Shown piece by piece: positions 1 through 64,000 of a DNA stretch of 64,000 nt. Source of the stretch: an uncultured Candidatus Saccharibacteria bacterium. Its GTDB lineage: Bacteria > Patescibacteriota > UBA1384 > DTJR01. Numbering within the stretch: the first letter of the stretch is position 1; each line of letters starts with the position of its first letter. Location: assembly GCA_964487045.1 (NCBI GenBank), contig CAZAOT010000001.1, positions 151,863-215,862 on the forward strand, read 5' to 3'. Made by a program: the position numbers and the translations under genes. The notes under the pieces were generated by a model. It worked only from the letters and a program-made list of their open reading frames with translations, was not told where the DNA came from and made no database searches.

Positions 1-1
1 G

Positions 2-148
2 AAAAAGCCATTTGAGGAGCCATCGGAGGTTTTTAGTTTTTCCGCTCCAATTCCAAAATCAGATGTTCCAAGGCCATCAGCAGAGCCATTAGTTGCTCCT
101 GAACCTCCGAAGGCCGAGGATGACGACGATTCATTAACCAAGTGGTAA
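2..148 (+). CDS. 3' end of an unknown upstream gene (acidic tail ...EDDDDSLTKW*), partial
   Basis: Open frame 2 from the window edge to TAA at 146-148. No homology recognised. Confidence 0.3.
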   Translation, partial: KKPFEEPSEVFSFSAPIPKSDVPRPSAEPLVAPEPPKAEDDDDSLTKW

Positions 149-161
149 AAACACTTAGCGG

Positions 162-190
162 TTGAATTTTTTAGACCTTTCTGGTATAAA
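162..190 (+). promoter_or_regulatory. sigma70-like promoter for rpsO (TTGAAT-17-TATAAA)
   Basis: -35 TTGAAT at 162-167, 17-nt spacer, -10 TATAAA at 185-190, about 30 nt before the rpsO ATG. Confidence 0.4.
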
Positions 191-220
191 TATCTAAGAA
201 AAGTAAATCTTAAGGCAAAA

Positions 221-649
221 ATGGCAAAAGAAAAAGAAATCAAAAAAACAGCTAAGAAACCCGCTGCCACAAAAGCAGCCAAGGAAGCTAAGAAGGCTCC
301 TGTTAAAGTAGAAAAAAAACCAACTGCTAAAAAAGTAGTTGAAAAAGTTGCTCCTAAAAAAGAAAAAGTAGCCAAAGAAGCAAAAGTTGCAACTAAAGAA
401 GTTAAAAAAACAGCCAAGCCTAAGGCTGAATCTAAAGAAGATACCGGTTCAGTTGAATTTCAAATCAATAATTTTTCTGACAAAATAAAATCCCTTGCCA
501 AACATCTTAAGACTCATCCTCATGATTTTGATTCAAGACGTGGTCTTTTGATCATGGTTGGAAAGAGACGAAGACTTCTTAATTATTTGAAGAAGTCAGA
601 ACCTGCTAAGTATGAAGACGCTGTCAAAGCTTTGAAGCTAAAAGCGTAG
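221..649 (+). CDS. rpsO: 30S ribosomal protein S15 with a ~55-aa Lys/Ala-rich histone-H1-like N-terminal extension
   Basis: The C-terminal 85 aa (FQINNFSDKIKSLAKHLKTHPHDFDSRRGLLIMVGKRRRLLNYLKK...) is a typical S15. It sits immediately upstream of pnp, the classic rpsO-pnp arrangement. The N-terminus is a KKPAATKAAKEAKKAPVK low-complexity tail. Confidence 0.85.
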   Translation: MAKEKEIKKTAKKPAATKAAKEAKKAPVKVEKKPTAKKVVEKVAPKKEKVAKEAKVATKEVKKTAKPKAESKEDTGSVEFQINNFSDKIKSLAKHLKTHPHDFDSRRGLLIMVGKRRRLLNYLKKSEPAKYEDAVKALKLKA

Positions 650-656
650 GTTGTTT

Positions 657-754
657 GTTGTAAATGTTTTTCAGACACGCTTACGGGAACAGAGGGGAGT
701 TTTCGAGCTCCACTCTCGAAAATGCTCGGCAATGGTCTTCAAAACATTTACAAC
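657..754 (+). promoter_or_regulatory. Structured pnp leader: long hairpin closed by a 14-bp perfect inverted repeat
   Basis: GTTGTAAATGTTTT (657-670) pairs with AAAACATTTACAAC (741-754). There are internal sub-hairpins (GAGTTTTCGAG/CTCGAAAATGCTC). It lies between rpsO and pnp, where E. coli has the RNase III-processed autoregulatory hairpin. Confidence 0.5.
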
Positions 755-867
755 TTAGTTTAAAAAAAGAAAAGATTGAAAAAATAATTTGGAGTAGTTC
801 TTTGCGAGCAGAGAATTGGTGCACGAACTAACGTGCCTCAACCTCTGATCGTAAGAACTAAAATGTC

Positions 868-3099
868 ATGAAACAGATCCAGCATAAGTTCACTTTGGCG
901 GGACAAGAAATCTCGCTTTCTTCAGGATTGCTAGCATTTCAAGCTGACGGAGCGGTCGTCGCTCAAGCTGGCGGAACAATGGTGCTTGCTACCTGTGTGG
1001 TTGGCAAAGAGCCGACCGATATTGGATATATGCCCCTAACGATCGATTACGAGGAAAGGTTTTATGCTGCCGGAAAAATTTCTGGCTCGAGGTTTATCAA
1101 GAGAGAGGGCAGACCTTCTGAACAAGCAGTGCTAAATGGCCGAATGATCGACCGACCGATAAGACCGCTTTTTCCAAAGCACTTTAGGCACGAGACTCAA
1201 GTCGTTATCACCGTTTTATCTTTTGATAAAGAAAATGATCCAGATATTCTAGCACTTCTCGCTGCATCTAGCGCAATTAGCCAGTCGATGGCTCCTTTTG
1301 CTGGACCTGTTGGAGGAGTTAGAATTGGAATAGTAGGTGGTGAATTCAAGATCAACCCAACTCGAACAGAGATGCTGGAGAGCGATCTTGATTTAGTTAT
1401 TATTGGTACCAAAGAGCGAATTTTGATGATCGAGGCAGCTGCTAAGGAAGTTTCCGAAGAGAAAGTTATCGAAGCAATTGAGTTTGGCAAGCCGTTCATC
1501 GCTGAAATGATTGATGCTCAAGCGCCATTTCTCAATCCTGACAAACTAACTGCCGAAGACCACACAATAGAAATTCAAGCTCAAGTTAAAGAGCTGATTG
1601 GATCCAGACTTCATCAAACAATGCTTGATCGAGAAAATTCCGAAAAAGAAACATTAGTTGAAGCGCTCAAAGAAGAAGTTCTCACAACCTATGAAGGTAA
1701 GTACAAACAAGCTGATCTAGAAGAAGTTTTTGGAAAGTTTCTAGAAAAGGAAGTCAAAGAAACTATTCTTGCCGATGGAGTTAGGCCAGATGGAAGAAAA
1801 TTAGACGAAGTTAGACCAATTGATGTCAAGGTTGGCTTCTTGCCACAGACTCACGGATCGGGACTATTCACTCGCGGTCAGACTCAATCACTTACAACTG
1901 CTACCTTGGCTAGCCCTGGCATGGAACAATTCATCGACACGATGGAAAAAGAAACGACCAAGAGATATATGCATTTCTACAACTTCCCGCCATACTCAAC
2001 CGGCGAAGTTAAGAGAATGGGTTCAACTAGTCGCCGAGAAATCGGCCATGGCGCCTTGGCTGAAAAAGCCTTAGTGCCAGTACTACCAGACCGAGAATCA
2101 TTTCCTTATACAATAAGACTTGTTTCGGAAATTCTCGCTTCAAACGGATCTTCTTCAATGGCAGCAACTTGTGGTTCAACCCTCGCTCTTATGGATGCGG
2201 GCGTACCAATCAAAGACCCAGTTGCTGGAATTGCCATGGGTATGGTCTCGAGACCAAAATCAGGTGAAAAAGCTCGCCCCGTTAGAGATAACGAGGGTAA
2301 CGATGCGAGTCTTGATGACAATACGCCAACTGATGTTAGTTTAATCTCTAACGGGGTAAAAAATCTGGGATTTGAGCAGGATGATAAGTATGAATATGCT
2401 ATCCTGACTGATCTTCAGGGAGTAGAGGACTTCGGAGGAGATATGGACTTCAAGGTTGCTGGTACTAAAAACGGAATTACCGCTATTCAGCTTGACGTTA
2501 AGATTGACGGACTTTCGATGGAGATGATTAAGTCGACCTTCGAAAAAGCAAAAGTTGGCCGAATGTTTATCATGGGTAAGATGCTCGATGTAATAGCTAG
2601 CCCAAAGACTGAGCTTTCAGAGCTCGCTCCACGAATCATCACCGTTAAGATTAACCCAAGTAAGATTGGCGAACTTATCGGACCGGGAGGAAAGAATATC
2701 CAAAATATCATCCTGCAGGCCGGAGGCAAAGAAGTTGTCGCTGTTGACATTGAAGACGATGGAACGGTTATGATTTCTTCAGCTGATGCTAATGCTGCCG
2801 AAGTAGCTAAGAATTTAGTCGAAGGTCAGACTGTCGAAGCTGAAGTTGGCAAGATTTATGACGGAACAGTTTCCAATATCCAAACCGATCGAAATTCAGG
2901 CAAGGAAATCGGCGCGATTGTTGAGTTTATGCCAGGCAAGGATGGTATGGTTCATATTTCAGAAATCAAAAATGAAAGAATTGAAAAAGTTTCCGATTTT
3001 GTAAAAGTCGGCGACAAGGTCAAAGTCAAAGTTCTCGCTGTTGATCCAGAGCGCGGAAGAGTCTCGCTTTCGATCAAACAAGCACAAAAACCTGAATAA
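868..3099 (+). CDS. pnp: polynucleotide phosphorylase (PNPase): two RNase PH domains, KH and S1 domains
   Basis: 743 aa. It has conserved PH-domain motifs, a C-terminal KH (GPGGKNIQNI) and an S1 domain. Synteny with rpsO. Confidence 0.95.
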   Translation: MKQIQHKFTLAGQEISLSSGLLAFQADGAVVAQAGGTMVLATCVVGKEPTDIGYMPLTIDYEERFYAAGKISGSRFIKREGRPSEQAVLNGRMIDRPIRPLFPKHFRHETQVVITVLSFDKENDPDILALLAASSAISQSMAPFAGPVGGVRIGIVGGEFKINPTRTEMLESDLDLVIIGTKERILMIEAAAKEVSEEKVIEAIEFGKPFIAEMIDAQAPFLNPDKLTAEDHTIEIQAQVKELIGSRLHQTMLDRENSEKETLVEALKEEVLTTYEGKYKQADLEEVFGKFLEKEVKETILADGVRPDGRKLDEVRPIDVKVGFLPQTHGSGLFTRGQTQSLTTATLASPGMEQFIDTMEKETTKRYMHFYNFPPYSTGEVKRMGSTSRREIGHGALAEKALVPVLPDRESFPYTIRLVSEILASNGSSSMAATCGSTLALMDAGVPIKDPVAGIAMGMVSRPKSGEKARPVRDNEGNDASLDDNTPTDVSLISNGVKNLGFEQDDKYEYAILTDLQGVEDFGGDMDFKVAGTKNGITAIQLDVKIDGLSMEMIKSTFEKAKVGRMFIMGKMLDVIASPKTELSELAPRIITVKINPSKIGELIGPGGKNIQNIILQAGGKEVVAVDIEDDGTVMISSADANAAEVAKNLVEGQTVEAEVGKIYDGTVSNIQTDRNSGKEIGAIVEFMPGKDGMVHISEIKNERIEKVSDFVKVGDKVKVKVLAVDPERGRVSLSIKQAQKPE

Positions 3100-3120
3100 A
3101 AAACACTAGAAAAGAGAAAG

Positions 3121-3155
3121 AGCCGCTATGTCGAATGACGTAGCGGCTCTTGGTG
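3121..3155. terminator. Bidirectional hairpin terminator between pnp (+) and the convergent GC-rich gene (-)
   Basis: AGAGCCGCTA-n12-TAGCGGCTCTT stem-loop. Confidence 0.45.
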
Positions 3156-3167
3156 GTGAGGAGCGGA

Positions 3168-4235
3168 CTAGCCCCAACTGATCTTAAGAGCCAGGCGACT
3201 CCTGCGATGCGCAAATGCACTGAAAACCTTTGATAGAGCCTCTGGAACATTAAAGGTTGTTACAGTGCGTTCGCAGTAGAACGCCAGATTCTGACCGTAA
3301 TGGCTGCAGTCAGTATGTGCAGCTAACTCGATCATATCCGTCAGAGAGCGACTGACGCTCGTCCGACTTTCGACCGACGTATAGATTCCGTAGATTGTGT
3401 CTGGAACATCAAGCTCGCGCAGTGTCGCGAACAAGGTCCTAGCGTCGTAAGTAGCACAATTACCGAGCTCGCGTATCTCGTTGCAGAGCAGATCGAGTCG
3501 CTCGGCGGGATCCTCAGGGAGGGGTGCAGGTGTGTCAAAGCAAGGCTGATGCAGTTCGGACCATGCCGCTACTGCGAGGAAAGCAAGAGTCCACCTGGGC
3601 TTCTTGATCAGGGAGTCTTGGACGATGATATAGATAGAACCATCCTCCCTGAACTCGAGATCCTGCAGGCTCTTGTAGGCGTCCTGCAGGAGACCGATCG
3701 CATCCACGTATACGGGGCTGGGTCCAGTCCCACACTGGATGCTCTCGTACTTGGGCCAGCTCTCATCGATACAGAGCTGGTAGAGCTTGCGAATGGGGAT
3801 CTGCTCCAGGTACGGAATCTCAAGCAGGAGTTTATTAAGCTCCGTAGCCTGTTCCTGGGTCATGTGGTTCAAATACCACTGCTGGGCGGCCCAGATAACA
3901 TCGTTCCACTCGTAGCTCGGGTCCGAAAACGGGCCTTGGCAATGCCAGCCGTACTGCGAAGTAGCGAGCTTGATCGCTTGTTCGATCACCATAGAACTCC
4001 TGTGAATCGAATCCACGAGCACAACCACGGTCCGTCTATTGAGCTGTCTTCCGAACAAGATGAGCTGCTCGGCAGGAAACCGCTCCATTTCGGGAGCATT
4101 CGACAGCAGGATCTCGAGCTGCTGCTCGTAGTAGGTCTGGTCGCCGTCTTTGGGCTGATCGGTCATTTCATGTACCTGCTTTCTATCGGCGTTCTTGTTG
4201 AAGCCAGCTACTCGGGCATGTGCAGGTCGCGCCAT
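3168..4235 (-). CDS. hypothetical protein in a GC-rich island (start uncertain; the alternative Met gives ...4169)
   Basis: Long ORF in ~56% GC DNA flanked by ~40% GC genes. No recognisable domain. The antisense ORF 3549..4241 is taken as a GC artefact. Confidence 0.5.
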   Translation of the reverse strand: MARPAHARVAGFNKNADRKQVHEMTDQPKDGDQTYYEQQLEILLSNAPEMERFPAEQLILFGRQLNRRTVVVLVDSIHRSSMVIEQAIKLATSQYGWHCQGPFSDPSYEWNDVIWAAQQWYLNHMTQEQATELNKLLLEIPYLEQIPIRKLYQLCIDESWPKYESIQCGTGPSPVYVDAIGLLQDAYKSLQDLEFREDGSIYIIVQDSLIKKPRWTLAFLAVAAWSELHQPCFDTPAPLPEDPAERLDLLCNEIRELGNCATYDARTLFATLRELDVPDTIYGIYTSVESRTSVSRSLTDMIELAAHTDCSHYGQNLAFYCERTVTTFNVPEALSKVFSAFAHRRSRLALKISWG

Positions 4236-4879
4236 GCCTGAGCTGCGAGCATGATCGGAGGTAAGACATGGAGATAGTGAATCTCGTGCATAATGCCTTG
4301 ACTACGAAGATATAGAATTCCCTCCGCCCGATTCCATTCTCGCCTGAAAGCAGGAGAGAGAACAAGGTAGTACAGCTCAGGGAGTCTAAGAGAAAGAACG
4401 CTTCTATCACCATCGGTTGATGTGAAACCACTGAAGCTAGTCGTCCCAGTGCTCGAGGAGCACTTGAGAAGAGTCGTGAGCGGGAAGCGGTCAGTTGTCG
4501 GAGCGCCAAGAAGCAAGTTGCGTTCCTCTTCATCCAACTCCTGTACCGCTTCGTAGAGAAGCTTGAGCGTGGGGGCGATCACGGCCATCTTCGAGAAACG
4601 GATGGCGACGACTGCTTCCCACCACTTGTCGGCGTAGATGAAGTCATCTATGCCTTCGTGCCTGACTCGGTAGTAGAATGCTCCGCCGAACGGTTCAGGT
4701 ATGATAGTGGTGGTGGTATTCAGCAGCACCTGCAAGACCTCTTCGACAGGGTTTAGCGAGGTCCTGACCAGGATACAGCTGGACAAGCCAGCTTCAACGC
4801 CTGCTTCAGCGAGCTCGGTAGCGGTGATCTCTCGTCTGCCGAGCGCTAGATCAAGAAGCGTCTGTCGGAATTGTTCCAT
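4208..4879 (-). CDS. hypothetical protein in a GC-rich island (start set at MEQFRQ..., behind GGGAGGA RBS)
   Basis: The track ORF 4208..4984 was shortened to the Met preceded by GGGAGGACATTGACATG. The leader upstream is conserved with that of the next gene. Confidence 0.5.
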   Translation of the reverse strand: MEQFRQTLLDLALGRREITATELAEAGVEAGLSSCILVRTSLNPVEEVLQVLLNTTTTIIPEPFGGAFYYRVRHEGIDDFIYADKWWEAVVAIRFSKMAVIAPTLKLLYEAVQELDEEERNLLLGAPTTDRFPLTTLLKCSSSTGTTSFSGFTSTDGDRSVLSLRLPELYYLVLSPAFRREWNRAEGILYLRSQGIMHEIHYLHVLPPIMLAAQAWRDLHMPE

Positions 4880-4950
4880 GTCAATGTCCTCCCATTTTGG
4901 GTGGTTTCTAATGCAAGATTGCATAAGGGGAAATAATATCATTTTTGTAA
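4880..4950 (-). promoter_or_regulatory. Conserved leader copy A, including the palindrome ATGCAAGATTGCAT (4911-4924)
   Basis: About 70 nt aligns with 6104-6175 (copy B): ...CCATTTTGG..TTCTAATGCAAGATTGCATAAGGGGAAATAATATCATTTT.. It contains a 6-2-6 inverted repeat ATGCAA-GA-TTGCAT. Confidence 0.45.
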
Positions 4951-5026
4951 AAAAAAAGAAAGCCACCCAGAGTGCTTGGGGCACGGAGGGTGGCTTGAAA
5001 TCAGTCGCGCAAGTGGACTTGGCCAG

Positions 5027-6103
5027 CTAGTCGGGGTGCTTGGCGAGCCACTGGTTCAGGGCTTCGAACACCTGAATCCAGGGCGAGCCTGCGAGGATAT
5101 AGACCTCGCCGGGCGTGTCGTGGTACCAGATCTTCATGCTGCCGTCAGCTTGAAGATCGCACTTCACGACAGAAGGAGCGATTTCCTCCATGATCTGGAG
5201 GGTATTCAGCACAACCGTCTTGTCGTTCAGCTGGGCCTCGACGTGATCAGACAGACCAGCTATGCGAGCTAGACTACGGATCTCGTAGTAGTCCGGATCC
5301 TCCTGGTCCGGCACCTCATTGAGGTAGTCGAGAAGCGTCTGCATCGTAGGCGCTACCGGCAAGTCGCCTGGTGCGTGCTTAATCGCCCAAAGACGGGCGA
5401 CGAGCAGAACGATGTAGTAGCGCGCCATACTGAGATTGTCCTCACGGATCTCCCAGTGCCCGAGTGGCGTCTCCAGGGAAATGTGCCCTGTCGAGATCTC
5501 GCAAGGGAAAGCGAAGCCGAGGACAAGCTCGATGGCCTTCTCGGCGCTGATGGTCGTATAGCCTTGGCAGTCGCCGTGCACGAAGTGCAGCTTGAAGGTC
5601 CCGCTCTCACAGAGGCGCAGTGCCTCGTTGATGGGGAAATTCTGTAGATCTGCCCACTTCTTGATCTCATCTAGATCGCAGGTGCGGCCAGCTAACTCGA
5701 GCATGCGCTCGAGTTCGTCACGTGATTGCGGAGGTATTTCAGTACCTTTCTGCCCTGTAGGGGCGGGGAAGATTTCGGTCGGGACTGAAATGCCCCGCCT
5801 GATGCAGATGGCGACAAGTGCGTCGCGCCATCGTCCAACCTCGAGCAATGTGCTTTCAAGCAAAATCGCACTAGGCTCCGTTGCCGGAAAACCCATGCGG
5901 TTATTGTAGAGAGCGTCGGCAAAAAGCGTTCGAATCGACCAAGCCTTCTGTTTGGAATTGGGCAGTTTGATCTCCGGGGGAAAGCCAGCCGCGATGCCTA
6001 CTTCGATGATGCGCTCCAGTTGGAACGCTCCACTTTCGCAGGCCTCGCGGCAAAGCTCAGAATACTCCTGCTCGGCTCGCGATTGTTGTTCTCTAGCATC
6101 CAT
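5027..6103 (-). CDS. hypothetical protein in a GC-rich island
   Basis: 358-aa ORF in ~57% GC DNA. The start ATG is preceded by GGAGAAAGTTGACAT, the same RBS context as the neighbouring gene. No recognisable domain. Confidence 0.55.
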   Translation of the reverse strand: MDAREQQSRAEQEYSELCREACESGAFQLERIIEVGIAAGFPPEIKLPNSKQKAWSIRTLFADALYNNRMGFPATEPSAILLESTLLEVGRWRDALVAICIRRGISVPTEIFPAPTGQKGTEIPPQSRDELERMLELAGRTCDLDEIKKWADLQNFPINEALRLCESGTFKLHFVHGDCQGYTTISAEKAIELVLGFAFPCEISTGHISLETPLGHWEIREDNLSMARYYIVLLVARLWAIKHAPGDLPVAPTMQTLLDYLNEVPDQEDPDYYEIRSLARIAGLSDHVEAQLNDKTVVLNTLQIMEEIAPSVVKCDLQADGSMKIWYHDTPGEVYILAGSPWIQVFEALNQWLAKHPD

Positions 6104-6175
6104 ATGTCAACTTTCTCCATCTTTTGGTATCTCAACAAGATTGCATGAGGAGTAATGATACCTCTATTTTGGCCT
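6104..6175 (-). promoter_or_regulatory. Conserved leader copy B (CAAGATTGCATGAGG core at 6136-6150)
   Basis: See copy A. This half-palindrome is degenerate on the left arm. Confidence 0.4.
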
Positions 6176-6286
6176 GAGGTCAAGGCGAAGAGAGGATTAT
6201 TATTGACCCCAGTACAAATCTTTTCTGGCTTATTGATTTACATTCAATCACGCCAGAAGCAGATAGTACGGGGCAGGCAACTAAGG

Positions 6287-6315
6287 TTGACGAGTTTATA
6301 AATTTGTGCTATACT
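6287..6315 (+). promoter_or_regulatory. sigma70-like promoter (TTGACG-17-TATACT) for udg
   Basis: -35 at 6287-6292, 17-nt spacer, -10 at 6310-6315, 35 nt before the TTG start of udg. Confidence 0.45.
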
Positions 6316-6349
6316 AACCCTAAGAGTTTTAGTTCTCTAGGATTTTAAA

Positions 6350-6910
6350 TTGGATAAAGAAGCGCAAATTTCATTGCTTTGTGGACAAGTTAAGGAGTGC
6401 CGTAAGTGCCCCTTATATAAATTTGCCAAAAATCCAGTTCCTGGCGCAGGATCGGTTAATACCGAAGTGATGTTTATCGGGGAAGGACCTGGAGAGAAAG
6501 AAGATGAACTAGGACTGCCTTTTGTCGGGAGAGCAGGGAAATTGCTCGACGAAATGTTAGAATCGATTGGTTTAAAAAGAGAAGAAATTTATATTGCCAA
6601 CGTAGTTAAGCACCGACCGCCAGGTAATCGTGATCCCAAACCGGAAGAAGTAGAGGCTTGCTGGCCATATCTGGAAGAGCAGATCAAAATTATCAATCCA
6701 AAATTAATCGTTTGTCTTGGCCGCCATAGTTTAGGAAGATTTTTACCAAATGTAGGACCAATTTCCCAAGTGCATGGCCGATGTTTTAAAAAAGGTGACC
6801 AGGCTTATATGGCTTTATATCATCCGGCAGTCGGACTTTATAACGGCGGAATGCGCGAAACGTTATTTAACGATTTTAAAAAAATAAAAATTGCTATTAG
6901 CAAAATATAA
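6350..6910 (+). CDS. udg: uracil-DNA glycosylase, family 4 (Fe-S type); TTG start
   Basis: GEGPGEKEDELGLPFVGRAGKLLDEML matches the family-4 UDG motif GE(A/G)PG...G.PFVG.AG.LL. An N-terminal C..C..C cluster is present, and the characteristic HPS/HPA..GLY... end. Confidence 0.85.
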   Translation: MDKEAQISLLCGQVKECRKCPLYKFAKNPVPGAGSVNTEVMFIGEGPGEKEDELGLPFVGRAGKLLDEMLESIGLKREEIYIANVVKHRPPGNRDPKPEEVEACWPYLEEQIKIINPKLIVCLGRHSLGRFLPNVGPISQVHGRCFKKGDQAYMALYHPAVGLYNGGMRETLFNDFKKIKIAISKI

Positions 6911-6948
6911 AAATAATTGTACTCAAAAAGAAAGGTACTAATTAAGAA

Positions 6949-8856
6949 ATGAACAAACAGGAAGAAACTAAAAAACCGCAGGCTCCGCAAAGGATGACTG
7001 CGTATCACGCCTCGCTTGATGGATTTAATGCGCCAAATAGGCCGCAGCAAAATCAGAATCAAAGACCACAGCGTCGGGGGTCATTTTTCGCTAAGAAAGA
7101 AGGCTCTGATAATCGCCCGGCTCCTAGAAATGACAGACCGAGGCAGCAGCAAATGAAACATAGAGCTGACCAAGTGGTTAGCTTCAAGGCTTCTAAAAAC
7201 CTAAAACTTTGTCACCTTGGCGGACTCGAGACAGTCGGCAAGAACTGCTCATTTTTAGAGTATGGTAATGATATTCTCGTTCTCGATCTAGGTTTCAGCT
7301 TTCCCGATGCTGATATGCCAGGAGTTGATTATGTCGTCCCTGACGTCGGATATTTAGTAGAAAATAGATCTAGAATCAAAGGAATTTTACTTACCCATGG
7401 TCACATGGACCATATCGGGGCAATTCCTTATGTTATTGAAAAACTCGGCTCGCCAACAATCTACGGAACCAATCTTACAATTGGAATTCTCAAGGAAAAG
7501 TTGGAAGAGTTTGGCTTATCAAATCGAGTCAAAACAGTCGTGATCAATCCGGAGGAAGATGTGCTCAGACTTGGCATCTTCACGGTTAGCTTTTACAGAG
7601 TAAATCACAATATTCCGGATACGGTTGGACTTGTTATTGATACACCAGACGGAAAAGTTGTGCACACAGCTGACTTTAAGTTTGATTTGACTCCGATTAA
7701 CGAGCCGGTTATCGACCTTGGCAAGATTGCCGAGATTGGTAAGAGCGGTGTACTTGCACTTCTGATGGACTCTACCGGAGCCCGAAACTCCGGTTATGCT
7801 ATCTCAGAGAGTGAAATTAAAACAAACCTAACTGAGCTTTTCCAAAAAGCTCAAGGCAGAATTTTCATTGCTTCATTTTCAACTCTGATTTCTCGAATTC
7901 AACAAATTATTGATGTAACGGCTTCTGTTAATCGCAATTTGACTATTACCGGGCGATCGATGATTTCGACGATTGAAGTAGCTTCAAAGCTTGGATATTT
8001 GAAGGTTCCGGAGAATTTAATTATTTCTCCCCAAAAAGCTGCTAAATATCCAGATGACAAGATAGTCGTGCTTTCTACCGGAACTCAAGGGGAAGACGCT
8101 TCAGCATTAACCCGAATGAGTCGAGGGGAGCATAAATTCTTCAAGATAAGACGTGGCGATACCGTAGTTCTATCAAGCTCGATTATCCCTGGCAACGAAG
8201 GATCTGTTATCGAAGTATATGACAATCTGCTTCGCGCAGGGGCAAAAGTAATCGATTATAAACAAATGGACATTCACACTTCTGGACACGCTCATCAGGA
8301 AGAACTTAAGACCATGATCAGGTTGGTTAATCCTAAATACTTTATGCCGGTTCATGGTAATCGCTACATGAGAGAAGCTAACGCTGATCTTGCTAGGTCA
8401 CTAGGCTATGAAGAAGACAAATTGATTTTGGTAGATGACGGAGAGGTTGTTGAATTAAACAACGAAAGGGCATCAGTACTAAAACCGAGAATTCAAACTT
8501 CTCTCGTACTTGTCGATGGACTTGGTGTTGGCGATGTTGGAAACATTGTTATTCGCGATCGACAGGCGATGGCTGAAGGTGGAATTTTCGTGATAATTCT
8601 GACCGTCGATCATCGAACAGGTGAAATAATCACTAGCCCAGACATCATCTCGCGAGGTTTTGTCTATATGAGAGCGGCGGAAAACCTTATCCACCGAGCT
8701 CGCGCCGAGGTTAGATCTATCTTCAAGCATCATGTCTCGCACAAACCAGTTGACCTTCAATTCATCAAAACGGTCTTGAGGGAAGAAATCGGCGAATTCT
8801 TGTATGAAGAGACGAAGCGCCGACCTATGGTGATACCGGTAATCATAGAGGTCTAA
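6949..8856 (+). CDS. rnj: ribonuclease J (metallo-beta-lactamase/beta-CASP RNase) with an ~85-aa Q/R/P-rich N-terminal extension
   Basis: HGHMDHIGAIP MBL motif and the beta-CASP and C-terminal domain layout typical of RNase J. Confidence 0.9.
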   Translation: MNKQEETKKPQAPQRMTAYHASLDGFNAPNRPQQNQNQRPQRRGSFFAKKEGSDNRPAPRNDRPRQQQMKHRADQVVSFKASKNLKLCHLGGLETVGKNCSFLEYGNDILVLDLGFSFPDADMPGVDYVVPDVGYLVENRSRIKGILLTHGHMDHIGAIPYVIEKLGSPTIYGTNLTIGILKEKLEEFGLSNRVKTVVINPEEDVLRLGIFTVSFYRVNHNIPDTVGLVIDTPDGKVVHTADFKFDLTPINEPVIDLGKIAEIGKSGVLALLMDSTGARNSGYAISESEIKTNLTELFQKAQGRIFIASFSTLISRIQQIIDVTASVNRNLTITGRSMISTIEVASKLGYLKVPENLIISPQKAAKYPDDKIVVLSTGTQGEDASALTRMSRGEHKFFKIRRGDTVVLSSSIIPGNEGSVIEVYDNLLRAGAKVIDYKQMDIHTSGHAHQEELKTMIRLVNPKYFMPVHGNRYMREANADLARSLGYEEDKLILVDDGEVVELNNERASVLKPRIQTSLVLVDGLGVGDVGNIVIRDRQAMAEGGIFVIILTVDHRTGEIITSPDIISRGFVYMRAAENLIHRARAEVRSIFKHHVSHKPVDLQFIKTVLREEIGEFLYEETKRRPMVIPVIIEV

Positions 8857-8992
8857 CTAACCTAAGATGGCCTGCCCCGCAGTTAATGCTCCACGCGATA
8901 ACAGGAAGTAATCCGTTTCGCTGGAAATTATACTGCTGGGGTCATTCCGGTTATAATCGAAGTGTAGATAGTATATAGTTCTAAAACCGAGA

Positions 8993-9020
8993 AAGCTCCT
9001 TGATTAAAAGGAGCTTTTTT
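8993..9020 (+). terminator. rho-independent terminator after rnj
   Basis: AAGCTCCTT-gattaaa-AGGAGCTTTTTT. Confidence 0.6.
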
Positions 9021-9645
9021 GGTATATTGTCCGCTTACAGCGATACACTCTAGCGAGGAGCTGAGAACCTTGATTCTGAACACAGTAATCCCCACACTTC
9101 TTGTGGTTGTCGTGCTCCTCAATCAGTGGGCATACATCCGCAAGATCCGGCACCAGACTCTCCCGAGCGGAGTGACTTGGCTGGTGTGGTCCTTCGTGGC
9201 CTGGGTGATGTTTTACTCCCAGCTCAAAGAAAAGGGCTTTGCCAGTTCATGGATGTTTTTGGCCTATGCGATCGGAGCATTGATCGTTTTGCGTGCTACC
9301 ATCAAGGAAGGCAAGTTCGAGTGGTATCCTATCCACAGGATTTGTCTGACGCTTGCTGGAGTCGCGCTCGTCATCGCTATTTGCCTCAGCGGTAAGGCTG
9401 GGCTATGTGTCAACGTGACCGCCCATCTCATCGGTACTGCACCGCTGTGGAACAAGATCTGGAGCAGACAAAGTCGCGAGCCGCTTAGTTGTTGGTTTGT
9501 CTGGCTGTTTTGCTCTGGTTCCAATCTGCTCTTGGCGATATTCGCACACAACCTACTTATCGCCCCGATTTACTATGCAAGTCACAACGTTGTCATGGTC
9601 AGCTTGCTGCTCTGGAAGCAGCCGAAAGGACTGCCAAGTGGGTAA
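9019..9645 (+). CDS. hypothetical polytopic membrane protein (GC-rich segment)
   Basis: 208-aa ORF with about 6 hydrophobic helices. Local GC is ~52% against ~40% background. Confidence 0.4.
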   Translation: MVYCPLTAIHSSEELRTLILNTVIPTLLVVVVLLNQWAYIRKIRHQTLPSGVTWLVWSFVAWVMFYSQLKEKGFASSWMFLAYAIGALIVLRATIKEGKFEWYPIHRICLTLAGVALVIAICLSGKAGLCVNVTAHLIGTAPLWNKIWSRQSREPLSCWFVWLFCSGSNLLLAIFAHNLLIAPIYYASHNVVMVSLLLWKQPKGLPSG

Positions 9646-10009
9646 CTATCAGACAGCAATCGCAGCGGTAGCCGCAGGGTCTCTCATTCTAGTCGCATTT
9701 GGTCTTCTCTGGGTATTGAGAGGTCGACGTCATCAAGAAGAGCTGACCTTGGCCATCTATGGCATCGCTGCTGGAATTCCGATAACGTTTGCTCTCTTCC
9801 TCTACTGGAAGATCACTCCTGACAATCACACGGTTGTGAACGCAATATGTAACATCTCGAGCTTTGCGGTCATTCTTTTTTCTATTCGCTACATGAGGCC
9901 GAGACGATCCCCGTCAAAGTGGCTTCATATAGTTGTTTGGATAGTGTTGACCATTGTGGTTTCAGCAATGTCCATCAACTTCTCGCAGCTTAAAATGGGC
10001 ACCAGCTAG
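9638..10009 (+). CDS. hypothetical small membrane protein (possible GTG start overlapping the previous stop)
   Basis: The track ORF 9497..10009 overlaps the previous ORF out of frame. GTG at 9638 overlaps the stop of 9019..9645 (..AGTGGGTAA..). There are about 4 TM helices. Confidence 0.3.
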   Translation: MGNYQTAIAAVAAGSLILVAFGLLWVLRGRRHQEELTLAIYGIAAGIPITFALFLYWKITPDNHTVVNAICNISSFAVILFSIRYMRPRRSPSKWLHIVVWIVLTIVVSAMSINFSQLKMGTS

Positions 10010-10070
10010 AAATAGCGAGGTGCCCATTCTTTTTTTGAAGAATCTTCCTTATTCTGCTAAAATTTACTTA

Positions 10071-12191
10071 ATGGCAAAGCGTGGAAGGAAACCAAAAAAT
10101 CCTAATGTTTTGGAGTCGGTAGATCCCAAGGTTATTAAGGAAGTCCTGGGGCTTCTTTTCGGGGCATTGGCGGTAATTATAATCCTTGCTGAGTTTGGGG
10201 CTGCCGGGAGTTTTGGCAAATCAATTTTTGAAAGCATCAAAACTTTCTTTGGTGTAGTTGCTTATGTTTTTGCCTTCTGGCTCGCTTTCGCCTCAGTAAT
10301 GTTTTTTGAACCCAATATTGTGAAGCGCGGCCGGGTTATTTTATGGGGAACATTTTTCTTTTTAATTTTCTTCAGTAGTTTGATCGCTCCATTTGGCCAA
10401 AGTGGCGGAGTGTTTGGTTCTACTCTTTTTTATTCGCTACAGCCTGCAATTGGTGATGCTGGGACATTTATCATTATGTTAGTTGGGGCAATCGGAATGC
10501 TTCTTTTGATCTCAAATGCATCACTTTCGGAAATTTTGAAAAAAATTGGCGCGTCAACGAGAAACGCTTATCCAAATGTTAACGTCGATCTTGGCGCTCA
10601 AAGAGTTTCGGTCTTCAAGGCTGTCAGAAGGAGAATTGGAATGGGCGGTAAACCTGCCGTAGTTGAGGCTCAAAAGCCGATTGCTCCGATGGACGGCAAC
10701 TGGGTTTTTCCTGAAACTGATCTTTTGGAGGATCAAAAATCAACTGCTCAACCTGGAAATGTTACCAAAAATGTTGAGATACTACTTAAAACATTAAATG
10801 ATTTTGGTGTTGAAGTGACAGCAGGCAAAATTAATGTTGGTCCGACCGTTACTCAGTATGAACTCAAACCTTCAGAGGGTGTGAAGCTTAATACTATCAA
10901 GGCCAGGGCTGATGATTTGGCTTTGGCACTTGCAGTTCATCCAGTCAGAGTTGAAGCTCCAATTCCGGGTAAGGCTGCGGTTGGCGTAGAAGTTCCAAAT
11001 AAGGAGGCGGCGAGAGTGAGTCTTCGTTCAGTTTTGGAAAGCGATACCTTCAAAAAACGAAAATCAAATACTTCGCTTCCGCTAGGACTCGATGTTGCTG
11101 GAGATATAATACTAGCCGACCTCAAGAAGATGCCTCATATGTTAGTTGCCGGAGCGACCGGTTCTGGTAAGTCAGTCGGACTAAACTCGATGATCCTTTC
11201 TCTTTTGTATCAGAACTCGCCGCGCGACCTAAGACTCCTCTTAGTTGATCCAAAACGAGTTGAATTTACTGCTTACAATGGAATTCCGCATTTGCTTACC
11301 CCAGTTGTCGTTGATGTAGATAAGACCGTCAATTTACTTCGCTGGGCGGTGACGGAGATGGAGCGCCGATTTAAATTATTTCAGGAAGTAGGTTCTAGAG
11401 ATATCGAATCTTATAATGAAAAGGTGGGGAAGGGTCATAAATCAGAAAATGGTAATAATCATGAAAAAATCCCTTATATTGTGCTTGTGATTGATGAGTT
11501 AGCCGATCTGATGGCTCAGGCCTCTAATGAAGTTGAAGCGGCAATTGTCAGATTGGCTCAGCTGGCTAGGGCAACCGGCATGCATTTAATTGTTGCTACG
11601 CAGCGCCCGAGTGTTGATGTTATCACCGGATTGATTAAAGCTAACATTACCTCTAGGGTCGCTTTTGCGGTTGCATCACAAATCGACTCACGTACTATTA
11701 TCGACCAGTCTGGTGCAGAAAAGCTTATGGGAAATGGAGACATGTTGTTTCTCGGTGGGGAGTTTAGTAAGCCAAAGCGTCTTCAGGGTGCATTTATATC
11801 TGAAAAAGATGTTAAAAGTGTTTGTGACTTCTTGAGAAGCGAAGGCTCGGCTATTTATGACACTTCAATTACTGATTATCGTGAGGTTGCTGGAATCAAA
11901 AGTTCTAAGCGCGGTGGCTCAGGTGGTGGTATGGAAGGATCTGATGCAATTCTAAAAGAAGCTATCCAGCTAGTTGTGGAAAGTGGCACAGCTTCAGCTT
12001 CGTTCCTGCAAAGGCGACTTAGCGTCGGTTATGCCAGAGCGGCAAGACTTCTAGATTTGATGGAAGAACAAGGTGTAATTGGGCCGCCACAGGGCGCAAA
12101 ACCAAGAGATATACTTATAAGCTCATTGGACGAGATCTCTGAAGAGCCTCCTTCGTCAAAGGATAATGGTTTCGATGAGCGTGACTTTTAA
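10071..12191 (+). CDS. ftsK: DNA translocase FtsK/SpoIIIE (N-terminal TM domain, motor domain, gamma winged-helix)
   Basis: Walker A GATGSGKS, the motor domain, and a C-terminal gamma domain (ASFLQRRLSVGYARAARLLDLMEEQGVIGP). Start set at MAKRGRKPK, not the upstream out-of-context Met of the track ORF. Confidence 0.9.
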   Translation: MAKRGRKPKNPNVLESVDPKVIKEVLGLLFGALAVIIILAEFGAAGSFGKSIFESIKTFFGVVAYVFAFWLAFASVMFFEPNIVKRGRVILWGTFFFLIFFSSLIAPFGQSGGVFGSTLFYSLQPAIGDAGTFIIMLVGAIGMLLLISNASLSEILKKIGASTRNAYPNVNVDLGAQRVSVFKAVRRRIGMGGKPAVVEAQKPIAPMDGNWVFPETDLLEDQKSTAQPGNVTKNVEILLKTLNDFGVEVTAGKINVGPTVTQYELKPSEGVKLNTIKARADDLALALAVHPVRVEAPIPGKAAVGVEVPNKEAARVSLRSVLESDTFKKRKSNTSLPLGLDVAGDIILADLKKMPHMLVAGATGSGKSVGLNSMILSLLYQNSPRDLRLLLVDPKRVEFTAYNGIPHLLTPVVVDVDKTVNLLRWAVTEMERRFKLFQEVGSRDIESYNEKVGKGHKSENGNNHEKIPYIVLVIDELADLMAQASNEVEAAIVRLAQLARATGMHLIVATQRPSVDVITGLIKANITSRVAFAVASQIDSRTIIDQSGAEKLMGNGDMLFLGGEFSKPKRLQGAFISEKDVKSVCDFLRSEGSAIYDTSITDYREVAGIKSSKRGGSGGGMEGSDAILKEAIQLVVESGTASASFLQRRLSVGYARAARLLDLMEEQGVIGPPQGAKPRDILISSLDEISEEPPSSKDNGFDERDF

Positions 12192-12226
12192 TTTAAAATT
12201 TAAAAGCCAAAATTTAAAATTATGGT

Positions 12227-12251
12227 GTCCGCTTACACGGACGTTTTTATT
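12227..12251 (+). terminator. terminator after ftsK
   Basis: GTCCG-cttaca-CGGAC followed by GTTTTTATT. Confidence 0.45.
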
Positions 12252-12363
12252 GGTTGCATTTTTAACATAACCGGACTACATTAAGATTGTTTTGAAATTA
12301 AAAATTAAGATTTTTATTTTAAATTAGTAATTAGTAATTTAAAATTCCCACTGGAGGTGGGCA

Positions 12364-13020
12364 TTGGCTTTTAAGCGGAAGAAAATTCAGTCAGCCCAGA
12401 CGGTTGGAGCGAAGCTGCAAAGTGAGCGTCGCAAACGAGAGCTCGATATTGAAGATGTAGAAGAAGCTACAAAAGTCAGGGCTAAATACATCAAAGCTAT
12501 TGAAACTGGCTCTTGGAATGATTTGCCCAGCAAGATTTATGTTTATGGCTTCGTACGAAGATACGCCGAATTTTTAGATCTCGATAGCGATAAGACGGTT
12601 GAAGAATTTAAAAGCGAATTTGGGGTAAATAGGGTTAATTTTCTAGGCAAAAAGAACGGAAAATTATCAGATCGATTTGTAATAACTCCCAAGCTGATAA
12701 TTATAATTCTTGCGGTTATTCTTTTTATAAGTCTAATCGGGTATATTTTTATTTCAGCGGAAAAGGTATCTAAGGCTCCGGAGATCGAAATTATTGCGCC
12801 AAATGAGGAGTTAACTCAGAAGCAAGAATTGACGATTGAAGGTAAGACTTCAAATACCGCCATAGTTGATATCAATGGACAGCTAGTAAATGTAGACGAT
12901 AAAGGTTATTTCAAGCAAAAAACGACTTTAAATGAGGGTATGAATATATTCGAGATCAAAGCAAAAAGTCGAGTTGGAAAAGAAGCGACCAAAGAAATAA
13001 AAATTTTGAAGACAAAATAA
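12364..13020 (+). CDS. RodZ-like cytoskeletal protein (N-terminal XRE-type HTH + TM + C-terminal domain); TTG start
   Basis: The N-terminal KLQSERRKRELDIEDVEEATKVRAKYIKAIETGSWNDLPSKIYVYGFVRRYAEFL resembles the RodZ HTH. A single TM follows. RBS GGAGGTGGG. Confidence 0.55.
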   Translation: MAFKRKKIQSAQTVGAKLQSERRKRELDIEDVEEATKVRAKYIKAIETGSWNDLPSKIYVYGFVRRYAEFLDLDSDKTVEEFKSEFGVNRVNFLGKKNGKLSDRFVITPKLIIIILAVILFISLIGYIFISAEKVSKAPEIEIIAPNEELTQKQELTIEGKTSNTAIVDINGQLVNVDDKGYFKQKTTLNEGMNIFEIKAKSRVGKEATKEIKILKTK

Positions 13021-13029
13021 GGAGGCCAG

Positions 13030-14103
13030 GTGGCTAAAAAAATAAAAAGTGAAATTCCAAGTGAAGGAGCGCAGCTTACTGGTAAGCAACAAGCTCTCGA
13101 GGCAGCAATTTCAAGTATTGAGAAGCAATTTGGTACCGGCGCTATCATGCGAATGGGGGAGAGTAAAGGATTAAATGTAGAAACAATCCCTACTGGTTCA
13201 ATAAATCTAGACCTAGCGATGGGAATTGGTGGTGTACCTCGTGGAAGGATTGTGGAAATTTTTGGTCCGGAATCTTCAGGTAAAACTTCACTTTCACTTG
13301 CGATTGTTGCAGAGGCTCAGAAGGGCGGAGGGCTAGCTGCTTTTGTCGACGCTGAGCACGCTTTTGATCCCGAATATGCAAAGAAAATTGGCGTTGATGT
13401 CGATGCGCTTCTAATCTCTCAGCCAGACACTGGAGAGCAAGCGCTGGAAATTACCGAGACTTTGATCAGATCAAACGCGCTTGATGTAATCGTAATTGAC
13501 TCGGTTGCCGCGCTCGTTCCTCGCGCTGAAATCGAAGGTGAAATGGGAGACTCGGTTATGGGAGTTCACGCTAGATTGATGAGCCAAGCGCTTCGAAAAA
13601 TTACTGGCGCAGTCTCAAAGTCAAAAACGGTTGTAATCTTTATTAACCAGCTCAGGATGAAGATCGGGGTAATGTTTGGTAATCCAGAAACAACCACTGG
13701 CGGAATGGCCTTGAAGTTTTATTCTTCAGTCAGGCTTGATGTGCGAAGAATCGAACAGATTAAAAAAGGTGAAGAAATTGTAGGTAACAGAGTGAGAGTG
13801 AAGATCGTTAAAAACAAAGTTGCTCCGCCGTTTAGAATTGCTGAATTTGAAATGATGTTTGGTACGGGAATTTCTAAGGCTGGAGAGGCGATCGATCTTG
13901 GGGTCAAATACAATATAATCAATAAAGCTGGAGCTTGGCTTACATTGACCGACGCTAAAGCTCTCGGTGAGGACAACGACAAGCTCGGCCAAGGTAGGGA
14001 AGCAGCTAGGGCGTATATCGAAAACAATCCTAAATTATTAGAAAAACTTATCAAAGCCATAAGTGAGCGAGCAAAACAAGAAAGCGCTCCAGAAAGCGCT
14101 TGA
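13030..14103 (+). CDS. recA: recombinase RecA (GTG start)
   Basis: [10 protein letters not shown] Walker [21 protein letters not shown], and the L1/L2 loops. RBS GGAGG. Confidence 0.97.
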
Positions 14104-14530
14104 GTTACTATCAAAGAGAAGTTATTCAAAATCTATTTTAGCCGATAAGCTTCGCCTAAAGGATTTTGAGGAAAAGGAAATCGCACAAGCGATGAAGCGG
14201 TTAGAGTACTTAGGATTTATCGATGATAGAAAATACGCTGAAAATTTAGCAAGAGAATATTCGACTTATAAGAAATATGGTGCCCAGAGGATAAAATTCA
14301 AACTCAAAGAAAAAAAGATCTCTGATGATATTATTGTTGAGATTTTGGCGGGAATTGATGAACGGATTGAAAGTGAAAACCTAGATGAACTTACAAAGAG
14401 ATATCTAAGTAAAATTAGAAGTATTCCGAAGGAAAAACAATACAATAGAACGCTCGGCTATTTGATCAGGCGTGGTTACTCATTTGATGCGGCAAAAAAA
14501 GCCTTTTATAAAATTTCTCAAAATATTTAA
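14063..14530 (+). CDS. recX: RecX regulatory protein (overlaps the recA 3' end by 41 nt)
   Basis: 155-aa helical-repeat protein immediately after recA. The composition is RecX-like. Confidence 0.65.
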
Positions 14531-14557
14531 TTTAATTTCATTACTAGATAATCAGCC

Positions 14558-14586
14558 TTGACTAAAAATAACTTTTTGTGTATAAT
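14558..14586 (+). promoter_or_regulatory. strong sigma70 promoter TTGACT-17-TATAAT
   Basis: Both hexamers are near consensus and the spacer is exactly 17 nt. It drives the untranslated GC-rich segment below. Confidence 0.55.
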
Positions 14587-14592
14587 CCGATC

Positions 14593-14914
14593 TAAGCCTA
14601 CGGCTTCTGGATAATATCTTCTCCTGCAGGAGGGAGCTTAGCAGAGTTCTTGGATCTTTTGGGCATATAGCTCTGACCAAGATGCTTGGCACCTTCCCGA
14701 CCACTCGAGAGCCTCATGGCTCCGAAAGTTCAAACAGGCGGACGAGTGTGGCGCTAGGTTGAAGGGCTAGCAAGGCGACGGCTATCTAGCCTGAATCCCG
14801 ACAAGCGTCGACACCTGAGGAGTCGAAGGGCAATCAATTCTATCCTTTTGGGTTCAATCGATCTAGATGGGATAGGATTCGGGGCGCCAGCTTGCTGGCG
14901 CCCCCTTTACCTTC
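14593..14914 (+). ncRNA. candidate structured ncRNA (~320 nt), class undetermined
   Basis: No ORF. The sequence is GC-rich (~55%) between a consensus promoter and a strong hairpin (GGGGCGCCAGC-ttgc-GCTGGCGCCCC). No match to the tmRNA, RNase P or SRP signatures I checked by eye. Confidence 0.3.
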
Positions 14915-14952
14915 AGGTTGAGATTACTCCTTAAATATGGTATATTTCTCGT

Positions 14953-16005
14953 ATGATGAATATATTTTCTTTTTCCAAATCTGCCCAGCGACAGACCAAA
15001 ATTATCGCTACAATTGGACCGGCTACTTCAAGCGAGTCCGTTTTGAAAAAATTGATGTTAGAGGGCATGGATATTGCCAGATTTAATTTTTCGCATGGTA
15101 CTAAGGAAGAATTTGCGGCATGGGCCAAATTAATTAGAAAGCTAGCCAAAAGGCTTAAAAAAGAAGTTTTGATTTTGCAAGATCTCCAGGGCCCAAGAAT
15201 TAGAGTAGGTAAGCTCAATCATGAGGGACGCCACATTGATTCCGGCCAGGAAGTTAAGCTCAACTTTGGTGATGAATTTCACCGAAATGACATTCCAGTT
15301 CAGACAGACTTAGAAGTTGCACTCAAAAAGGATCATACGATTTTGATCGATTCTGGACTAATCGAATTAAAAGTTAAAAAAATTGAAGGCAAGAGAGTTG
15401 TCTGTAAAGTAATTGTTGGTGGGGCGCTTCACTCAGGCAAAGGATTGAATTTTCCTGACACTCCAACTCAAGAGGCTTTCACTCAAAAAGACGAAGAAGA
15501 CTTGGCTTTTGGTCAACAAATTGGAGTTGATATGGTTGGTCTTTCATTTGTGGAAAATGCCCAAGATATTATTTCCTTAAGAGAAAAAATCTCAGCAAAG
15601 ACAAAAATTGTATCAAAAATTGAAAGGCCTCAGGCAGTTCATAATTTCGCTGAAATTTTAGATGTATCTGATGCGATCATGGTTGCTCGTGGTGACCTTG
15701 GCGTTGAGATACCGATTGAGAAATTACCATTTTTACAAAAAAGAATTATTAGAAGGTGCCGAACTGCAAACAAGTTTGTGATTGTTGCTACCGACATGAT
15801 GGCTTCGATGGTTTCTTCACCGAGACCAACCAGGGCTGAAGTGCTGGATATCGCAAATGCAGTTCTCGACGGTGCCGATGCAGTTATGCTTTCAAACGAG
15901 ACTGCGGTAGGAAAATATCCTATCCAGACTATTTCGACAATGCGAAAGATCGTCGAAGAAACAGAAAATTTCAAAAAGTCTCAAGAACTATCGAGTTTGC
16001 TCTAA
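14953..16005 (+). CDS. pyk: pyruvate kinase, short form lacking the C-terminal allosteric domain
   Basis: KIIATIGPAT..., MVARGDLGVEIP, and MLSNETAVGKYP motifs. It is 350 aa versus ~470 typical. Confidence 0.9.
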   Translation: MMNIFSFSKSAQRQTKIIATIGPATSSESVLKKLMLEGMDIARFNFSHGTKEEFAAWAKLIRKLAKRLKKEVLILQDLQGPRIRVGKLNHEGRHIDSGQEVKLNFGDEFHRNDIPVQTDLEVALKKDHTILIDSGLIELKVKKIEGKRVVCKVIVGGALHSGKGLNFPDTPTQEAFTQKDEEDLAFGQQIGVDMVGLSFVENAQDIISLREKISAKTKIVSKIERPQAVHNFAEILDVSDAIMVARGDLGVEIPIEKLPFLQKRIIRRCRTANKFVIVATDMMASMVSSPRPTRAEVLDIANAVLDGADAVMLSNETAVGKYPIQTISTMRKIVEETENFKKSQELSSLL

Positions 16006-16164
16006 GCCATACGATTGACTTGGCAAGTACTTTGTGCTACGCTAGAATGCACTTAAGCACATTTATATGTGTGATCATGGTTTCAAGCTAAAGAGCTGGG
16101 AGGGCTCAGTTAGCTGAAGCTAGGCAGTGTACGAACAGCTTGTCCACCATTGGAGGGTGATTTG

Positions 16165-16404
16165 ATGTCAGATGCTTTCGCGATCGATGGAGTCGGTCCT
16201 GAGCTGGAGTTGAAGCTTGATCCTGACGAGGTATCGAGGGCATATCGCCTCGCGATCCGCCACGTCAAGAAGCAGGAGAGCAGGATCGCACGCCACGCGA
16301 AGAGATCGGCAGTGAAGAGTCGCAAGCTGCCACCCCGTACTCGGGGAGGCGAGGGAGTATTCCGGACGGCGCACGCTGTCCGGGCTGCAAGTCCGAGGCG
16401 GTAG
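16165..16404 (+). CDS. hypothetical small basic protein (GC-rich island)
   Basis: ATG 7 nt after GGAGGG. ~60% GC. Arg/Lys-rich C-terminus. Followed by a hairpin. Confidence 0.35.
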   Translation: MSDAFAIDGVGPELELKLDPDEVSRAYRLAIRHVKKQESRIARHAKRSAVKSRKLPPRTRGGEGVFRTAHAVRAASPRR

Positions 16405-16420
16405 AACCGCCTCTACATGA

Positions 16421-16452
16421 GAATCTGGCCGGTGGGGAGCTCACGCTCCGCA
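16421..16452 (+). terminator. hairpin terminator
   Basis: GGCCGGTG-n16-CACCGGCC followed by TTTTCT. Confidence 0.4.
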
Positions 16453-16545
16453 CCGGCCTTTTCTAAAGATCATTTATTAAAATTAAAGTAAAAGAAAGCC
16501 GCCTCAAAGAGGCGGCTTGGGGTGTCATTTAGTTCGTGCCGATTG

Positions 16546-17421
16546 CTACTCGAGCCAATCGCGCATCCGAGCCATCGTTTGATCGATGGCGTTGTTGGTG
16601 GGGATCTTGCCCTGTGGGTCGGGATACCCGAGGTACTGGCAAGTTTCCTCGTGCGACCAGCTGCATATTAGCTGTCGAAGCGCGACGTACAGTGCGCAAA
16701 AACGTCCCATCTGACTGATCCGCCAGACATGGTAGAATCCGATCGCATTTTCGGAACAATGAACGTACTCGGCCTCATTGTCAAAGCGTTCGTCTGGGTG
16801 AAACTGGCTCTCGCAGTAGTTCTGGGCGAGAGTTGTCAGTAAGCCATCTGCGATGACTTGCTTGCGACAATCGGGGCAGGAAGCGAGTGCTTGGTAGGCA
16901 CGTTCGCCTTGTCCCCGCCTAATCTGGCTCTGACATAAGATCCACAGCCAGTGCCAGCAGTCGCCACCTAACCATTCGGGTTCTTCGATGTCAACTCCTC
17001 CTGGGTATGGGTGGTCAAGGTTATAGTATCCAAATGAAAGATGGGGGCGGTCACAGAGATGCTGCGCTTCTTCTACAGTGAATTCAGCCGGGCCGTTGAA
17101 AGCGAAATGTACGTCATTCAGGTCGCCGATGAGATCGGCGAAAAGCTCCATGACAGGAGAAGCCAGAATTAGCCGCTCGGTCAGGCCACGCAAGCGCGCA
17201 CTGGCGCGAGCCATGGGCCAGAAAAAGCCAAGTCGTCTTGTCGCCGAGATAGTCGGCTTGTGGTGGCCGAGCCCCTGGTCACCGGTCTTAGCCCGAACGA
17301 ACGCTTCTCGGAATGCTTCCACTGGCGCCCCATTCATTGCTAAGTCATGGATGACATACCAGGCGAAGTGGATCGGAGTTGTAAACCCGTTTTCTAGATT
17401 CTCGCTTTGCACGTGCATCAC
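16546..17421 (-). CDS. hypothetical protein (GC-rich island)
   Basis: 291-aa ORF in ~57% GC DNA. No recognisable domain. The hairpin AAGCCGCCTC-aaa-GAGGCGGCTT lies just past its 3' end. Confidence 0.5.
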   Translation of the reverse strand: MMHVQSENLENGFTTPIHFAWYVIHDLAMNGAPVEAFREAFVRAKTGDQGLGHHKPTISATRRLGFFWPMARASARLRGLTERLILASPVMELFADLIGDLNDVHFAFNGPAEFTVEEAQHLCDRPHLSFGYYNLDHPYPGGVDIEEPEWLGGDCWHWLWILCQSQIRRGQGERAYQALASCPDCRKQVIADGLLTTLAQNYCESQFHPDERFDNEAEYVHCSENAIGFYHVWRISQMGRFCALYVALRQLICSWSHEETCQYLGYPDPQGKIPTNNAIDQTMARMRDWLE

Positions 17422-17558
17422 CTCAAGACATATTTGTGAGGATACTACGTTATGAAAATCTATACCACAATTCGGCTACTAAATCAATCGAGAAAGTTTC
17501 TACTGGCTTCTTGAGAAATTACTCCTGATCTGATAAACTTTTGTTCGTAATCGCAAAT

Positions 17559-17793
<235 letters not shown>

Positions 17794-17893
17794 AATAGCC
17801 ACTAAAGGCTATTTTTGTTATATTTAGGCGAGATAAAAAGGAGACAATATAGATCTTAATAATATTAAATTAAATCCACCCCTTGAGTTTATT

Positions 17894-18487
17894 GTGGATC
17901 CAGATAATAACAACAGAAGATTAGGAATTTGTATAAAAGAAATTTCTGCGGATGGAAAGAGGGATCGCTTGCATCAATTCGATATAGGTAGCGGAAGTTA
18001 TCTCGGCTATCGTGATCGCGAGCTGAATCCTGGAACTGGACTTATGCTTTCTTCTCGAGGGATGAGTTATTCATACAAGGGAACTCTTGCCAATGGAGAC
18101 AAACGTTTTTATAAACGGGAGCTTGGTCCTATTTATCAAGTCGGAAAAAAGAAGGTAGTTTCGGGAAAGTTTTTGCCTGCAATTAAACTTGAAGGTGATA
18201 CGGTGGATTTAGTTAGAATTGAAATGTTACCATCGTTGGTGAAAGAGGAAACATCTAGAGAGCGATTGGAAGCACGAGCTGAATCAGAGGGGCGAACGTT
18301 AGCTGAAGTTTATGGTGATCGGGACGGGAGTCTAAAGGACGACCCAAGCGAGCCAATTTCTCAAGATCAGAAGAAGCAAGAGCCTCTGCCTGAGGCTGAA
18401 TTTGATGCTGAGGGTAAGGCTAAATTTGATTTCGAAGAGGAACCGAAAAACCCCGATCCAGAAACTCCAGGTATGGGAACCTATTGA
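17894..18487 (+). CDS. hypothetical protein with an acidic C-terminus (GTG start)
   Basis: 197-aa ORF. Nothing recognisable. Confidence 0.35.
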   Translation: MDPDNNNRRLGICIKEISADGKRDRLHQFDIGSGSYLGYRDRELNPGTGLMLSSRGMSYSYKGTLANGDKRFYKRELGPIYQVGKKKVVSGKFLPAIKLEGDTVDLVRIEMLPSLVKEETSRERLEARAESEGRTLAEVYGDRDGSLKDDPSEPISQDQKKQEPLPEAEFDAEGKAKFDFEEEPKNPDPETPGMGTY

Positions 18488-18538
18488 CGCTTGGTCCGGG
18501 TGTGCTTTAATTAAATTAAAATTAATTGGGGAGGAACT

Positions 18539-18700
18539 ATGTCAAAGACAGTCCTAATGATCGTAGGAATTGTAGCGATCTTGATGGGAGTTGCAGCTTT
18601 GATCCCATCGTGGACCTTGGCTAGTGAGCCACAGTGGCATGCTATCGTTAAGATCGTCATCGGTCTTATCGGCGTGTACGTTTCAGCCACAGACAAATAA
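18539..18700 (+). CDS. small (53 aa) two-helix membrane protein
   Basis: ATG preceded by GGGGAGGAACT RBS. MSKTVLMIVGIVAILMGVAALIPSW... Preferred over the antisense track ORF 18511..18696. Confidence 0.45.
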   Translation: MSKTVLMIVGIVAILMGVAALIPSWTLASEPQWHAIVKIVIGLIGVYVSATDK

Positions 18701-18779
18701 GAGAGTTCTTCGTACCTTGATTAGCAATTGCCCCGTTGGGGCAATTGCTTTTTAAGTTCGCTTCAATTATCTTTGATTC

Positions 18780-20486
18780 ATGGATGAAGTCTCTGATATC
18801 AAATCAAGGATAGATATTGTTGAATTTCTCACTCAATATCTAACACTCAAAAAAGCTGGTGTAAATTATTCTGCCTGCTGTCCTTTCCACAATGAAAAAA
18901 CTCCATCATTTATGATCTCGCCCGAAAGGCAGACGTTCAAATGCTTTGGTTGTGGCGAAGGTGGGGATGTAATTACTTTTTTTCAAAAGATTGAGGGGCT
19001 GAGTTTTCCAGAAGCGCTTAAGATTCTGGGCGAGAGAGTGGGGGTTCAGGTAAAATTTGAGAAGAATCAGGATTATGCCAAGCAAAAAGCAACTAAAGAA
19101 AAAATTTATGATATAAATTTACTTTGCGCTAAATATTTTAAATTAATGCTCTCTAAGCCACAAGGTAAGATCGCTCTCGATTATTTGCTCAGTAGGGACT
19201 TAAGCCAACAGACAATTGACGAACTCAAGCTTGGTTTCGCTCCAGCGGACTCTGAATTGCAAAAATTGCTCGAAAAGAAATTTTCATTTAGCGATCTTTC
19301 GCTTGCTGGTCATCCCGAAAGATTTAGACATCGTCTGATGTTCCCAATTTTTGACAATTTTTCCTTGATTACTGGTTTTTCAGGAAGAATTATCGAACAG
19401 GGTCTGCCGTCTGGACTTTCGCCCCATCCTAAATATCTCAATACTCCTGAAACTGAAGTTTTTCATAAATCACAAGCGATTTATGGAATAAATTTTGCCA
19501 AGGACGCGATCAGGAAAAATGGCAGAGTTATCATAGTAGAGGGTCAGATGGATGTAGCGTTGGCTCATGATGCGGGCATTAAGGAAGTGGTTGCTAGCTC
19601 TGGAACAGCCTTGACCCAGGAGCATATTAAAATTTTATCGAGATTAACGCATAATATTATTTTTTGCTTTGATGAAGACGAGGCTGGCCAGAAAGCGGCC
19701 AATTCCGCTGTCGAGCTCGCGCTTGAAATGGGCTTAGATCCAAAGCTTACTATTATTGAAGGATACAAAGATGTCGGTGAGCTAGTTAAAGATGACCGAG
19801 CTAAGCTTAAAGATATTTTTGACAAGGCCTTGCCTCCAGTTGAGTGGATATTTGCCAAAAGAGACAAAAATAAAGAATTTAATGTGCAAGAGAAGAAAGA
19901 TTTTGGTAAAAGGGCTCTAAATTTTGTCTCTAGAATGAAGGATGAGATAGAAAAGGCTCACTATGTTTCATTTGTTTCAAAACAACTGGGAATTCCCGAA
20001 ATATCAATTGAAAAAGTTCTTAACAACCAAAGGATGATTAAGCGCGCCAAAGATGAGTCAAGTGATCAGAAAAAAGATAGCATCGAGGAGTTATTTTTGA
20101 GCTTCCTGCTGAATTATCCAGAAAAGCTCAAGGGCATAGCGCTATATGACTTAGAGTTTAAAAATCTAGACAATGCTACAATTTACAATAAGCTTAGAGT
20201 TTGCTATAATTCCAAAGAGGTAAAGACAGAAGAGATCAAGAAAGAATTAAGCCGCGAACAAGGTGAGCGGCTTGATGCTGTTAGCGTGGTTTGGGATGAA
20301 AAAATTAATAAAGATGAGACGATCGCAATTGAAGAATTTTTTTCACTCAAATCCCGGCTTGACGGCCAAGCAAAAGAAAAGATAAAGGATGGGTTTGCAA
20401 AGGACATCGCTGAAGCTGAAAGAAGCGGAGATATCGGTAAGGTCAGAGCGATTATGGAGAAGCTTCAGGAAGAATTAAAAAAATAA
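18780..20486 (+). CDS. dnaG: DNA primase DnaG
   Basis: Zinc ribbon CPFHNEKTPSF..CFGCGEGGD, TOPRIM domain (EGQMDVALAHDAG), dnaG-rpoD synteny. Confidence 0.95.
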   Translation: MDEVSDIKSRIDIVEFLTQYLTLKKAGVNYSACCPFHNEKTPSFMISPERQTFKCFGCGEGGDVITFFQKIEGLSFPEALKILGERVGVQVKFEKNQDYAKQKATKEKIYDINLLCAKYFKLMLSKPQGKIALDYLLSRDLSQQTIDELKLGFAPADSELQKLLEKKFSFSDLSLAGHPERFRHRLMFPIFDNFSLITGFSGRIIEQGLPSGLSPHPKYLNTPETEVFHKSQAIYGINFAKDAIRKNGRVIIVEGQMDVALAHDAGIKEVVASSGTALTQEHIKILSRLTHNIIFCFDEDEAGQKAANSAVELALEMGLDPKLTIIEGYKDVGELVKDDRAKLKDIFDKALPPVEWIFAKRDKNKEFNVQEKKDFGKRALNFVSRMKDEIEKAHYVSFVSKQLGIPEISIEKVLNNQRMIKRAKDESSDQKKDSIEELFLSFLLNYPEKLKGIALYDLEFKNLDNATIYNKLRVCYNSKEVKTEEIKKELSREQGERLDAVSVVWDEKINKDETIAIEEFFSLKSRLDGQAKEKIKDGFAKDIAEAERSGDIGKVRAIMEKLQEELKK

Positions 20487-20521
20487 ATCCTTGCGAGAAG
20501 TGCAGGGGTGGAAGGTGATAT

Positions 20522-21628
20522 ATGGCTAAAAGGGCAATAAAGATGCCGGTCGACACCCGGATCAAGATGGTACCGGAGATCGAAGCGCTTATTTCAAAAG
20601 GTGAACTCCACGGATTTGTAACAGAGCAAGAGATTTTACAGATCGTTACTGCTCCAGAAGAAGATATCCAGATTCTGGATCAGATTTATAGTGTCTTATT
20701 TGAAAAGGGAATCCAGATTTTAGAAAAAAAGAGGCTTCTTGATACTGAAGCACTTCTTAGCGACAGCAAGGAAACTGAGAAGCAACCAGATTTGCCAGAA
20801 ATATCCGATGACTCAGTCAGGATGTATCTAAGAGAAATCGGAAAAGTGCCACTTTTGTCTGCAGATGAGGAGATGAGACTTGCCAAGAGAATTGTTTCTG
20901 GTGATAAGGTTGCCAAAAAGAAATTAGCTGAAGCAAACCTTAGACTGGTTGTTTCGATTGCTAAAAAATATATTGGCCGAGGTTTGTCACTACTTGATCT
21001 AATCCAGGAGGGGAATACTGGGCTACTTCGAGCTGTAGAAAAATTTGATTTTAGAAAAGGTTATAAATTTTCAACTTATGCAACTTGGTGGATTCGCCAG
21101 GCGATCACCAGGGCTATTGCCGATCACGCTAGAACTATCAGAATTCCAGTACATATGGTTGAGACTATTAACAAAATGATTCGTGTTCAGCGCCAATTAG
21201 TTCAGGAACTTGGCCGTGAGCCTTCTGTGGATGAAGTTGCCAAAGAGATGGGTGTACCAAGAAACAAAGTTGAACACATTATGAAAATTTCTCAGGAAAC
21301 CGTTTCGCTAGAGTCTCCTGTAGGAGAGGAAGAAGATTCAAAACTTGGAGATTTCATCGAAGATAAAGAATCTCTTTCACCTGAAGAAGTTACAATTCGC
21401 TCGATGATGAAGCTTGATCTTGATGAATTCTTGCAATTCCTTACCGCTAGAGAGCAGAAAATCTTAAAAATGAGATTTGGCTTGGAGGATGGGCGCACTC
21501 ACACACTTGAAGAGGTTGGTAAAGAATTTGGTGTTACTCGTGAGAGAATTAGACAAATTGAAGCAAAGGCCCTGCAAAAACTCAAAAAGCACGAAAGATC
21601 TCAAAGGCTAAAAGATTATTTAGGGTAA
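20522..21628 (+). CDS. rpoD: RNA polymerase sigma factor RpoD (sigma70, regions 1.2-4)
   Basis: Region 2 [16 protein letters not shown], and region 4 [25 protein letters not shown]. Confidence 0.95.
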
Positions 21629-21640
21629 GGTTCCGAAGAG

Positions 21641-23377
21641 TTATTTAGCTGTAGTCTTGGCGGCAAACTGCCTAACTAATTGATCCGATTCTCCGCTTGC
21701 TATTGATTCGAGTTCTTTAGCTTTTAATTGTTCTAAAGTTATTTCTTTTTTAGTGATTCTGCCCAGCAGATAGGCGAGATAATCTCCGGAGATAAGCGAT
21801 GGGACTATGACAAGATCTGCGCCTAGTTGATAGAGCTCTTCCGCTTCCTCAACATTCTGTGCAGTCAAGATGACTTTGAGATTTTTATTAACTAAGCGAT
21901 ATGTTTCCATCAAAAGCTGATTCTCTTCGATTTTCTCGATCGTAGAGATAACCATTTTTGCTTTTTTGAGATTTAATTCCTCAATAATATCGTGATCGAC
22001 TGCATCTGCATATGTGCAAATTTCATTTCGATCAATCAGCTCCTGAATTCTCTTTGGGTCATAATCGATTACCGCAACTGTTTCGCCCTTAGTTTTCAAA
22101 GCTTCAAACAGGATTGTACCCATACGATGGTAGCCAATCAAAACTATGTGGTCTTTGAGTTCATCTTTGAGGTTATAAAGATCTTCAGTTCTGTGAATTC
22201 CTTTGATTCTATTCAATAATGGTCTGATCCACGAATAAATCTTATTACTTGCGAAATATAGGTATGTAGAGACAAAGACCGTTATCACTGCAACCATTGA
22301 AACGAGCGTAAGTGCTTCTTTGGGTAGGATGTTTGCTTTTGTTCCTAGAGCAACTACGATAAAAGCGAATTCGCTGACTTGAGTTAATGAAATTCCTGTT
22401 AGAAATGCTGTTCTTCGTCTATAGCCCATGAATGATAACACTAGCGTTACGACAATTGGGTTAATAATCAGAATCAAAAGAGAAATTACTATAGCTGGAG
22501 TGATTGTCGCTCCGATGTTGTCAAAAACCAAATTTGTTCCGAGATAGATAAAAAAGATCATAATAAAGAAATCTCGAAGTGGTCTTGTTTTTGAGGCGAC
22601 ATGATGCGAGTAAGGAAGCGTAGCTAAGGAGACACCGGCGAGGAAGGCGCCAATCTCAGCCGAGAAACCAAGTGACAAAGCGACGATTGATAAAAAGAAG
22701 CACCAAGCCAGCGAGGTTATAAATAGAAGCTCTTGCGATCTTGCGATTCGGCGGAAGATTGGAGGAAAGACATATTTTGAAATTAAAAATATTGAAACGA
22801 AGAGAATAATTGCTCTAAAGATGATTTGAGTAGAAAGTTGAAGTATTGCTGGATTATCTCCGGATGAGTTGATTCCGGACATAATTGTGAGCAAAAAAAT
22901 GGCGACAAAATCCTGAACTAGTAAAATTCCGACAAGTAATTTGCCATGTAGAGTGTCGAGATCATTTTTATTAGATAAAAGTGTGATGATGATTGCGGTC
23001 GAAGAAAAAGCTAGTGCGACAGCCATATAAGCAGAGGCGGTCGAAGAATAGCCAATTAATTTGACGGCTATAAAGTAGAATATTCCCGAGAAAACTATTT
23101 GGAAAAATCCAGCAATTAAAGCGGTGTTTCCGATCTCAAGCAGTTTTCTTGGGTTTAGTTCTAAGCCAATCAAAAATAGTAAGAAGATAATACCGATCGA
23201 AGCAAATGTTTCGATTATTTTTGGCTCATTGATGACTCCGAGAGCAAAAGGACCAATTAGAATTCCCGCGACCAAATAGGCGAGGATAAGGGGTTGTTTG
23301 AATAACCTAGCGAAGACCCCGAGTACTGCTGCAACAATTAAAACTGCCCCAAATTCAAGTAAGTAGGTTTGATCCAT
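21641..23377 (-). CDS. monovalent cation:proton antiporter (CPA2, KefB/KefC-like) with a C-terminal RCK/TrkA-N domain
   Basis: About 12 TM helices, then the Rossmann segment HIVLIGYHRMGTILFEAL. Confidence 0.85.
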   Translation of the reverse strand: MDQTYLLEFGAVLIVAAVLGVFARLFKQPLILAYLVAGILIGPFALGVINEPKIIETFASIGIIFLLFLIGLELNPRKLLEIGNTALIAGFFQIVFSGIFYFIAVKLIGYSSTASAYMAVALAFSSTAIIITLLSNKNDLDTLHGKLLVGILLVQDFVAIFLLTIMSGINSSGDNPAILQLSTQIIFRAIILFVSIFLISKYVFPPIFRRIARSQELLFITSLAWCFFLSIVALSLGFSAEIGAFLAGVSLATLPYSHHVASKTRPLRDFFIMIFFIYLGTNLVFDNIGATITPAIVISLLILIINPIVVTLVLSFMGYRRRTAFLTGISLTQVSEFAFIVVALGTKANILPKEALTLVSMVAVITVFVSTYLYFASNKIYSWIRPLLNRIKGIHRTEDLYNLKDELKDHIVLIGYHRMGTILFEALKTKGETVAVIDYDPKRIQELIDRNEICTYADAVDHDIIEELNLKKAKMVISTIEKIEENQLLMETYRLVNKNLKVILTAQNVEEAEELYQLGADLVIVPSLISGDYLAYLLGRITKKEITLEQLKAKELESIASGESDQLVRQFAAKTTAK

Positions 23378-23485
23378 TGATATAATTATATCATGCTGAT
23401 GTCTTTAAACGAACTTGAGTGGCGGGAGTAAGTAGGGCATTGTAACTGATCGTATTATAGTAGGTTTATTGATAGAATATATTAG

Positions 23486-26368
23486 ATGAGAAGAAGGGGA
23501 GTTATTTCGTCAATAAACAGGTTGGAGCTGAAGGCAAAGAGACCACTGCTGGTGATTTGTTGTGTTATTGTTTTGTGTTTTTCTGCCTTTGCGATAAAGA
23601 TTTTGGCTTCAGACCCACCGGTTTTTTCAAATGTATCATTCGATCCCACCCTGGATGTTTCAAGATTTTCTACTTATCAAGTTACTGCAGATATCGCAAA
23701 TTTGCCCACGGACCAGTCGGCCAGCGTTGATGTCTCTGGAATCAATGGTGACGGGGGCAACTACTGGAACTATTATGCCAATGGAACTCCTGTGTCAGAC
23801 ACAGTTACCAAAACAATGACTTATGATGCTGGAAGCTCAAAGTGGCGAAGTGGAAATATTTATCCGGATAGTATCTATCCTGAAATTTTCTTTGCCCCCT
23901 CTTCAGTAACTTGGAATAACAATCCTGATAATATGGTTGTTAGAAGAAATAATTATCAATTATTGCACTACGCTAATAATTTTTCCTCGACAGGCAATAT
24001 GTCTTTTTGGATAGAGGTCAATGCGTATAGGCGTTCAGCTGTAAATTCTTCTGATCTTGAAGTCTATCTAGTTGAGAAAGGCCATAATATTGATTTCTTT
24101 CAGTCTGATTGGCGTAATTCGGCTGATGTAGAGCTGGCTGGAACTATCAATAGAAATGCTGCGTTCAATCATTCTCATTCTGTTAATTCCTCCCATCACT
24201 TAGTCGCTTTGTCGGCTAATAATGATGGTACATTCGGGACAAAAAATCTTGATATTTCAGGAGATTTTTGGGTAATTATATATTCTCAGTCTCCCAACGA
24301 TGACCGAGGTTTTGATCTTAGATATCAGGGTTCTGGTTTGTGCAATAACAATGGACGATGGTACTCGGGCAGTCAGGCGGGTTGGACAACCACAGCACGC
24401 TCAGGTTGTCCTGATGCTCATATTCACTTAGCCAGAAGATCATCCACAGGAGGGGTTCGGGATGGTGTGAAATTAGTGACTTCGGCCACATATGATGGTG
24501 AAACAGGCAATAAAACTACTAATCTCTATTACAATGATCTTCCGAATTTGCCACCTAATTCGACCTCATTCTCATCTCCTTCATCCGGAGGAACATATTC
24601 AGGGGATATTGCAGTTGCCTGGGATCCTGCATCCGATCCAAACAACGATACTTTGAATTACGATCTCTATCTAATGGATGAAAATAATGTTCAAGTTGGA
24701 AATGCTCTTCTTACAGATAGCGCATTAACAACTTATAATCTTCAAACCACAATTGAGGGTCAAGAGATCCCAAACGGTAATTATAGCCTCAAGGGAACGG
24801 TATGTGATCAGGGAGCGCCAGCCAATGTTCCGCCTGATCCGCCGCTTTGTACTGATTTTAATTTGCCCGGAACTTTCACTATCGACAATACTGATCCGAT
24901 CAGGACAATTAGCACTATTTCTATAACTTCAAATAATTCAAATACCTCCTACGCGAAAGCTGGCGATACGGTCACGCTGACTTTCACTACGTCAGCATCT
25001 ATTCCGACACCCACGGTTAATTTTTATTCTAATGGAAATATTCCGATTAACGATATTAGTTTAACTTCTCCCGACAACATCCACTGGACAGCGAGCTACC
25101 TTGTTAGTCCTCTTGGACAGTCCGGAGAGGTGTCGTTTGAAATATCATCTCCAAATTTAAATCAAACCTATTTGGATACTACTGATAATTCTGTAATGAC
25201 CGTGGATAACAATAATCCTATCATAAGCACATACTCTCCCGCAGATGATTCTGATAAGATAGCAACCACTGCTAATTTAGTTTTAACTTTTGCGGAGAAT
25301 GTTAGTGCTGTTGTCGGTAAGAATATAGTTATAAAAAAATCTTCGGACGATAGCACCATTGAAACAATCTCTCTAACTGGACCGCAGGTTGTGATCAGTG
25401 GAAATGGAACTATTGTAACGATTGATCCCTCGAATGATTTCGTGGACAAAACATCCTATTATATTTTAATTGATTCTGGATCATTTTCAGATGTTGCTGG
25501 AAATTTATACGCAGGTATCAACACAAGTACGGTCTGGAACTTTACAGTTGGTGACATTACACCCCCAGAGATCAGCTCTGTGGCAATATCATCAAATAAT
25601 TCAAATAGCTCTCTTGCAACCTCTGGGGAAATTGTAACCCTTTTGTTCGAGGTAAATGAAGAGATAATAACGCCATCGGTTAATTTTAGTTCTACGAATC
25701 CTCTTATCAACTCAGCAGTTGTTACAAACACCTCTGGAAATATTTGGACTGCCGTATCTACCATTTCCGCTTCTGATTTAGCTGGCTTGATCTCATTTAC
25801 TATAAATTTTGAAGATACTTCTGGTAATCAAGGAGCTGAAGTAACGGCAACATCCGACAACTCATCAGTTACTATATATTTCGATCAGACGCCGACTGTC
25901 ACTGCAACTGACACTCTCTCGGCTACTGCGACTGCAATAACTACCGCAACTGCGACTAACTCTCCTGCTTCTATCTCGCCAACTGCAGTTGTTGGAGCTT
26001 CTCCGTCATCGTCAGTCAGCTCTACGCTAGAATCCTCGTCTTTAGCGAGCGACTCTATCTCGCAAACAGCTGTTAGATCTACATCACCTTTATCTACGCC
26101 AACCTCAAGAGTGAATTTATCTTCTACTGCTACCGCAACTTATGGGCCAGTCGAGGATCTTTATAATCTGAAACTTAAAATCTTAGAAGACGGTCGCCCT
26201 CTAGCTGGTGCAAAGGTGGAGCTATATTCTATAGTTAGAGAGGGCACGACTGATGTACATGGTGTAGTTGAGTTTGCAAACGTTGAATCAGGTCTACACA
26301 AGCTCAAAATCTTCTCAGGAGACGAAGTATACGAAAATGATATAAAAGTAAACGGAGAAGAGAAGTAA
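23486..26368 (+). CDS. large surface protein: N-terminal TM/signal anchor, Ig-like repeats, Thr/Ser-rich linker, C-terminal carboxypeptidase-regulatory-like beta-sandwich
   Basis: 960 aa. Repeated TISxxSNNSN..AGxTVTLTF modules, a TATxT low-complexity stretch, and the end ...DGRPLAGAKVELYS..TDVHGVVEF. Confidence 0.55.
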   Translation: MRRRGVISSINRLELKAKRPLLVICCVIVLCFSAFAIKILASDPPVFSNVSFDPTLDVSRFSTYQVTADIANLPTDQSASVDVSGINGDGGNYWNYYANGTPVSDTVTKTMTYDAGSSKWRSGNIYPDSIYPEIFFAPSSVTWNNNPDNMVVRRNNYQLLHYANNFSSTGNMSFWIEVNAYRRSAVNSSDLEVYLVEKGHNIDFFQSDWRNSADVELAGTINRNAAFNHSHSVNSSHHLVALSANNDGTFGTKNLDISGDFWVIIYSQSPNDDRGFDLRYQGSGLCNNNGRWYSGSQAGWTTTARSGCPDAHIHLARRSSTGGVRDGVKLVTSATYDGETGNKTTNLYYNDLPNLPPNSTSFSSPSSGGTYSGDIAVAWDPASDPNNDTLNYDLYLMDENNVQVGNALLTDSALTTYNLQTTIEGQEIPNGNYSLKGTVCDQGAPANVPPDPPLCTDFNLPGTFTIDNTDPIRTISTISITSNNSNTSYAKAGDTVTLTFTTSASIPTPTVNFYSNGNIPINDISLTSPDNIHWTASYLVSPLGQSGEVSFEISSPNLNQTYLDTTDNSVMTVDNNNPIISTYSPADDSDKIATTANLVLTFAENVSAVVGKNIVIKKSSDDSTIETISLTGPQVVISGNGTIVTIDPSNDFVDKTSYYILIDSGSFSDVAGNLYAGINTSTVWNFTVGDITPPEISSVAISSNNSNSSLATSGEIVTLLFEVNEEIITPSVNFSSTNPLINSAVVTNTSGNIWTAVSTISASDLAGLISFTINFEDTSGNQGAEVTATSDNSSVTIYFDQTPTVTATDTLSATATAITTATATNSPASISPTAVVGASPSSSVSSTLESSSLASDSISQTAVRSTSPLSTPTSRVNLSSTATATYGPVEDLYNLKLKILEDGRPLAGAKVELYSIVREGTTDVHGVVEFANVESGLHKLKIFSGDEVYENDIKVNGEEK

Positions 26369-26512
26369 ATCAATTTAGATATTAACGTAAGCAATAAGAA
26401 TTGTGGTTGGATCTGGTATCTGATCGCACTATTTATTTTATTACTCGCCGGCTATTTTACGATGAGAAGAGCTAATAAAACACCGCCAGTAAATAAGGTT
26501 TTGGGCAAGTAA
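26369..26512 (+). other. in-frame continuation of the 960-aa ORF beyond its TAA: encodes a TM helix plus basic tail (C-terminal anchor-like)
   Basis: The same frame stays open for 47 more codons: INLDINVSNKNCGWIWYLIALFILLLAGYFTMRRANKTPPVNKVLGK*. Other big surface proteins in this window end with such anchors. Confidence 0.35.
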
Positions 26513-26536
26513 TTACATCAAAAAATATGAAACGAA

Positions 26537-26566
26537 AAAGCCGCCTGAGTTCAGGCGGCTTTTAAT
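26537..26566. terminator. bidirectional rho-independent terminator
   Basis: AAAAAGCCGCCTGA-gtt-CAGGCGGCTTTTAA. Confidence 0.6.
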
Positions 26567-26571
26567 CTGAT

Positions 26572-26775
26572 CTAGATTAGACCAGCCAGGCGAAGTAGGT
26601 AAAGTGCGCCAGCACAAGACACTACAAATATCGCCCATCCAAGCGATAACCCAACCGGCGAACCCCATTCATCCCATTTAGCCCTTTTCCTAGCCCAATA
26701 TCTTGGATCACTCATGCTTTCATATACTGCTCGCTCAACATTTTCAGTGAGCTTTTTTTCTTCGTTTCGATCCAT
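26572..26775 (-). CDS. hypothetical small protein with a C-terminal TM
   Basis: 67-aa ORF. Weak support. Confidence 0.25.
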   Translation of the reverse strand: MDRNEEKKLTENVERAVYESMSDPRYWARKRAKWDEWGSPVGLSLGWAIFVVSCAGALYLLRLAGLI

Positions 26776-26971
26776 TTTTTCTCCAAAAAAATTAGTTCAT
26801 AATTTACTATCTTTTCGACCCAGAGATAGTTTGGGGTACCCTTGAGTTTTGCCGGTTGGGCTCGTTTAGTTGTTCCAAAGGGTAGAACACGAGAACTTAT
26901 TCCAACGCCAAAAATATAACTTAATTAAAGTTATGTGTAAATATTACAAAATTTATTACCAAGAGATAATC

Positions 26972-28189
26972 TCATGCGGCTGACTTACCAGCTAAATATC
27001 CGCTTGACCAGGCCCATTGCAAGTTGAATCCGCCGGAATCGCCGTCAACATCCATGATTTCACCGGCAAAATATAGACTCTTAATTTTCTTTGATTCCAG
27101 AGTCTCGGGATTTATCTCATCGGTAGTAATTCCACCACGTGTCACCTGGGCTTCTTTGAATGGCCTGAGCTTAAGAATATGAAGTGTTAACGCTTTAAGA
27201 TTTTTAACTATTAATTGACGCTCTGATTTAGATATTTCGGCGACTTTTTTCGATTCATTAATATTAGATTCCGCGAGAATTATAGAAATTAAATTGGCTG
27301 GCACCATGCCGACAAGGGCGCTTTTTACACTTTTATGCCCGGCAGAGTTAAATATTTTTGAAATTATTTCATCTAGTTCTTTAGCCGAGTTATCCTTTAC
27401 AAAATCAAGCTCAACCTTGATATTTGCTTTATCAATAAATGGTGCGATAAATCTAGCCTGCGACATAATCGCCGGACCAGAAACCCCATAATGAGTAAAA
27501 ATTAAATCTCCAGATCTTTGAGAAATTATTTTGTTATCGACGAAAAAACTCGCTTGAGCTTCAGCCTTTAGCCCTTGCACATTTTTGACCCAAGACTCTT
27601 TGGTTTCCATTGGGACAAGCGCTGCAAAAGTTGGCTCAATTTGTACGCCTAAATTTTTACTCCAAAATAGTCCATCGCCAGATGAGCCAAATTGATGGGC
27701 GGCTTTGCCACCAGTCGTTAAAATCAATTTTTTGCAGATTATTTCAGATCCATCAGTGAGTCTAATTTTCCAGCCATCGTTTGTTTCAATTTTTTTAACT
27801 TCACTATTGAGTTTGATCTCAACTTCTAACCGGCTAAGTTCGTGAGAAAGAATATCAACTACACTCGTAGCTTGGTTTGTTCGTGGGAACATTCTGCCGC
27901 GGTCTTCTTCTTTTAATATAAGCCCAAGATTTTCGAAAAACTTAATTGTTTCGTGCTGATCAAAAGATTTCAATACTGAACCGATAAATTCTGGATTTGA
28001 ACCATGATAATTTTCAACTTTAGCTAAGCGATTAGTTATATTGCAGCGACCATTTCCAGTAGCAAGAATTTTTCTGCCTATGGCCGGATTTTTTTCAATT
28101 AAAATCACACTAGCGCCGTTTTGTTTCGCAGTAATTGCGGCCATGATTCCAGCCGGTCCTGCCCCAATAATTACTATGTCGTATTTCAT
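26972..28189 (-). CDS. HI0933/BaiN-family FAD-dependent flavoprotein (NAD(FAD)-utilising dehydrogenase)
   Basis: N-terminal MKYDIVIIGAGPAGIMAAI dinucleotide fold. Length and C-terminal GG..DxDGxxGGFNLQWAWSSG are typical of this family. Confidence 0.8.
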   Translation of the reverse strand: MKYDIVIIGAGPAGIMAAITAKQNGASVILIEKNPAIGRKILATGNGRCNITNRLAKVENYHGSNPEFIGSVLKSFDQHETIKFFENLGLILKEEDRGRMFPRTNQATSVVDILSHELSRLEVEIKLNSEVKKIETNDGWKIRLTDGSEIICKKLILTTGGKAAHQFGSSGDGLFWSKNLGVQIEPTFAALVPMETKESWVKNVQGLKAEAQASFFVDNKIISQRSGDLIFTHYGVSGPAIMSQARFIAPFIDKANIKVELDFVKDNSAKELDEIISKIFNSAGHKSVKSALVGMVPANLISIILAESNINESKKVAEISKSERQLIVKNLKALTLHILKLRPFKEAQVTRGGITTDEINPETLESKKIKSLYFAGEIMDVDGDSGGFNLQWAWSSGYLAGKSAA

Positions 28190-28299
28190 CCTGGCAATTA
28201 TAACCTATTTTATGTGAATAATAAACTATCTCACACTTGGAACTGAGACCTTGAAAATAATGAGTATTTAAGATAGAATCTTTACAGCTCATTTAAATA

Positions 28300-28357
28300 T
28301 ATTCCTCGGTACCTGCCCGCCAGAGCCTACGGCTCAGCCGTTGGCAGGCGGGGCTCA
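28300..28357 (+). repeat. tRNA-derived fragment: 12-nt copy of the intron-tRNA 5' end (TATTCCTCGGTA) fused to CCTGCCCG from its 3' region, plus a GC hairpin
   Basis: 28300-28311 is identical to 28636-28647. 28312-28319 is identical to tRNA positions 28893-28900. The fragment abuts the ATG of the GIY-YIG gene directly. Confidence 0.45.
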
Positions 28358-28627
28358 ATGATTTATGATGAAATTGTGAGTAAATTTTGGTTCACTTATG
28401 TTTTGAGAAGCAGGGCCGACAACAAACTTTACTTCGGTTTTACAGAAAATTTGAAAGTTCGCATACGGTTACACAACACAGGCAACGTCCCTGCAACAAA
28501 GAATAGATTGCCTCTTGAATTGATATATTTTGAAGCTTGTCTGAATAAAGATCAAGCGATTAAAAGAGAAAAGTATTTTAAAACTGGGTTCGGGAGAAAT
28601 TTTCTTAATAACAGGATTCAGAGTTGA
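28358..28627 (+). CDS. GIY-YIG nuclease family protein (small YhbQ/UPF0213-like)
   Basis: FWFTYVLRSRADNKLYFGFTENLKVRIRLHN carries the GIY...YIG spacing and a conserved Arg/His. 89 aa. Confidence 0.8.
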   Translation: MIYDEIVSKFWFTYVLRSRADNKLYFGFTENLKVRIRLHNTGNVPATKNRLPLELIYFEACLNKDQAIKREKYFKTGFGRNFLNNRIQS

Positions 28628-28638
28628 CAAATTAGTAT

Positions 28639-28908
28639 TCCTCGGTAGCTCAATGGCAGAGCGGGTGCCTGTGAACCTTAAACGCAGCTTTCCGTCAAAA
28701 GGCGGATTGAAACTTCTTGGGATAACGGTGAAGGCTAAGTCGAAAGATATGCTAATACCGTGGGAACTCCAATTTGGAGAGCGCCGTAGAGACTAGATAC
28801 CAAGATGCCTAAATCGAAAGATATGGCAAAGATATAGTCCACGCCACTAGAAATAGTGGATTAAGTGTAAGCACTAGGTTGCAGGTTCGAGTCCTGCCCG
28901 AGGAGCCA
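28639..28908 (+). tRNA. tRNA gene split in the anticodon loop by a ~195-nt group I intron; isotype unresolved (anticodon region reads CT..TGTAA/GTTAA, so Thr or Asn are candidates)
   Basis: Acceptor TCCTCGG pairs with CCGAGGA, followed by G and CCA. D-arm GCTC-AATGGCA-GAGC. T-arm GCAGG-TTCGAGT-CCTGC. Anticodon stem halves GGTGC (28665-69) and GCACT (28871-75) are separated by the intron. Confidence 0.75.
28674..28868 (+). ncRNA. group I intron (approximate boundaries) inside the tRNA anticodon loop
   Basis: It contains the S element AAGATATAGTCC (exact consensus) and the R/P7 element AGAGACTAGATAC, which gives the P7 pair GACTA/TAGTC. There is P4-like pairing AAAGGCGG / GAGCGCCG. No ORF inside. 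Confidence 0.65.
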
Positions 28909-29160
28909 TGAAAATACTCAAGCAAATTGCTTGAGTTTTTTCATAACTTGGGAAAAGGACTCGATACCTGAGTGCGCAATGCGACGTTCATATAAAAAAC
29001 TATTGTCGCATAGGTTTCCTGCCCGAGGAGCCAAAAGAAAACAGATCACGTAAGTGGTCTTTTTTCTTTTGATTTTTGGGAAAAGGACTCGAACCAGATG
29101 CGAAGTCCTGCTTGCCACTCCGTAGCTTAATAGCGAAGGGTGGCCCGAGGAGCCATGAAA
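28909..29160 (+). repeat. two further tandem copies of the tRNA 3' end (CCTGCCCGAGGAGCCA at 29018 and 29143), each preceded by an inverted T-arm copy and hairpins
   Basis: The unit is TGGGAAAAGGACTCGA(T/A)..., where GGACTCGAACC is the reverse complement of the T-arm GGTTCGAGTCC. GAGCCATGAAAATA is repeated after two copies. Hairpin terminators at 28917-28945. Confidence 0.55.
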
Positions 29161-29241
29161 ATAATTACTATTCTAACCAGTCAGTTGATTGTTTATATGG
29201 CTGGAAAATGGTATTTTATAAGTAATAAATAGATTGAATAA

Positions 29242-31485
29242 ATGGTAGATAACCTCGAGAGCAAAGAGTTCGTTATTAAGTTGCCCCAGCATACTAATTT
29301 TGAGATTAGAGTTTTTGCAGAATTTCTCAAAACTCTTTCTAAAATTTTCAAAAATATTCCTTTTGCAGTATCGCTTAACATGATTAATAAAAGGATATTT
29401 TTTACAGTTAAGGTTCCAGCCAGATATCAATCGGTTATGGAGAACCAGCTTTACGCGGTTTTTCCCAAGATCGAACTCGAAGAGATATCAAGAACTTTTG
29501 ATCCTCAGAACGCTGAAGTTGCGGCTCAGGCTGATCTACGACTGCGATATGGCGACCATTATCCTTTTCAGACGTTTGAGAGCTTGGAGGGGTCGTTTCT
29601 ATCTGACATCTACAACCAGTTTAACAGGCTTACTGCTCAGGAAAAATTCTTTATGCAGCTTAAGATCAAGCCTCTAGATCAAGACAAGGCAATTTTTACG
29701 CTGAAACGTTCAGTTGACTTAAATGTTAAAAACTTCAGGCAGAGGCTAAATGTCGTCGAAGGAATATTTTCCAAAAAGGCTTCTCCAGAGATTCGGGCGA
29801 GGGGAATGTCGGCTGCACAGGAGAAAAATCGCCAGCCACTTTATTTGACCGAGATTGATATCTTATTGTTTTCAGAAAGTTATGAACTAGCTGCAGCAAA
29901 GTTGGAGCCTATTGCTCAAGTTTTCCAGAAACTAGAGAGTGAGTACAACGAATTTAAATACAAAATTAGGACTGTTTCAGTTGCCGATTTTGATCGAATT
30001 ACCTCACTGGAAATTCCAGCAACTGCTTTTCATATGAGCTCAGACGAAGTATCTACGATTTATCATTTTCCACCAGACTCTGACTCGGTTCCAAACCTTT
30101 ATAAAATTCTTTCCCCTAAAGCTGAGCCACCGCTTGGACTTCCGACTGTGGATAACACATCGGCTGATGAGCTTTGTCCCTTTGCTCAAACCAACTATCG
30201 TAACATCAAGGAAAGTTTTGGTATCAAGCGCCGGGATCGACAAAGACATATGTATATCATTGGTAAGTCTGGAGTTGGTAAGTCTAAACTTCAAGAATTA
30301 ATTATCAAAAATGATATCGAAAAAGGTCATGGTATTTGCGTAATTGACCCTCACGGAGACCTGATCGAAAACATTATTCCATTTATTCCGGAAAACAGAA
30401 TTAAAGACGTAATTTTCTTTAATCCAGTTGACGAAGCTTTTCCAATTTCTTTCAACCCGATTGAAAAAGTAAACCCACTTCTTCGTCAGCAGGTTGCCAC
30501 TGGGCTTATAGAAATTTTTAAGAAAGTCTTCGGAGCGAACTGGACACCAAGGCTTGAGCACGTTCTTCGTATGACCCTGCTTGCCCTTCTCGATGCCCCA
30601 AAGGCTTCGATTATGAGCGTTCTTCTTCTTCTAACCGATAGAGAATATAGGCAGGAAGTTATTAAAAGTATTGAGGACCAAGTGGTTAAGAACTTCTGGA
30701 CAAATGAATTTGCTGGTTGGAGCGAGAAGTTCGACTCGGAAGCAATCATGCCTATCCTAAACAAAATCGGTCAATTTGTTTCAAACACTATTATTCGTAA
30801 CATTGTCGGTCAGGAAGATAATAAGATTGTAATGCCTGACATTATGGATAATCGCAAAATTTTACTTGTTAAGCTGCCAAAAGGTATTCTGGGCGAAGAG
30901 AACACTTCACTGCTTGGATCTATGATTATTACTAAGATTTATCAGGCGGCCTTGGCCAGAGCTGATGTGCCTGAGAATCAGCGTGTACCTTTCTACCTAT
31001 ATGTGGACGAGTTCCAAAATTTCGCAACTGATTCTTTTGCCAACATCCTCTCTGAAGCCCGAAAATATAAATTATCGCTTACTATGGCGCATCAATATGT
31101 CTCGCAGCTAAACGATGTAGTTAAGAAAACGGTTTTTGGTAATGTCGGATCGATTTTGTCGTTTAGAATTGGTCCGGAAGATGCACTTTTGATGGAGAAA
31201 GAATTTGAGCCGAACTTTACTGCTCAAGATATTGTAAACCTTGGTGTCCGTGAAATTTATTTGAAACTTTCCATCGACGATGAAGTAAAAGAATCATTCT
31301 CGGCAAAAACCTTGGCAGTTCCAGAGCCTACTTTCAATTTCAGGGAACAAATAGTACAATTCTCGCGTGAAAACTATTGTCGAAATAAGGAAGTAGCGGA
31401 GAAAGAATTGAAGCAAGAGAAATCAAAAGAAATGGAAGTTCTCGAAAAGCTCAAGGAAGAAAATTTCTCTGCACCGATTTTGTAA
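29242..31485 (+). CDS. soluble P-loop ATPase of the TrwB/TraD/VirD4 (type IV coupling protein, AAA10/TraG-D_C-like) superfamily; no TM segments
   Basis: MYIIGKSGVGKSKLQELI...GHGICVIDPHGDLIEN...DVIFFNPVD parallels the T4CP Walker A / 'VIDPxGD' / 'NPxD' block. Later YLYVDEFQNF is a Walker B-like motif, then LTMAHQ. The N-terminal ~330 aa is of unknown fold. Confidence 0.5.
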   Translation: MVDNLESKEFVIKLPQHTNFEIRVFAEFLKTLSKIFKNIPFAVSLNMINKRIFFTVKVPARYQSVMENQLYAVFPKIELEEISRTFDPQNAEVAAQADLRLRYGDHYPFQTFESLEGSFLSDIYNQFNRLTAQEKFFMQLKIKPLDQDKAIFTLKRSVDLNVKNFRQRLNVVEGIFSKKASPEIRARGMSAAQEKNRQPLYLTEIDILLFSESYELAAAKLEPIAQVFQKLESEYNEFKYKIRTVSVADFDRITSLEIPATAFHMSSDEVSTIYHFPPDSDSVPNLYKILSPKAEPPLGLPTVDNTSADELCPFAQTNYRNIKESFGIKRRDRQRHMYIIGKSGVGKSKLQELIIKNDIEKGHGICVIDPHGDLIENIIPFIPENRIKDVIFFNPVDEAFPISFNPIEKVNPLLRQQVATGLIEIFKKVFGANWTPRLEHVLRMTLLALLDAPKASIMSVLLLLTDREYRQEVIKSIEDQVVKNFWTNEFAGWSEKFDSEAIMPILNKIGQFVSNTIIRNIVGQEDNKIVMPDIMDNRKILLVKLPKGILGEENTSLLGSMIITKIYQAALARADVPENQRVPFYLYVDEFQNFATDSFANILSEARKYKLSLTMAHQYVSQLNDVVKKTVFGNVGSILSFRIGPEDALLMEKEFEPNFTAQDIVNLGVREIYLKLSIDDEVKESFSAKTLAVPEPTFNFREQIVQFSRENYCRNKEVAEKELKQEKSKEMEVLEKLKEENFSAPIL

Positions 31486-31502
31486 TAATATATGGAGTAT
31501 AA

Positions 31503-33224
31503 ATGGCACAAGATATAACTTGCAAACAATGTCAGGCTAGATTTGAAGCTACCGACGATGATATCGCGTTTTTGGATAAAATTTCCCCCGTGCTTGATGG
31601 AAAAAAGTATCTGATTTCTACGCCAAAACTTTGTCATGAGTGTAGGCAAATTCGCCGCTATTCATGGAGAAATGAAAGACACCTTTATAAAAGAACTTGT
31701 GATCTTACCGGCGAGCCTATTATTTCGATCTTCTCACCGGATAAGCCATTCAAGGTTTATTCAAACAAAGCTTTTCAGTCAGATGGATGGGATCCACTCG
31801 AATATGGTCGCGAATTTGATTTTAATAGGCCATTTTTTGAGCAATTTAGAGAGCTTCTGGAAGCTGTTCCACGCCAAGCCAATAGCTCAATTTTTAATGA
31901 GAATTGTGATTATTGTAATCAGGCATGGCACTCAAAAGATTCGTACATGTCCTTCAATCTAGGATATGGAGAAAGATGTTTTTACTCAAATGAATCTTTC
32001 TATGTGAAAGATTGTGTCGATACCTTTGATATCAGGCATTGTGAATTTTCTTACTCACTATACGATTGTGATAATTGCAATTCGTGTTCATTTCTTGAAA
32101 ACTGCAAAGATTGCTCAGAGAGTCATTTTTCTTATGACTCGGCTGGTTGTCAAAACATAATTCTGTCGAATGGTCTAAAAAATAAGCAATATTACATTCG
32201 AAACGAAAGTTTTTCCAAGGAAGATTACTTTGAGAAGCTGAAAGAATTAAAAATGTACACCCACTCTGGTCAAGCCGAACTTAAAAAAGAATATGAAGAG
32301 TTAAAGAAAAATGCGATTCACCGGGCAAATCATAATTTGAAGAGTGAAAATTGTACCGGTGACTACATAATCGAATCAAAAAATTGCAGGCAGTGTTTTA
32401 ATATCTTTAAGAGCGAAAACTGTGTGAGAATAGGAAATATCGATGATGCTGGTAGAGACTCAAGAGATATGAATTACACTGCCGAGATGGAACTATGCTA
32501 TGAAGGAGCTTCAATCGCTGGTTACAAAAATATCTTCGGTGTGTTTATGGCATATGGAGAAAATAATTATTACTGCAACTTCTGCGAATACTGCAAAAAT
32601 TGTTTCGGATGTGTCGGTTTGAGGCGAAAAGAGTACTGCATTTTTAATAAGCAATATACCAAAGAAGAATACGAGCAATTATTCGCTAAAATAATTGAAA
32701 AAATGCAAGAAACGGGTGAGTGGGGCGAATTTTTTCCTATCTCAATATCCCAAGTAGCTTACAACGAATCAGTCGCTCAAGATTATGCTCCAAAAACCAA
32801 AGAGGAGGTAGAAGCTATAGGCGGTTATTGGCAAGACAACTTCTACGAGAGTGAATTTACTGGGGAAACTTACGAGCCCAAGGACGATATACATGAATAC
32901 ACAAACAATGAGGAAGAGACCAAGAAGCTACTTGCTGGGGTAATTAAATGTGAGAAGTCTGGCAAACCATTTAAAATTTTGCCACAAGAATTTTTATTTT
33001 ATATCAAGAACAACATTCCAATTCCAACGGTTCATTATAGTGAAAGATTCAAGGAATTATTCAGACTGAGAAACCCACGAAAACTTTTCGAGCGACAATG
33101 CGATTGCGATCGTAATGGACATGGTCATGAAAGCCGCTGTCCGAACAAATTCGAAACGACCTATTCTCCAGATAGGGAGGAACAGGTATACTGTGAGCAG
33201 TGTTACCAAGCGAGCATTTTATAA
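31503..33224 (+). CDS. Cys-rich protein, paralog A (573 aa; N- and C-terminal zinc-ribbon-like modules, two internal C-x2-C repeat halves)
   Basis: 17 nt after the ATPase stop. About 40 Cys. N-terminal CKQC..(27)..CHEC. The motif YCNFCEYCKNCFGCVGLRRKEYCIFNKQYTKEEY. C-terminal C..C/H..C..C cluster. Confidence 0.7.
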   Translation: MAQDITCKQCQARFEATDDDIAFLDKISPVLDGKKYLISTPKLCHECRQIRRYSWRNERHLYKRTCDLTGEPIISIFSPDKPFKVYSNKAFQSDGWDPLEYGREFDFNRPFFEQFRELLEAVPRQANSSIFNENCDYCNQAWHSKDSYMSFNLGYGERCFYSNESFYVKDCVDTFDIRHCEFSYSLYDCDNCNSCSFLENCKDCSESHFSYDSAGCQNIILSNGLKNKQYYIRNESFSKEDYFEKLKELKMYTHSGQAELKKEYEELKKNAIHRANHNLKSENCTGDYIIESKNCRQCFNIFKSENCVRIGNIDDAGRDSRDMNYTAEMELCYEGASIAGYKNIFGVFMAYGENNYYCNFCEYCKNCFGCVGLRRKEYCIFNKQYTKEEYEQLFAKIIEKMQETGEWGEFFPISISQVAYNESVAQDYAPKTKEEVEAIGGYWQDNFYESEFTGETYEPKDDIHEYTNNEEETKKLLAGVIKCEKSGKPFKILPQEFLFYIKNNIPIPTVHYSERFKELFRLRNPRKLFERQCDCDRNGHGHESRCPNKFETTYSPDREEQVYCEQCYQASIL

Positions 33225-33241
33225 TATAGCTAGGAGTTGAG

Positions 33242-34960
33242 GTGGAAAACAAAACGTGTAAGCAATGCAGCGCTGATTTCGTGGTAGTGGATGAGGATCT
33301 TGAATTCTACAAAAAAATGTCCCCGACATTTAATGGAAAAGTCTATGATTTACCGGCTCCCGATTTTTGTCCTGATTGCCGAGATAGTCGAAGGTTGTCA
33401 TTTAGAAACGAGAGATCGCTTTATAACCGCAAATGTGACAAGACAGGAAAGCAAATAGTATCTATCTATTCTCCTGATAAAACCGATTATAAAGTTTTTG
33501 AAATTGCCGAGTGGTATAAGGATGACTGGGACGCCATGGAGTACGGTCGCGACTTTGACTTTAATAAACCATTTTTTGAACAATTCGATCAGTTGATGAA
33601 AGATGTCCCTAGACTTTCTTTATTCAATACAAATACCGAAAATTGCGAATATGCGAATTTTGTTGAGGGTGTTAAGAATTGCTATATGACAATGGTGACA
33701 TACTATGGCACAGAAAATTCACATTTTTGCTACAGAACCTACCGCTCAAAAGATAATTTAGACATCAATTTTGCCGAAGAACTGCAGAAGTGTTATGAGT
33801 GTGTGTTTACTACAAAGTCGTATAATTGCCGATACGGAATTAGATTAAATAATTGCCGGGATTGTGCTTTTTCAGTTGATCTAACAGGATGCAATGACTG
33901 CTTCATGTGTTCCAATCTAAGCAGGAAACAATACTGCATTAGGAATAATCAACTGACAAGAGAAGAGTATGATCGACAAATGGCCGAATACGATCTAGGA
34001 TCATTTGAAACTGTTGAAAAATTAAAAAATGAATTTGAACAATTGAGAATTGATTCGCCGGTTAAGTTTGCAAACCTGACAAACTGTGAAGACTGTATCG
34101 GTGACGATATGCATGACTGTAAAAATGTGAAGTATGGCTTTAATACTTTCGAGTCTGAGAACTGCAAATATATTATGGGCGAGAAGGCAAAGAATGTGAT
34201 GGATAGCCGAGGAGGAGGGTATGAATGGTGCTATGAATGCAACCATACTGGACTAGGGGCAAATCATATTATGTTCGCAAGCGGAGTAATCGGCGGCTAC
34301 AACATGACCTATTGCGAGACCTGCCATGGTTGCCATGATTGCTTTGGCTGTGTGGGACTTAGAAAGAAAGAATACTGCATTTTTAACAAGCAATATACTA
34401 AAGAGGAATACGAAAAAAAGGTTGCTGAAATTATTGAAAAAATGCAAGCAGATGGCGAGTGGGGACAGTTTTTCCCAAATGGTACCAGCCCCTTCGGCTA
34501 CAACGAAACAATCGGAAACAGACTTTTACCGCTAACTCGCGAAGAAGCCATTAAGCGTGGTTTTAAGTGGCAAGAAAAAGAATTTGATATTGAATTCAGT
34601 GGGGAATTTTATACTCCAGCGGATAATATAGCCGATTATGCTGATGAATCAAAACAAAAAGAACTTCTTACTGCCGTGTTAAAATGTTCAGATTCAGGCA
34701 AGCCATACAGGATAATGCCGCAAGAACTAGCTTTTTATCTAGACAATAAAATTCCTGTTCCGAGAAAGCATTTTGAAACGAGATATGGCGATCGTCTAAA
34801 ATTAGAGTTTGTTCGAAAAATTCATGATAGGCAGTGTATGTGCGAGGAGCCGGGGCATGGTCATGAGGGCAGATGTCAGGAAAAATTTGGAACAACTTAT
34901 GGACCTGATAGACCGGATAAGGTGTACTGCGAGAAGTGTTATCAAAGTATTGTTAAATAA
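33242..34960 (+). CDS. Cys-rich protein, paralog B (572 aa)
   Basis: Collinear with A and C: CKQC..CPDC, RNERSLYNRKCDKTG, YCETCHGCHDCFGCVGLRKKEYCIFNKQYTKEEY, C-terminal HGHEGRC..YCEKCYQ. Confidence 0.7.
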   Translation: MENKTCKQCSADFVVVDEDLEFYKKMSPTFNGKVYDLPAPDFCPDCRDSRRLSFRNERSLYNRKCDKTGKQIVSIYSPDKTDYKVFEIAEWYKDDWDAMEYGRDFDFNKPFFEQFDQLMKDVPRLSLFNTNTENCEYANFVEGVKNCYMTMVTYYGTENSHFCYRTYRSKDNLDINFAEELQKCYECVFTTKSYNCRYGIRLNNCRDCAFSVDLTGCNDCFMCSNLSRKQYCIRNNQLTREEYDRQMAEYDLGSFETVEKLKNEFEQLRIDSPVKFANLTNCEDCIGDDMHDCKNVKYGFNTFESENCKYIMGEKAKNVMDSRGGGYEWCYECNHTGLGANHIMFASGVIGGYNMTYCETCHGCHDCFGCVGLRKKEYCIFNKQYTKEEYEKKVAEIIEKMQADGEWGQFFPNGTSPFGYNETIGNRLLPLTREEAIKRGFKWQEKEFDIEFSGEFYTPADNIADYADESKQKELLTAVLKCSDSGKPYRIMPQELAFYLDNKIPVPRKHFETRYGDRLKLEFVRKIHDRQCMCEEPGHGHEGRCQEKFGTTYGPDRPDKVYCEKCYQSIVK

Positions 34961-34972
34961 GGGAGTTGAAAA

Positions 34973-36673
34973 ATGTCAGAGCAGAAACATTGTAAAGTAT
35001 GTGCTAAACAATTTACAGTTGAAGATGAGGACCTAGAGTTCTACAAAAAAATGTCACCGACTTTCGCGGGCGAGACCTTTGAATGGCCAGCGCCGACTCA
35101 TTGTCCCGATTGTCGAGCGGCAAGACGCCAAGTCTGGAGGAACGAAAGACATTTATATAAAAGAAAATCCGATAAATCAGGCCGAGATATCGTATCAATT
35201 TACCCACCAGAAAGAGCTGATTACAAAGTATTTGCTATCGATGAGTGGTGGGCGGATGACTGGGATGGCACGCAATATGGAATCGACTGGGATCCAAGCA
35301 AACCCTTTTTCGAGCAATTTGAGCAGCTTCTAAAGACCGTTCCTCGCCAAGCACTCTATAACACGAAGACTGAGGCTTGTGAATTCTCAAATTACATTGC
35401 CGAATGCAAGAACTGTTATATGACGACAGTCACTTTCTATAAAACAGAGAATACACATTATTCATATTTCGCCTATCAGTCAAAAGACAATGTGGACATA
35501 AGCTTCTGTAATGAATCAGAACTGGGTTATGAGCTTGTCGATGGAAATAAATGTTTTAACTGCCGATATTCCAATCGTCTAGAGAACTGTCGAAATTGCT
35601 ACTTCTCCCAAGACCTAATTGGCTGTAGCGACTGTATCTTATGTGACAATTTGCGAAACAAGCAATACTGCATTGAGAACGAGCAGTTAACTCAAGAAGA
35701 ATATCAGAAGAGATTAAGCAAAATGAACTTCGGTTCTAAGAAATTTGTTGATGAATGCCTCGCAAAGTACGAAGCGATGCGCTCAAACAGCATTGTAAAA
35801 TTTGTAAACACAGTAAAATGCGAGAACTGCCAAGGCGACAACCTGAGAGAGTGCAAGAATGTTAAGAAAAGCTTTTCTTCGCTTAGAGTTGAAAACTCGC
35901 GTTACTGCCTTGATCAGGAAGACGGCAAGAATATCTGGGATTCGGAGGGGGGCACTTATGAGTGGGCTATTGAAGTTAACCATACTGGGTTTGGACAGAC
36001 TTTCGTAGTCAACTCGAGCGTATTTTACTGTAACTTCATGTATTACTGTGAGAGCTGTTATAGCTGTCGGGACTGCTTTGGTTGTGTGGGGCTAAGGAAT
36101 AAGCAATATCATATATTTAACAAAGAGTATTCCAAAGAGGAATATGAAAAAAAGGTTGCTGAGATAATTGCCAAAATGCAAGAAACAGGTGAGTGGGGAG
36201 AGTATTTTCCATTTTCACTTTCGCCCTTTGGCTATAACGAAACCTTGGCTTATGATCATTTCCCGAAAACCAAAGAGGAAGTATTGGCGATGGGGTGTAA
36301 ATGGCAAGAGGATGATCATTCGCTTCAATATAGTGGTCCGTTTTATGAACCAGATGATGACATAAAGGTTTATCAATCAGATGAGAATAAAGCCAATGAA
36401 CTTTTGCAGGGAATCCTGAAGTGTGAAAAAAGCGGTAAGCCGTTTAAGATTATGCCTCAAGAACTGGCATTCTATCTGAAAAGCGGAATTCCAATTCCTC
36501 GCAAGCATTATGATGTCCGGTTCTATGAGAGGTTTAATGTCAGAAACCCCAAGCACTTTTATCATAGAAAATGTATGAACGAGGGATGCGGCAATGAGTT
36601 TGAAACAACTTATGCACCGGAAAGAAGCGAAAAGGTCTATTGCGAGGAGTGTTATCAGAAGAATGTTGGCTAG
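34973..36673 (+). CDS. Cys-rich protein, paralog C (566 aa)
   Basis: Collinear with A and B: CKVC..CPDC, RNERHLYKRKSDKSG, YCESCYSCRDCFGCVGLRNKQYHIFNKEYSKEEY. Confidence 0.7.
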   Translation: MSEQKHCKVCAKQFTVEDEDLEFYKKMSPTFAGETFEWPAPTHCPDCRAARRQVWRNERHLYKRKSDKSGRDIVSIYPPERADYKVFAIDEWWADDWDGTQYGIDWDPSKPFFEQFEQLLKTVPRQALYNTKTEACEFSNYIAECKNCYMTTVTFYKTENTHYSYFAYQSKDNVDISFCNESELGYELVDGNKCFNCRYSNRLENCRNCYFSQDLIGCSDCILCDNLRNKQYCIENEQLTQEEYQKRLSKMNFGSKKFVDECLAKYEAMRSNSIVKFVNTVKCENCQGDNLRECKNVKKSFSSLRVENSRYCLDQEDGKNIWDSEGGTYEWAIEVNHTGFGQTFVVNSSVFYCNFMYYCESCYSCRDCFGCVGLRNKQYHIFNKEYSKEEYEKKVAEIIAKMQETGEWGEYFPFSLSPFGYNETLAYDHFPKTKEEVLAMGCKWQEDDHSLQYSGPFYEPDDDIKVYQSDENKANELLQGILKCEKSGKPFKIMPQELAFYLKSGIPIPRKHYDVRFYERFNVRNPKHFYHRKCMNEGCGNEFETTYAPERSEKVYCEECYQKNVG

Positions 36674-36692
36674 AAAGTTCTAAAGGCTGAAA

Positions 36693-36728
36693 AACAAACG
36701 GCTCATGAGTGAGCCGTTTGTTTTTTTT
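36693..36728 (+). terminator. strong rho-independent terminator closing the ATPase/Cys-rich operon
   Basis: AAACAAACGGCTCA-tgag-TGAGCCGTTTGTTTTTTTT. Confidence 0.7.
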
Positions 36729-36808
36729 AACTTAAACTATTTATATTTAGGCAGATTTCTGCTATTCTTTTGTGATCTTTGAAATCCAGGGAAGGGACTG
36801 AGGTAACT

Positions 36809-37270
36809 ATGCCCAAGAGGAAGCAACCGAACTTTCGCAAGGCGCTTCAGCTGATGCTTAGCTACATCTTTGAGCACCAGTTGGTGGTCAATGATGTGGT
36901 GTTTATGCTCTCGACCGATGTAATGCTCAAGAATCCTCTGATCGTGCAGACGCTTGAAGAAGCAGGGTGCATTGAGCGTCTTGGTAGGCTGTCTCTCACA
37001 ACCCAGGCCAAGTTCAACAGAGCTTACCCTGGCTGCATGAGAGCAGTTCACGACAAGGCGCTCCAGAAGTTCCCGAAGATGAAGTGCCCATGGGGACATT
37101 GGATTTGGGTCGTTAATACGACCCGTTATGACCAGATGAATCCACATCTTCTGCTGTCTCGTCCGCTCCTTGAGCAAGTCGAAAGGCTCTATGGTAAGGA
37201 CACGCAGGTTAGAGCTGTTGACGAAGAAGATCGTCCGACGGACGAGAAGCCATGGCGGGCTGAGCCGTAG
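36809..37270 (+). CDS. hypothetical protein (GC-rich island)
   Basis: 153-aa ORF, ~55% GC. The RBS-like GGGAAGGGACTGAGG precedes its ATG. The antisense ORF 36737..37177 is judged spurious. Confidence 0.4.
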   Translation: MPKRKQPNFRKALQLMLSYIFEHQLVVNDVVFMLSTDVMLKNPLIVQTLEEAGCIERLGRLSLTTQAKFNRAYPGCMRAVHDKALQKFPKMKCPWGHWIWVVNTTRYDQMNPHLLLSRPLLEQVERLYGKDTQVRAVDEEDRPTDEKPWRAEP

Positions 37271-37400
37271 AAGCTAAGAGAAGATCGCACAGGCGCCCGA
37301 AGCAAGATGCGTTGCATCATGCGCAGGGCGCCTTTCCTGTTGCAAAAATCTTAAAATAGTTTAACAATACATCTACTACGCGGGCAAAGGAGGCTCAGGC

Positions 37401-37493
37401 ATGTATTACAAGCCAGTCGTTAGCCGGACTCTCGTGCACCATGAGTGGACGGCTGCGATCCTGGACAATTTGGTCCCACCTCTGCCACCGTAG
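37401..37493 (+). CDS. possible 30-aa peptide ORF (GC-rich, strong RBS AAAGGAGG)
   Basis: ATG 8 nt after AAAGGAGG. Very weak otherwise. Confidence 0.15.
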   Translation: MYYKPVVSRTLVHHEWTAAILDNLVPPLPP

Positions 37494-37533
37494 ATGGGCC
37501 ATAGGCCCACCGGGGAGCCTTGCTCCTCAAAAA

Positions 37534-37560
37534 GGCGCCCCGTCACTGCGGCGGGGCGCC
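37534..37560. terminator. GC hairpin terminator (bidirectional)
   Basis: GGCGCCCCG-n9-CGGGGCGCC followed by TTCTCTCTTT. Confidence 0.45.
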
Positions 37561-37585
37561 TTCTCTCTTTAATCTTATCTAGTTT

Positions 37586-38194
37586 CTATTTGGCTACTTC
37601 ACTAATAGTGATCGATGCTGTCTTTGCTGTTGAGTCGGTTGAGAACAATACTTCCCAATCAACATGTGCCATTTCTGTAGTTCTGACGTTGTCAGTGTTT
37701 AGCTGCTCCTTGGTCACAAAGCCGGCTCTTTGAAGATCCTTCTGATATTTTTCATAAGCATCAGAATCAACCTGTTCAAATGTGATTGTCCAGCCCGCAG
37801 GCTCTGTGGTTGCAAGTGATCCCGTGACATTACCATAGGTAAATTTTGGTACTACACTCGGTGTGCTATCTGGCCATTTTGATGATCCAAGCTCCACACT
37901 TCCGTCCTCTCCGGTCACTTTGACAGAGTTGTCACTCGAATTTATATCAACTTTTCCGCCTGTTGCGGCTCCGATAAGACTTTCTGCACCCTTTTCAGCA
38001 ATCTTGCCAGCGAAGTATTTTGTTGCGATATAACTACCAATTCCTAGTACCGCTAAAATTATAACTATTATAATAATTGCAGTGGTGCAGCCCTTATTTC
38101 CACCACCTGAACTTTGCGATGAACTAGTGCTAGATGACGCAGCTGGTTTAGCAGGTTCTGCTTTTGGTTGCTCGGTCTTAATTTCTTCAGCCAT
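37586..38194 (-). CDS. membrane-anchored extracytoplasmic protein of unknown function
   Basis: N-terminal Ser/Ala-rich linker, a single TM (IIIIVIILAVLGIGSYIA), and a ~130-aa domain. Confidence 0.55.
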   Translation of the reverse strand: MAEEIKTEQPKAEPAKPAASSSTSSSQSSGGGNKGCTTAIIIIVIILAVLGIGSYIATKYFAGKIAEKGAESLIGAATGGKVDINSSDNSVKVTGEDGSVELGSSKWPDSTPSVVPKFTYGNVTGSLATTEPAGWTITFEQVDSDAYEKYQKDLQRAGFVTKEQLNTDNVRTTEMAHVDWEVLFSTDSTAKTASITISEVAK

Positions 38195-38316
38195 TAGGTT
38201 CCTCCTTAGACAATAATGCCTTAACTCATCTTATGAGTATTATTTTACTTTCTTATTATACCAAAAATACCATCTATTTTATTGTGCTTTGCAGGTTGAG
38301 TTAAACAGCGCAAGGC

Positions 38317-38436
38317 TTATCCACAACTTCTCAAAGTTATCCACCCCAGTATCAGTTCCTTTCTGTCATCAGAATTCACTTCTGATTGACAGAAGCAGAA
38401 TGATACGGGGCAAGCAATAAATCTTACTTATCCACA
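38317..38436 (+). promoter_or_regulatory. cluster of three DnaA boxes (TTATCCACA 38317-25, TTATCCACC 38337-45, TTATCCACA 38428-36) plus palindrome CTGTCATCAGAA-n6-TCTGATTGACAG (38364-38393)
   Basis: Two perfect and one 8/9 match to the DnaA-box consensus, all in the same orientation. An AT-rich tract with TATATAACAT x2 follows at 38500-38560. Confidence 0.4.
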
Positions 38437-38757
38437 AAGAGTGACTAGTTTTCCACAGGCAAGCGTGACCAACCCGAACAAACTTACATAACTTAACTTC
38501 GATATAGAGTAAGTTATATAACATTTTGATAATCTATATAACATATTTGACAAGTCGCACGCTTGATGGTTCTATGGATTTACATTAAATAAGTGTGAGA
38601 TGGGTAAGCGCGGTTAAATACCGTCACAGTCCCGCTACCGTAAAGTCGGAAAACCACTCATACATTCATCCCGAGGAGGAATTATGCAGCATACTTAGGT
38701 GTTTTTTAACTAGCTCAAAAGAGCTTTTTTTAGTCTCTTAAAAATATAAGGAGTAAA

Positions 38758-39111
38758 ATGAAGAAAATTAGAATTATACTTATCGCGTTATCTATCTTGG
38801 TCTTTCCAGTATTTCTAGCAGGCTGTCAGAATACAGCTAATCCTACGCTGCAAACGAGTGTTGCGCCTAGCACAGAAGTAACTTATTCTGGCGTAGAGGG
38901 TAAAACGGTTTACGAATTGCTTAAGGATTCACATCAAGTCGAGGCTGATGAGTCTTCTATGGGAGTTTTGGTCAAATCAATTGATGGCGTAAGCCAAACT
39001 GACAAGGAGTTTTGGCTATACGATATCAACGGTCAGCAGTCTAATCTTGGAGCGGACAAGCAGGCGACGAAAGATGGCGATGTTGTTCACTGGCAATTAA
39101 AAGGCTTCTAA
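38758..39111 (+). CDS. lipoprotein (signal peptide + lipobox LAGC), unknown function
   Basis: MKKIRIILIALSILVFPVFLAGCQN. Confidence 0.55.
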   Translation: MKKIRIILIALSILVFPVFLAGCQNTANPTLQTSVAPSTEVTYSGVEGKTVYELLKDSHQVEADESSMGVLVKSIDGVSQTDKEFWLYDINGQQSNLGADKQATKDGDVVHWQLKGF

Positions 39112-39113
39112 TG

Positions 39114-39141
39114 AAACAGGCCCACCCGGGCCTGTTTTTTT
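39114..39141 (+). terminator. rho-independent terminator
   Basis: AAACAGGCCC-accc-GGGCCTGTTTTTTT. Confidence 0.6.
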
Positions 39142-39180
39142 AACTTAGCAAGATCTGGTAAAATCATATGAGGAGGCCAA

Positions 39181-39744
39181 GTGAAAAAATTCAAGATTGG
39201 TTTGGTAGTTATTATAGTTTTCGCAATTTTAGCTGTAGTTACTCTAGTTTTGGTCAAAAAATATCGAGTTGAGCCCAAAAAGACCGAGCAATGCGAGACC
39301 GGGGAGGCGACTACTTGCAAGATCGATCTCAAGGACGCTGCGACTATTGAAGCTACCAAAACGACTGTTGGTAGTTTTGGCGATAAGGAAAAAATAAAAA
39401 ATAATATTTATTCAAACGAAAAGTTAAAATTTAAAATTTCTTTTCCTCAGAATTGGAGCAGTGCTCTCGTTAAGGAAACAATTCCATCAGGCAATTCCGA
39501 AGGGATGATCGAGTTTCAATTACCTACAAGTGATACGGTTTACAATGGTTATATATCGGCATTGGTGATTACGTTCTACAAGAAAGCATCGTATAACCCC
39601 ACTAATTCACTAGAAATGAAATTAGCAGAAAATACTGAGTATGTAGTTTCTTATCGTGCTTGGGAGCAGCCGCCAAGCGATAGTCCTATCACCGAGAAAG
39701 AAATTGCGACCATTGCCTCAAGCTTTGAGTTCATGAATAAGTAG
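39181..39744 (+). CDS. membrane-anchored hypothetical protein (GTG start)
   Basis: N-terminal TM, then a ~160-aa soluble domain. Confidence 0.45.
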   Translation: MKKFKIGLVVIIVFAILAVVTLVLVKKYRVEPKKTEQCETGEATTCKIDLKDAATIEATKTTVGSFGDKEKIKNNIYSNEKLKFKISFPQNWSSALVKETIPSGNSEGMIEFQLPTSDTVYNGYISALVITFYKKASYNPTNSLEMKLAENTEYVVSYRAWEQPPSDSPITEKEIATIASSFEFMNK

Positions 39745-39767
39745 CAAATTTTGGTAAAATAGAGAAA

Positions 39768-41135
39768 ATGGGGAAAGATTTTTTTGAAGATATTGTTGAG
39801 GCACCTGCTAAAGTTTTAGATAGATCAATTACTTCTTCGTCTGATTTTAAAGACAAAGTGATGGAGCAAAGGCCAATTAAGAGTGCCAAGAAGTATTGGG
39901 ATTTACTCGGCCCTGGGCTGATCACGGGGGCATCTGACGATGATCCCTCTGGAATCGCGACTTATTCTCAAACTGGCGCAAGATATGGTTTTTCTCTTCT
40001 TTGGTTGTCTATTTTTACATTTCCCTTAATGGCTATTGTTCAGGAAATGTGTGCCAGGATTGGTCTTGTGACAGGTCGGGGACTTGCTGCAAACGTAAGA
40101 AAGTATTTTCCAAAATATGTAATTTATATAGCTGCTTTATTGTTATTTGGAGCAAATACTTTCAACTTAGGAGCGGACCTTGGAATGATGGCCAGGGCTG
40201 TGCAGCTTCTATATCCCGGAATAAATTTTGTTTATTTAATTATTGGATTTACTCTACTTACCTTGTTTCTTCAAATTTTTGCGCCATACGAAAAATACGC
40301 AAAATATTTAAAATGGATGGCCTTGGTTCTACTTTCTTATATTTTCTCAGTTTTGATCATGAAGGGCGTGGACTGGGGTGAAATATTCAGTCATGCCATC
40401 CGTCCAACGATTGATTTCTCCAAGGACCAATTCATACTGATCTGCGCAATCCTCGGAACTACGATTTCACCTTATTTATTCTTCTGGCAAACTTCGCAGG
40501 AAGTTGAAGAATTAACCGAAAAGAAGGTTTCTGTCAGAAATGCTTCTGCGCCCATTACAAGAGGCCTTCTAAAGGATATGAGAGTTGATGTTTGGTCTGG
40601 CATGTTTTTATCAAACTTAGTGATGTTTTTCATAATTGTTGCTTGCGCGATCACCTTAAATAAATCAGGTTTGACTAATGTTCAGACTGCTGAAGATGCC
40701 GCTAGAGCCCTACGGCCACTTGCAGGCGATATGTCATACCTTCTTTTTGCAGTTGGCATCATTGGAACAGGCTTACTAGCTGTCCCGGTACTTTCAGGTT
40801 CAGCGGCTTATGCGATTTCTGAAAGCCTGAGCTGGAAAGAAGGACTACACAAGAAATTAAGCCACGCCTATTCATTTTATGGAGTAATGATTATCTCAAT
40901 GCTTATTGGGCTTGGATTAAACTTTGTTGGTCTTGATTCTATCAAGGCCTTAATTTATTCGGCCGTTCTTAATGGTTGCGTCGCTCCGGTCGTTTTAATT
41001 CTAATAGTGCTTCTCAGTTCCAACAAGAAAATTATGGGGGAGTATTCTAACTCTATTGTCATTAGAATAATCGGTTGGATCACAATAGCAATAATGCTAA
41101 TTGCCGCTGGAGCAACGATTTACTCTATTATTTAG
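39768..41135 (+). CDS. mntH: NRAMP-family divalent metal (Mn2+/Fe2+) transporter
   Basis: GPGLITGASDDDPSGIATYSQTGARYGFSLLW and MPH-like motifs. About 11 TM helices. Confidence 0.85.
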   Translation: MGKDFFEDIVEAPAKVLDRSITSSSDFKDKVMEQRPIKSAKKYWDLLGPGLITGASDDDPSGIATYSQTGARYGFSLLWLSIFTFPLMAIVQEMCARIGLVTGRGLAANVRKYFPKYVIYIAALLLFGANTFNLGADLGMMARAVQLLYPGINFVYLIIGFTLLTLFLQIFAPYEKYAKYLKWMALVLLSYIFSVLIMKGVDWGEIFSHAIRPTIDFSKDQFILICAILGTTISPYLFFWQTSQEVEELTEKKVSVRNASAPITRGLLKDMRVDVWSGMFLSNLVMFFIIVACAITLNKSGLTNVQTAEDAARALRPLAGDMSYLLFAVGIIGTGLLAVPVLSGSAAYAISESLSWKEGLHKKLSHAYSFYGVMIISMLIGLGLNFVGLDSIKALIYSAVLNGCVAPVVLILIVLLSSNKKIMGEYSNSIVIRIIGWITIAIMLIAAGATIYSII

Positions 41136-42372
41136 AGGCCTTAGCAATTCTCGAGATCGCTAGCAGATAAGCAGCCTCACGCAGGCTGACTTTTCGTTTT
41201 TGCGCTTCAAGCTGTATTTGTCTTAGTGCTTTTCTCATTTTAGCAATTAATGCTTTTTGAGCTTCTTCGTATTCCATTTTAACGCCTTCGACGTTTTCTT
41301 GCCATTCATAATAACTCGCCAGGACGCCACCGGCATTTGCCAGAATATCTGGGACAATTGCAACACCTTTTTTGACAAGTATCCCTTCGGCGTCTTCCAT
41401 GATCGGGTGATTGGCTAGTTCAACGATTATTTTTGCTTTAATCTTATTGGCATTTTTAGTTGTGATTTGCTCGCCAACTGCTGCTGGGATCAGAATATCA
41501 CAAGGCGTTTCAAGTACTGATTCTGCGCTTGTAAATTTACAATCGTTAGAATCTCCATGCACGCTGCAAACACAAGTTTCGCAAACTTTCTTACCACTCT
41601 TAACGTGCTTCATTGTGTTGTGATAGTCTAATCCATCTTCATGCACTACTCCGCCATCGACATCAGCAATTGCAACTATTTTAAATCCCATATGAGTTAG
41701 ATGGTGGACCAAGTGGGAGCCAACATTGCCGAATCCTTGTACGGCAACGGTTATGTCTTGAGGCTTCTTGTTAAGTAATTTGGCTACCTCAGCAGTAACG
41801 GCTGCTCCGCCAAGACCAGTTGCTTCATCTCTGACTTTTATTCCGCCGTCTGAGACTGCCTTGCCGGTGATAACTCCAGGAGCAGAGGAATCAGTAACTC
41901 TTTCATATTCTTTTCTAAACCATCTCATGATAAGCGGATTTGTATTCATATCTGGGGCAGGAACATCCTTTGTTTCCCCAATATCATCTGCAATTGCTCG
42001 AGCAAATGCCTCGGTTATTTTTTTCAATTCTTTCTTGCTGAGTGTTCTTGGGTCGACAGTAATTCCACCCTTGCCGCCACCAAAGGGGATATCGATGACT
42101 GCAGTTTTCAAACTCATAAGTGCAGCGAGAATCTTAACCTCATCATTATTAACTCCTTGGTGATATCTAATCCCACCCTTATAGGCCCCTCGGGCATTAT
42201 TGTGTTGCACTCTTATTCCATCAAAAACCTTGGTTTCTCCATTATCAAGTTTAACTGGAAGTTTTACCTCAATAATTTTTTGTGGTTGTTTAAGGGCATC
42301 AATTAAACCTTTCTCTAGGCCTAGTTTTTTACCGCTTTTCTCGATTAGACTCTCGATTGCTTCATAATTCAT
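41128..42372 (-). CDS. gdhA: NAD(P)-dependent glutamate dehydrogenase
   Basis: KGGIRYHQGVNNDEVKILAALMSLKTAVIDIPFGGGKGG, and the dinucleotide motif GFGNVGSH. Confidence 0.95.
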   Translation of the reverse strand: MNYEAIESLIEKSGKKLGLEKGLIDALKQPQKIIEVKLPVKLDNGETKVFDGIRVQHNNARGAYKGGIRYHQGVNNDEVKILAALMSLKTAVIDIPFGGGKGGITVDPRTLSKKELKKITEAFARAIADDIGETKDVPAPDMNTNPLIMRWFRKEYERVTDSSAPGVITGKAVSDGGIKVRDEATGLGGAAVTAEVAKLLNKKPQDITVAVQGFGNVGSHLVHHLTHMGFKIVAIADVDGGVVHEDGLDYHNTMKHVKSGKKVCETCVCSVHGDSNDCKFTSAESVLETPCDILIPAAVGEQITTKNANKIKAKIIVELANHPIMEDAEGILVKKGVAIVPDILANAGGVLASYYEWQENVEGVKMEYEEAQKALIAKMRKALRQIQLEAQKRKVSLREAAYLLAISRIAKASK

Positions 42373-42460
42373 GAGAAGTTTTCCTCCTTAGTTAAAAGAT
42401 ATCTATATAATAATTACCAAATTATATTTTTCAAGTGCAAAATTTGCTATTATTATATCA

Positions 42461-44884
42461 ATGAGGAATTTTTGGTTGTCCCCAAGGAGGAACAAGCTTG
42501 GCTTTAGGTTTTTTATTGTACTCCTTTTAGTTCTCGTAATATCGGTTTTTAGGATTAGCGATTTTGCTCGTGGAGCTGCAGGAGATGTTACTCTCACTGG
42601 TTCAGCTTTTTCTGATACCGATGCTGAAGATACCATGAATGCCAGTCAGTGGGTGGTAAGGGATGCAAGTGTCACCGTCTATGACCAGGTAGCTGGCGCT
42701 GTAACTACTATTACGGTACCTGCTGCAACATTTGTAAATGGTACGACTTATTTCTGGAAAGTACGCTATCAGGACCAGCATCTTGTTTGGAGTGATTATT
42801 CCGCTGAGTCATCTTTCGTATATGGTAGTGGTGCGACTCCAACGCCTGCTGCGTCGACGGCTGCTCCTAGTTCTACCGCTACTCCCTCTAGCATAGTCTC
42901 TGGAACTGCGACAGTGACACCAAATCCTTCTCCATCTCCTGCTCCTACTTGGAGCTGTATGTTTGGATGGACGTTTATAAATGGAGGATGGTTTTGTGGT
43001 GATCCCCAGGCTTATAGCACCAGTATTCTAGTTCCAGAAGATCAGAACGATTTTTGCCCACAAGACATGGTAAAAATTACCTATTATTATCATTATGGCC
43101 AACAGGTAAGTGGGGGCTGGGGGCTGAAAACTCTTGAAGAGTATCAAGATTTGGCAGCAAAGAAGGATAGCTCCGGAGAACTAGATTCACCGGTCCATGA
43201 TATTTATTTATCGACAGACGGGGGGAGCGTTTACAATCGTATAGAACATGATTTTGACCCGATGCCAGGAGCGGTTATGGAAAAAGTGCCATCTCCGAGC
43301 AAAGGGCGAACGTATCCTTATGCTGAGAGTGTTAATTATCTGAAGGTAACTCACTATGTAAAAATTCCACAAGGCACAATTTCGGACCCATCGAAGGCTA
43401 AATTATTAGTTTATGTAGCAGCAAATCGTCATCCAATTAATTATTCAGGCTTACCAGAAGGAACGGCTTATATCCCTATTGGCGGAGATGACTTAGGGGA
43501 TAGTTTCTTATTTTCCTCTGAGGGTAACAATTATTGGAAGTCGGCCGATGGTGATGTAATGGACTACTCTAACGGCGTTCAAGCCAAGCAGTGTACTGGA
43601 ATGAGTATTACGCCCACTACTAGCGGTTTGTGTAAATCAACTATTACAAGTCCAAAAAACTGGGTAAAGGGTTCAACTAATAGAATCGCCTGGGCGAGTG
43701 GGTTTGCGTCAAATCCCAATGATCAAAAAACAGTTAATATTTTAGCTGAAAAAAGTAGTAGTACTGAGCCAATTGCAATGACGCAGCCAGATGTTGGAAG
43801 TTATGTAGCTAATTATGATCCAGGAAACGTAAGAAGTTTTAATTTGAAATTAGAACAATATGTCTCAGGCAAGCTTGCTTCAAGCTGCTCAGTCAATTTA
43901 AAAGTTTCGAGTGGCGATGGTAGCTGCAGTGGGGTAGGATGTCTTCCGCAGAAGGTAGATAAGATCCTCGTCCTAGGTTCTTTGATTGCTACCTTACTTG
44001 GCGCTCTTCTTAGTCTTTTAGCAGCATTCCCGGCGTTCTCAAGAGTCCTAAGTGGTCTATTTAATCTCATGTCTGCTCCTGTCTGGGGAATGGGTGGTCC
44101 TTCAGGAAAACATGCTTGGGGAATTGTATATGACACTTCCACAAAAACTCCAATTGAAAAAGCCGTTATCAGAGTCTTCTCAGCTCCCTCTGATCGTCTT
44201 CGCGCTACAATTAGAACCAATAAAAACGGACAATTTGGTTTTATATTGCCACCAGGTAACTACTCTTTGACGGGTTCAGCAAGTGGATTTGATTTTCCAA
44301 CTAGATTGATCACTGCTTCAACCGATGGCCCTTACGCTAACTTATATCGTGGTGGTGCCTTCCAGGTTGATGGTGACGGTACTGAAAAAGCTCAAATTAA
44401 TTTCAATGTTCCTCTCGATCGAGTTAAAGTTACTACATTCGATCTGGTTGAACTTAAGACTTTGACTGCAGTATCAAGATTCTTCCAAGCTATCAGAATT
44501 CCGCTGATGATTCTTGGTACTTTATCGACTGGGTATTTGGTGTTTACTCAGGGGCGAACCTTCGACTATGTTCTGGCGGTTGTTTACGCATTGATGTGGG
44601 GTTGGGAGATAAAGAACATGCTGAAAAAGAAAGCATTCGGAGTAGTCAAAGATCAAAGGGGGAACCCAATTTCACTAGTCGTTATTAGGGTTCTTGATAA
44701 ATATAATCGTCTTAAAACTACCATTGTTACAGGAGATGATGGTAAGTTTCAGGCTAATCTTGATCCAGGCGAATACAGGCTTGATATTTCAAGGCCTGGC
44801 TATAAAAGCGTAAGAACTCAACTCATAAAAATATCTAATGTTCAAGATATTGGTAAGCTAGATATCAACCTTACGAAACTCTAG
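42461..44884 (+). CDS. large surface protein: N-terminal TM, Pro/Thr/Ser-rich linker, internal TM and two carboxypeptidase-regulatory-like domains
   Basis: 807 aa. GIVYDTSTKTPIEKAVIRVF...NKNGQFGF and VVKDQRGNPISLVVIRVL..GDDGKFQANLDPGEYRLDI. Confidence 0.55.
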   Translation: MRNFWLSPRRNKLGFRFFIVLLLVLVISVFRISDFARGAAGDVTLTGSAFSDTDAEDTMNASQWVVRDASVTVYDQVAGAVTTITVPAATFVNGTTYFWKVRYQDQHLVWSDYSAESSFVYGSGATPTPAASTAAPSSTATPSSIVSGTATVTPNPSPSPAPTWSCMFGWTFINGGWFCGDPQAYSTSILVPEDQNDFCPQDMVKITYYYHYGQQVSGGWGLKTLEEYQDLAAKKDSSGELDSPVHDIYLSTDGGSVYNRIEHDFDPMPGAVMEKVPSPSKGRTYPYAESVNYLKVTHYVKIPQGTISDPSKAKLLVYVAANRHPINYSGLPEGTAYIPIGGDDLGDSFLFSSEGNNYWKSADGDVMDYSNGVQAKQCTGMSITPTTSGLCKSTITSPKNWVKGSTNRIAWASGFASNPNDQKTVNILAEKSSSTEPIAMTQPDVGSYVANYDPGNVRSFNLKLEQYVSGKLASSCSVNLKVSSGDGSCSGVGCLPQKVDKILVLGSLIATLLGALLSLLAAFPAFSRVLSGLFNLMSAPVWGMGGPSGKHAWGIVYDTSTKTPIEKAVIRVFSAPSDRLRATIRTNKNGQFGFILPPGNYSLTGSASGFDFPTRLITASTDGPYANLYRGGAFQVDGDGTEKAQINFNVPLDRVKVTTFDLVELKTLTAVSRFFQAIRIPLMILGTLSTGYLVFTQGRTFDYVLAVVYALMWGWEIKNMLKKKAFGVVKDQRGNPISLVVIRVLDKYNRLKTTIVTGDDGKFQANLDPGEYRLDISRPGYKSVRTQLIKISNVQDIGKLDINLTKL

Positions 44885-44896
44885 TGCAAAAAGGGA

Positions 44897-44925
44897 TTGA
44901 CAACTTGTAAAGTCTACTTTACAAT
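44897..44925 (+). promoter_or_regulatory. consensus sigma70 promoter TTGACA-17-TACAAT with an embedded perfect palindrome TTGTAAAG-TCTA-CTTTACAA (44905-44924)
   Basis: -35 at 44897-902, -10 at 44920-925, ATG at 44932. The inverted repeat spans the spacer and the -10. Confidence 0.55.
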
Positions 44926-44931
44926 TAGGGC

Positions 44932-45639
44932 ATGAGTAGACGAGAAATTGCAAGTTATCTAAGAAAGTTCAGAGAGAGGTCAGAAATCACACAAGGTGAT
45001 CTGGCTGATATGCTTGGTATTTCACGCCAATCAGTTATCTCTCTTGAGAGTGGGCGTTGTGTGCCCTCAGTTGCCTTAGCTATTAAGGTATCAAGACTAT
45101 TTGAAATGCCTGTTGAGTTTATCTTTAGAGAATCAAGCGAGATTGAAGAAAATGAAAATAAAGAAACTAAAACGCCGGAAGGCAACGGAGGTATTATGAA
45201 TAGAGATTTAATGCCTTGGTCTCCTCTTCGAGAGATTATGTCGATGAGAGAGACAATGGACAGGTTCTTTGACGAACCAAGCAGTAGATCGACAGCTTTG
45301 TTTCATCCTGCGGTGGGTATCAGAGAATCAGAAAAAGAGTTGGTAATTGAAGCAGATATTCCTGGAGTTAAGGAAGATGATCTCGATGTAGAAATTGAAA
45401 ACGATAAAGTTGTTATCAAGGGTGAGAGAAGGCACCGTGAAGAAACTAAGAAGGAAGATTATTATCATCTAGAGAGTTCATATGGATCATTCTCAAGAAT
45501 GGTATCGCTTCCAAGCTATGTTGACTCTTCCAAGGCTGAAGCAGAATTCAAGGATGGTGTCTTAGAGATCAAAATTCCTAAGGTTACTGAGAAGCAGTCC
45601 AAGAAACTAACAATTAAGAAAAAGGCAGAAGCAAAGTAA
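44932..45639 (+). CDS. fusion protein: N-terminal XRE-family HTH DNA-binding domain + C-terminal Hsp20/alpha-crystallin small heat-shock domain
   Basis: N: ITQGDLADMLGISRQSVISLESGRCVPSVALAIKVSRLF. C: DIPGVKEDDLDVEIENDKVVIKGERRH...FSRMVSLPSYVDSSKAEAEFKDGVLEIKIPK. Confidence 0.75.
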   Translation: MSRREIASYLRKFRERSEITQGDLADMLGISRQSVISLESGRCVPSVALAIKVSRLFEMPVEFIFRESSEIEENENKETKTPEGNGGIMNRDLMPWSPLREIMSMRETMDRFFDEPSSRSTALFHPAVGIRESEKELVIEADIPGVKEDDLDVEIENDKVVIKGERRHREETKKEDYYHLESSYGSFSRMVSLPSYVDSSKAEAEFKDGVLEIKIPKVTEKQSKKLTIKKKAEAK

Positions 45640-45660
45640 TTTTTGCGAAAGTACTGAATG

Positions 45661-45686
45661 AAAAAGCTCCATTACTGGAGCTTTTT
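45661..45686. terminator. bidirectional terminator
   Basis: AAAAAGCTCCA-ttact-GGAGCTTTTT. Confidence 0.6.
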
Positions 45687-45707
45687 CTATATAACTTGTT
45701 ATATATA

Positions 45708-47150
45708 TTATCGGTGTATAAAGACAATAGTTCCTATTTCTGCCCAACTGTAAACTTCCTGGGCGCTACCTCGACCAAGTCTGACGCAGCCATGTGAAAC
45801 GGGAGTGCCTAGATGAGCTTCTCCTTCCTTGGTCCCATTGGCCCATTCTGGCAATTCATGAATTCCATATTCACTTCCGATAAAAGCCATCCAATATGGC
45901 ATGTAGAGATCGTATTTACTTGAATAAGCCCTTGGATCTTTATTGTTTATTGAATATTCACCTTCGGGAGTAGGCATAGACCATTTACCAGTAGATACGC
46001 GATATGAGCCAAGTAGCTGACTACCCTCGAATGTGTATAGCATCTGCTGGGAAAGATTTACTTCTATGAACTTACCAGGAAATTTACCCGGGTTGTAACC
46101 AGGTGATATAACTTCTTCTTCTATTGGAGAAGAAGTAACTTCTAATGCAGCTATCCTTTGATCTTTCTCTAGGGCTTCTCTGATATTTCTTGTACTAGCT
46201 TTGACATCTAGCATTCTTCCTTCTGCGCCTTCATCTATCACAGCATTATCTATACTTGAAACTTTCTTAGTTCTTCCTTTTACATTGAAGTATTTAGACA
46301 CTGAATTAAGATAATCTTCGATTGGCTTATCCGAGAGAGTAAGTTTTTGATTGAGAACAGTCATCTCGAGATCAACAAAATTAATTATATCTTCTTTCTT
46401 CAAGAGCAATTTTTTATAATCAGACTGCAGATATACGGTTTTGTCAATTAGTTGTTCTATGTCAGATCTGAATTGCTCTATGTCCTGCGAAGTATAATTA
46501 GCTTTAGTATCAATTTTGTTTAGAGTGATCACTGAGTCAATTTTAGAATTAAGAGTTCTTTCTATTTGTCGTTCAAAGTCATAAACATCAATTTTATAAC
46601 CAGCTTCCTCTTTCTTTATTGCTAAAGCGTTGTTTTCGATGGCAATAGAAGCATTTACTGAATCTTTTTTAGAGTTTTCAAATAATTCTCCAATTTTCTT
46701 CTCGGTTTCGGAGCTTTTTTTGATATCAATTGGTGCGTTCGCCTTACCGGTTATTATATCTTTAAAATATGAAAGAGTAGGTAGGGAGAAGAATAGTGAT
46801 TTCTTGCCGTAATTAAAAATAGAATCAGTCGTCTTGCTTGATTGGATTGATATTCCTAGTTCATCGAGGGTTTTAGTCTGTCTTTTGCCCTCAAAGTTCA
46901 ATGCAACTGATTGCTTTTTTAGTTCTTTTTCTGACTGCAGGACTAGTTTAGTTATTTCTGGGAACGTTTTAAGCCCAACATCTTGTCCTTGGTATCTGAC
47001 GAAGGGGAGTGAGTAGTCTTGAGCGGCGTAGGTTATTAGCGCATACCCAATTACCAAAAAAATTATCGGGCTTGCGATAATCAAAAAGAGCCACTTCCTT
47101 CTATGTGGTGATGGCTCGTTCAATAACTTATTTTCTTGTTCTTTTTCCAT
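45708..47150 (-). CDS. L,D-transpeptidase (YkuD domain) with an N-terminal TM and a long extracytoplasmic region
   Basis: The C-terminal catalytic domain carries His/Cys: ...GIHELPEW...GTPVSHGCVRL. Confidence 0.8.
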   Translation of the reverse strand: MEKEQENKLLNEPSPHRRKWLFLIIASPIIFLVIGYALITYAAQDYSLPFVRYQGQDVGLKTFPEITKLVLQSEKELKKQSVALNFEGKRQTKTLDELGISIQSSKTTDSIFNYGKKSLFFSLPTLSYFKDIITGKANAPIDIKKSSETEKKIGELFENSKKDSVNASIAIENNALAIKKEEAGYKIDVYDFERQIERTLNSKIDSVITLNKIDTKANYTSQDIEQFRSDIEQLIDKTVYLQSDYKKLLLKKEDIINFVDLEMTVLNQKLTLSDKPIEDYLNSVSKYFNVKGRTKKVSSIDNAVIDEGAEGRMLDVKASTRNIREALEKDQRIAALEVTSSPIEEEVISPGYNPGKFPGKFIEVNLSQQMLYTFEGSQLLGSYRVSTGKWSMPTPEGEYSINNKDPRAYSSKYDLYMPYWMAFIGSEYGIHELPEWANGTKEGEAHLGTPVSHGCVRLGRGSAQEVYSWAEIGTIVFIHR

Positions 47151-47177
47151 CCCTTATATATGATAATTATTTTTGTA

Positions 47178-47206
47178 TTGAAAAACAAGCCTTATCGGGT
47201 TATAAT
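47178..47206 (+). promoter_or_regulatory. sigma70 promoter TTGAAA-17-TATAAT for the tRNA
   Basis: -10 ends 11 nt before the tRNA 5' end. Confidence 0.5.
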
Positions 47207-47217
47207 CATTTTGTTTT

Positions 47218-47292
47218 CGGCCTGTAGCTCATTGGTAGAGCGACGCTCTTATAAGGCGTATGTAGATGGTTCGATCCCATCCAGGCCGACCA
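47218..47292 (+). tRNA. tRNA-Ile (anticodon UAU as encoded), CCA encoded
   Basis: CGGCCTG / CAGGCCG acceptor, anticodon stem ACGCT/GGCGT (one G.U), loop CTTATAA, T-arm GATGG-TTCGATC-CCATC. Confidence 0.75.
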
Positions 47293-47508
47293 AACTTCGC
47301 TTCTCCGAAGCTTCGCTTGGCAAGCCACGTATGTAGCCTTGAATGGGCTATTTTATTTATATTTGGATCGCCTTGGCGGGATCGAAGGGCGGAGCTCGAC
47401 GGAGCGAGCCCAGGCCTGGAGGCGAATTCAGCAGAATTCGACCGGAAGGCGATCCCATCTGTAATCGATTTTTCAGTAGAAATTTACTGAATTGCGATCC
47501 CATCCAGG
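47293..47508 (+). repeat. tRNA-trailer element: conserved hairpin motif (47293-47327), then a GC-rich segment ending in a 13-nt direct repeat of the tRNA 3' region (GATCCCATCCAGG, 47496-47508)
   Basis: GATCCCATCCAGG at 47273-85 and 47496-508. GGATCGCC...GGCGATCC long-range pairing (47378.. / 47449..). Confidence 0.45.
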
Positions 47509-47633
47509 ATCTTGTCCAATATCTACATTTAGGATTAATGGTTCATTTAGTAGATATACGCTCGTGACTTGACAAATGGAAAATAATGTTATATAATAGT
47601 TATAGTAACATTACGAACGTGAGGGAGGGGAAA

Positions 47634-48134
47634 ATGAACGATAAGACAAAAATTGCACTAATTTCAGCTTCAGCTCTAACCATTGCTTTAATTTCTTCTC
47701 TAATTGTTTATAAAAACACTCATCTTTTTGCTAAGGAACAGGATTACTCAAATGAATATTCGCTTTCCCTAGTTAATAACGAAAGAACTGCTCATAATTT
47801 AAAAACTCTTTCTTGGAATGATCAGCTTGAAAAAGCTGCCGAGGATAAGATAAATGATATTTTCGCTAAGAACTATTTTGATCATACTGCCCCCGACGGC
47901 ACTAAGGCTTGGAATTTTATTTTAAGCGAAGGTTACGATTATAAGGTTGCTGGTGAAAACCTAGCTGTTGATTTTACCAATATTTCAGATGCTTTTAACG
48001 CTTGGAAGAATAGTCAGTCTCACTATAAAAATATCGTTTCTAGTGAATATACTGATTACGCTATAGCTGAAAAGGAGGGAATACTTAATGGACAAGAAAC
48101 TAAGGTTTATGTTCAGATTTTTGCCACAAAATAA
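47634..48134 (+). CDS. CAP/SCP (cysteine-rich secretory protein, YkwD-like) domain protein, membrane-anchored
   Basis: Start at MNDKTKIAL, after GAGGGAGGGG. N-terminal TM, then the SCP region ...FDHTAPDG...GENLA...AWKNSQSHYKNI. Confidence 0.75.
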   Translation: MNDKTKIALISASALTIALISSLIVYKNTHLFAKEQDYSNEYSLSLVNNERTAHNLKTLSWNDQLEKAAEDKINDIFAKNYFDHTAPDGTKAWNFILSEGYDYKVAGENLAVDFTNISDAFNAWKNSQSHYKNIVSSEYTDYAIAEKEGILNGQETKVYVQIFATK

Positions 48135-48312
48135 ATGGTTCCTAGGAGGGAATTATGAGAAGTTTAATATATAAGAAAAGTTACAAAAGAATCCGGGATC
48201 CTGATTGACCCGGATTCTTTTATTGACAGTAATAATTAAAGTGTTACATTAATCCAAGCTATGGCAACGGCTATGGCCCCTATACGACAAGGGGCCAATT
48301 TTATTAAAAACT

Positions 48313-49950
48313 ATGAAAATTAAACTCTTATCACCGGTTTTTGTACTAATATATCTTTTATTTTCATTGCCAATTTCGGTTAAGGCGGAATCATATGTCG
48401 ATTGGTCCAAAGTCGAGATACTGCCAAGCTCCAGTTCTGCTACGCTAGGGTTTATAAATTCTACCAGTACGGGCTTTCGAGTTAACCTGGGTCTTTCTGA
48501 TTCGTATAAACCAGATAGTTTGCATTTATTTATCGGCTCCTGCGTTAATCCAGTAGACTCAGAATCGTTCGATAACGGTTCGGAATATTATCTTTCGACT
48601 AACACTGCTTCTTTGAGCGAGCTTAAAGCGTTGCTTCTTAATTGTTCTGGCAAACAAGAGGGCGAGAACATTGTCGAAGTAAAAGGTTTTACTGGTGGGC
48701 TATATCAAACTATCTATTCAGATATAATCACTTCTGATTTTACTGCTCCAGTAGGAATTTTCTCTATAGAGGCAATGAATGGGTATATCTATAAGGTAGG
48801 CGAGAAGATTGATATTGTTTTTGACCCGAATGTTAATGCTGATGTTGATGTAATTACTGGATACGTTAACGATCGTGAATTGACTTTTAACAAATCGGGA
48901 AATAAGTTTATTGCGAGCTATGTTATTTCTGAAGGCGGAGCGGATATTACTGACGAATTGATTTTAGAAAACATATCAATTATCGATCTAGCAGGTAATT
49001 TACAAAGCATCGCCCAGGAATCAATCCCGATTAATTTTTCAATTGATGCCAACTCTCCAGTTGTGAATATAACTTATCCATATGAAAACGAAGTAATAAG
49101 CAAATCACAATTCGAGTTCATTTATCTTGCAAGTGGCTATGAAACAATTAGTTTTTATCTAAATGACAAACTGATAGCTAGCCCAATGCTTAGTAATTTA
49201 ACGACCGGAGATTATATACTGAGGATCGTTGCTCTTGATAAGGCGGGCAATCTTACTGTTGCGCAGAGGAGCTTCAGGGTTGATATTATTGGTCCAGCCT
49301 TATCGATTATTTCTAACCAGGGCGAAGTAGCTGAGGGGGATGAGTATTCTTTGTCCGGAGAAAGCGAACCATTTTCGGAAGTAGAACTAACGATTGGAAG
49401 CAAAGTTTATAGCACAATATCTGATGATTTGGGTAAATTTAATTTTAAAATAAATGACTTGAAGCAGGGGAGTTATGATTATTATCTTTGTGCATACGAC
49501 CAATATGGTAATATTTCTCTATTAAATTTAGGTGTACTGACCATAAAGGCTAAACCCGTTACTGACTCTCAAAGTGCAGTGATTGCTAGGGCAGGTGTTA
49601 TAGGAGATTATGAATATGATAAAGTCTCGGTTGTTTCTGTTTCACTTGAGCCTCCTGAAGACCAAAAAGTGGCCAAACAAGGTAAGATTATCTCTTCTTC
49701 GGATGAGCGCACGATGACAGGCGCGAATTATAATAGCTGGTTGATATTGATCGGTCTTGTAATAGTCTCGGTAGCTATCTCATCAGCAGGATATTATGGC
49801 TATTCATTGATTGGCAACAACGGCAAAGCGACTGAACTGGAAACTGAGATTGCGGCGTCAGACGAGATCCCTGACGCTGAGCATGAAGATATTCAGACTA
49901 ACTCCAATTCTGAATCGATCGAAGAAGAAAAAACTGATCTTAGATGGTAA
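48313..49950 (+). CDS. secreted Ig-like repeat protein with a C-terminal TM anchor and acidic tail
   Basis: Signal peptide, repeated beta-rich modules, and ...SWLILIGLVIVSVAISSAGYYG near the C-terminus. Confidence 0.5.
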   Translation: MKIKLLSPVFVLIYLLFSLPISVKAESYVDWSKVEILPSSSSATLGFINSTSTGFRVNLGLSDSYKPDSLHLFIGSCVNPVDSESFDNGSEYYLSTNTASLSELKALLLNCSGKQEGENIVEVKGFTGGLYQTIYSDIITSDFTAPVGIFSIEAMNGYIYKVGEKIDIVFDPNVNADVDVITGYVNDRELTFNKSGNKFIASYVISEGGADITDELILENISIIDLAGNLQSIAQESIPINFSIDANSPVVNITYPYENEVISKSQFEFIYLASGYETISFYLNDKLIASPMLSNLTTGDYILRIVALDKAGNLTVAQRSFRVDIIGPALSIISNQGEVAEGDEYSLSGESEPFSEVELTIGSKVYSTISDDLGKFNFKINDLKQGSYDYYLCAYDQYGNISLLNLGVLTIKAKPVTDSQSAVIARAGVIGDYEYDKVSVVSVSLEPPEDQKVAKQGKIISSSDERTMTGANYNSWLILIGLVIVSVAISSAGYYGYSLIGNNGKATELETEIAASDEIPDAEHEDIQTNSNSESIEEEKTDLRW

Positions 49951-49981
49951 ACATTTGCTCAGCTTTGGTATAATTCAAGTT

Positions 49982-50380
49982 ATGGAAGGCGAACAATCAA
50001 ATTTAAAGCCGAAGCGTTTTTTTGTTGCTCCGCTTTTAATACTTCTAGCTTTGACTTATATTGGATTTTTACTTTATCAGTCGGTCTATGTTAATTACCA
50101 AACTAACAAAAAAATTTCTGCCTTAGAGGATGCGCTTCGTGATAATAAAATCCGAAAACAAAATCTAGAAGTTCTGATAGCTTATTATAAAACTTTTGCT
50201 TTTCAAGAACTTGAAGCACGCAAAAAACTCGGCCTTAAACTACCCGGTGAAAAGGTTGTAAAAGTAGATATCCCTGAGGAAACTAAGTTAAAACTTACTG
50301 AAAGTGAACCCATTGTAACTACTAAGACGAAGTCGAATTTAGAATACTGGATCGACTATCTTTTCTATCCCGATGTTTAA
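49982..50380 (+). CDS. FtsB/DivIC-like septum formation initiator (TM + coiled coil)
   Basis: Start moved to MEGEQSN. TM FVAPLLILLALTYIGFLLY, then a heptad-rich segment ending KKLGLKLPGEKVVKV. Confidence 0.5.
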   Translation: MEGEQSNLKPKRFFVAPLLILLALTYIGFLLYQSVYVNYQTNKKISALEDALRDNKIRKQNLEVLIAYYKTFAFQELEARKKLGLKLPGEKVVKVDIPEETKLKLTESEPIVTTKTKSNLEYWIDYLFYPDV

Positions 50381-50385
50381 AACAC

Positions 50386-50414
50386 TTGACAGTAGGAGTG
50401 CAACTGGTATACAT
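50386..50414 (+). promoter_or_regulatory. sigma70-like promoter TTGACA-17-ATACAT upstream of the TasA-like gene; the 5' UTR carries the palindrome AACCAAT-cat-ATTGGTT (50436-50452)
   Basis: Hexamers and spacing as stated. There is a 125-nt leader. Confidence 0.4.
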
Positions 50415-50538
50415 TCAGCTCAATGGAAAAAAACCAATCATATTGGTTAAAAAATAAGTAAACGCACCCTTTTGGGTTGCGCTTGTTTTGTCTAATGGGG
50501 GTCGACTTTAGGCAAATAAATAAAGAAGTGGAGAAAAA

Positions 50539-51156
50539 ATGTTAAAAATATTAAAGAGTTTAATGGTTATTGTGGCTGTTGCAGCTGTTGCAACTAGTGC
50601 TACTGGTGCTTACTTTAGTGATACTGAAACTTCAACTGGCAATAGTTTTACCGCTGGAACATTAGATCTTAATGTCGACGGTGGTGATACTAATGTGGTG
50701 AAGTTTAATGTCTCAAATATGAGCCCAGGTGACCAAAGAGTTGGAACATGGCGACTTGCTAATGTAGGATCAATAAATGGATATATTGATCTTCATAATA
50801 TCTTGGTTTCTAGCCAAGAAAATGGATGCAATAACGCTGAGACCGACGCTGGTGATGTGACCTGTGATAATCCTGGAGCGGGACAGGGAGAGTTACAAAA
50901 TGTCTTGAGTCTTTCCAAGTTATTCTGGGATACAGATTGTAATGGTTGGGTTGGAGCTGGTGAAACTACGATCTTCGATGGTAAGCTCGGCACTATTGCA
51001 ACTGACTATGACTCTAACGTAGCCCTTAACGCTGGACAGGAAAAGTGTATCACTGGTCAATTCAACTGGTGGAGCACTGCTGATGACAACAAGGCGCAAG
51101 GTGATTCGGCAAACTTGGATATGACCTTCGAGATTGCTGAAACTACTGGCCAATAA
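50539..51156 (+). CDS. TasA/camelysin-family secreted protein (SipW-cognate class signal peptide)
   Basis: After the signal: GAYFSDTETSTGNSFTAGTLDL, the hallmark N-terminus of the TasA/CalY family. Confidence 0.7.
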   Translation: MLKILKSLMVIVAVAAVATSATGAYFSDTETSTGNSFTAGTLDLNVDGGDTNVVKFNVSNMSPGDQRVGTWRLANVGSINGYIDLHNILVSSQENGCNNAETDAGDVTCDNPGAGQGELQNVLSLSKLFWDTDCNGWVGAGETTIFDGKLGTIATDYDSNVALNAGQEKCITGQFNWWSTADDNKAQGDSANLDMTFEIAETTGQ

Positions 51157-51208
51157 TTCAGTTTCACGATCCAGCCCTCATTGGGGGCTGGAGAAGAGGC
51201 ATTGAATT

Positions 51209-51760
51209 ATGAAAAAGTTTTGGACAATTTTCTTAAATACGATCTTAGTCATTTTTCTTTTAGTTGGAGCTTTGCTGATTATCTCTCTTCTACCAATAAA
51301 AAATAACTATCGCATCTTTTCGGTTATGTCTGGTTCGATGGAACCTTCAATTCCAATTGGGAGCTTAATTATTGTTAAGCCAGTAGGTGAATATAAAACA
51401 AGTGACATAATTACTTTCAAATCAACGCAGAAAGAGAATGACTATACCACGCACAGAATAAATGAAATTAAGGAAAAAGACGGATTAAAGTCATACGTCA
51501 CCAAGGGAGATGCCAACGAATCTCCGGATTTTGAGAATGTTAGTACCGACAGGATTGTAGGCAAGCAGATTATTACCATTGCTCTTGTCGGCTATATTTT
51601 ATGGTTTGTTAAAACGTTACCCGGTCTTATAGTTATTATTATTGTTCCAGCATTGATAATTATTTACGATGAAGTAGATAAGATAAAGAAAGAAGTAAAG
51701 ATCTTTAAAAAAAATGGAAGAAAAAAGAAAGGTAAAAATGTTAAAAATTCAAAGTCTTAA
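51209..51760 (+). CDS. sipW: signal peptidase I, SipW (archaeal/ER) type
   Basis: N-terminal TM, MSGSMEPSIPIGSLIIV (catalytic Ser box), TKGDANESPD, C-terminal TM and a Lys-rich tail. Confidence 0.8.
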   Translation: MKKFWTIFLNTILVIFLLVGALLIISLLPIKNNYRIFSVMSGSMEPSIPIGSLIIVKPVGEYKTSDIITFKSTQKENDYTTHRINEIKEKDGLKSYVTKGDANESPDFENVSTDRIVGKQIITIALVGYILWFVKTLPGLIVIIIVPALIIIYDEVDKIKKEVKIFKKNGRKKKGKNVKNSKS

Positions 51761-52298
51761 GGGGTTATTTTTCCCAATAGCATTTCTTTTCATTGCCGTC
51801 TCGTTTACTGGGGCTCACTTCTCTGACAATGTTTCTACTTCTAGTAACACTATTACTGCAGCTACTTGGTCGGTCTCCCCGGCAAATATTGTTATTAATG
51901 AATTTATGGCCAACCCAGCCGAATCTGACGAAAGCTATTATGAATGGGTTGAGCTATTAAATACTGGCGGAAGTAGCATCAATATTGATGGATGGGTTCT
52001 TTATGATTCATTTGACGCTCACGCTCTTCCGATATCATCATCAAATGTTGCTGGAGGCTCAACGATTGTTAGTCCCGGTGGTTACGCAGTAGTAGGTAGG
52101 AATGGAGACATCGATTTTTCTCTAAATAATTCTAACGATACTGTTAGATTGTATAATGGCCCGATCGGCATTGGATCCTTGATTGAGACCAATTCATATC
52201 TTAATACTATTGAAGGTAAGACTTGGGCTAGAGTGCCAAACGGAACGGGAGCGTTTACCGATGGCCACGATCAAACACCAGGAGGTCCAAATGTTTAA
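51738..52298 (+). CDS. SipW-cognate signal peptide protein with a lamin-tail (LTD) domain
   Basis: Signal ...SFTGAHFSDNVSTSSNTITAATW. Then VINEFMANP...EWVELLNTGGSSINIDGWVL (LTD signature). Confidence 0.6.
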   Translation: MLKIQSLKGLFFPIAFLFIAVSFTGAHFSDNVSTSSNTITAATWSVSPANIVINEFMANPAESDESYYEWVELLNTGGSSINIDGWVLYDSFDAHALPISSSNVAGGSTIVSPGGYAVVGRNGDIDFSLNNSNDTVRLYNGPIGIGSLIETNSYLNTIEGKTWARVPNGTGAFTDGHDQTPGGPNV

Positions 52299-53181
52299 AA
52301 AAATTGCCATAATATCAGCCTTGATTGTCTCGTCGTGCTTAATTTCAGCCAGAGCTCAAGCTGCGACAATTACGCCAGGACCACTTACGATTACATATGA
52401 TGGTGATGGTGCTATATTCTCAGAATCAAATCTATCGCCAGGAAACATAGTTAAAAGAACTTTATCAGTTACTAATAACGGAAGAATTGCCCATAATTTT
52501 GCCATGTCTACAAACAATGTTAGCGGCGATCTTGGTTCTGTGATTACACTATCTGCCATAGAAAATGGAAACATCATCTGGACAAATACACTTTTAGAGC
52601 TACAGAATCTTTCAACTCAGAGTAAATTTGTAACGAACTTGAATCCCGGGGAAACTAAAACGATTGCCCTCGAAGCTAACTTTCCTAGTTCTTCCGGATC
52701 TAGTTTAGCCGGCAAGAATGTAACATTTGACATAGTATATGGCACAGAAGAAGCGGAGCCTGCCGCTAGAGTATTCGGTATTTTCTCTACAAATCCTATC
52801 TCCAGTGCGACTCCAGCAGCTTCGCCGAGTGCTTCTGTGGCTGCATCCTCTACACCCTCGGGAGAGGTAAAAGGAGAGTCAACTGGCGAACAAGAATCTG
52901 GGCTTAACCCATGGTATCTCGTAATTGCTCCAGCAGCAGTTCTGTTCTCGGTGGTTTTTCTGCCGGAATTCGCCTTAGCAGGAGGGCTGGCCGCAGCAAC
53001 AGGAGGAATCGCGTATGTTCTTGGTTATTCCTCGCGCGGAGACATGGATCCGCTAACCTTCTATGTTATTCTTGCTCTCGAGATAATTACGCTAATTGTG
53101 CTTGCTTATTATCTACTTCATCATGATAATAGGGCATCACGAAAAATCCGTGGGCACTATCACAGACTCAGACTCCGCTAA
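52291..53181 (+). CDS. secreted protein with a C-terminal double-TM anchor
   Basis: Start at MFKKIAII (RBS GGAGG). Signal peptide, beta-rich domain, Ser/Ala linker, C-terminal hydrophobic segments. Confidence 0.5.
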   Translation: MFKKIAIISALIVSSCLISARAQAATITPGPLTITYDGDGAIFSESNLSPGNIVKRTLSVTNNGRIAHNFAMSTNNVSGDLGSVITLSAIENGNIIWTNTLLELQNLSTQSKFVTNLNPGETKTIALEANFPSSSGSSLAGKNVTFDIVYGTEEAEPAARVFGIFSTNPISSATPAASPSASVAASSTPSGEVKGESTGEQESGLNPWYLVIAPAAVLFSVVFLPEFALAGGLAAATGGIAYVLGYSSRGDMDPLTFYVILALEIITLIVLAYYLLHHDNRASRKIRGHYHRLRLR

Positions 53182-53265
53182 GATCTAAATTAGTAATTTT
53201 TAAGTAACTTGATTTATTGTCAAAGATCTCTTTTAAATGATAAAATAGATAGGTGAAGGAGGGGA

Positions 53266-53841
53266 TTGTACGTAGACGATAGAGATCGAGTTTTGGCTAG
53301 TGTAAAAAAAAGCGTTGAAGAAGCCGGCAATAAGTCGGAGTATTCTGCTTATTATTTTATAATTGGCCTCAGTATCGCGGTTTTTGTCGGACTTGTTCTT
53401 CTCATGGCAAATATTAAGACCAAGGAAAATCAGCTTGAAGCTTATAAACAGAAAACCAGAGAAGATGTCACTAATCAGCTAAATAAAATTTCATCTAGTC
53501 AGGGACAATCCAAATATCTTGACTCTCAAATCTCGGCTCTTCAGATCGCGCTTTCCAAGAGGATTGATTTTGCCTCATTGCTCTCGGAGCTAAGCAGTAA
53601 GCAATACAAAAACGCTCGCTGGAGCGCATTTAACCTCAGCTCTAAGGCAGTTAGTATCAAGATGGAGGCGAGTAGCTTTGATGATGCGGCTAAGGCAGTT
53701 ACATCATTTAAGGAAGCGAAGGGAGTTAAAGACGCTAAATTATCTAAGGTTAGCGTTAATCCTGATAATAATTCTGTTAGTTTTACGATTGATTTAACGG
53801 TTGATTTTAATACATATAAAGTTGTAACTGGGGCCAAATGA
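53266..53841 (+). CDS. PilN-like type IV pilus assembly protein (TTG start)
   Basis: Bitopic: short N-terminus, TM, coiled coil. It sits at the head of the pilus gene cluster. Confidence 0.45.
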   Translation: MYVDDRDRVLASVKKSVEEAGNKSEYSAYYFIIGLSIAVFVGLVLLMANIKTKENQLEAYKQKTREDVTNQLNKISSSQGQSKYLDSQISALQIALSKRIDFASLLSELSSKQYKNARWSAFNLSSKAVSIKMEASSFDDAAKAVTSFKEAKGVKDAKLSKVSVNPDNNSVSFTIDLTVDFNTYKVVTGAK

Positions 53842-54398
53842 AAGTAGAAGATAAAGGAAAAATAGTAATTATCTTTTCGTCAGCAATGCTACTTATTGCT
53901 TTATTTGTACTAATTCTATTTTTAATCCCTAGGATCAACCAAATTAAAACTCTTGCTACGGAAATAGCAAACAAACAGGCGGAGTATGAAGTGGGGCTTT
54001 TGCGGGTGTCGCTTGCTCAGAAGGCGGTTGATACGATAACTCAAGCAAAAAAAGAAAGTGATCTACTTGGAGTAGCAATTCCGGAGAGTCCGCGAGCAGA
54101 GGAAGCAATTCTGCAAGTTTCTACTTCAGCTTCTTCGTCAGGTTTGCAAGTTACCTCAGCGGAAGTTATTAAGGCGAGCGAAGGAATTTTAAGCATTACC
54201 GTTTCAACCAGAGGCAGTTACGATAATACAATCTCGTTTGTTTCAAAACTTAAGAATAATCTAAGACCGGTGAAGTTAGTTGATCTCACTATGACCAAAG
54301 ACGGCGATGATGTGATAAATGCTAACTTTAACTTAGAGCTGCCGTATCTTTATCAAGTAACTAAATCTCCGGTATCAAGTCAGGTGGTAGTAGAATGA
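53838..54398 (+). CDS. PilO-like type IV pilus assembly protein
   Basis: Bitopic, with a coiled coil and a ferredoxin-like C-terminal region. Translationally coupled. Confidence 0.4.
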   Translation: MKVEDKGKIVIIFSSAMLLIALFVLILFLIPRINQIKTLATEIANKQAEYEVGLLRVSLAQKAVDTITQAKKESDLLGVAIPESPRAEEAILQVSTSASSSGLQVTSAEVIKASEGILSITVSTRGSYDNTISFVSKLKNNLRPVKLVDLTMTKDGDDVINANFNLELPYLYQVTKSPVSSQVVVE

Positions 54399-54628
54399 AA
54401 GAAAAATTTTTACCTTTTATTTTAGGATTTATTTCTACCCTAATTATTATCTTGCTAGCTGGTTGGTATTTTGGTCGACCGGGCCAGATTGAAAGACCAA
54501 GTTTTGACATAGTAGATGAGAATAGTCTGGAGCAACTTAAACAAGCAATTTCACAATTAAATAATTATGGTGATCTTCCTAAAAATGTCGATTCTGGATC
54601 CATGGGAAAGGCTAATCCATTTGAATAA
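54395..54628 (+). CDS. small membrane protein (PilP-like position)
   Basis: 77 aa, N-terminal TM. Confidence 0.3.
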   Translation: MKEKFLPFILGFISTLIIILLAGWYFGRPGQIERPSFDIVDENSLEQLKQAISQLNNYGDLPKNVDSGSMGKANPFE

Positions 54629-56334
54629 TGAAAAATTTTGAACAAACAAATATATTTTTGAATCAACTTGAAATGATGGAAATCATTCAAAAAGAGGATA
54701 TGGTTTTACTAGAGAACCAGCCTAGTCCTGAAGATGTTTTTGATACTCTTCTGCTACAGGGTAAATCTGACGTAAAACTTAGTGAAGCATATGCAAGATT
54801 TCGCTCTATTGCATTTGTGCATGTTCATGAAATAGCTCCTGAGGCAAGAGAAATTATCGATGAAGGTTTGGCGAGAAAGTTTGGATTTGTACCTTTCTAT
54901 GTCGATCATAAGAATAAAATTTTACAAATTGCAGTAAGTGACCCTCGAAGATTGATGCATCTAAATGATCATCAGCTTAGCAAATTATCTAAAAAAATTG
55001 GCTTTAGAATTGAAGTGATGATGGCGGCCAAGAGCCAGGTTGATAAGGCGCTTACAGAAAAACCTAAGCATATTGATCAGACTATAAAGGAGCAAGGGCC
55101 AGCAGAGTTGCCGAGTATGAGAACCTTTAACAATCCAGTGAATATTGATCTGATTAAGACATTTGCCAGTCAGGGTGACCATGTTTCGCTAACACTCGCT
55201 ATATTGAAGTATGCTTTTGATCGCAAAGCCGAAGAAGTTTTGATAGAACCTTTTGAAAAAAAACTATCTATAAAACTCAAGATAGATGGAGCTAACCATA
55301 ATATGTTAGTTATTCCTAGTATTTTACTTGAGGGTATTGTTTCGCAAGTTAAATCAATTGCAACTCTCGAAAACGAAGAAGCGCATAGCTCAAAAGGGCT
55401 GATCGCTTTAAACCTAGGATCGGGTAGTGCTACTGAAATATCCGTGAGAATTCTCCCCACAATTTTTGGCCCCAGAATTAATTTTAAATTTTTGCTTGAT
55501 GGTCGAGAAATTCCGACTCTTGAAAAATTAGGCATGTTTGAGAAAAATCGCGAGGTAGTTGAAGAGGCTCTTTCGGGTGGGTATGGACTAGTGTTAGTGG
55601 GAGGAGTTGGATCTTCTGGTAAGACTACAACGCTTTATTCGATGGCGAATTTTCTAAGTTCGAAAGAGCTTGATGTGATTGCTTTAGAAGGCGAAGTATC
55701 GTATCGACTCCAAGAGGTAAGTCAGGTTGAGATAAAGCCAGAGTTAGGATTTGGTTATAGCGATGCGATAAGATCTTCACTTAGCCAATCTCCTGACGCG
55801 CTTATGATTGATTCTTTGTCAGATAGTGAGAGCGCGAAATTAGCTCTAGAGGGATCTTTGACCGGAAAATTAATTTTAGCTGGTCTTTACGCGAGAACTG
55901 CCTCCCAGACACTCGGGCAATTTGCTGGATTAAGTGAAGAGAGGTTTTTATTATCATCAGCGATTAAGCTTATAATTTCTCAATGCTTAGTCAGACGAAT
56001 TTGCCCACATTGCCGAGTGCAGATAAGGATTTCTCAGTCTGCTGAAGAGAAGGTTAAGAGAGAGCTTAATACCAGCCATGATCTGAAGTTTTATAAGGGA
56101 GCGGGATGCGATAAGTGTAAGAACGGTTTCAGGGGAAGAATAGCGATTTTTGAGATAATTTCTCCCACTCCAGAGCTAATTGAAATTGTAGCTCGCGGCG
56201 GATCTGCAGAAGAAATTTCCCAAGCATCACGAAGATCGGGTATGATTAGTATGCGACAGGACGGACTGCTAAAGGTCGTTTCGGGTTTAACGACTATTGA
56301 TGAAGTTATAAAAGCAACCAAATCGGAGGAATAG
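54628..56334 (+). CDS. pilB: type IV pilus assembly ATPase PilB/GspE family (diverged Walker A)
   Basis: GGVGSSGKTTT Walker A, Asp/His boxes, and the tetracysteine CPHC..(n)..CDKC characteristic of GspE/PilB. Confidence 0.8.
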   Translation: MKNFEQTNIFLNQLEMMEIIQKEDMVLLENQPSPEDVFDTLLLQGKSDVKLSEAYARFRSIAFVHVHEIAPEAREIIDEGLARKFGFVPFYVDHKNKILQIAVSDPRRLMHLNDHQLSKLSKKIGFRIEVMMAAKSQVDKALTEKPKHIDQTIKEQGPAELPSMRTFNNPVNIDLIKTFASQGDHVSLTLAILKYAFDRKAEEVLIEPFEKKLSIKLKIDGANHNMLVIPSILLEGIVSQVKSIATLENEEAHSSKGLIALNLGSGSATEISVRILPTIFGPRINFKFLLDGREIPTLEKLGMFEKNREVVEEALSGGYGLVLVGGVGSSGKTTTLYSMANFLSSKELDVIALEGEVSYRLQEVSQVEIKPELGFGYSDAIRSSLSQSPDALMIDSLSDSESAKLALEGSLTGKLILAGLYARTASQTLGQFAGLSEERFLLSSAIKLIISQCLVRRICPHCRVQIRISQSAEEKVKRELNTSHDLKFYKGAGCDKCKNGFRGRIAIFEIISPTPELIEIVARGGSAEEISQASRRSGMISMRQDGLLKVVSGLTTIDEVIKATKSEE

Positions 56335-57398
56335 TGGAGACGATAAAAGTTTTAAAAGATATATTCTCTAAATCGATCGAATCTCGAGCGAGCGACCTTC
56401 ACTTGATCGCCGGCGAAATGCCGATAATTAGGGTGGATGGCAAGTTAATGTCACTCTCAAACGAGAAGCCACTAGATCCGGCCGCCTGTGAAAAATTAAT
56501 TCTTCTTACTCTGAAACCAGAGCAAGTCTCTTTACTGAAGGAGAAGAAAGAGATAGATTTTTCATTTAACTTCGATGGTTCTAGAGTCAGGGCTAATATT
56601 TATTTTGAAAAAGGACGAGTAGCAGGATCATTTAGGTTTATCCCCGCTAAAGTAAAAACATTCGACCAACTTGGCTTGCCACCGATTATTCAGTCATTTG
56701 CTAATCTTGAAAAAGGACTTCTGATTATTACTGGACCAACCGGACAGGGCAAATCGACTACAATTGCCTCACTTATTGAATATATTAACCATAATTTTGC
56801 GAGGCACATTGTAACGATTGAGGATCCTGTGGAGTATTTGTTTAAAAATGGTAAGAGCATTGTCTCTCAAAGAGAATTCGGCACTGACACAATGAGTTTT
56901 GATCGCGCGCTAAAGAGCGCGCTCAGAGAGGACGCCGATGTAGTTTTTGTCGGTGAGATGCGAGACTTAGCTACTTTTGATGCGGTTTTAACCTTAGCGG
57001 AGGCAGGCCATCTTGTGTTTACTACTTTGCATACCAATGAAGCTTCTCAAACTCCTTCAAGAATTGTTGACGCCTTTCCTAAAAATCAGCAGGTCCAGGT
57101 TCGCCAGCAGCTTGCGAATGTTCTATCGGGTATTGTTTCACAAAGGTTGATTCAACGAGCCAGTGGAGAGGGAAGGATGCCAGCATGTGAAATTATGGTA
57201 GCCAATCCAGCGATCAGAAATCTTATCAGAGAGGCTAAGGATCACCAGATACAATCAGTTATCCAAACTAGTGCGAATGAGGGTATGATTTCACTCGACC
57301 AAGTTTTGGCTGACTATGTTGCCAGGGGCGAAATTACATTAGAAGAGGCTCTTCTTTGGGCAAGTGATCCAAGGCAATTCAAACAAATGGTCTTTTAG
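56334..57398 (+). CDS. pilT: twitching motility ATPase PilT (GTG start)
   Basis: ITGPTGQGKSTT, VEDPVEY, GHLVFTTLHTN. Confidence 0.9.
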   Translation: METIKVLKDIFSKSIESRASDLHLIAGEMPIIRVDGKLMSLSNEKPLDPAACEKLILLTLKPEQVSLLKEKKEIDFSFNFDGSRVRANIYFEKGRVAGSFRFIPAKVKTFDQLGLPPIIQSFANLEKGLLIITGPTGQGKSTTIASLIEYINHNFARHIVTIEDPVEYLFKNGKSIVSQREFGTDTMSFDRALKSALREDADVVFVGEMRDLATFDAVLTLAEAGHLVFTTLHTNEASQTPSRIVDAFPKNQQVQVRQQLANVLSGIVSQRLIQRASGEGRMPACEIMVANPAIRNLIREAKDHQIQSVIQTSANEGMISLDQVLADYVARGEITLEEALLWASDPRQFKQMVF

Positions 57399-57400
57399 TA

Positions 57401-58459
57401 ATGATTGCATCAATTTTTAATTTTCGCCGAGTTTCTTCAAGGGACAAAACTTTGTTTACGAGATCCTTGTCGGCTACGATTGAAGCCGGGTTGCCAATTT
57501 TGAAAGCGGTAACGATTGTCACCCAGGAAACAACCAACAATTATTTAAAAGAAATCGGCAAATCTGTTCAGGAAAGTTTGGAGCGTGGCCAGAAATTATC
57601 TACAGCCCTTTCTTCTTTCCCTGACGTTTTTGACGAAGTGTATATTTCATCTATATCTGCTGCTGAAGCGAGTGGAAGGATGGAGGAGATTCTTAAAGAT
57701 CTGGCTGAGCGCCAGGAGAACGAGTTTAGGATCGAGACCGCTTTAAAAGGTGCAGTAGCCTACCCACTGTTTGTGCTTGGCTCAATGGTTATTGTTACAC
57801 TTTTTTTAATGGCGACCGTAATTCCAAAAGTGAAAGAAATAATTGTGCAGTCTAATCTTCAGGTTCCAGCCTCAACTGGTTTACTACTTAATTCTTCGGT
57901 TTTTATCGCAAAATATTGGTATATAATTTTGCTTGCCATTCTGGGCCTAGTTTTCTGGTTTAGGATGTTTGCCAAAACTGATATTGGCAAAATGTTTGTT
58001 AGTCGCCTGACGTTATCACTTCCAATTATAAGGACAATGTATATCAATGTTTATATGGCGCGTTTTGCCAAAACATCATTAACTCTTTCAACCGCAGGTG
58101 TACCACTGCTTAGAAGTATCAACCTAATTAGCAAGGTCATTAATAACCAAGTCATAGCTAGGGTTTTACAAAAGGCTCATCAAGATGTCGAACGAGGACT
58201 ACCGATGTCCGAGCCTTTATCTAAAAGTTATGCATTTCCCCAGCTAGTCTCTCAGATGATTGCCGTTGGCGAGCAGACAGGTAAGCTTGATGAGGTTTAT
58301 TTGTCGCTTTCCGAACTTTACGAATCAGAATCTGAACGCAATATCCAAATGATCACGTCACTTTTAGAGCCTATGTTGCTTCTTCTTATAGGGCTGGGGG
58401 TTGCCTTAATTGTATTTTCGATCGTTATTCCAATTTATCAAGCTACAAACTTAATCTAA
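57401..58459 (+). CDS. pilC: type IV pilus inner-membrane platform protein PilC/GspF
   Basis: Two GspF repeats, each with 3 TM helices. The position is conserved. Confidence 0.85.
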   Translation: MIASIFNFRRVSSRDKTLFTRSLSATIEAGLPILKAVTIVTQETTNNYLKEIGKSVQESLERGQKLSTALSSFPDVFDEVYISSISAAEASGRMEEILKDLAERQENEFRIETALKGAVAYPLFVLGSMVIVTLFLMATVIPKVKEIIVQSNLQVPASTGLLLNSSVFIAKYWYIILLAILGLVFWFRMFAKTDIGKMFVSRLTLSLPIIRTMYINVYMARFAKTSLTLSTAGVPLLRSINLISKVINNQVIARVLQKAHQDVERGLPMSEPLSKSYAFPQLVSQMIAVGEQTGKLDEVYLSLSELYESESERNIQMITSLLEPMLLLLIGLGVALIVFSIVIPIYQATNLI

Positions 58460-58468
58460 TAATAAAAT

Positions 58469-58927
58469 ATGAGAGCATATACTAGACTTGAAATATCCTT
58501 GGGCTTTTTGATTCTGATTATCTTAGTTTATTATGGCGCCTCTTTAACCAAACATTCTTTTACGCAAGCAAAAGAGAGTTTTAATAAGACGCAAATTTTT
58601 AATTTAGAGCAAGGCTTGAGAACAATGATTAAAAATGAAAATGATCTAACAAAATCATTTCCGTCATGCTTCGAAAGTTGGTGCAATGTAGATGAGAGGA
58701 TGCGCGCTAAAGTCACTAATGATCAGACGGACCCACCTACTGAAATTTTGCCCAAATTACCAAAAACAAGTTCAAATAAATATTTTCGACTTAAGGTGAG
58801 TGGTCCGGCTGATTTCATAATTGAAGGACCATCGGCCTCGAGCGCTCAAAAATGTTGGATAATTGATTCTAACGCCCAGAAGAGCAACACGTCTAAAGAT
58901 CTGCCAACCGAATGTTCAAGCTTCTAA
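58469..58927 (+). CDS. pilin-like protein with a degenerate prepilin leader (..RA|YTRLE..)
   Basis: Glu at +5 of the putative cleavage site, followed by a hydrophobic helix. Confidence 0.35.
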   Translation: MRAYTRLEISLGFLILIILVYYGASLTKHSFTQAKESFNKTQIFNLEQGLRTMIKNENDLTKSFPSCFESWCNVDERMRAKVTNDQTDPPTEILPKLPKTSSNKYFRLKVSGPADFIIEGPSASSAQKCWIIDSNAQKSNTSKDLPTECSSF

Positions 58928-59466
58928 AAATCAAAAAAATAAATCTACTCTATTTCATCTTAGCTGTGATATTTGGTGCAGTTTGTTCTTTTTATAGATT
59001 TGGTCTAAGTCTAGCTGGAGTAATGCTCTTTTTAAGCTTGGGCTTATTTGCGTATGTGTCAGTTCTTGACCTAAGGGATATGGAAATTGATTGGAGAATT
59101 TTAATAATCGGCTTAATTAGCGGACTAATTATCTTGTTATTTACGAGCACTATAACCATTTATTCAATAGCTGGACCGATTCTCTGCGCGTTGATTCCAT
59201 TTATACTAGTTTCAGCTAGTCGTGAAAAATGGATGGGCTGGGGCGATGTTCTGATTGCTCTGTGGGCAGGGGCTTTGGTGGGGTATCCAGCCTCACTAAT
59301 CGCAATATTTTTTGCGTTCTTGCTCGGCTCGCTTTCTGGTATAATTTTACTTAAGTCCGAGCGAAGTCAGTCATCGGCTTTTGCATTTGGTCCATATCTT
59401 TTATTGGGATGTTTATACTCAATTATTCTCTCGGATAGGATTATTTTATTGCTAGGAGGGTTGTGA
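58912..59466 (+). CDS. pilD: prepilin peptidase (A24 family), peptidase domain only
   Basis: About 6 TM helices with the two conserved Asp contexts (VLDLRDMEID... and GWGDVLIAL). It lacks the N-terminal Zn/methyltransferase region. Confidence 0.7.
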   Translation: MFKLLKIKKINLLYFILAVIFGAVCSFYRFGLSLAGVMLFLSLGLFAYVSVLDLRDMEIDWRILIIGLISGLIILLFTSTITIYSIAGPILCALIPFILVSASREKWMGWGDVLIALWAGALVGYPASLIAIFFAFLLGSLSGIILLKSERSQSSAFAFGPYLLLGCLYSIILSDRIILLLGGL

Positions 59467-59963
59467 GAAAGTTAAAAGCTTTTACAAAAGTTGATTTAAT
59501 CGTAGTAGTGGGGTTAATTCTTGTTCTTTTTGGGGCATCACTAACCATGATCGGCAAGACGTTAAATAAGTCGAAGGATGAGGAAACGTTAAAGTCGGCG
59601 GCAACTTTTTATTCATATATTCAGTCATATCATAATAGCAATTTCAATCTTTACCCAGTTTATTCCGAAGAAGATTTGTCAGCTGTTTCATACAGGCATG
59701 TTACTCTTAGCAGAATGGGGGCAGATGCGAATTTCTTGAAGATAAATCTCGGTCCAAAATATACTTCTTTTATCGAGAAATTAAATAATCCTGAGAATTT
59801 AGTATATGTTTACAAGACTGATGGCAGTGAGGCTGCAGTTGTAATTAGAAAACTTACTAGGCTTACCGATAGATGTAATGTCAGCTCTCCCGATGCTCCT
59901 GAAATTATTAAAGAATATCTAATTATCGATCCTACCGCTTGTTATTATATCTCTAAGAGCTAG
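59463..59963 (+). CDS. pilin-like protein (leader ..KA|FTKVD.., Asp at +5)
   Basis: N-terminal hydrophobic helix after a prepilin-like motif. Confidence 0.4.
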   Translation: MRKLKAFTKVDLIVVVGLILVLFGASLTMIGKTLNKSKDEETLKSAATFYSYIQSYHNSNFNLYPVYSEEDLSAVSYRHVTLSRMGADANFLKINLGPKYTSFIEKLNNPENLVYVYKTDGSEAAVVIRKLTRLTDRCNVSSPDAPEIIKEYLIIDPTACYYISKS

Positions 59964-59964
59964 C

Positions 59965-60474
59965 ATGAAATTAAAATCATTCGGACTAGTGGAAGCGGTT
60001 ATCGCAACAGCAATATTGCTCTTATTTGTAACTGGAATATTTTATCTCTCTGCCAAGAGTACGCTTAGGCTTGGGCATTATGAGAGAACCAATGTTGCAA
60101 GCGTTTTTGCAGAAGATTTTTTTTCCAGAATCGATGTGTTAAAGAGTTCTGAAAGAATGACTTTCAAAAAACAGGACTCTTCCGGACAAATCTCGATTGA
60201 GTGTTTTGATAGTTCAAAAGCAAATGATTGCCTTAGCCAGATAGCTTTAGGGTTTCCACTAGATTTATATCCCTTTAGAGATTTAGTTGAACCATCGAAA
60301 GATGAGTTTCTGCGTCTTAAAAATATCGATCCTAAGTCGGGCGGTGTGGATTATAAAATGAAAAGTGTAGTTGCTAAGTCATCTAAAAATCAGTGGAGAA
60401 TAGATTTAGAAATTATCTGGCAACATAATGGCAAAAAAGAAAATTTAACTTTATCTAAAATAATCAATGAATAG
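59965..60474 (+). CDS. pilin-like protein (..KS|FGLVE..)
   Basis: Glu at +5, with a hydrophobic helix. Confidence 0.4.
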   Translation: MKLKSFGLVEAVIATAILLLFVTGIFYLSAKSTLRLGHYERTNVASVFAEDFFSRIDVLKSSERMTFKKQDSSGQISIECFDSSKANDCLSQIALGFPLDLYPFRDLVEPSKDEFLRLKNIDPKSGGVDYKMKSVVAKSSKNQWRIDLEIIWQHNGKKENLTLSKIINE

Positions 60475-61069
60475 GCAATTTTCATTTTGGGAAGTGATGA
60501 TTTCAGGAGTAATTATTTTAGTTCTCGCCTTCGTCCTTATAGGATCGCTTGCTATCTTGTATCAATCCAACCTAAAACTTAGCTTGGCAGAGCAAAAAGT
60601 AAGCTGTCAGAGTATCTTGGAGAGAACGATCTCGAGCGAGTTCGAGAAAGCTTCCAAAGTATATGGAATACAACTCGAGCAGTCGCAGTTATATTTAAAA
60701 AAAATAAATTCTGATCAAAAAGATTTTTCTGGCGCTGCATTTTTAAGCGGAAATGAGCTTAGAATTTTTGTAAAACAACCAGACAATGGAAAAAACTCGT
60801 ATTTTTATTCGATCTATAAGCTAGATAGTAATTTAGAATTTAGTGATACAAAATTAGTCAAAGATATTGGTGATCCAGTAAGCACTGAAGATCTTTTTGC
60901 AGGAAAATGCCACGCAAATCAATCCGCATCACCATTTTATTTAAGAACAATAAAACAATTCAAGAGCAATAAGCAAGCCATTATTCTGCTGATGCAGGAC
61001 GAAATATTTAATCAAAAAAATGATATTAGCTCAAAACTTTATATGAGAAGAATCAATGAATTCAACTAA
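60467..61069 (+). CDS. pilin-like protein (..RQ|FSFWE..)
   Basis: Glu at +5, with a hydrophobic helix. Confidence 0.4.
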   Translation: MNRQFSFWEVMISGVIILVLAFVLIGSLAILYQSNLKLSLAEQKVSCQSILERTISSEFEKASKVYGIQLEQSQLYLKKINSDQKDFSGAAFLSGNELRIFVKQPDNGKNSYFYSIYKLDSNLEFSDTKLVKDIGDPVSTEDLFAGKCHANQSASPFYLRTIKQFKSNKQAIILLMQDEIFNQKNDISSKLYMRRINEFN

Positions 61070-61943
61070 ATTAAAAGCTTCTGCTGTTTTAGTATCCTTT
61101 TTTATTGGAGCTGTCCTAAGCATAATTTTAGTGACAGCGCTTGTTACGATCACCAAATCAACTACATCACTTGGTGCAAAGGAGAACTACAGGATTGCCC
61201 GAGTTGAGGCGCAAAATGGAATTGAGGAAGGCTTGGCAAAGTACAAGGAAAATAATGATGTGGTAAATATTACTGAGACGATAAGGGGGTTTAGTAACCA
61301 AAACAATCGAAAAGCATATCATGATCTTACTATTAAAAGCTCGGGAATTTCCGTTGGGTCTAATTTAGACTCTACCAATTGGTACTCGGACTCTGATTTA
61401 GCGCGCGAGCAAGATGCTTTTGAGCTAGATAGTGACAGAGAATTTAATATCAATATATCACCTTGGTTTAGTCTTGATATCACAAAGCGTCCTCAGGAAT
61501 TGATTATTTTTTCATCTAATTCATTTGAAGAGAAAAATGGCAAGATTAGCAGAGAATCTATTGCAGGAAAAGATATTAGTTTCAAATATGAATTAGACAA
61601 AGACGGAAAAGAAATAAGCTCAGGGAGTGCAAAAACAGACTCTAATCATCAGCTTAAAGTAGATTCTATCGGACAATGCAATAAAGGCTCTGAATGCATT
61701 TTAAAACTTAGCTTCGATTTGCCTCAAGGAGTTCATTCATATTTCAAGATTAAAGCTAGCTCAGCTGAAGGTTTGATGGCTAGCTCCAATGACGAACCGG
61801 GTACTACTTTAATCAAATCAATTGGTTATTATTCTGGGGCAAAGGCGACTTTGGTCTATAAGATTTCGCATCTTGGCAAAAATTTGGGATTATCGGAAGA
61901 AGGTGTATACTGCGAAAGTAAATGTAAAGTAACGGGTGACTAA
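61056..61943 (+). CDS. PilX-like/minor pilin-like membrane-anchored protein
   Basis: N-terminal TM plus RIARVEAQNGIEEG (PilX_N-like). Confidence 0.35.
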   Translation: MNSTKLKASAVLVSFFIGAVLSIILVTALVTITKSTTSLGAKENYRIARVEAQNGIEEGLAKYKENNDVVNITETIRGFSNQNNRKAYHDLTIKSSGISVGSNLDSTNWYSDSDLAREQDAFELDSDREFNINISPWFSLDITKRPQELIIFSSNSFEEKNGKISRESIAGKDISFKYELDKDGKEISSGSAKTDSNHQLKVDSIGQCNKGSECILKLSFDLPQGVHSYFKIKASSAEGLMASSNDEPGTTLIKSIGYYSGAKATLVYKISHLGKNLGLSEEGVYCESKCKVTGD

Positions 61944-61947
61944 GTAG

Positions 61948-62364
61948 ATGAGATTAAAGATTTTTACTGATGGCGGATCCAGGGGAAATCCAGGGGAGGC
62001 GGCAATTGGAGCGGTTATTTTAAATGATGAAAATGGCGTTCGTTTGCAGGAAATTTCTCAGTGCATAGGAGTTGCAACTAATAATATTGCTGAATATCGG
62101 GCGGTACTTGAGGCGTTAGAGTGGGTAAGGGATAATCAGAAAGCTGATGAAATTGAGTTTTTGGTTGATTCTGAATTGATAGGCAAGCAACTAAGTGGTC
62201 AGTATAAGGTTAAAGATCAAAATTTAAAAATTATATATTTAAAAATTAAACAGATCATATTTGAGCTTGATATCAAAGCGTCGTACACAATTGTAAGAAG
62301 AGAGAAAAATGCTGAGGCAGACGCCTTAGTTAATAAAGCTTTGGATGAGAGACTAAATAAGTAA
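61948..62364 (+). CDS. rnhA: ribonuclease HI
   Basis: IFTDGGSRGNPG, EYRAVLEALE, D..E..D catalytic residues. Confidence 0.9.
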   Translation: MRLKIFTDGGSRGNPGEAAIGAVILNDENGVRLQEISQCIGVATNNIAEYRAVLEALEWVRDNQKADEIEFLVDSELIGKQLSGQYKVKDQNLKIIYLKIKQIIFELDIKASYTIVRREKNAEADALVNKALDERLNK

Positions 62365-62369
62365 CAAGA

Positions 62370-62398
62370 TTGACCGAACTTGTTTTTTATGATATAAA
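62370..62398 (+). promoter_or_regulatory. sigma70-like promoter TTGACC-17-TATAAA for tRNA-fMet
   Basis: -10 ends 14 nt before the tRNA. Confidence 0.4.
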
Positions 62399-62412
62399 AG
62401 TAATTAAAGTAA

Positions 62413-62489
<77 letters not shown>

Positions 62490-62777
62490 GATTTATTAAT
62501 TGGCGCCATGGGCGCCATTTAATAAAGACTTGGGAGCGTGAGGATTCGAAAGCCGGAGCGCGACGGCGCCGCGTTTCGGGGGTGGAACCCGAAACTATAC
62601 CAAAAGAATAATCACGGGGTCGAGCGCGATTTCAGCATTTTCGAGGGTGGAACTCGAAAATCACAATAATCGAATGAATATCATCGACGCGTGACCGAAT
62701 CCGGTTCGTTTACAGCGGGTCGAGGATTCGAAATAGTAAATAGTTTTTTGCTCCACTCAAAAAACGCCCCGCTACCA
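62490..62777 (+). repeat. GC-rich ~275-nt insert after tRNA-fMet ending in a direct repeat of the tRNA 3' end (CCCCGCTACCA at 62767-62777)
   Basis: Begins with the palindromic GGCGCCATGGGCGCC. Two hairpins share the loop GGTGGAAC (TTTCGGG..CCCGAAA and TTTTCGAG..CTCGAAAA). GGATTCGAAAG appears at both ends (62530, 62729). The head is about 85% identical to the 17648 insert. Confidence 0.5.
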
Positions 62778-63019
62778 AACTTCGTTTCTTCGAAACTACG
62801 CTTGGCAAGCCAGATTTTATGGAGAAAGAGGATTTGAGTCTAAAAGCGGCTTAGAGCGCTTTTTTTGTTAGGAGCGGGGTTTACCCCGTAAAGTATTTTA
62901 AGCATCAAGGGGGTTGTACGGTCTAATAAATCATGTTTGTTGGTAAGGCAAGTTTTATATTAAAATATACTAACGGGGTTTACTTTATAGGTTCAAAATA
63001 GTAGAATAATTTGGAAAAA

Positions 63020-63060
63020 GGTAGTGTAGCTCAGTTGGTTAGAGCGAAGGAATCACCCCG
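63020..63060 (+). pseudogene. tRNA 5'-half fragment (duplicate of the first ~36 nt of the downstream CAU tRNA)
   Basis: GGTAGTGTAGCTCAGTTGGTTAGAGCGAAGGAATCA matches the downstream GGTAGCATAGCTCAGTGGTAGAGCGAAGGAATCA. There is no T-arm or acceptor 3' strand. Confidence 0.45.
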
Positions 63061-63071
63061 TTAATTAATAT

Positions 63072-63146
63072 GGTAGCATAGCTCAGTGGTAGAGCGAAGG
63101 AATCATAACCCTTAGGTCGGAGGTTCGAGCCCTCCTGCTACCACCA
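63072..63146 (+). tRNA. tRNA with CAU anticodon (elongator Met or lysidine-Ile2), CCA encoded
   Basis: GGTAGCA/TGCTACC acceptor, loop ATCATAA, T-arm GGAGG-TTCGAGC-CCTCC. Flanked by the inverted repeats CCCCGTTAATTA (63057-68) and TAATTAACGGGG (63152-63). Confidence 0.85.
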
Positions 63147-63321
63147 TAATATAATTAACGGGGCAAGTAACCCTTGGTCACAGGCATGTCCCGTAGAAAC
63201 CGCTTCTGTAATAACACTATGTAATAGGTTTTACAGAAAGGAGTTCTACTGGGATTCGAATCATATGGAACTAGTTCGTTAATCGAACTATAAATTAATA
63301 TTTAAGGTTAATTCTTACATC

Positions 63322-64000
63322 ATGAATCAAAATACTCTCAGAACAGTCGGAACCATCGTAATTACGCTGCTACTTGCGACAGCCCTTTTTAACTATTTCG
63401 GGCCAGTCTTCAATAAAAAACCCGAGCAGGTAAGTTTGTCTGAAATCCAAACTCAGTACAAAGACAGCAATATTGAAAAAATTCAGGTAAATCAGAACAA
63501 AATTACTGCCAATTTAAAAGATGGCAGGAAAATGGAAACCTACAAGGAGACAGATGCAAACTTAGGTGATTACGGAATCACTCCTGACAAAGTTACAATC
63601 GACGTCAAAAACCCTGATTCAGGGAGTATTTGGCCGACCTTACTTGGTGTGGTTTTACCATTTTTACTTCTTGGAGCATTTATCTATTTTATGCTAAGAC
63701 AAGCTCAAGGAGCAAACGCCAAGGCGATGAGCTTCGGTAAATCAACTGCTAGACTAGCTAATCAAAAAATTAAAACTACTTTTGCTAATGTCGCTGGACT
63801 GAAAGAGGCGAAAGAGGAATTACAAGAAATAGTAGAATTCTTGAGAAACCCGCTCAAATTCAAATCACTAGGCGCTGAAATTCCTAAAGGATTTTTGCTG
63901 ATCGGTTCTCCTGGAGTCGGTAAAACTTTGCTTGCTAAGGCTGTCGCTGGTGAAGCTGGAGTTCCGTTCTTCTCAATCTCCGCTTCTGAATTTGTCGAGA
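63322..64000 (+). CDS. ftsH: ATP-dependent zinc metalloprotease FtsH, N-terminal part (runs off the window)
   Basis: N-terminal TM, periplasmic domain, second TM, then the AAA Walker [23 protein letters not shown]. Confidence 0.9.

What the first reader, a model, noticed from the sequence alone, without database searches (positions are those of the whole stretch)
44897..45639. HTH(XRE)-Hsp20 fusion gene with a perfect palindrome laid over its own consensus promoter
A single 235-aa protein joins an N-terminal XRE-type helix-turn-helix to a complete alpha-crystallin/Hsp20 domain through a Glu/Lys-rich linker. Its promoter is near-perfect (TTGACA-17-TACAAT). The 20-nt inverted repeat TTGTAAAG-TCTA-CTTTACAA spans the spacer and the -10, the ideal place for a repressor. 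The simplest reading is an autoregulated small heat-shock protein that is its own DNA-binding repressor: operator occupancy would be released when the chaperone domain is recruited to unfolded substrates. I am not aware of this as a described architecture.
Basis: partly seen in the sequence, partly recalled or inferred. Interest (0 to 1): 0.6.

Follow-up and report, generated by a model that had tools for sequence, protein, structure and literature searches.

The report
Chaperone-fused heat-shock repressor with conserved operator
A small heat-shock chaperone is fused to a DNA-binding domain that sits on its own promoter, and in related ultra-small (CPR) bacteria the same binding site also precedes groESL, dnaK, grpE and clpP. 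The fusion therefore looks like an undescribed master heat-shock repressor that carries its own unfolded-protein sensor.

Summary
One uninterrupted 235-aa ORF (44932-45639) joins an XRE-type HTH to a complete Hsp20/alpha-crystallin domain. Its promoter is TTGACA-17-TACAAT, with a perfect palindrome (9+2+9 nt, 44905-44924) over the spacer and -10. The ATG lies 6 nt after the -10, so the mRNA is probably leaderless.

The fusion is not an assembly artefact. About 80 protein clusters and 66 species-representative genomes of Berkelbacteria and other Patescibacteria carry it. In 66 of 67 genes a TGTAAAG-N4-CTTTACA operator lies in the promoter; 61 of these match exactly.

The same promoter-operator also precedes groES-groEL, dnaK, grpE and clpP on Berkelbacteria contigs. 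In five assemblies the heat-shock gene site and the fusion occur together. CIRCE, HAIR and CtsR boxes are absent from these loci. Stand-alone homologues of the HTH in Proteobacteria and Flavobacteriia sit behind the same operator.

Best reading: the fusion is an autorepressor and the repressor of the heat-shock regulon. Release from DNA when the sHSP part is drawn onto unfolded proteins is inferred, not shown. I found no published description. Closest analogues are HrcA-GroEL, HspR-DnaK and E. coli IbpA.

The parts
44897..44902 (+). -35 hexamer TTGACA
   Evidence: TTGAC occupies a fixed position 4 nt 5' of the operator in about 57 of 66 orthologous promoters.
44905..44924 (.). Operator: perfect palindrome TTGTAAAGT-CT-ACTTTACAA. 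The conserved core is TGTAAAG-N4-CTTTACA (44906-44923), with half-site centres 11 bp apart.
   Evidence: I7. It is the only site with <=2 mismatches in the 64-kb window. The core is exact in 61, and within 2 mismatches in 66, of 67 fusion-gene promoters.
44920..44925 (+). -10 hexamer TACAAT, overlapped by the right operator arm
   Evidence: Orthologues have TACAAT or TACATT at the same position.
44932..45639 (+). CDS of the 235-aa HTH(XRE)-sHSP fusion. The ATG lies 6 nt after the -10, so the mRNA is probably leaderless.
   Evidence: The distance from operator end to start codon has its mode at 8 nt (21 of 66) and is <=12 nt in 36 of 66 orthologues. The transcription start has not been mapped.
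44959..45117 (+). XRE/Cro-CI-type HTH domain (residues 10-62). The putative recognition helix SRQSVISLE is residues 31-39 (45022-45048).
   Evidence: Pfam HTH_3. AlphaFold2 predicts five helices with pLDDT about 90. S31, R32 and Q33 are invariant in the family. Nearest solved relatives are a 65-aa PbsX-family regulator (9k3w) and CylR2 (1utx).
45127..45195 (+). Acidic/Lys-rich flexible linker (residues about 66-88)
   Evidence: pLDDT <50. Length and sequence vary across the family.
45196..45306 (+). Conserved sHSP N-terminal region (residues about 89-125: MNRDLMPWSPLREIMSMRETMDRFFDEP)
   Evidence: P95, S97, P98 and D110 are invariant; W96, R100 and E115 nearly so. A helix is predicted for residues 98-113.
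45319..45606 (+). Alpha-crystallin domain (residues 130-225)
   Evidence: Pfam HSP20. The PDB sequence search and Foldseek match bacterial and plant sHSPs (3gla, 5j7n, 1gme). The P-G, G-E and A-x4-G-x-L-x4-P-K motifs are invariant.
45607..45615 (+). C-terminal I/L-x-I/V anchoring motif (L226-T227-I228)
   Evidence: Read from the alignment (KKLTIK, KKISVK, KKIQIK and similar). In canonical sHSPs this motif mediates oligomer assembly (established knowledge).
45660..45687 (.). Terminator hairpin (12-bp perfect arms, 4-nt loop) between the fusion gene and the convergent YkuD gene
   Evidence: (I3). The A-run before it and T-run after it allow termination in both directions.

Best explanation
The 235-aa protein is a one-polypeptide heat-shock repressor.

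1. DNA binding. Its N-terminal XRE-type HTH binds, as a dimer, the inverted repeat TGTAAAG-N4-CTTTACA. The half-sites lie one helical turn apart. The repeat covers the spacer and -10 of a near-consensus sigma-70 promoter, so RNA polymerase is excluded.

2. Targets. The protein represses its own, probably leaderless, gene. In Berkelbacteria-like Patescibacteria it also represses groES-groEL, dnaK, clpP and, in some lineages, grpE. These genes carry the same promoter-operator module and lack CIRCE, HAIR and CtsR boxes.

3. Sensing. The C-terminal part is a complete small heat-shock protein: conserved N-terminal region, alpha-crystallin domain and I-x-I tail. Under proteotoxic stress this part is recruited into sHSP-substrate assemblies. 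Its client-binding N-terminal region lies directly next to the HTH linker. Recruitment depletes free repressor or sterically disables it, and the regulon, including the repressor-chaperone itself, is induced. When DnaK and GroEL clear the substrates, free protein returns to the operators and shuts the response off.

Status of each step: architecture, operator conservation, operator position and regulon membership are shown here by sequence comparison. Binding of this HTH to this operator is strongly inferred. The direction of control (repression) is inferred from operator position. The stress-release step is inferred by analogy only.
For: Fusion and domains.

Family: about 80 clusters carry HTH_3 plus HSP20, with 29 invariant columns spread over both domains. 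Sixty-six GTDB species representatives of Berkelbacteria/Patescibacteria carry it, and there are 10 more on metagenome contigs.

Operator: it occurs exactly once per locus and always 5' of the fusion gene. No other site with <=1 mismatch occurs in the fusion loci (L001-L066, about 480 of the 569 kb scanned). It is registered to the -35 and -10. L058 carries a symmetric double change, TGGAAAG..CTTTCCA.

HTH-operator link: stand-alone homologues of about 70 aa (43-51% identity; conserved motif VSRQS[VI]) in Hyphomonadaceae, Flavobacteriia and GC-rich metagenome contigs sit in operons behind the same operator, often in tandem copies.

Regulon: a pattern scan of metagenomes returned the promoter-operator in front of groES (9 loci), clpP (3), grpE (2) and dnaK (1). 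The ClpP proteins are named Candidatus Berkelbacteria. Four of four GroES genes chosen by protein similarity alone have the operator in their promoter, with one site per 8-20-kb locus.

Same-assembly pairs of heat-shock gene site and fusion:
- PEZW01: groES L208 and fusion L045
- CAYOQP01: groES L217 and L041
- CAZVMH01: groES L218 and L023
- CAZEVI01: clpP L221 and L020
- complete genome CP011213.1: dnaK L230 and L009
.

No classical operators: no CIRCE, HAIR or CtsR boxes in 713 kb of these loci.

Precedent for an sHSP as a titratable regulator: E. coli IbpA represses translation of ibpA and rpoH (PMC10410725, PMC10474464, bioRxiv 10.1101/2020.04.20.050740).
Against: There is no experimental datum. 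Binding, repression and heat induction are all untested, and these organisms are uncultured.

The window holds no groES, dnaK, grpE or clpP and only one operator. The regulon is therefore shown in relatives, not in this genome.

No whole genome could be scanned, so regulon size is unknown and a second, stand-alone paralogue of the HTH in these genomes cannot be excluded.

grpE lacks a good site in CP011213.1 and in L232, so regulon membership varies between lineages.

One fusion locus (L054) has no recognisable operator.

Sixty-six of the 120 pattern hits belong to a parB-type gene of one abundant organism with no heat-shock link. The 28-nt pattern is therefore not exclusive to this system.

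The AlphaFold2 monomer model gives no information on whether the two domains communicate (pTM 0.43).
Confidence: 0.6

Rival explanations
1. The targets and the repression are as in the best explanation, but the signal is temperature itself. Heat changes the oligomeric state or dynamics of the sHSP part, as with the known temperature-driven dissociation of sHSP oligomers, or destabilises the HTH dimer. DNA affinity falls without any need for unfolded clients. The protein would be an intrinsic protein thermometer like RheA, CtsR or some HrcA proteins.
For: The canonical oligomerisation elements are conserved: N-terminal region, alpha-crystallin domain and I-x-I tail. Intrinsic thermosensing repressors are an established class, for example Campylobacter HrcA (PMC8533110, listed). 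RheA and CtsR are cited from general knowledge. The operator and regulon evidence is the same as for the main model.
Against: Nothing here separates this from client titration, and the two are not exclusive. A full client-binding N-terminal region is conserved as strongly as the HTH. A mere thermometer would not need that.
Confidence: 0.2
2. The sHSP part serves only as a dimerisation or oligomerisation scaffold for the HTH, and the HTH simply gives negative autoregulation. Expression is homeostatic and not stress-responsive. Alternatively, the fusion autoregulates only, and the sites at groES, dnaK and clpP are bound by another factor.
For: Short XRE domains often need an added dimerisation module (general knowledge). 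The window itself shows only the autoregulatory site. L067 is a 142-aa variant with a degenerate alpha-crystallin remnant that still sits behind the operator.
Against: The same 14 specified bases, in the same register with the -35 and -10, occur at four classes of classical heat-shock genes in the same genomes. A regulon made only of chaperones and proteases is hard to explain without a stress input. Stand-alone homologues of 65-75 aa work without any added domain. The closest solved relatives are also stand-alone proteins of 65-66 aa (9k3w, CylR2).
Confidence: 0.12
3. The HTH tethers a chaperone to DNA, so that it protects the nucleoid or DNA-bound proteins, or the protein is a spacer-binding activator of the MerR type rather than a repressor.
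For: The site lies between the -35 and -10, where MerR-type activators also bind (general knowledge). DNA-binding plus alpha-crystallin-domain proteins exist in plant chromatin complexes (ARID proteins, PMC12071340).
Against: There is one highly specific site per promoter, not a dispersed distribution. The spacer is the optimal 17 bp and the hexamers are near consensus, so no activator-driven realignment is needed. The HTH is XRE-type, not MerR-type.
Confidence: 0.04
4. Artefact: two genes were joined by a sequencing or assembly error, or the palindrome is a chance occurrence.
For: None found.
Against: The same architecture is seen in about 80 clusters from independent assemblies and sources and in 66 species-level genomes. 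The identical protein is present on an independent Logan assembly contig. The operator is conserved while the surrounding DNA is not.
Confidence: 0.01

Closest known systems
HrcA/CIRCE with GroEL feedback, and HspR/HAIR with DnaK as co-repressor (bacterial heat-shock repressors)
   Same: In both, a repressor binds an inverted repeat overlapping the promoters of groESL, dnaK and similar genes, as well as its own operon. Repressor activity is coupled to chaperone availability, so unfolded proteins titrate the chaperone and induce the regulon (established knowledge). The regulon seen here (groESL, dnaK, grpE, clpP) is the classical target set.
   Different: Here the chaperone and the repressor are one polypeptide. 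The chaperone is an ATP-independent sHSP, not GroEL or DnaK. The DNA-binding domain is XRE-type, whereas HrcA uses a winged helix and HspR is MerR-type. The operator, TGTAAAG-N4-CTTTACA, is unrelated to CIRCE or HAIR, both of which are absent from the loci examined.
E. coli IbpA, an sHSP that acts as an aggregation sensor and represses translation of ibpA, ibpB and rpoH (Miwa & Taguchi; PMC10410725, PMC10474464, bioRxiv 10.1101/2020.04.20.050740)
   Same: An sHSP is itself the titratable negative regulator, both of its own synthesis and of the wider heat-shock response.
   Different: IbpA acts post-transcriptionally by binding 5' UTRs, through its own sHSP regions, and has no dedicated nucleic-acid-binding domain. 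The protein here carries a separate HTH, targets DNA operators, and its own mRNA probably has no 5' UTR at all.
Short stand-alone XRE/Cro-CI autorepressors (CylR2, PDB 1utx; PbsX-family 9k3w; the uncharacterised ~70-aa HTH proteins co-transcribed with small membrane proteins)
   Same: The HTH domain is homologous (E 4e-10 to 9k3w and 2.5e-7 to CylR2). Stand-alone relatives share 43-51% identity over residues 1-87. The stand-alone relatives sit behind the same TGTAAAG-N4-CTTTACA operator.
   Different: The stand-alone proteins have no sensor domain. They regulate small membrane-protein operons (a weak DUF2178-like match) and usually have two tandem operators. None of them is characterised under a specific family name.
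RheA-hsp18 of Streptomyces albus (a dedicated, thermosensing repressor of an sHSP gene; from general knowledge, not checked here)
   Same: A repressor dedicated to an sHSP gene, with autoregulation and the operator in the promoter region.
   Different: RheA and Hsp18 are separate, divergently transcribed genes. RheA is not a chaperone and controls only hsp18 and its own gene.
Plant ARID-alpha-crystallin-domain proteins of PEAT chromatin complexes (PMC12071340)
   Same: This was the only other architecture met in the literature search that joins a DNA-binding domain to an alpha-crystallin domain.
   Different: These are eukaryotic proteins with an ARID domain, not an HTH_3, and they act in chromatin remodelling. 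They have no link to heat-shock operators and are not homologous as a fusion.

Membership tests
Small heat-shock proteins (Hsp20/alpha-crystallin) | Alpha-crystallin domain (beta-sandwich) scoring above the family threshold | tested here: met
   Pfam HSP20 84.4 bits against a cut-off of 20.8. The AlphaFold2 model shows a 7-strand sandwich with pLDDT about 90. Foldseek probability is 1.00 to 3gla, 1gme and 5j7n.
Small heat-shock proteins (Hsp20/alpha-crystallin) | Flanking N-terminal region and a C-terminal I/V-x-I/V motif used for oligomer assembly | tested here: met
   The conserved N-terminal region is MPWSPxREMMSMRExxDRFFDEP, and the tail carries [IL]-x-[IV] (LTI in the window).
Small heat-shock proteins (Hsp20/alpha-crystallin) | ATP-independent holdase activity and polydisperse oligomers | not testable with these tools
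   Needs purified protein.
XRE/Cro-CI HTH transcription factors | Five-helix HTH_3 domain | tested here: met
   Pfam HTH_3 38.3 bits against a cut-off of 23. Helices are predicted at residues 2-17, 21-28, 32-40, 47-57 and 62-65.
XRE/Cro-CI HTH transcription factors | Dimer binding to a palindromic operator, commonly at the protein's own promoter | tested here: inconclusive
   A conserved palindrome with half-sites 11 bp apart lies in 66 of 67 own promoters, and the same site occurs at homologues in other phyla. This is strong comparative evidence. Physical binding is untested.
HrcA/CIRCE regulon | CIRCE inverted repeat TTAGCACTC-N9-GAGTGCTAA at the groESL and dnaK promoters | tested here: not met
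   No promoter-located site with <=4 mismatches in 713 kb of loci, including 13 groES, 3 dnaK and several clpP and grpE promoters.
HspR/HAIR regulon | MerR-type HspR protein and the HAIR repeat CTTGAGT-N7-ACTCAAG | tested here: not met
   The HTH is XRE-type. Only scattered 2-mismatch chance hits were found, none at heat-shock promoters.
CtsR regulon | Tandem heptad GGTCAAA-NAN-GGTCAAA at clp and chaperone promoters | tested here: not met
IbpA-type self-regulating sHSP | Binding of the sHSP to the 5' UTR of its own mRNA | tested here: not met
   The ATG lies 6 nt after the -10, so there is essentially no 5' UTR. The resemblance is functional only.
New family proposed here: HTH-sHSP heat-shock repressor with the TGTAAAG-N4-CTTTACA operator | (i) HTH_3 + linker + N-terminal region + alpha-crystallin domain + I-x-I tail in one ORF; (ii) the operator between the -35 and -10 of its own promoter | tested here: met
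   for the window; for the family.
New family proposed here: HTH-sHSP heat-shock repressor with the TGTAAAG-N4-CTTTACA operator | (iii) the same operator at chaperone and protease genes of the same genome | tested here: inconclusive
   Met in five related assemblies. It could not be tested for the window's own genome, because the 64 kb holds no groES, dnaK, grpE or clpP.

The most novel reading that the evidence does not exclude
Berkelbacteria-like CPR bacteria lack the classical heat-shock operators at their chaperone genes. They would run their whole heat-shock response through a single protein that is chaperone, unfolded-protein sensor and transcriptional repressor at once. Free HTH-sHSP sits on TGTAAAG-N4-CTTTACA at groESL, dnaK, grpE, clpP and its own leaderless gene. 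Capture of its sHSP part by misfolded clients removes it from DNA. This would be a new heat-shock regulon and the first case in which the chaperone-titration model is hard-wired into one polypeptide.
Probability: 0.45. Interest if true: 0.9.

Novelty: new variant of a known kind. Interest (0 to 1): 0.8.

Why it matters
Three reasons.

1. Heat-shock regulation in the Candidate Phyla Radiation, a large share of bacterial diversity, is essentially uncharted. I found no paper on it. This result gives a candidate regulator, its operator and a first regulon.

2. The chaperone-titration principle that underlies sigma-32, HrcA and HspR control normally involves two proteins, which makes it hard to dissect. 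Here the sensor and the effector are covalently linked. That gives a minimal system of one protein and one 18-bp site, testable in vitro by EMSA with and without denatured substrate.

3. It extends the recent finding that an sHSP (E. coli IbpA) can act as an aggregation sensor and regulator from translation to transcription. It also offers a compact, portable proteotoxic-stress switch for synthetic biology.

A side result: the operator links a widespread, uncharacterised family of ~70-aa XRE proteins to a defined DNA site.

Tried and rejected
- **Regulon members inside the window.** There is no groES, dnaK, grpE or clpP homologue, no second HTH or alpha-crystallin domain, and only one operator with <=2 mismatches. 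The regulon had to be tested in relatives.
- **Classical operators.** CIRCE, HAIR and CtsR scans of 713 kb gave only weak hits away from promoters.
- **Literature.** Six full-text searches found no HTH-Hsp20 fusion, no CPR heat-shock regulator and no TGTAAAG/CTTTACA operator. The one paper holding both words uses them in primers only.
- **Family names for the stand-alone HTH and its membrane partner.** Only generic HTH_3 and a sub-threshold DUF2178 match were found.
- **AFDB Foldseek** for full-length structural neighbours: the library was unavailable. PDB Foldseek found matches to the alpha-crystallin domain only, and no solved chain has both domains.
- **Imperfect repeat 44899-44922 / 44936-44959** (71% complementary, I2). 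Considered as a second site or an mRNA structure, and not pursued: it is weak, and nothing comparable stood out in the orthologous upstream regions.
- **parB-type hits.** Sixty-six of 120 hits are near-identical copies from one organism with no nearby HTH. I treat them as a single, possibly chance or unrelated, instance.
- **P0332 (dnaK, L232) and fusion L026.** Their contigs have the same length (39,277 bp), which suggests one contig. The fetched stretches do not overlap, so this was not counted as a same-genome pair.
- **MerR-like activation.** Rejected because the spacer is the optimal 17 bp and the hexamers are near consensus.
Full report
**1. What is in the window**

Positions 44932-45639 (+) hold one uninterrupted ORF of 235 codons. 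Pfam places HTH_3 on residues 10-62 (E 1.4e-9) and HSP20 on residues 130-225 (E 6.6e-24). Both score above the curated cut-offs. NCBIfam gives only sub-threshold similarity to Hsp18, Hsp14 and Hsp20 and to phage or antitoxin XRE repressors.

An AlphaFold2 model built from 39 family members shows the following:
- two confident, independent domains: a five-helix HTH at residues 2-65 and a beta-sandwich at 127-217, both with pLDDT about 90;
- a disordered acidic linker (residues 70-87);
- a helix (residues 98-113) in the sHSP N-terminal region.

The alpha-crystallin domain matches solved bacterial and plant sHSPs by sequence and by fold. The HTH is closest to 65-66-aa stand-alone regulators, 9k3w and CylR2.

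Upstream lies TTGACA (44897-44902), a 17-nt spacer and TACAAT (44920-44925). A perfect palindrome, TTGTAAAGT-CT-ACTTTACAA (44905-44924), covers the spacer and -10. The ATG follows the -10 by 6 nt, so the mRNA should be leaderless. A 12-bp-arm hairpin at 45660-45687 ends the gene.

The neighbours are a CarboxypepD_reg-domain protein upstream and a convergent YkuD L,D-transpeptidase downstream. Neither is related to stress.

A 9-bp-arm palindrome alone is not remarkable in 64 kb. Its meaning comes from comparison with relatives.

**2. The fusion is a conserved family**

The big protein database returned about 80 clusters at 90% identity with the same HTH_3 plus HSP20 content, at 41-84% identity. 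Sources name them only 'Hsp20 family protein' or 'Spore protein SP21', in Berkelbacteria, WS2 or unnamed bacteria.

An alignment of 39 members has 29 invariant columns spread over several regions:
- the HTH, including S31-R32-Q33 of the putative recognition helix;
- the sHSP N-terminal region (P95, S97, P98, D110);
- the alpha-crystallin domain (P-G, G-E and A-x4-G-x-L-x4-P-K);
- a C-terminal [IL]-x-[IV] motif, also conserved though not invariant.

Only the linker varies. This is a complete sHSP, not a remnant.

A scan of one genome per GTDB species found the fusion in 66 Berkelbacteria/Patescibacteria genomes. It also found one 142-aa variant with a decayed alpha-crystallin domain (L067), and stand-alone HTH homologues of about 70 aa in Hyphomonadaceae, Caulobacterales and Flavobacteriia. 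An identical copy of the window protein lies on an independent assembly.

**3. The palindrome is a conserved operator**

I aligned the 70 nt upstream of each orthologue. The surrounding DNA is unconserved, but the block TTGACA-N4-TGTAAAG-N4-CTTTACA-(A/T)T is nearly invariant.
- The 14 specified bases are exact in 61 of 67 genes and within 2 mismatches in 66 of 67.
- There is exactly one site per locus, always 5' of the fusion. No other site with <=1 mismatch occurs in the fusion loci (L001-L066, about 480 of the 569 kb scanned).
- The right arm supplies the TACA of the -10. The -35 sits 4 nt before the left arm in about 57 of 66.
- L058 has changed both arms symmetrically, to TGGAAAG..CTTTCCA, as expected for a site read by a symmetric dimer.
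- The half-site centres are 11 bp apart.
- In 36 of 66 genes the start codon lies within 12 nt of the operator end, with the mode at 8 nt. Leaderless expression is thus a frequent family trait.

**4. The HTH and the operator form an older pair**

The same operator occurs upstream of the stand-alone HTH homologues. It is exact in three Hyphomonadaceae loci and has one mismatch in three Flavobacteriia loci. There it heads a two-gene operon: a small membrane protein followed by the HTH.

Fifteen more such operons came from metagenomes, usually with two tandem operators about 26 nt apart. The proteins share the motif VSRQS[VI]. This is the best available evidence, short of an EMSA, that this HTH reads this site. 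It also shows that the CPR lineage attached a pre-existing autorepressor module to an sHSP.

**5. The operator marks a heat-shock regulon**

I scanned metagenome contigs for TTGACA-N4-TGTAAAG-N4-CTTTACA, which has 20 specified bases. The genes downstream are:

| Downstream gene | Loci |
|---|---|
| parB-type gene of one abundant organism (near-identical copies, counted as one instance) | 66 |
| Stand-alone HTH operon | 15 |
| HTH-sHSP fusion | 10 |
| groES | 9 |
| clpP | 3 |
| grpE | 2 |
| dnaK | 1 |
| Cut off or unresolved | 14 |

The ClpP proteins are named Candidatus Berkelbacteria by NCBI.

To remove the selection bias of a pattern search, I then took GroES proteins found by protein similarity alone. 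All four looked up have the operator in the groES-groEL promoter: three exact and one with a single mismatch. Each 8-20-kb locus holds a single site.

Five pairs fall in the same assembly as an operator-bearing fusion gene:

| Assembly | Heat-shock gene locus | Fusion locus |
|---|---|---|
| PEZW01 | groES L208 | L045 |
| CAYOQP01 | groES L217 | L041 |
| CAZVMH01 | groES L218 | L023 |
| CAZEVI01 | clpP L221 | L020 |
| CP011213.1 (complete genome) | dnaK L230 | L009 |

The grpE genes of CP011213.1 and L232 lack a good site, so membership varies between lineages. CIRCE, HAIR and CtsR boxes are absent from 713 kb of these loci.

**6. Mechanism**

Shown by sequence:
- a near-consensus promoter with an optimal 17-bp spacer whose spacer and -10 are covered by the operator. 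This geometry argues for repression and against MerR-like activation;
- a target set made of chaperone and protease genes plus the regulator itself;
- a regulator whose non-DNA-binding part is a complete sHSP, with the client-binding N-terminal region immediately after the flexible linker.

Inferred: free protein represses. Under proteotoxic stress the sHSP part is absorbed into substrate complexes, or changes its oligomeric state, and the operators are vacated. The induced DnaK and GroEL systems then clear the clients and free protein restores repression. Because the repressor gene is itself in the regulon, induction also raises holdase capacity and builds in shut-off.

The logic is that of HrcA-GroEL and HspR-DnaK. 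Most closely it resembles E. coli IbpA, an sHSP that represses translation of ibpA and rpoH and contributes to shut-off of the heat-shock response (PMC10410725, PMC10474464, bioRxiv 10.1101/2020.04.20.050740). Those papers describe IbpA as an aggregation sensor. The difference here is that the regulator acts on DNA through a dedicated domain within the same polypeptide.

Rivals are an intrinsic thermometer, a mere dimerisation scaffold with constitutive autoregulation, and a DNA-tethered chaperone. They are listed in the rival explanations with the tests that would separate them.

**7. Limits**

Nothing here is experimental. The window's own genome could be checked only for the autoregulatory site. 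No whole genome could be scanned, so the size of the regulon, the absence of hrcA, hspR, ctsR and rpoH genes, and the absence of a second HTH paralogue all remain open.

**8. Novelty and verdict**

Full-text searches found no description of this fusion, of a CPR heat-shock regulator or of this operator. Databases label the proteins simply as Hsp20.

I rate it a new variant of a known kind. It is a chaperone-coupled heat-shock repressor, but with a new regulator family, a new operator and a fused architecture. Interest 0.8.

Noticed in passing
window 44926-44934: Only 6 nt separate the -10 (TACAAT) from the ATG and there is no Shine-Dalgarno sequence, so the repressor gene is probably leaderless. 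About half of the orthologues share this. The groES, dnaK and clpP genes behind the same operator have 40-155-nt leaders with GGAG.
   Followed up: partly
L232 5872-5946 and 8880-8960; L230 about 5880-5960: dnaK and dnaJ of Berkelbacteria carry a conserved, strongly structured 5' leader hairpin (CCGCC-N-CGCTCAATCTCTT...AGATTTCGCT...GGCGG). The fold z-score is -4.5. No Rfam family matches (best hit 25 bits against a threshold of 42, on the wrong strand). It may be a second, RNA-level layer of heat-shock control.
   Followed up: partly
L208 about 3750-3830; L217 about 9760-9830; L218 about 9800-9870; L215 about 9720-9790: About 150-250 nt upstream of groES lies a conserved mini-unit. It consists of a promoter-like TTGACTT...TATATTG, a hairpin (gcggYaRcgatctttcccccttggattgttgccgc) and a T-run. 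It could be a very small RNA gene or a terminator of unknown meaning.
   Followed up: no
L082-L200 (66 loci, e.g. L084 2617-2645): The full 28-nt promoter-operator pattern also lies 29 nt upstream of a 252-aa ParB/Spo0J-like gene (MEKFEMISITDIQKNPYQPRKEF...). These are near-identical contigs from many, partly human-gut, metagenomes. No HTH lies nearby, except one 4 kb downstream in L099. It may be a chance match amplified by abundance, or a target of a stand-alone family member.
   Followed up: partly
L073 3521-3577, L078, L085, L117, L177, L181, L187, L194: The stand-alone ~70-aa homologues of the HTH sit in operons behind two tandem operators about 22-39 nt apart, usually after a small multi-pass membrane protein (weak DUF2178-like match). 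This widespread XRE family is uncharacterised, and it now has a defined DNA site.
   Followed up: partly
L067 3939-4405: A Berkelbacteria variant of 142 aa keeps the HTH and the operator but retains only the last strands of the alpha-crystallin domain. It is a natural truncation that could serve as a comparison for the role of the sHSP part.
   Followed up: no
L058 3926-3943; L054: L058 carries a symmetric operator variant, TGGAAAG-N4-CTTTCCA. L054 is the only fusion locus without a recognisable operator. Both are candidates for studying co-variation between recognition helix and site.
   Followed up: no
window 47218-47292 (+): A tRNA-Ile with anticodon UAU (ARAGORN; Rfam tRNA 67 bits), preceded by a TTGAAA-17-TATAAT promoter at 47178. 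Most bacteria read AUA with a lysidine-modified CAU tRNA, so a UAU tRNA-Ile is uncommon.
   Followed up: no
window 47569-47597: A perfect 12/12 sigma-70 promoter (TTGACA-17-TATAAT) lies in front of the 47586/47634 ORF. The listed ATG at 47586 falls inside the promoter, so the real start is probably the second Met (MNDKTKI...).
   Followed up: no

What the first reader, a model, noticed from the sequence alone, without database searches (positions are those of the whole stretch)
47293..47508. tRNA-Ile(UAU) trailer: conserved hairpin motif shared with the tRNA-fMet locus, then a GC-rich segment ending in a 13-nt repeat of the tRNA 3' region
Immediately after the CCA (47293-47327) comes AACTTCGCTTCTCCGAAGCTTCGCTTGGCAAGCCA. 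After the duplicated 3' end of tRNA-fMet (62778-62812) comes AACTTCGTTTCTTCGAAACTACGCTTGGCAAGCCA. The stem GCTTC/GAAGC of the first is GTTTC/GAAAC in the second (two compensatory changes), so a small hairpin followed by GCTTGGCAAGCCA is conserved at both places. In one locus it directly abuts the real tRNA, in the other the repeated copy. That positional logic (motif always follows a ...CCA copy) fits a target-site plus adjacent conserved core. Further on, GATCCCATCCAGG of the tRNA (47273-85) is repeated at 47496-508, and a GC-rich tRNA-like stem GGATCGCC...GGCGATCC lies between.
Basis: seen in the sequence. Interest (0 to 1): 0.55.

Follow-up and report, generated by a model that had tools for sequence, protein, structure and literature searches.

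The report
tRNA-tail RNA element in CPR bacteria
The stretch after this tRNA holds two small non-coding elements that ride on the 3' ends of tRNA genes in Patescibacteria (CPR bacteria): a 35-base trailer motif, and a conserved three-armed folded element clamped between an antisense and a sense copy of the tRNA's own tail, which matches no Rfam family and no paper I could find.

Summary

**E2, the 35-nt motif.** It occurs exactly twice in the window. About 25 further copies in metagenomes all abut the ...CCA of a tRNA, a tmRNA-like 3' end or a tRNA-tail repeat, and its hairpin covaries.

**E1, the "GC-rich segment plus 13-nt repeat".**
- It is a ~71-nt three-way-junction core.
- A helix closes the core. 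Its 5' strand (A') is antisense to the neighbouring tRNA from C56 onward. Its 3' strand (A2) is a direct copy of that tRNA tail.
- Three of the four tRNAs in the window carry it.
- A pattern scan of one genome per species gave 92 loci, about 80 of them Patescibacteria. A covariance model then found 116 copies in 81 loci, behind at least 34 anticodon species and tmRNA.
- Covariation is strong, and G.U pairs far outnumber A.C, so the tRNA-sense strand is the one that folds.
- It has no Rfam match.

**Origin and function.** E1 can sit between a tRNA and E2 with an exact 21-nt duplication, so it arose by insertion. Syntenic tRNA-Trp loci keep it with compensatory changes. Predicted folding shows A' competing with the tRNA body for the tRNA's 3' half. 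The function remains inferred.

The parts
47218..47292 (+). tRNA-Ile(UAU), CCA encoded. A promoter-like site lies at 47178-47206.
   Evidence: ARAGORN; Rfam tRNA, 67 bits; promoter scan 11/12.
47272..47285 (+). Segment A: the part of the tRNA from C56 of the T-loop onward that is copied downstream.
   Evidence: Exact 14-nt repeat with 47495-47508.
47293..47327 (+). E2 trailer motif, copy 1: AACTTCG, a hairpin, then CTTCGCTTGGCAAGCCA.
47333..47361 (+). Terminator-like hairpin (GTAGCC..GGCTAT) plus a T run. It lies between E2 and E1.
   Evidence: It resembles the terminator after the Ser copy.
47364..47384 (+). A', the antisense arm. It has two nested partial complements of the tRNA tail: GGATCGCC at 47365-72 and the P1 5' strand GGGATCG at 47378-84.
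47376..47458 (+). E1 three-way-junction core with P1, Ile copy.
   Evidence: Covariance model R1, 69.4 bits, E=4e-16. The fold is the same as the Ser copy.
47450..47459 (+). A2 inner: a 10-nt sense copy of the tRNA from C56. It is the P1 3' strand.
47472..47508 (+). Decayed AT-rich duplicate of the P3 loop through A2. It ends in the outer 14-nt tRNA-tail copy (47495-47508).
   Evidence: Repeat family D8.
17559..17647 (+). tRNA-Ser(GGA).
17681..17795 (+). E1, Ser copy. A' (TTTGGCAAGAAGGACG..GGATTCG) is at 17681-17707, the core follows, and A2 is an exact 22-nt copy of the tRNA tail at 17774-17795. A terminator follows at 17794-17813.
   Evidence: R1, 82.3 bits; repeat D16.
62413..62489 (+). tRNA-Met(CAU), initiator-like with C1 opposite A72.
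62490..62777 (+). E1, expanded Met copy, in order: spacer hairpin 62490-62527; A' 62530-62548; P2 domain; two inserted hairpins with GGTGGAA loops (62573-62595 and 62638-62660); GTGAC|CGAATCC at 62691-62702; truncated second unit GGATTCGAAAT at 62724-62734; distal tail copy CCCCGCTACCA at 62767-62777.
   Evidence: R1, 26 bits local. L040 is the same variant.
62778..62812 (+). E2 trailer motif, copy 2. It follows the repeated tRNA tail, and a terminator lies at 62842-62863.

Best explanation
**What the trailer contains.** The trailer of tRNA-Ile is a stack of two lineage-specific, non-coding elements linked to tRNA 3' ends.

**E2 (35 nt).** It is a repeat that in this lineage abuts the CCA of many tRNAs and tmRNA. 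Its function is unknown.

**E1 (about 110-290 bp).** I read it as an insertion-derived structured element that targets the 3' end of tRNA and tmRNA genes. Its layout is: tRNA (segment A) - spacer hairpin - A' (reverse complement of A) - 57-nt two-arm core - A2 (sense copy of A, usually from C56 to the tRNA end plus 0-4 nt).

*Shown:*
- the architecture, and the duplication of the tRNA tail;
- occurrence between a tRNA and its native trailer;
- tandem units;
- restriction to Patescibacteria in this sample;
- a covarying three-way junction on the tRNA-sense strand;
- retention at syntenic loci.

*Inferred:*
- The element spreads, or once spread, through a folded single-stranded intermediate, RNA or top-strand DNA.
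- In that intermediate A':A2 forms a duplex that copies the target, and the conserved junction is the handle for a trans-acting enzyme.
- Once inserted it is co-transcribed with the tRNA, fully or by read-through.
- The antisense arm A' is then a hazard, because it can capture the tRNA's 3' half.
- Selection keeps the junction and P1 (A':A2) intact to hold A' away from the tRNA. That would explain the compensatory evolution seen in place.

I put about 0.45 on this whole picture and about 0.9 on the 'shown' part.
For: **Architecture in the window.** It is seen at three tRNAs.

**Distribution.**
- The genome scan gave 92 loci, about 80 labelled Patescibacteria.
- In 64 loci a same-strand tRNA ends 13-105 nt upstream.
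- A tRNA-tail repeat starts about 71 nt after the module start, with 17-23 nt exact in about half the loci.
- The covariance model found 116 hits in 81 loci. Of these, 92 lie within 300 nt downstream of a tRNA or tmRNA, covering at least 34 anticodons.

**Evidence for insertion.**
- In L123 the order is tRNA-Arg, spacer, core, an exact 21-nt repeat, then E2. The window's Met locus has the same layout.
- Tandem or truncated units occur.
- Copies at different tRNAs in one genome can share a near-identical P3.

**Structure.**
- P1, P2, P2a and P3 are 95-100% paired.
- The covariation score is 0.423 against 0.161 shuffled (0/500), and 0.08-0.13 in slid controls.
- G.U pairs number 75 against 6 A.C.

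**Retention.** Fourteen tRNA-Trp loci are syntenic. L053 and L085 differ in P3 by compensated changes.

**Hazard of A'.** In minimum-free-energy (MFE) folds of the whole precursor, the tRNA tail pairs with A' in 31 of 36 loci. The median energy is 7.8 kcal/mol below 'tRNA alone plus E1 alone'.

**A' is copied from DNA.** It complements the discriminator and the genomic trailer, not CCA.
Against: - No enzyme, autonomous copy or empty-site polymorphism was found. The only near-identical contigs have the same intergenic length.
- No mechanism I know writes an antisense plus a sense copy of the target around a fixed core.
- A, A' and A2 co-vary between syntenic Trp loci (L053 versus L059). A host-selected switch explains this as well as re-insertion does.
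- 24 of 60 loci have a terminator-like hairpin between the tRNA and E1, so co-transcription is not assured.
- The MFE predictions ignore tRNA tertiary structure and co-transcriptional folding.
- Covariation and G.T tolerance do not separate RNA from single-stranded DNA.
Confidence: 0.45

Rival explanations
1. E1 is a host cis-regulatory RNA, a riboswitch-like three-strand switch.

- The three-way junction is a sensor for a ligand or protein, and P1 (A':A2) is its switching helix.
- When P1 is stabilised, the upstream tRNA folds and is processed.
- When it is not, A' invades the T-arm and acceptor 3' strand, and the tRNA is trapped or mis-processed.
For: - The anatomy looks like an aptamer. It has a closing P1, two arms, invariant junction and loop bases, tolerated hairpin insertions and tandem copies.
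- The P1 5' strand always complements the local T-loop type, including unusual ones such as GCAAGTCC and CAAGTC.
- A, A' and A2 co-vary between syntenic Trp loci.
- The predicted alternative pairing occurs in 31 of 36 loci.
- When P1 is built from the tRNA end plus trailer instead of the T-loop, the three-copy logic is still kept (L036, L049, L067).
Against: - 24 of 60 loci have a terminator-like signal before A'.
- The distal parts of A' and A2 decay independently.
- E1 is present at only some tRNAs, patchily.
- Exact target duplications and truncated tandem units look like insertion products.
- Stand-alone copies lie after terminators or in convergent gaps, with nothing obvious to regulate.
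- No ligand is known.
Confidence: 0.22
2. E1 is a gene for a stable trans-acting tRNA-like RNA.

- The A':A2 helix mimics the stacked acceptor and T arms (a 'minihelix') of the neighbouring tRNA.
- The junction replaces the T-loop.
- The RNA is cut out by tRNA-processing enzymes and acts elsewhere, for example as a decoy or as a handle for tRNA-binding enzymes.
For: - A2 runs exactly to the tRNA 3' end, including the discriminator and, where encoded, CCA. A terminator often follows.
- In some loci, extra hairpins between the acceptor-like and T-like parts of A' give a cloverleaf-like outline (L009, L097, L098, L014).
- Core conservation is high across phylum-level lineages.
Against: - Beyond P1 plus about 3 bp, the A':A2 helix is only 50% paired in register and is often decayed.
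- The mimic would not need to copy the neighbouring tRNA.
- There are no tmRNA or YrlA matches in Rfam.
Confidence: 0.13
3. E1 is a scar. It would be the leftover att region of ordinary integrase-driven islands that integrated into the T-loop of tRNA genes and later lost their cargo.
For: - The identity block runs from the T-loop to the tRNA 3' end, tmRNA is also hit, and arrays are tandem. These are the classical signature of tRNA-integrating elements (own knowledge: Williams 2002, Nucleic Acids Res).
- Larger elements with attR-like tRNA fragments do exist in E2-bearing contigs (L130, L131).
Against: - A scar would not keep a 57-nt core with 95-100% paired helices and invariant loops across Saccharibacteria, Paceibacterota, Microgenomates and Berkelbacteria.
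- No integrase ORF lies inside or beside the copies in the window.
- No core pattern hit was found in 2.9 million viral contigs.
Confidence: 0.07
4. E2 and E1 are only lineage-typical tRNA trailers or terminators, with no specific role. The repeats would come from local slippage.
For: - Terminator-like hairpins are part of many spacers.
- E2 sits where a trailer would.
Against: - The chance expectation is 0 for both elements.
- Covariation is present, and the unpaired bases are conserved.
- The same core lies behind at least 34 different tRNAs in about 80 genomes.
Confidence: 0.03

Closest known systems
tRNA/tmRNA-gene-targeting integrative elements (tyrosine-integrase islands and prophages; T-loop sublocation class of Williams 2002, own knowledge)
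   Same: - The insertion lies immediately 3' of an intact tRNA.
- A direct repeat runs from the T-loop to the tRNA 3' end plus a few bases.
- tmRNA is also used.
- Tandem arrays occur.
   Different: - E1 is only 110-290 bp, with no integrase and no cargo.
- It carries an antisense copy of the target.
- It has a conserved covarying three-way junction.
- It is retained at syntenic loci.
Folded single-strand recombination sites: integron attC, and the CTX-phage attP(+) hairpin used by XerCD
   Same: - Inverted copies of a target-like site flank a loop.
- One strand folds.
- Structure is conserved more than the stem sequence.
- After integration the order is sense ... antisense - loop - sense.
   Different: - The stems here copy a different tRNA at each locus.
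- The loop is a highly conserved 57-nt two-arm junction.
- No recombinase has been identified.
- Nothing tested here shows a DNA intermediate.
Riboswitch aptamers with a switching P1 helix (e.g. purine or TPP three-way junctions)
   Same: - Three-way junction with a closing P1.
- Invariant junction and loop nucleotides.
- Variable arms with covariation.
- Tandem arrangements.
- One P1 strand has an alternative partner.
   Different: - E1 lies 3' of tRNA genes, not in mRNA leaders.
- The alternative partner is the tRNA itself.
- No ligand is known and there is no Rfam match.
REP/REPIN and other miniature non-autonomous repeats (MITEs)
   Same: - Short and non-coding.
- Hairpin-forming.
- Extragenic, at the 3' ends of transcription units.
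- Several copies per genome, with within-genome similarity.
   Different: - The terminal inverted repeats are target-derived, not element-derived.
- Targeting to tRNA tails is strict.
- The core is asymmetric.
- The same core sequence is shared across very distant lineages.
tRNA-like domains in other RNAs (tmRNA tRNA-like domain, YrlA, viral tRNA-like structures)
   Same: An acceptor/T-arm-like helix that ends in a tRNA 3' terminus.
   Different: - The mimic copies the neighbouring tRNA's sequence.
- The T-loop is replaced by a junction.
- The distal helix is often decayed.

Membership tests
Any Rfam 15 family | Covariance-model match at or near the gathering score. | tested here: not met
   Only tRNAs and AdoCbl-II pass in the window. 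A permissive scan of the Ser copy gives a best hit of 17 bits against a 42.5-bit threshold, to an unrelated family.
Integrase-driven tRNA-integrating element | Direct repeats made of the tRNA 3' part at both ends of the insertion. | tested here: met
   Repeat lengths are 22 nt (Ser), 14 nt (Ile), 11 nt (Met) and 21 nt (L123). In other loci 17-23 nt are exact.
Integrase-driven tRNA-integrating element | An integrase gene and cargo between the repeats. | tested here: not met
   The insertions are 110-290 bp. No ORF of 80 aa or more is attributable to them in the window.
MITE / REPIN | Element-borne terminal inverted repeats, and a related autonomous transposase (or RAYT, the REP-associated tyrosine transposase) in the genome. 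| tested here: inconclusive
   The inverted arms exist, but they copy the local tRNA. No search for a partner enzyme was possible with these tools.
Riboswitch | A conserved aptamer fold supported by covariation. | tested here: met
   29 core pairs are 95-100% paired, and 0 of 500 shuffles reach the observed score.
Riboswitch | Sits in a leader and controls a downstream gene through an expression platform. | tested here: not met
   E1 lies 3' of tRNAs. Stand-alone copies lie after terminators or in convergent gaps. An alternative pairing with the upstream tRNA is predicted only in silico.
Riboswitch | Specific ligand binding. | not testable with these tools
   Needs in-line probing or a binding assay.
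Retron non-coding RNA | An adjacent reverse-transcriptase gene, and a1/a2 inverted repeats around the msr/msd hairpins. | tested here: not met
   Inverted arms around two hairpins are present, but there is no RT ORF next to any of the three window copies. The RVT_3/RNase H-domain protein at 61948-62364 lies upstream of tRNA-Met only.
Small self-cleaving ribozymes (hammerhead, twister, pistol, hatchet, HDV-like) | Match to the family model or core. | tested here: not met
   No such hit appears even at E up to 10. The junction strands are AAR, GGG and 0 nt, not CUGANGA/GAAA. Self-cleavage itself was not testable.
tRNA-like RNA (tmRNA tRNA-like domain / YrlA type) | A continuous acceptor plus T-arm mimic ending at a tRNA-like 3' terminus. 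| tested here: inconclusive
   P1 plus about 3 bp are kept. The distal 12 positions are only 50% paired in register. A2 does reach the tRNA end.

The most novel reading that the evidence does not exclude
E1 is a sensor RNA whose 'expression platform' is a tRNA.

- The conserved three-way junction would bind a metabolite or protein.
- By stabilising P1 (A':A2), it decides whether the antisense arm A' captures the 3' half of the freshly made tRNA.
- This would gate the maturation of particular tRNAs and tmRNA in Patescibacteria.

It would be the first riboswitch-like device that acts on a tRNA rather than on an mRNA.
Probability: 0.2. Interest if true: 0.92.

Novelty: new variant of a known kind. 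Interest (0 to 1): 0.75.

Why it matters
**Why these organisms.** Patescibacteria are a large share of bacterial diversity, have tiny genomes, and are almost unstudied experimentally.

**What is new.** This is a sequence-conserved structured element that:
- sits behind tRNAs of at least 34 anticodon species and behind tmRNA in about 80 sampled species;
- is restricted to this group in the sample;
- is absent from Rfam.

It is therefore a concrete new RNA (or single-strand DNA) family.

**What each reading would mean.**
- If it is mobile, it is a new way of targeting tRNA tails, one that writes both an antisense and a sense copy of the target.
- If it is regulatory, it would show that tRNA maturation can be gated in cis by a structured trailer.

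**What can be done next.**
- Either reading can be tested directly with the tRNA-E1 precursors defined here.
- The covariance model gives a practical way to annotate the element.
- E1 and E2 coincide with contig ends in several assemblies, so they may contribute to assembly breaks at tRNAs in CPR MAGs.

Tried and rejected
**Searches that gave nothing useful**
- A loose core pattern in viral contigs gave 6 hits. All were chance matches in GC-rich DNA.
- A stricter core pattern gave none.
- The strict E2 pattern in metagenomes gave 0. Only the version with a free hairpin worked.
- E2 has no relative in the 92 E1 loci.
- Rfam scans at gathering and permissive thresholds gave nothing.
- Five completed literature searches found no description.
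- Looking up exact copies of two window proteins returned only the same strain, with an identical intergenic length.

**Ideas rejected**
- *A' is the tRNA's own 5' strand, from a tandem tRNA copy with the middle deleted.* Rejected because A' also complements the discriminator and the genomic trailer.
- *A' was copied from a mature tRNA used as a primer, retrovirus-style.* Rejected because it complements the genomic trailer, not CCA.
- *The P1 5' strand is a duplicated T-loop.* Rejected because GGAATCG pairs with CGATTCC but is not a copy of it.
- *Hammerhead or kink-turn readings of the GGA/GA loop.* These were checked by eye only and did not fit.
- *Stand-alone modules are mRNA leaders.* Rejected because they lie at 3' ends or in convergent gaps.

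**Weak or mixed results**
- Within-genome versus between-genome P3 similarity gave only 4 usable pairs, which is too few.
- Terminator counts were mixed.

Full report
**1. The observation**

The 35-nt motif is at 47293-47327 and 62778-62812 and nowhere else in the window, even with three mismatches. None is expected by chance. The first copy abuts the CCA of tRNA-Ile(UAU), 47218-47292. The second abuts an 11-nt repeat of the tail of tRNA-Met(CAU).

The two stems differ by one compensated base pair, not two. The tRNA-Ile repeat is 14 nt (47272-47285 = 47495-47508), and a shorter inner copy lies at 47450-47459.

**2. The same layout occurs three times in the window**

Behind tRNA-Ser (17559-17647), tRNA-Ile and tRNA-Met the order is the same: a hairpin, a GC-rich block with the shared core GGATTCGAAAGGCGGAG-GCGC-GACG-GCGC..., then a direct copy of the tRNA's own tail. 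The copy is 22, 14 and 11 nt respectively.

I call this element E1 and the 35-nt motif E2. The window encodes ordinary cellular genes: DnaG, pyruvate kinase, an L,D-transpeptidase and type IV pilus parts. It is about 39% GC.

**3. E1 elsewhere**

- An exact-pattern scan of one genome per species, using the first 25 nt of the core, returned 92 loci. About 80 are MAGs labelled Saccharibacteria, Paceibacterota/Parcubacteria, Kaiser-, Campbell-, Nomura-, Collier- or Berkelbacteria, or Minisyncoccia.
- The roughly 11 non-CPR hits are GC-rich chance matches. They score 24 bits or less with my covariance model, against 70-104 bits for canonical CPR copies.
- In 64 loci a same-strand tRNA ends 13-105 nt upstream.
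- About 71 nt after the module start there is a repeat of that tRNA beginning at C56 of the T-loop (CGAATCC or CGATTCC). It runs to the tRNA end and often 1-4 nt beyond. In about half the loci 17-23 nt are exact.
- tmRNA-like 3' ends are used too (L017, L036, L077).

**4. Structure**

An alignment of 43 copies (A2) gives a three-way junction:

| Element | Description |
|---|---|
| P1 | GGAWTCG pairing with CGAWTCC |
| Junction | AAR |
| P2 | GSC/GSC, carrying a GGA/GA internal loop |
| P2a | Hairpin closing P2, loop CGACGG |
| Junction | GGG |
| P3 | About 15 bp, with an invariant G.U, a bulged A and an ANYA loop |

- The helices are 95-100% paired, and 14 of 15 P3 pairs show double changes.
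- The covariation score is 0.423 against 0.161 in shuffles (0/500), and 0.08-0.13 when partners are slid.
- G.U pairs outnumber A.C 75 to 6, so the strand that folds is the tRNA-sense strand. This fits RNA, but does not exclude top-strand DNA.
- The P1 5' strand always complements the local T-loop type: A:U in 22 copies and U:A in 21 at the variable position. It also follows unusual T-loops.

**5. The antisense arm**

Upstream of P1, the spacer ends with a reverse complement (A') of the tRNA tail. The extreme case is L055/L018. There a perfect 21-bp palindrome is centred just after tRNA-Arg.

A' also complements the discriminator and the genomic trailer. It is therefore neither the tRNA's own 5' strand nor a copy of a mature CCA-tailed tRNA.

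Beyond P1 plus about 3 bp, A' and A2 decay independently. In some loci A' is perfect and A2 is eroded (L055, L095). In others the reverse holds (L028, L029, L043).

**6. Covariance model**

- Model R1 finds exactly three copies in the window: 82, 69 and 26 bits. The last is an expanded variant.
- It finds 116 copies in 81 CPR loci, and 92 of them lie within 300 nt downstream of a tRNA or tmRNA.
- tRNAs of 34 anticodon species carry it somewhere. Trp-CCA, Ser-GCU, Arg-UCG and Val-GAC are the most frequent.
- The sample is biased, because every locus was chosen for having one copy. Roughly a fifth of the other tRNAs in those loci also carry one.

Variants include:
- extra hairpins;
- a duplicated P2 domain;
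- a second P3 class;
- P1 built from the tRNA end plus trailer instead of the T-loop;
- a few stand-alone copies after terminators.

Rfam has no match. IMG/VR has no core hit.

**7. E2**

With a free hairpin, the pattern finds 35 metagenomic loci. About 10 are chance or coding hits. The other roughly 25 all abut the CCA of a tRNA (Lys, Ala, Val, Leu, Ile, Arg, Met, Ser, Glu), a tmRNA-like end, or a repeated tRNA tail.

The hairpin covaries. Many copies continue for about 45 nt with CGAAGTT, which pairs with the initial AACTTCG, and a second hairpin. Support for that longer fold is weak. Two E2 contigs also carry E1.

**8. Insertion**

In L123 the order is:
1. tRNA-Arg, ending ...CGATTCCTTCCGCGGGTACCA;
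2. spacer hairpin;
3. TGGTAC..GGAATCG;
4. the core;
5. the same 21 nt again;
6. E2.

The window's Met locus is laid out the same way. E1 therefore arrived between a tRNA and its existing trailer and duplicated the tail.

In the Ile locus E1 lies after E2 and after a terminator-like hairpin.

**9. Selection**

Fourteen tRNA-Trp loci are syntenic, with flanking proteins 40-90% identical. All carry E1. Close pairs such as L053/L085 differ in P3 by compensated changes.

A, A' and A2 also co-vary between L053 and L059. This points to selection in place, to gene conversion, or to re-insertion. I could not separate these.

**10. Alternative pairing**

I folded whole precursors, from the tRNA through A2.
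- The tRNA tail pairs with A' in 31 of 36 loci.
- The acceptor 5' strand pairs with the distal copy A2 in 26 of 38.
- The median energy is 7.8 kcal/mol below 'tRNA alone plus E1 alone'.

This is a nearest-neighbour prediction only. It still shows that A' is a real competitor for the tRNA's 3' half and that A2 is its alternative partner.

**11. Interpretation**

*Best (0.45).* E1 is an insertion-derived structured element that targets tRNA tails. Its junction and P1 are kept because an unsequestered A' would harm the tRNA. The way it spreads is inferred, not shown.

*Rivals.*
- A riboswitch-like three-strand switch on tRNA maturation (0.22).
- A trans-acting tRNA-like RNA (0.13).
- An integrase scar (0.07).
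- A mere trailer (0.03).

Transcription context is mixed. Of 60 loci, 24 have a terminator-like hairpin before E1 and 12 have one after A2.

**12. Novelty and limits**

The element fails the membership tests for integrase islands (no integrase), riboswitches (wrong context, no ligand), retrons (no RT), known ribozymes and all Rfam families. Five completed literature searches found nothing.

I rate it a new variant of known kinds: tRNA-targeted insertion elements and structured RNA motifs. A categorically new reading is still open.

Limits:
- there are no expression data;
- no partner enzyme was found;
- no filled/empty pair was found.

Noticed in passing
window 63020-63164: A 5' half (up to the anticodon CA) of a tRNA-Met paralogue lies at 63020-63056, just upstream of the intact tRNA-Met at 63072-63146. 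The intact gene is bracketed by an inverted repeat: CCCCGTTAATTAAT at 63057-63070 and ATTAACGGGG at 63155-63164. It looks like another rearrangement or junction at a tRNA gene.
   Followed up: partly
window 38592-38664: AdoCbl-II (cobalamin) riboswitch aptamer at 40.7 bits, above the Rfam gathering score.
   Followed up: no
window 31503-36673: Three tandem paralogous ORFs of about 570 aa, with a repeat period of about 1735 nt and 60-80% DNA identity in blocks.
   Followed up: no
window 28892-29164: A 26-nt sequence, TCCTGCCCGAGGAGCCATGAAAATAC, is repeated three times at about 123-nt spacing, upstream of the ORF that starts at 29242.
   Followed up: no
window 3001-6000, 16001-17000, 37001-38000: Blocks of 0.50-0.57 GC in a window that is otherwise about 0.39 GC. 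They may be foreign or unusually composed genes.
   Followed up: no
window 62573-62595 and 62638-62660; L040: Two hairpins inserted in the Met copy of E1 have covarying stems and an identical GGTGGAA loop. The same sub-motif occurs in the tRNA-Gln copy of L040.
   Followed up: partly
L130 and L131 (upstream of E2 at L130 5054- and L131 312+): tRNA 3' fragments that begin in the anticodon stem are fused to a shared upstream sequence and still followed by E2. This looks like the attR junction of a larger element that integrates at the anticodon loop.
   Followed up: partly
L104, L110, L113, L114, L117, L120, L124, L126, L127, L133: A 'long form' of E2, about 80 nt. AACTTCGC pairs with a downstream GCGAAGTT, and a TGYCC..GGRCA hairpin follows. 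Several copies from one sample share more than 100 nt further downstream behind different tRNAs.
   Followed up: partly
L076 5921-6048, L038 7-99, L018 7649-7781, L035 6016-6155: Composite E1 copies in which the P2 domain (GSC-GGA-hairpin-GAG-GSC) is duplicated around an extra hairpin, giving a four-way junction.
   Followed up: partly
L011 1148-1220; L022 5645-5720: Stand-alone relatives of the E1 core with no tRNA nearby. Their closing helices are unrelated to a T-loop, and they lie after terminator-like hairpins or in a convergent gap.
   Followed up: partly

What the first reader, a model, noticed from the sequence alone, without database searches (positions are those of the whole stretch)
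50386..53181. SipW signal peptidase flanked by three SipW-cognate secreted proteins (TasA/camelysin-like, a lamin-tail-domain protein, a C-terminally anchored protein)
The gene after the promoter encodes a protein whose mature N-terminus, AYFSDTETSTGNSFTAGTLDL, is the hallmark of the TasA/CalY matrix-fibre family. Next is an ER/archaeal-type signal peptidase (SipW). Then comes a protein with the same class of signal peptide (..AHFSDNVSTSSNTITAATW) fused to a lamin-tail domain (VINEFMANP...WVELLN...IDGWVL), and then a third secreted protein with C-terminal TM anchors. In Bacillus the tapA-sipW-tasA operon builds extracellular amyloid-like fibres. Here the equivalent module sits directly upstream of the type IV pilus cluster, suggesting a surface fibre or attachment toolkit relevant to an epibiotic lifestyle.
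Basis: partly seen in the sequence, partly recalled or inferred. Interest (0 to 1): 0.55.

Follow-up and report, generated by a model that had tools for sequence, protein, structure and literature searches.

The report
TasA-type fibre operon with anchor subunit
This is a four-gene operon, in an uncultured Patescibacteria-like bacterium, for a TasA-type surface fibre: a main subunit, its own signal peptidase, a probable tip protein that keeps only the linking strand, and a membrane-anchored base protein that lacks it.

Summary
Four co-directional genes lie at 50539-53181 behind a conserved promoter.

- **P1:** passes the curated TasA/camelysin model (PF12389) and the SipW-signal model (TIGR04088). 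Its predicted fold matches only TasA structures.
- **P2:** an archaeal/ER-type signal peptidase I. It passes TIGR02228 and has SEC11-like Ser/His/Asp motifs.
- **P3:** a SipW-type signal and a TasA-like donor strand joined directly to a lamin-tail domain, with no TasA core.
- **P4:** Profile comparison gives 95.8% probability. It has an 11-residue gap exactly where the donor strand should be, then a disordered linker and C-terminal membrane helices.

P1 has both strand and groove, P3 has the strand only, and P4 has the groove only. I infer a polar fibre: P3 nucleates it and sits at the tip, P1 polymerises, and P4 terminates and anchors it in the membrane.

The gene order major subunit, SipW, strand-only protein, strand-less anchored paralogue recurs in 16 of 80 genomes sampled. 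A covarying RNA hairpin after P1 masks the sipW ribosome-binding site.

The type IV pilus adjacency is seen only in the nearest relative. P4 is not shown to be a SipW substrate. This is a new variant of a known kind, and the assembly model is untested.

The parts
50385..50415 (+). Promoter-like site: -35 box CTTGACA and -10 box TACATT, 18-nt spacer
   Evidence: Consensus scan scored 10 of 12. Both hexamers are conserved in the window, L089, L086 and L006, while the flanking sequence diverges (alignment A4).
50463..50492 (+). Terminator-like hairpin inside the roughly 120-nt 5' leader (ACGCACCC-TTTT-GGGTTGCGC, then TTGTTTTG). Possible attenuator or leader element.
   Evidence: The stem is kept through compensatory changes in L089 and L086. 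It appears in the minimum-free-energy fold. It matches no Rfam family. Its function is not established.
50539..51156 (+). P1: major TasA/CalY-family subunit. It has a SipW-type signal peptide, an N-terminal donor strand (about residues 25-37) and a beta-sandwich core with four Cys.
   Evidence: PF12389 scores 56.6 bits, covering profile positions 6-195 of 196. TIGR04088 scores 31. A family profile hits TasA 8aur and 5of1 at E 6e-5. The AF2 model has pLDDT 83, with residues 22-37 disordered. Foldseek matches 8aur at E 2e-5 and 5of2 at E 2e-3. 438 homologues were found, mostly Patescibacteria.
51153..51210 (+). Two-tier RNA hairpin between P1 and sipW. The outer stem pairs with the sipW Shine-Dalgarno GAGG (51196-51199) and the first bases of the start codon.
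   Evidence: Fold energy is -28.8 kcal/mol, z -5.45, with 0 of 200 shuffles as stable. The same architecture is seen in 5 other loci, z -4.2 to -5.95. RNAalifold predicts 21 pairs, 15 of them with compensatory double changes.
51209..51760 (+). P2: SipW-like (archaeal/ER-type) signal peptidase I, with N- and C-terminal membrane segments and a Lys-rich tail
   Evidence: TIGR02228 scores 104.5 against a cut-off of 51.85. The Bacillus SipW equivalog NF046067 scores 106, below its cut-off of 190. It aligns to SEC11C and SEC11A (E 5.5e-5 and 7.8e-4) with SGSMEP, HR and KGDxN conserved.
51714..52298 (+). P3: SipW-type signal, then a donor-strand-like segment (AHFSDNVSTSSNTITAATW), then a lamin-tail domain. 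It has no TasA core and no C-terminal membrane segment. Proposed nucleator and tip subunit. Alternative start at 51738.
   Evidence: PF00932 scores 60.1 bits. In a profile search with P1's N-terminus it is the second-best of 260 window ORFs, E 0.0045. The family consensus is GAYFSD.VS...N.FTAGTW. hhalign against the P1 family gives probability 98.6%. All 9 gene-3 proteins tested from other Patescibacteria loci carry a lamin-tail domain.
52291..53181 (+). P4: ordinary signal peptide, TasA-like beta-sandwich without a donor strand (residues 25-160), disordered Ser/Ala/Pro/Thr linker (160-206), conserved GEVKGE motif, 2-3 membrane helices and a conserved basic tail. Proposed terminator and membrane anchor.
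   Evidence: hhalign of the P1 family against the P4 family gives probability 95.8%, E 7.6e-9, with an 11-residue gap opposite P1 residues 24-34. The AF2 model's best PDB match is the TasA fibre 8aur, E 6.7e-6. The family has 1208 clusters at E<=1e-3. Of 132 top representatives, 115 have a membrane segment after the core and 0 have the donor motif.

Best explanation
The locus is a TasA/CalY-type donor-strand-exchange fibre operon.

**Processing.** P2, the SipW-like peptidase, removes the special signal peptides of P1 and P3. This exposes N-terminal strands of the form YFSD-x-E-x-S-x-x-N-x-F.

**Assembly.** P1 has both a donor strand and an acceptor beta-sandwich, so it can polymerise head to tail as B. 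subtilis TasA does. [quoted passage not shown] It can therefore only plug the groove of the first P1. That would nucleate the fibre, as proposed for TapA and AbpB, and place the lamin-tail domain at the distal tip as a binding module. P4 has only the acceptor domain, on a flexible stalk ending in membrane helices. It can therefore only receive the last P1 donor strand. That would stop growth and tie the fibre to the cytoplasmic membrane.

**Expression.** A conserved hairpin after P1 occludes the sipW ribosome-binding site. This would favour an excess of the major subunit over the other three proteins.

**What is shown, computationally.** Family memberships, the complementary strand-only and groove-only architectures, their conservation across genomes, and the RNA structure.

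**What is inferred.** Fibre formation, polarity, order of assembly, cleavage by P2, and the ligand of the lamin-tail domain.
For: **Family membership**
- P1, P2 and P3 pass the curated cut-offs for PF12389, TIGR04088, TIGR02228 and PF00932.
- The P1 and P4 models both have the TasA fibre 8aur as best PDB match.
- P1 residues 22-37 are disordered in the monomer model, as expected for a strand donated to a neighbour.

**Complementary architectures**
- In B. subtilis TasA the donor strand is residues 28-38, which is 11 residues. TapA is proposed to supply the first strand (PMC9674648).
- P4 lacks exactly 11 residues opposite P1's AYFSDTETSTG, while signal peptide and core still align.
- The P3 family's N-terminus aligns with P1's signal and donor strand at high confidence.

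**Conservation across genomes**
- In 80 genome loci, 25 gene-3 proteins carry the donor motif and none has a C-terminal membrane segment.
- 33 proteins are P4-like with no donor motif, and 26 of them have C-terminal membrane segments.
- 16 loci have both types.
- In the 1.84-billion-protein library, 115 of 132 top P4-like representatives are anchored and none has a donor motif.
- Gene-3 donor strands are slightly more similar to the major subunit of their own locus than to those of other loci: 0.602 against 0.572, with 157 of 20000 permutations reaching the observed value.

**Expression**
- The P1-sipW hairpin shows covariation across six loci.

**Precedent**
- C. perfringens BsaA oligomers are membrane-anchored, and a BsaB paralogue with an LPXTG motif is suspected to be the anchor (PMC11580942).
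Against: - There is no experimental or multimer-model evidence for strand insertion.
- The window's own P3 donor segment is diverged (H for Y, I for F). It fails TIGR04088. With a donor-only profile it scores E 0.32.
- The P4 model is only moderately confident: mean pLDDT 63, with 73-88 in the core. TM-scores to TasA are 0.34-0.42.
- P4 sits below the Pfam cut-off for PF12389 (13.8 against 22.5).
- 7 of 33 P4-like proteins lack a detected C-terminal membrane segment.
- The within-locus donor similarity effect is small.
- Which peptidase cleaves P4 is unknown.
Confidence: 0.6

Rival explanations
1. This is a released biofilm-matrix system like B. subtilis tapA-sipW-tasA. P1 is secreted and polymerises away from the cell. 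P4 is not a fibre subunit. Instead it is a membrane-bound chaperone or holder that keeps P1's donor strand occupied until release, or a sensor.
For: TasA and CalY are matrix proteins. Accessory proteins such as TapA and CapP act as chaperones rather than structural anchors (PMC10151520 and PMC13082335 titles and abstracts). The cytoplasmic tail of P4 (HHDNRASRKIRG.HRLRIR) is more conserved than a passive anchor requires.
Against: A groove-only domain on a 45-residue stalk with membrane helices is what an anchor needs. The architecture is conserved in 115 of 132 representatives. Patescibacteria are not known to build thick matrices (my own knowledge).
Confidence: 0.2
2. The module is functionally part of the neighbouring type IV pilus system. 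For example, P1, P3 and P4 could be cargo exported through the cell wall by the pilus machinery, as reported for the Bsa proteins of C. perfringens.
For: The pilus-related gene block (pilN/O-like genes, then pilB, pilT and pilC) starts 85 nt after P4 in the window. The same arrangement is seen in L089. In C. perfringens, secretion of BsaC, and partly of BsaA, depends on type IV pilus genes (PMC11580942).
Against: No PilB, PilT or PilC homologue lies within 10 kb of the module in L086, L088, L006, L012, L013 or L043, or in any other Patescibacteria locus sampled. A separate promoter-like site precedes the pilus genes at 53217-53246.
Confidence: 0.1
3. P1 is a camelysin-type metalloprotease (the literal Pfam name is Peptidase_M73). 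Alternatively, P1 and P3 are ribosomally synthesised peptide precursors (the JGI label for TIGR04088 proteins).
For: These are database names only: PF12389 is called 'Camelysin metallo-endopeptidase', and JGI uses 'predicted ribosomally synthesized peptide with SipW-like signal peptide'.
Against: P1 has a single His and no HExxH motif (sequence). Its fold matches the TasA fibre subunit. The peptidase label is considered a likely misidentification (PMC11580942). P1 and P3 are folded proteins of about 200 aa, not short peptides.
Confidence: 0.03

Closest known systems
Bacillus subtilis tapA-sipW-tasA (and B. cereus sipW-tasA-calY with CapP)
   Same: It has a dedicated archaeal-type signal peptidase next to a PF12389 subunit with a SipW-type signal and an N-terminal donor strand. 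It also has a minor protein whose N-terminus mimics the donor strand (TapA there, P3 here).
   Different: P1 and P2 fall far below the Bacillus equivalog cut-offs: NF046066 scores 27.9 against 450, and NF046067 scores 106 against 190. P3 has a lamin-tail domain rather than the TapA fold and does not match TIGR04087. Bacillus has no described donor-less, membrane-anchored TasA paralogue. The gene order is also different.
Clostridium perfringens sipW-bsaA-bsaB-bsaC
   Same: It has SipW, a polymerising TasA-like subunit, a non-polymerising TasA-like paralogue (BsaB) and a protein with a binding domain (BsaC, von Willebrand A domain). Its oligomers are membrane-associated. In other strains a BsaB-like paralogue with an LPXTG motif is a suspected anchor (PMC11580942).
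   Different: Here the anchoring would be through integral membrane helices, not sortase. The binding-domain protein carries a donor strand. The isopeptide N-E-K triad was not assessed. Dependence on the type IV pilus is not supported by gene-order conservation.
Archaeal bundling pili (AbpA/AbpB, Pyrobaculum calidifontis)
   Same: AbpA is a TasA homologue that polymerises by donor-strand complementation. AbpB was proposed to give the first strand and to act as a distal adhesin (PMC9245690). That is the same logic proposed here for P3.
   Different: The archaeal operon has no dedicated signal peptidase. AbpB has a TapA-like fold. The neighbouring membrane proteins are not TasA paralogues.
Chaperone-usher and sortase pili (analogy only)
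   Same: The fibre is built from one major subunit plus specialised first and last subunits that set polarity, tip function and anchoring.
   Different: There is no homology and no usher, chaperone or sortase. Here the tip subunit is strand-only and the base subunit is groove-only, the reverse of FimH-type tips.

Membership tests
TasA/CalY/camelysin family (Pfam PF12389) | HMM score above the Pfam gathering cut-off over most of the domain | tested here: met
   P1 scores 56.6 bits against 22.5, covering profile positions 6-195 of 196. P4 alone scores 13.8 bits, below the cut-off. It is linked to the family only by profile-profile comparison (probability 95.8%) and by fold.
TasA/CalY/camelysin family (Pfam PF12389) | Beta-sandwich (jelly-roll) fold like the solved TasA structures | tested here: met
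   The P1 model (pLDDT 83) matches 8aur_A at E 2.1e-5 and 5of2 at E 2e-3, with TM-scores 0.42-0.47 and no other hit below 1e-2. The P4 model matches 8aur_A at E 6.7e-6, with lower model confidence.
TasA/CalY/camelysin family (Pfam PF12389) | N-terminal donor strand directly after the signal-peptide cleavage site | tested here: met
   The P1 segment YFSDTETSTGNSF precedes TAGTLDL, which aligns to TasA FASGTLDL. This segment is disordered in the monomer model. It is absent from P4. Strand exchange itself cannot be tested with these tools.
B. subtilis TasA equivalog (NF046066) | Score above the equivalog cut-off (450 bits) | tested here: not met
   P1 scores 27.9 bits. It is a family member but not an orthologue of B. 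subtilis TasA.
SipW-cognate signal peptide (TIGR04088) | HMM score above the cut-off (19 bits) | tested here: met
   P1 scores 31 bits as the full protein and 34.5 as the N-terminal 52 aa.
SipW-cognate signal peptide (TIGR04088), applied to P3 and P4 | HMM score above the cut-off (19 bits) | tested here: not met
   The window's P3 and P4 give no hit even at E<=10. P3 orthologues score 24.8 (L006) and 23.1 (L043), which pass, and 15.4, 16.2 and 14.1, which do not. JGI labels orthologue P0142 as SipW-signal. The P3 family N-terminus is homologous to P1's.
Archaeal/ER-type signal peptidase I (TIGR02228; SipW-like) | HMM score above the cut-off, and Ser/His/Asp (SEC11-type) rather than Ser/Lys catalytic motifs | tested here: met
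   P2 scores 104.5 bits against 51.85. Alignment to SEC11C and SEC11A conserves SGSMEP, HR and KGDxN. Catalysis itself was not tested.
Bacillus SipW equivalog (NF046067) | Score above the equivalog cut-off (190 bits) | tested here: not met
   P2 scores 106 bits. It is SipW-like but not an orthologue of Bacillus SipW.
Lamin-tail domain (Pfam PF00932) | HMM score above the gathering cut-off | tested here: met
   P3 scores 60.1 bits against 34.3. The nine gene-3 proteins from other loci score 37-70 bits.
TapA (TIGR04087) | HMM score above the cut-off (80 bits) | tested here: not met
   P3 gives no hit. The P1 N-terminus scores 13.2 bits. P3 may work like TapA but is not a TapA homologue beyond the strand.
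Type IV pilus system | The module co-occurs with pilB, pilT and pilC across relatives | tested here: not met
   Adjacency is seen only in the window and in L089. It is absent in L086, L088, L006, L012, L013 and L043, and in the other sampled loci.

The most novel reading that the evidence does not exclude
Patescibacteria, and some Chloroflexota, Clostridia and archaea, build a membrane-anchored donor-strand-exchange pilus. Its polarity would be set by two complementary truncated paralogues. One is a strand-only initiator carrying a lamin-tail adhesin at the tip. The other is a groove-only terminator embedded in the membrane. This would be an appendage class distinct from type IV, sortase and chaperone-usher pili, and a second possible attachment organelle for these ultra-small cells.
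Probability: 0.4. Interest if true: 0.65.

Novelty: new variant of a known kind. Interest (0 to 1): 0.5.

Why it matters
**What is already known.** TasA-family fibres are studied mainly as Bacillus biofilm matrix. How they start, stop and stay attached is still debated. PF12389 proteins have been listed as present in Patescibacteria (PMC9245690).

**What is new here.** I found no description of their operon logic in the searched literature. The operon gives a clean genetic statement of an assembly rule: strand-only, strand-plus-groove and groove-only paralogues in one transcription unit.

**What it makes testable.** The rule can be tested directly by multimer modelling and heterologous expression. 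It could explain membrane anchoring of TasA-like fibres in organisms without sortase.

**Wider relevance.** For Patescibacteria it nominates a second surface appendage, beside type IV pili, with a recurrent lamin-tail tip whose ligand is unknown. Candidates are DNA or a host surface component.

Tried and rejected
- **Chimeric AF2 test.** I tried a single-chain 'donor-strand-complemented' prediction (P4 core, linker, P1 strand).
- **TIGR04088 on P3 and P4.** Running it on the isolated N-termini gave no hit. P3's status rests on family-level comparison instead.
- **Rfam on the 5' leader.** Only chance-level matches were found.
- **PDB sequence search with the P3 family.** It returned only designed 'Cake' repeat proteins with no passing stretch, which I judge spurious.
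- **PDB sequence search with the P4 family.** TasA ranked first but at a non-significant E of 0.09.
- **Type IV pilus linkage.** Rejected as a conserved feature.
- **Protease reading.** Rejected: P1 has one His and no HExxH motif.
- **RiPP-precursor label.** Rejected as a naming artefact.
- **Isopeptide 'lock' as in BsaA.** Asn35 is invariant and Lys55 is nearly invariant in the P1 family. Without the BsaA sequence or model coordinates I could not test this, and I make no claim.
- **Organism name.** Not recovered.
Full report
**1. What is in the sequence**

Four co-directional ORFs fill window 50539-53181.
- P1: 50539-51156, 205 aa.
- P2: 51209-51760, 183 aa.
- P3: 51714 or 51738 to 52298, 194 or 186 aa.
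- P4: 52291-53181, 296 aa. Its ATG follows an AGGAGG ribosome-binding site, and gene callers on identical contigs choose the same start.

P2 and P3 overlap, as do P3 and P4 (ATGTTTAA), so genes 2-4 are translationally coupled. The finding's left edge, 50386, is a TTGACA-18-TACATT promoter-like site. Both hexamers are conserved in three diverged relatives while the surrounding sequence is not. The same gene string occurs on five independent metagenome contigs.

**2. Identity of the four proteins**

*P1.* It passes Pfam PF12389 (56.6 bits against 22.5, nearly full length) and TIGR04088, the SipW-type signal (31 bits against 19). A profile of 19 homologues hits the two TasA structures at E about 6e-5, aligning TFtaGTLDL...NL.PG with TasA. 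An AlphaFold2 model built from 56 homologues has pLDDT 83 and pTM 0.71. Only residues 22-37, the cleavage site and the following strand, are disordered. Its only significant PDB matches are the TasA fibre 8aur (E 2.1e-5) and the TasA monomer 5of2 (E 2e-3). P1 has one His and no HExxH motif, so the 'camelysin metalloprotease' name is not a functional description. That name is regarded as a likely misidentification (PMC11580942).

*P2.* It passes TIGR02228, the archaeal-type signal peptidase I model (104.5 bits against 51.85). It falls below the Bacillus SipW equivalog cut-off (106 against 190). It aligns to human SEC11C and SEC11A with SGSMEP, HR and KGDxN conserved.

*P3.* It passes the lamin-tail domain model PF00932 (60.1 bits against 34.3).

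*P4.* It has no family above cut-off. It gives weak hits to PF12389 and to the TasA equivalog (E about 0.05). NCBI names one of its homologues 'CalY family protein'.

**3. Complementary architectures: the main new result**

Profile-profile comparison of the P1 family (56 sequences) with the P4 family (18 sequences) gives probability 95.8% and E 7.6e-9 over 147 columns. The signal peptides align and the cores align: TAGTLDLNVDGGD...NMSPGD with TPGPLTITYDGD...NLSPGN. P4 has one 11-residue gap exactly opposite P1's AYFSDTETSTG. P4 also lacks P1's Cys-rich insert.

In B. subtilis TasA, the donor strand that links subunits is residues 28-38, the first 11 residues of the mature protein (PMC9674648). 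P4 is therefore a TasA paralogue with the donor strand deleted.

The P4 model has a confident beta-sandwich core (pLDDT 73-88), a disordered segment at residues 160-206, and C-terminal helices. Its best PDB match is again the TasA fibre, at E 6.7e-6. After the core come a Ser/Ala/Pro/Thr-rich linker, a conserved GEVKGE motif, two or three hydrophobic helices and a conserved basic tail.

P3 is the mirror image. Its family consensus begins ...SFTGAYFSD.VS...N.FTAGTW. A Thr/Pro linker and the lamin-tail domain follow, with no TasA core. hhalign of the P1 family against the P3 family gives probability 98.6% and E 9e-16, with the confident columns confined to the signal peptide and donor strand.

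The window's own copy is diverged (AHFSDNVSTSSNTITAATW).
- It fails TIGR04088 even at E<=10.
- Orthologues in L006 (24.8 bits) and L043 (23.1 bits) pass.
- A profile of P1's first 37 residues ranks P3 second among 260 window ORFs, at E 0.0045. Nothing else scores below 0.5, and P4 scores 6.7.

So P1 has both strand and groove, P3 has the strand only, and P4 has the groove only.

**4. Conservation**

A scan of one genome per species recovered 572 stretches encoding a relative of P1. I kept 80 loci, mostly Patescibacteria, with some Dehalococcoidia, Clostridia and several archaeal orders. A TasA-like gene next to a SipW-like gene is almost universal in these loci.

I classified the genes that follow SipW.
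- 25 proteins carry the donor motif. They are 151-820 aa long and none has a C-terminal membrane segment.
- 33 proteins match the P4 core without a donor motif, and 26 of them have C-terminal membrane segments.
- 16 loci have both, in the order strand-only protein then P4-like.

All nine strand-only proteins tested from Patescibacteria loci contain a lamin-tail domain, sometimes behind Ig or fn3 domains.

A search of the 1.84-billion-representative library with the P4 profile found 1208 clusters at E<=1e-3 and 42 at E<=1e-30. Of 132 top representatives with an N-terminal P4 core, 115 have a membrane segment after it and none has the donor motif.

Donor segments of the strand-only proteins are slightly closer to the major subunit of their own locus than to those of other loci (0.602 against 0.572 identity). 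Only 157 of 20000 permutations reached the observed value. The effect is small but in the direction expected if both strands must fit the same groove.

**5. Most likely mechanism (inferred)**

P2 cleaves P1 and P3 and exposes the strand. P3 can only donate, so it fills the groove of the first P1. That frees P1's own strand for the next P1, which is the nucleation role proposed for TapA and AbpB (PMC9674648; PMC9245690). It leaves the lamin-tail domain at the distal tip. P1 then adds at the cell-proximal end. P4 can only accept, so it captures the last strand, ends growth, and holds the fibre on a stalk of about 45 residues in the cytoplasmic membrane.

The polarity P3 to P1(n) to P4 follows from the architectures. 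The order of events does not, and it is not shown.

The role of lamin-tail domains in bacteria is unresolved. They occur in extracellular nucleases, and both DNA binding and membrane association have been suggested (PMC6085458, PMC4486849). The tip ligand is therefore open.

**6. Regulation seen in the RNA**

The 52-nt gap between P1 and sipW folds into a two-tier hairpin of -28.8 kcal/mol, z -5.45. Five other loci fold the same way with different stem sequences, z -4.2 to -5.95. RNAalifold finds 21 pairs, 15 of them with compensatory double changes. The outer stem pairs with the sipW Shine-Dalgarno sequence. No U-run follows the hairpin. The simplest reading is stabilisation of a P1 transcript end, damped translation of genes 2-4, or both. 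Either would give an excess of the major subunit.

The 5' leader also holds a terminator-like hairpin whose stem covaries in two relatives. It matches no Rfam family. I did not pursue it further.

**7. The type IV pilus neighbourhood**

Pilus-related genes begin 85 nt downstream of P4: pilN/O-like genes, then pilB, pilT, pilC, a prepilin peptidase and pilin-like genes. The nearest relative, L089, has the same arrangement (P4 65% identical).

Other relatives do not. In L086 (P4 63% identical) an fn3/CHB_HEX protein follows the module. L088, L006, L012, L013 and L043 have no PilB, PilT or PilC homologue within 10 kb. What is conserved in the Berkelbacteria-like group is the upstream string CAP-domain protein, Ig-like surface protein, DivIC.

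A report that C. perfringens Bsa proteins depend on type IV pilus genes for secretion (PMC11580942) keeps a functional link conceivable. Gene order gives no support for it.

**8. Comparison with known systems, and novelty**

The locus works like tapA-sipW-tasA, sipW-bsaABC and the archaeal Abp pili. P1 and P2 are members of the broad families but not orthologues of the Bacillus proteins, because they fail the equivalog cut-offs. P3 is not a TapA homologue. The presence of PF12389 in Patescibacteria has been noted before (PMC9245690). NCBI already labels these proteins as TasA or CalY family.

In the searchable literature I found no description of three things: a donor-less membrane-anchored paralogue, a strand-plus-lamin-tail minor subunit, or this four-gene cassette. 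I therefore rate it a new variant of a known kind.

The claim that all three flanking proteins are SipW-cognate holds for two of them, and for P3 only at family level. The pilus 'toolkit' inference is not supported.

Noticed in passing
window 51153-51210: A strong two-tier hairpin lies between the major-subunit gene and sipW. Its outer stem covers the sipW ribosome-binding site. It is conserved with compensatory changes in six diverged loci.
   Followed up: yes
window 50385-50538: The conserved promoter hexamers are followed by a structured leader of about 120 nt. The leader contains a terminator-like hairpin (50463-50492) whose stem covaries in L089 and L086, and a second conserved element, GTCTAATGGGGGTCGACTTTAGGC. 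No Rfam match. It may be an attenuator or a regulatory leader.
   Followed up: partly
window 47586-50380: The upstream string is syntenic with the module in Berkelbacteria-like relatives (L006, L086, L089) but not elsewhere. It comprises a CAP/YkwD-domain protein, a 545-aa Ig-like surface protein with signal peptide and C-terminal membrane segment, and DivIC.
   Followed up: partly
window 52291-53181 (P4 residues 190-296): A GEVKGE motif just outside the first membrane helix and a cytoplasmic tail HHDNRASRKIRG.HRLRIR are more conserved than a passive anchor would need. This may indicate a processing site or a partner-binding site.
   Followed up: no
window 50539-51156 (P1 residues 97, 109, 133, 170; Asn35, Lys55): P1 has four Cys. 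One pair sits in an insert that P4 lacks. The other two Cys co-occur in a subset of homologues, which suggests disulfides. Asn35 in the donor strand is invariant and Lys55 is nearly invariant. A BsaA-like isopeptide lock could not be tested.
   Followed up: no
L089 5564-6601: In the nearest relative the TasA and SipW gene calls are shortened, to 145 and 142 aa. The signal-peptide region of the TasA gene carries an indel relative to the window. This is either an assembly error or decay of the genes.
   Followed up: no
window 38592-38664: A match to the AdoCbl-II (cobalamin) riboswitch aptamer above the Rfam gathering score (40.7 bits against 36.5), upstream of the ORF at 38758-39111.
   Followed up: no
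window 47218-47292; 62413-62489; 63072-63146: ARAGORN calls a tRNA-Ile with anticodon TAT, which I recall is uncommon in bacteria, and two tRNA genes with anticodon CAT about 600 nt apart.
   Followed up: no
window 4001-6000 and 16001-18000: Two 2-kb stretches have G+C of 0.55 and 0.51, against a background of about 0.40. No rRNA was detected there.
   Followed up: no
L044, L060, L065, L074, L080, L081 (Dehalococcoidia and Methanomassiliicoccales loci): The gene after SipW starts with the donor motif followed by a QAW..W.QT(T/S) motif and domains other than the lamin-tail domain. A large anchored protein follows it. The strand-only plus anchored-paralogue logic seems to extend beyond Patescibacteria with different tip domains.
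   Followed up: partly
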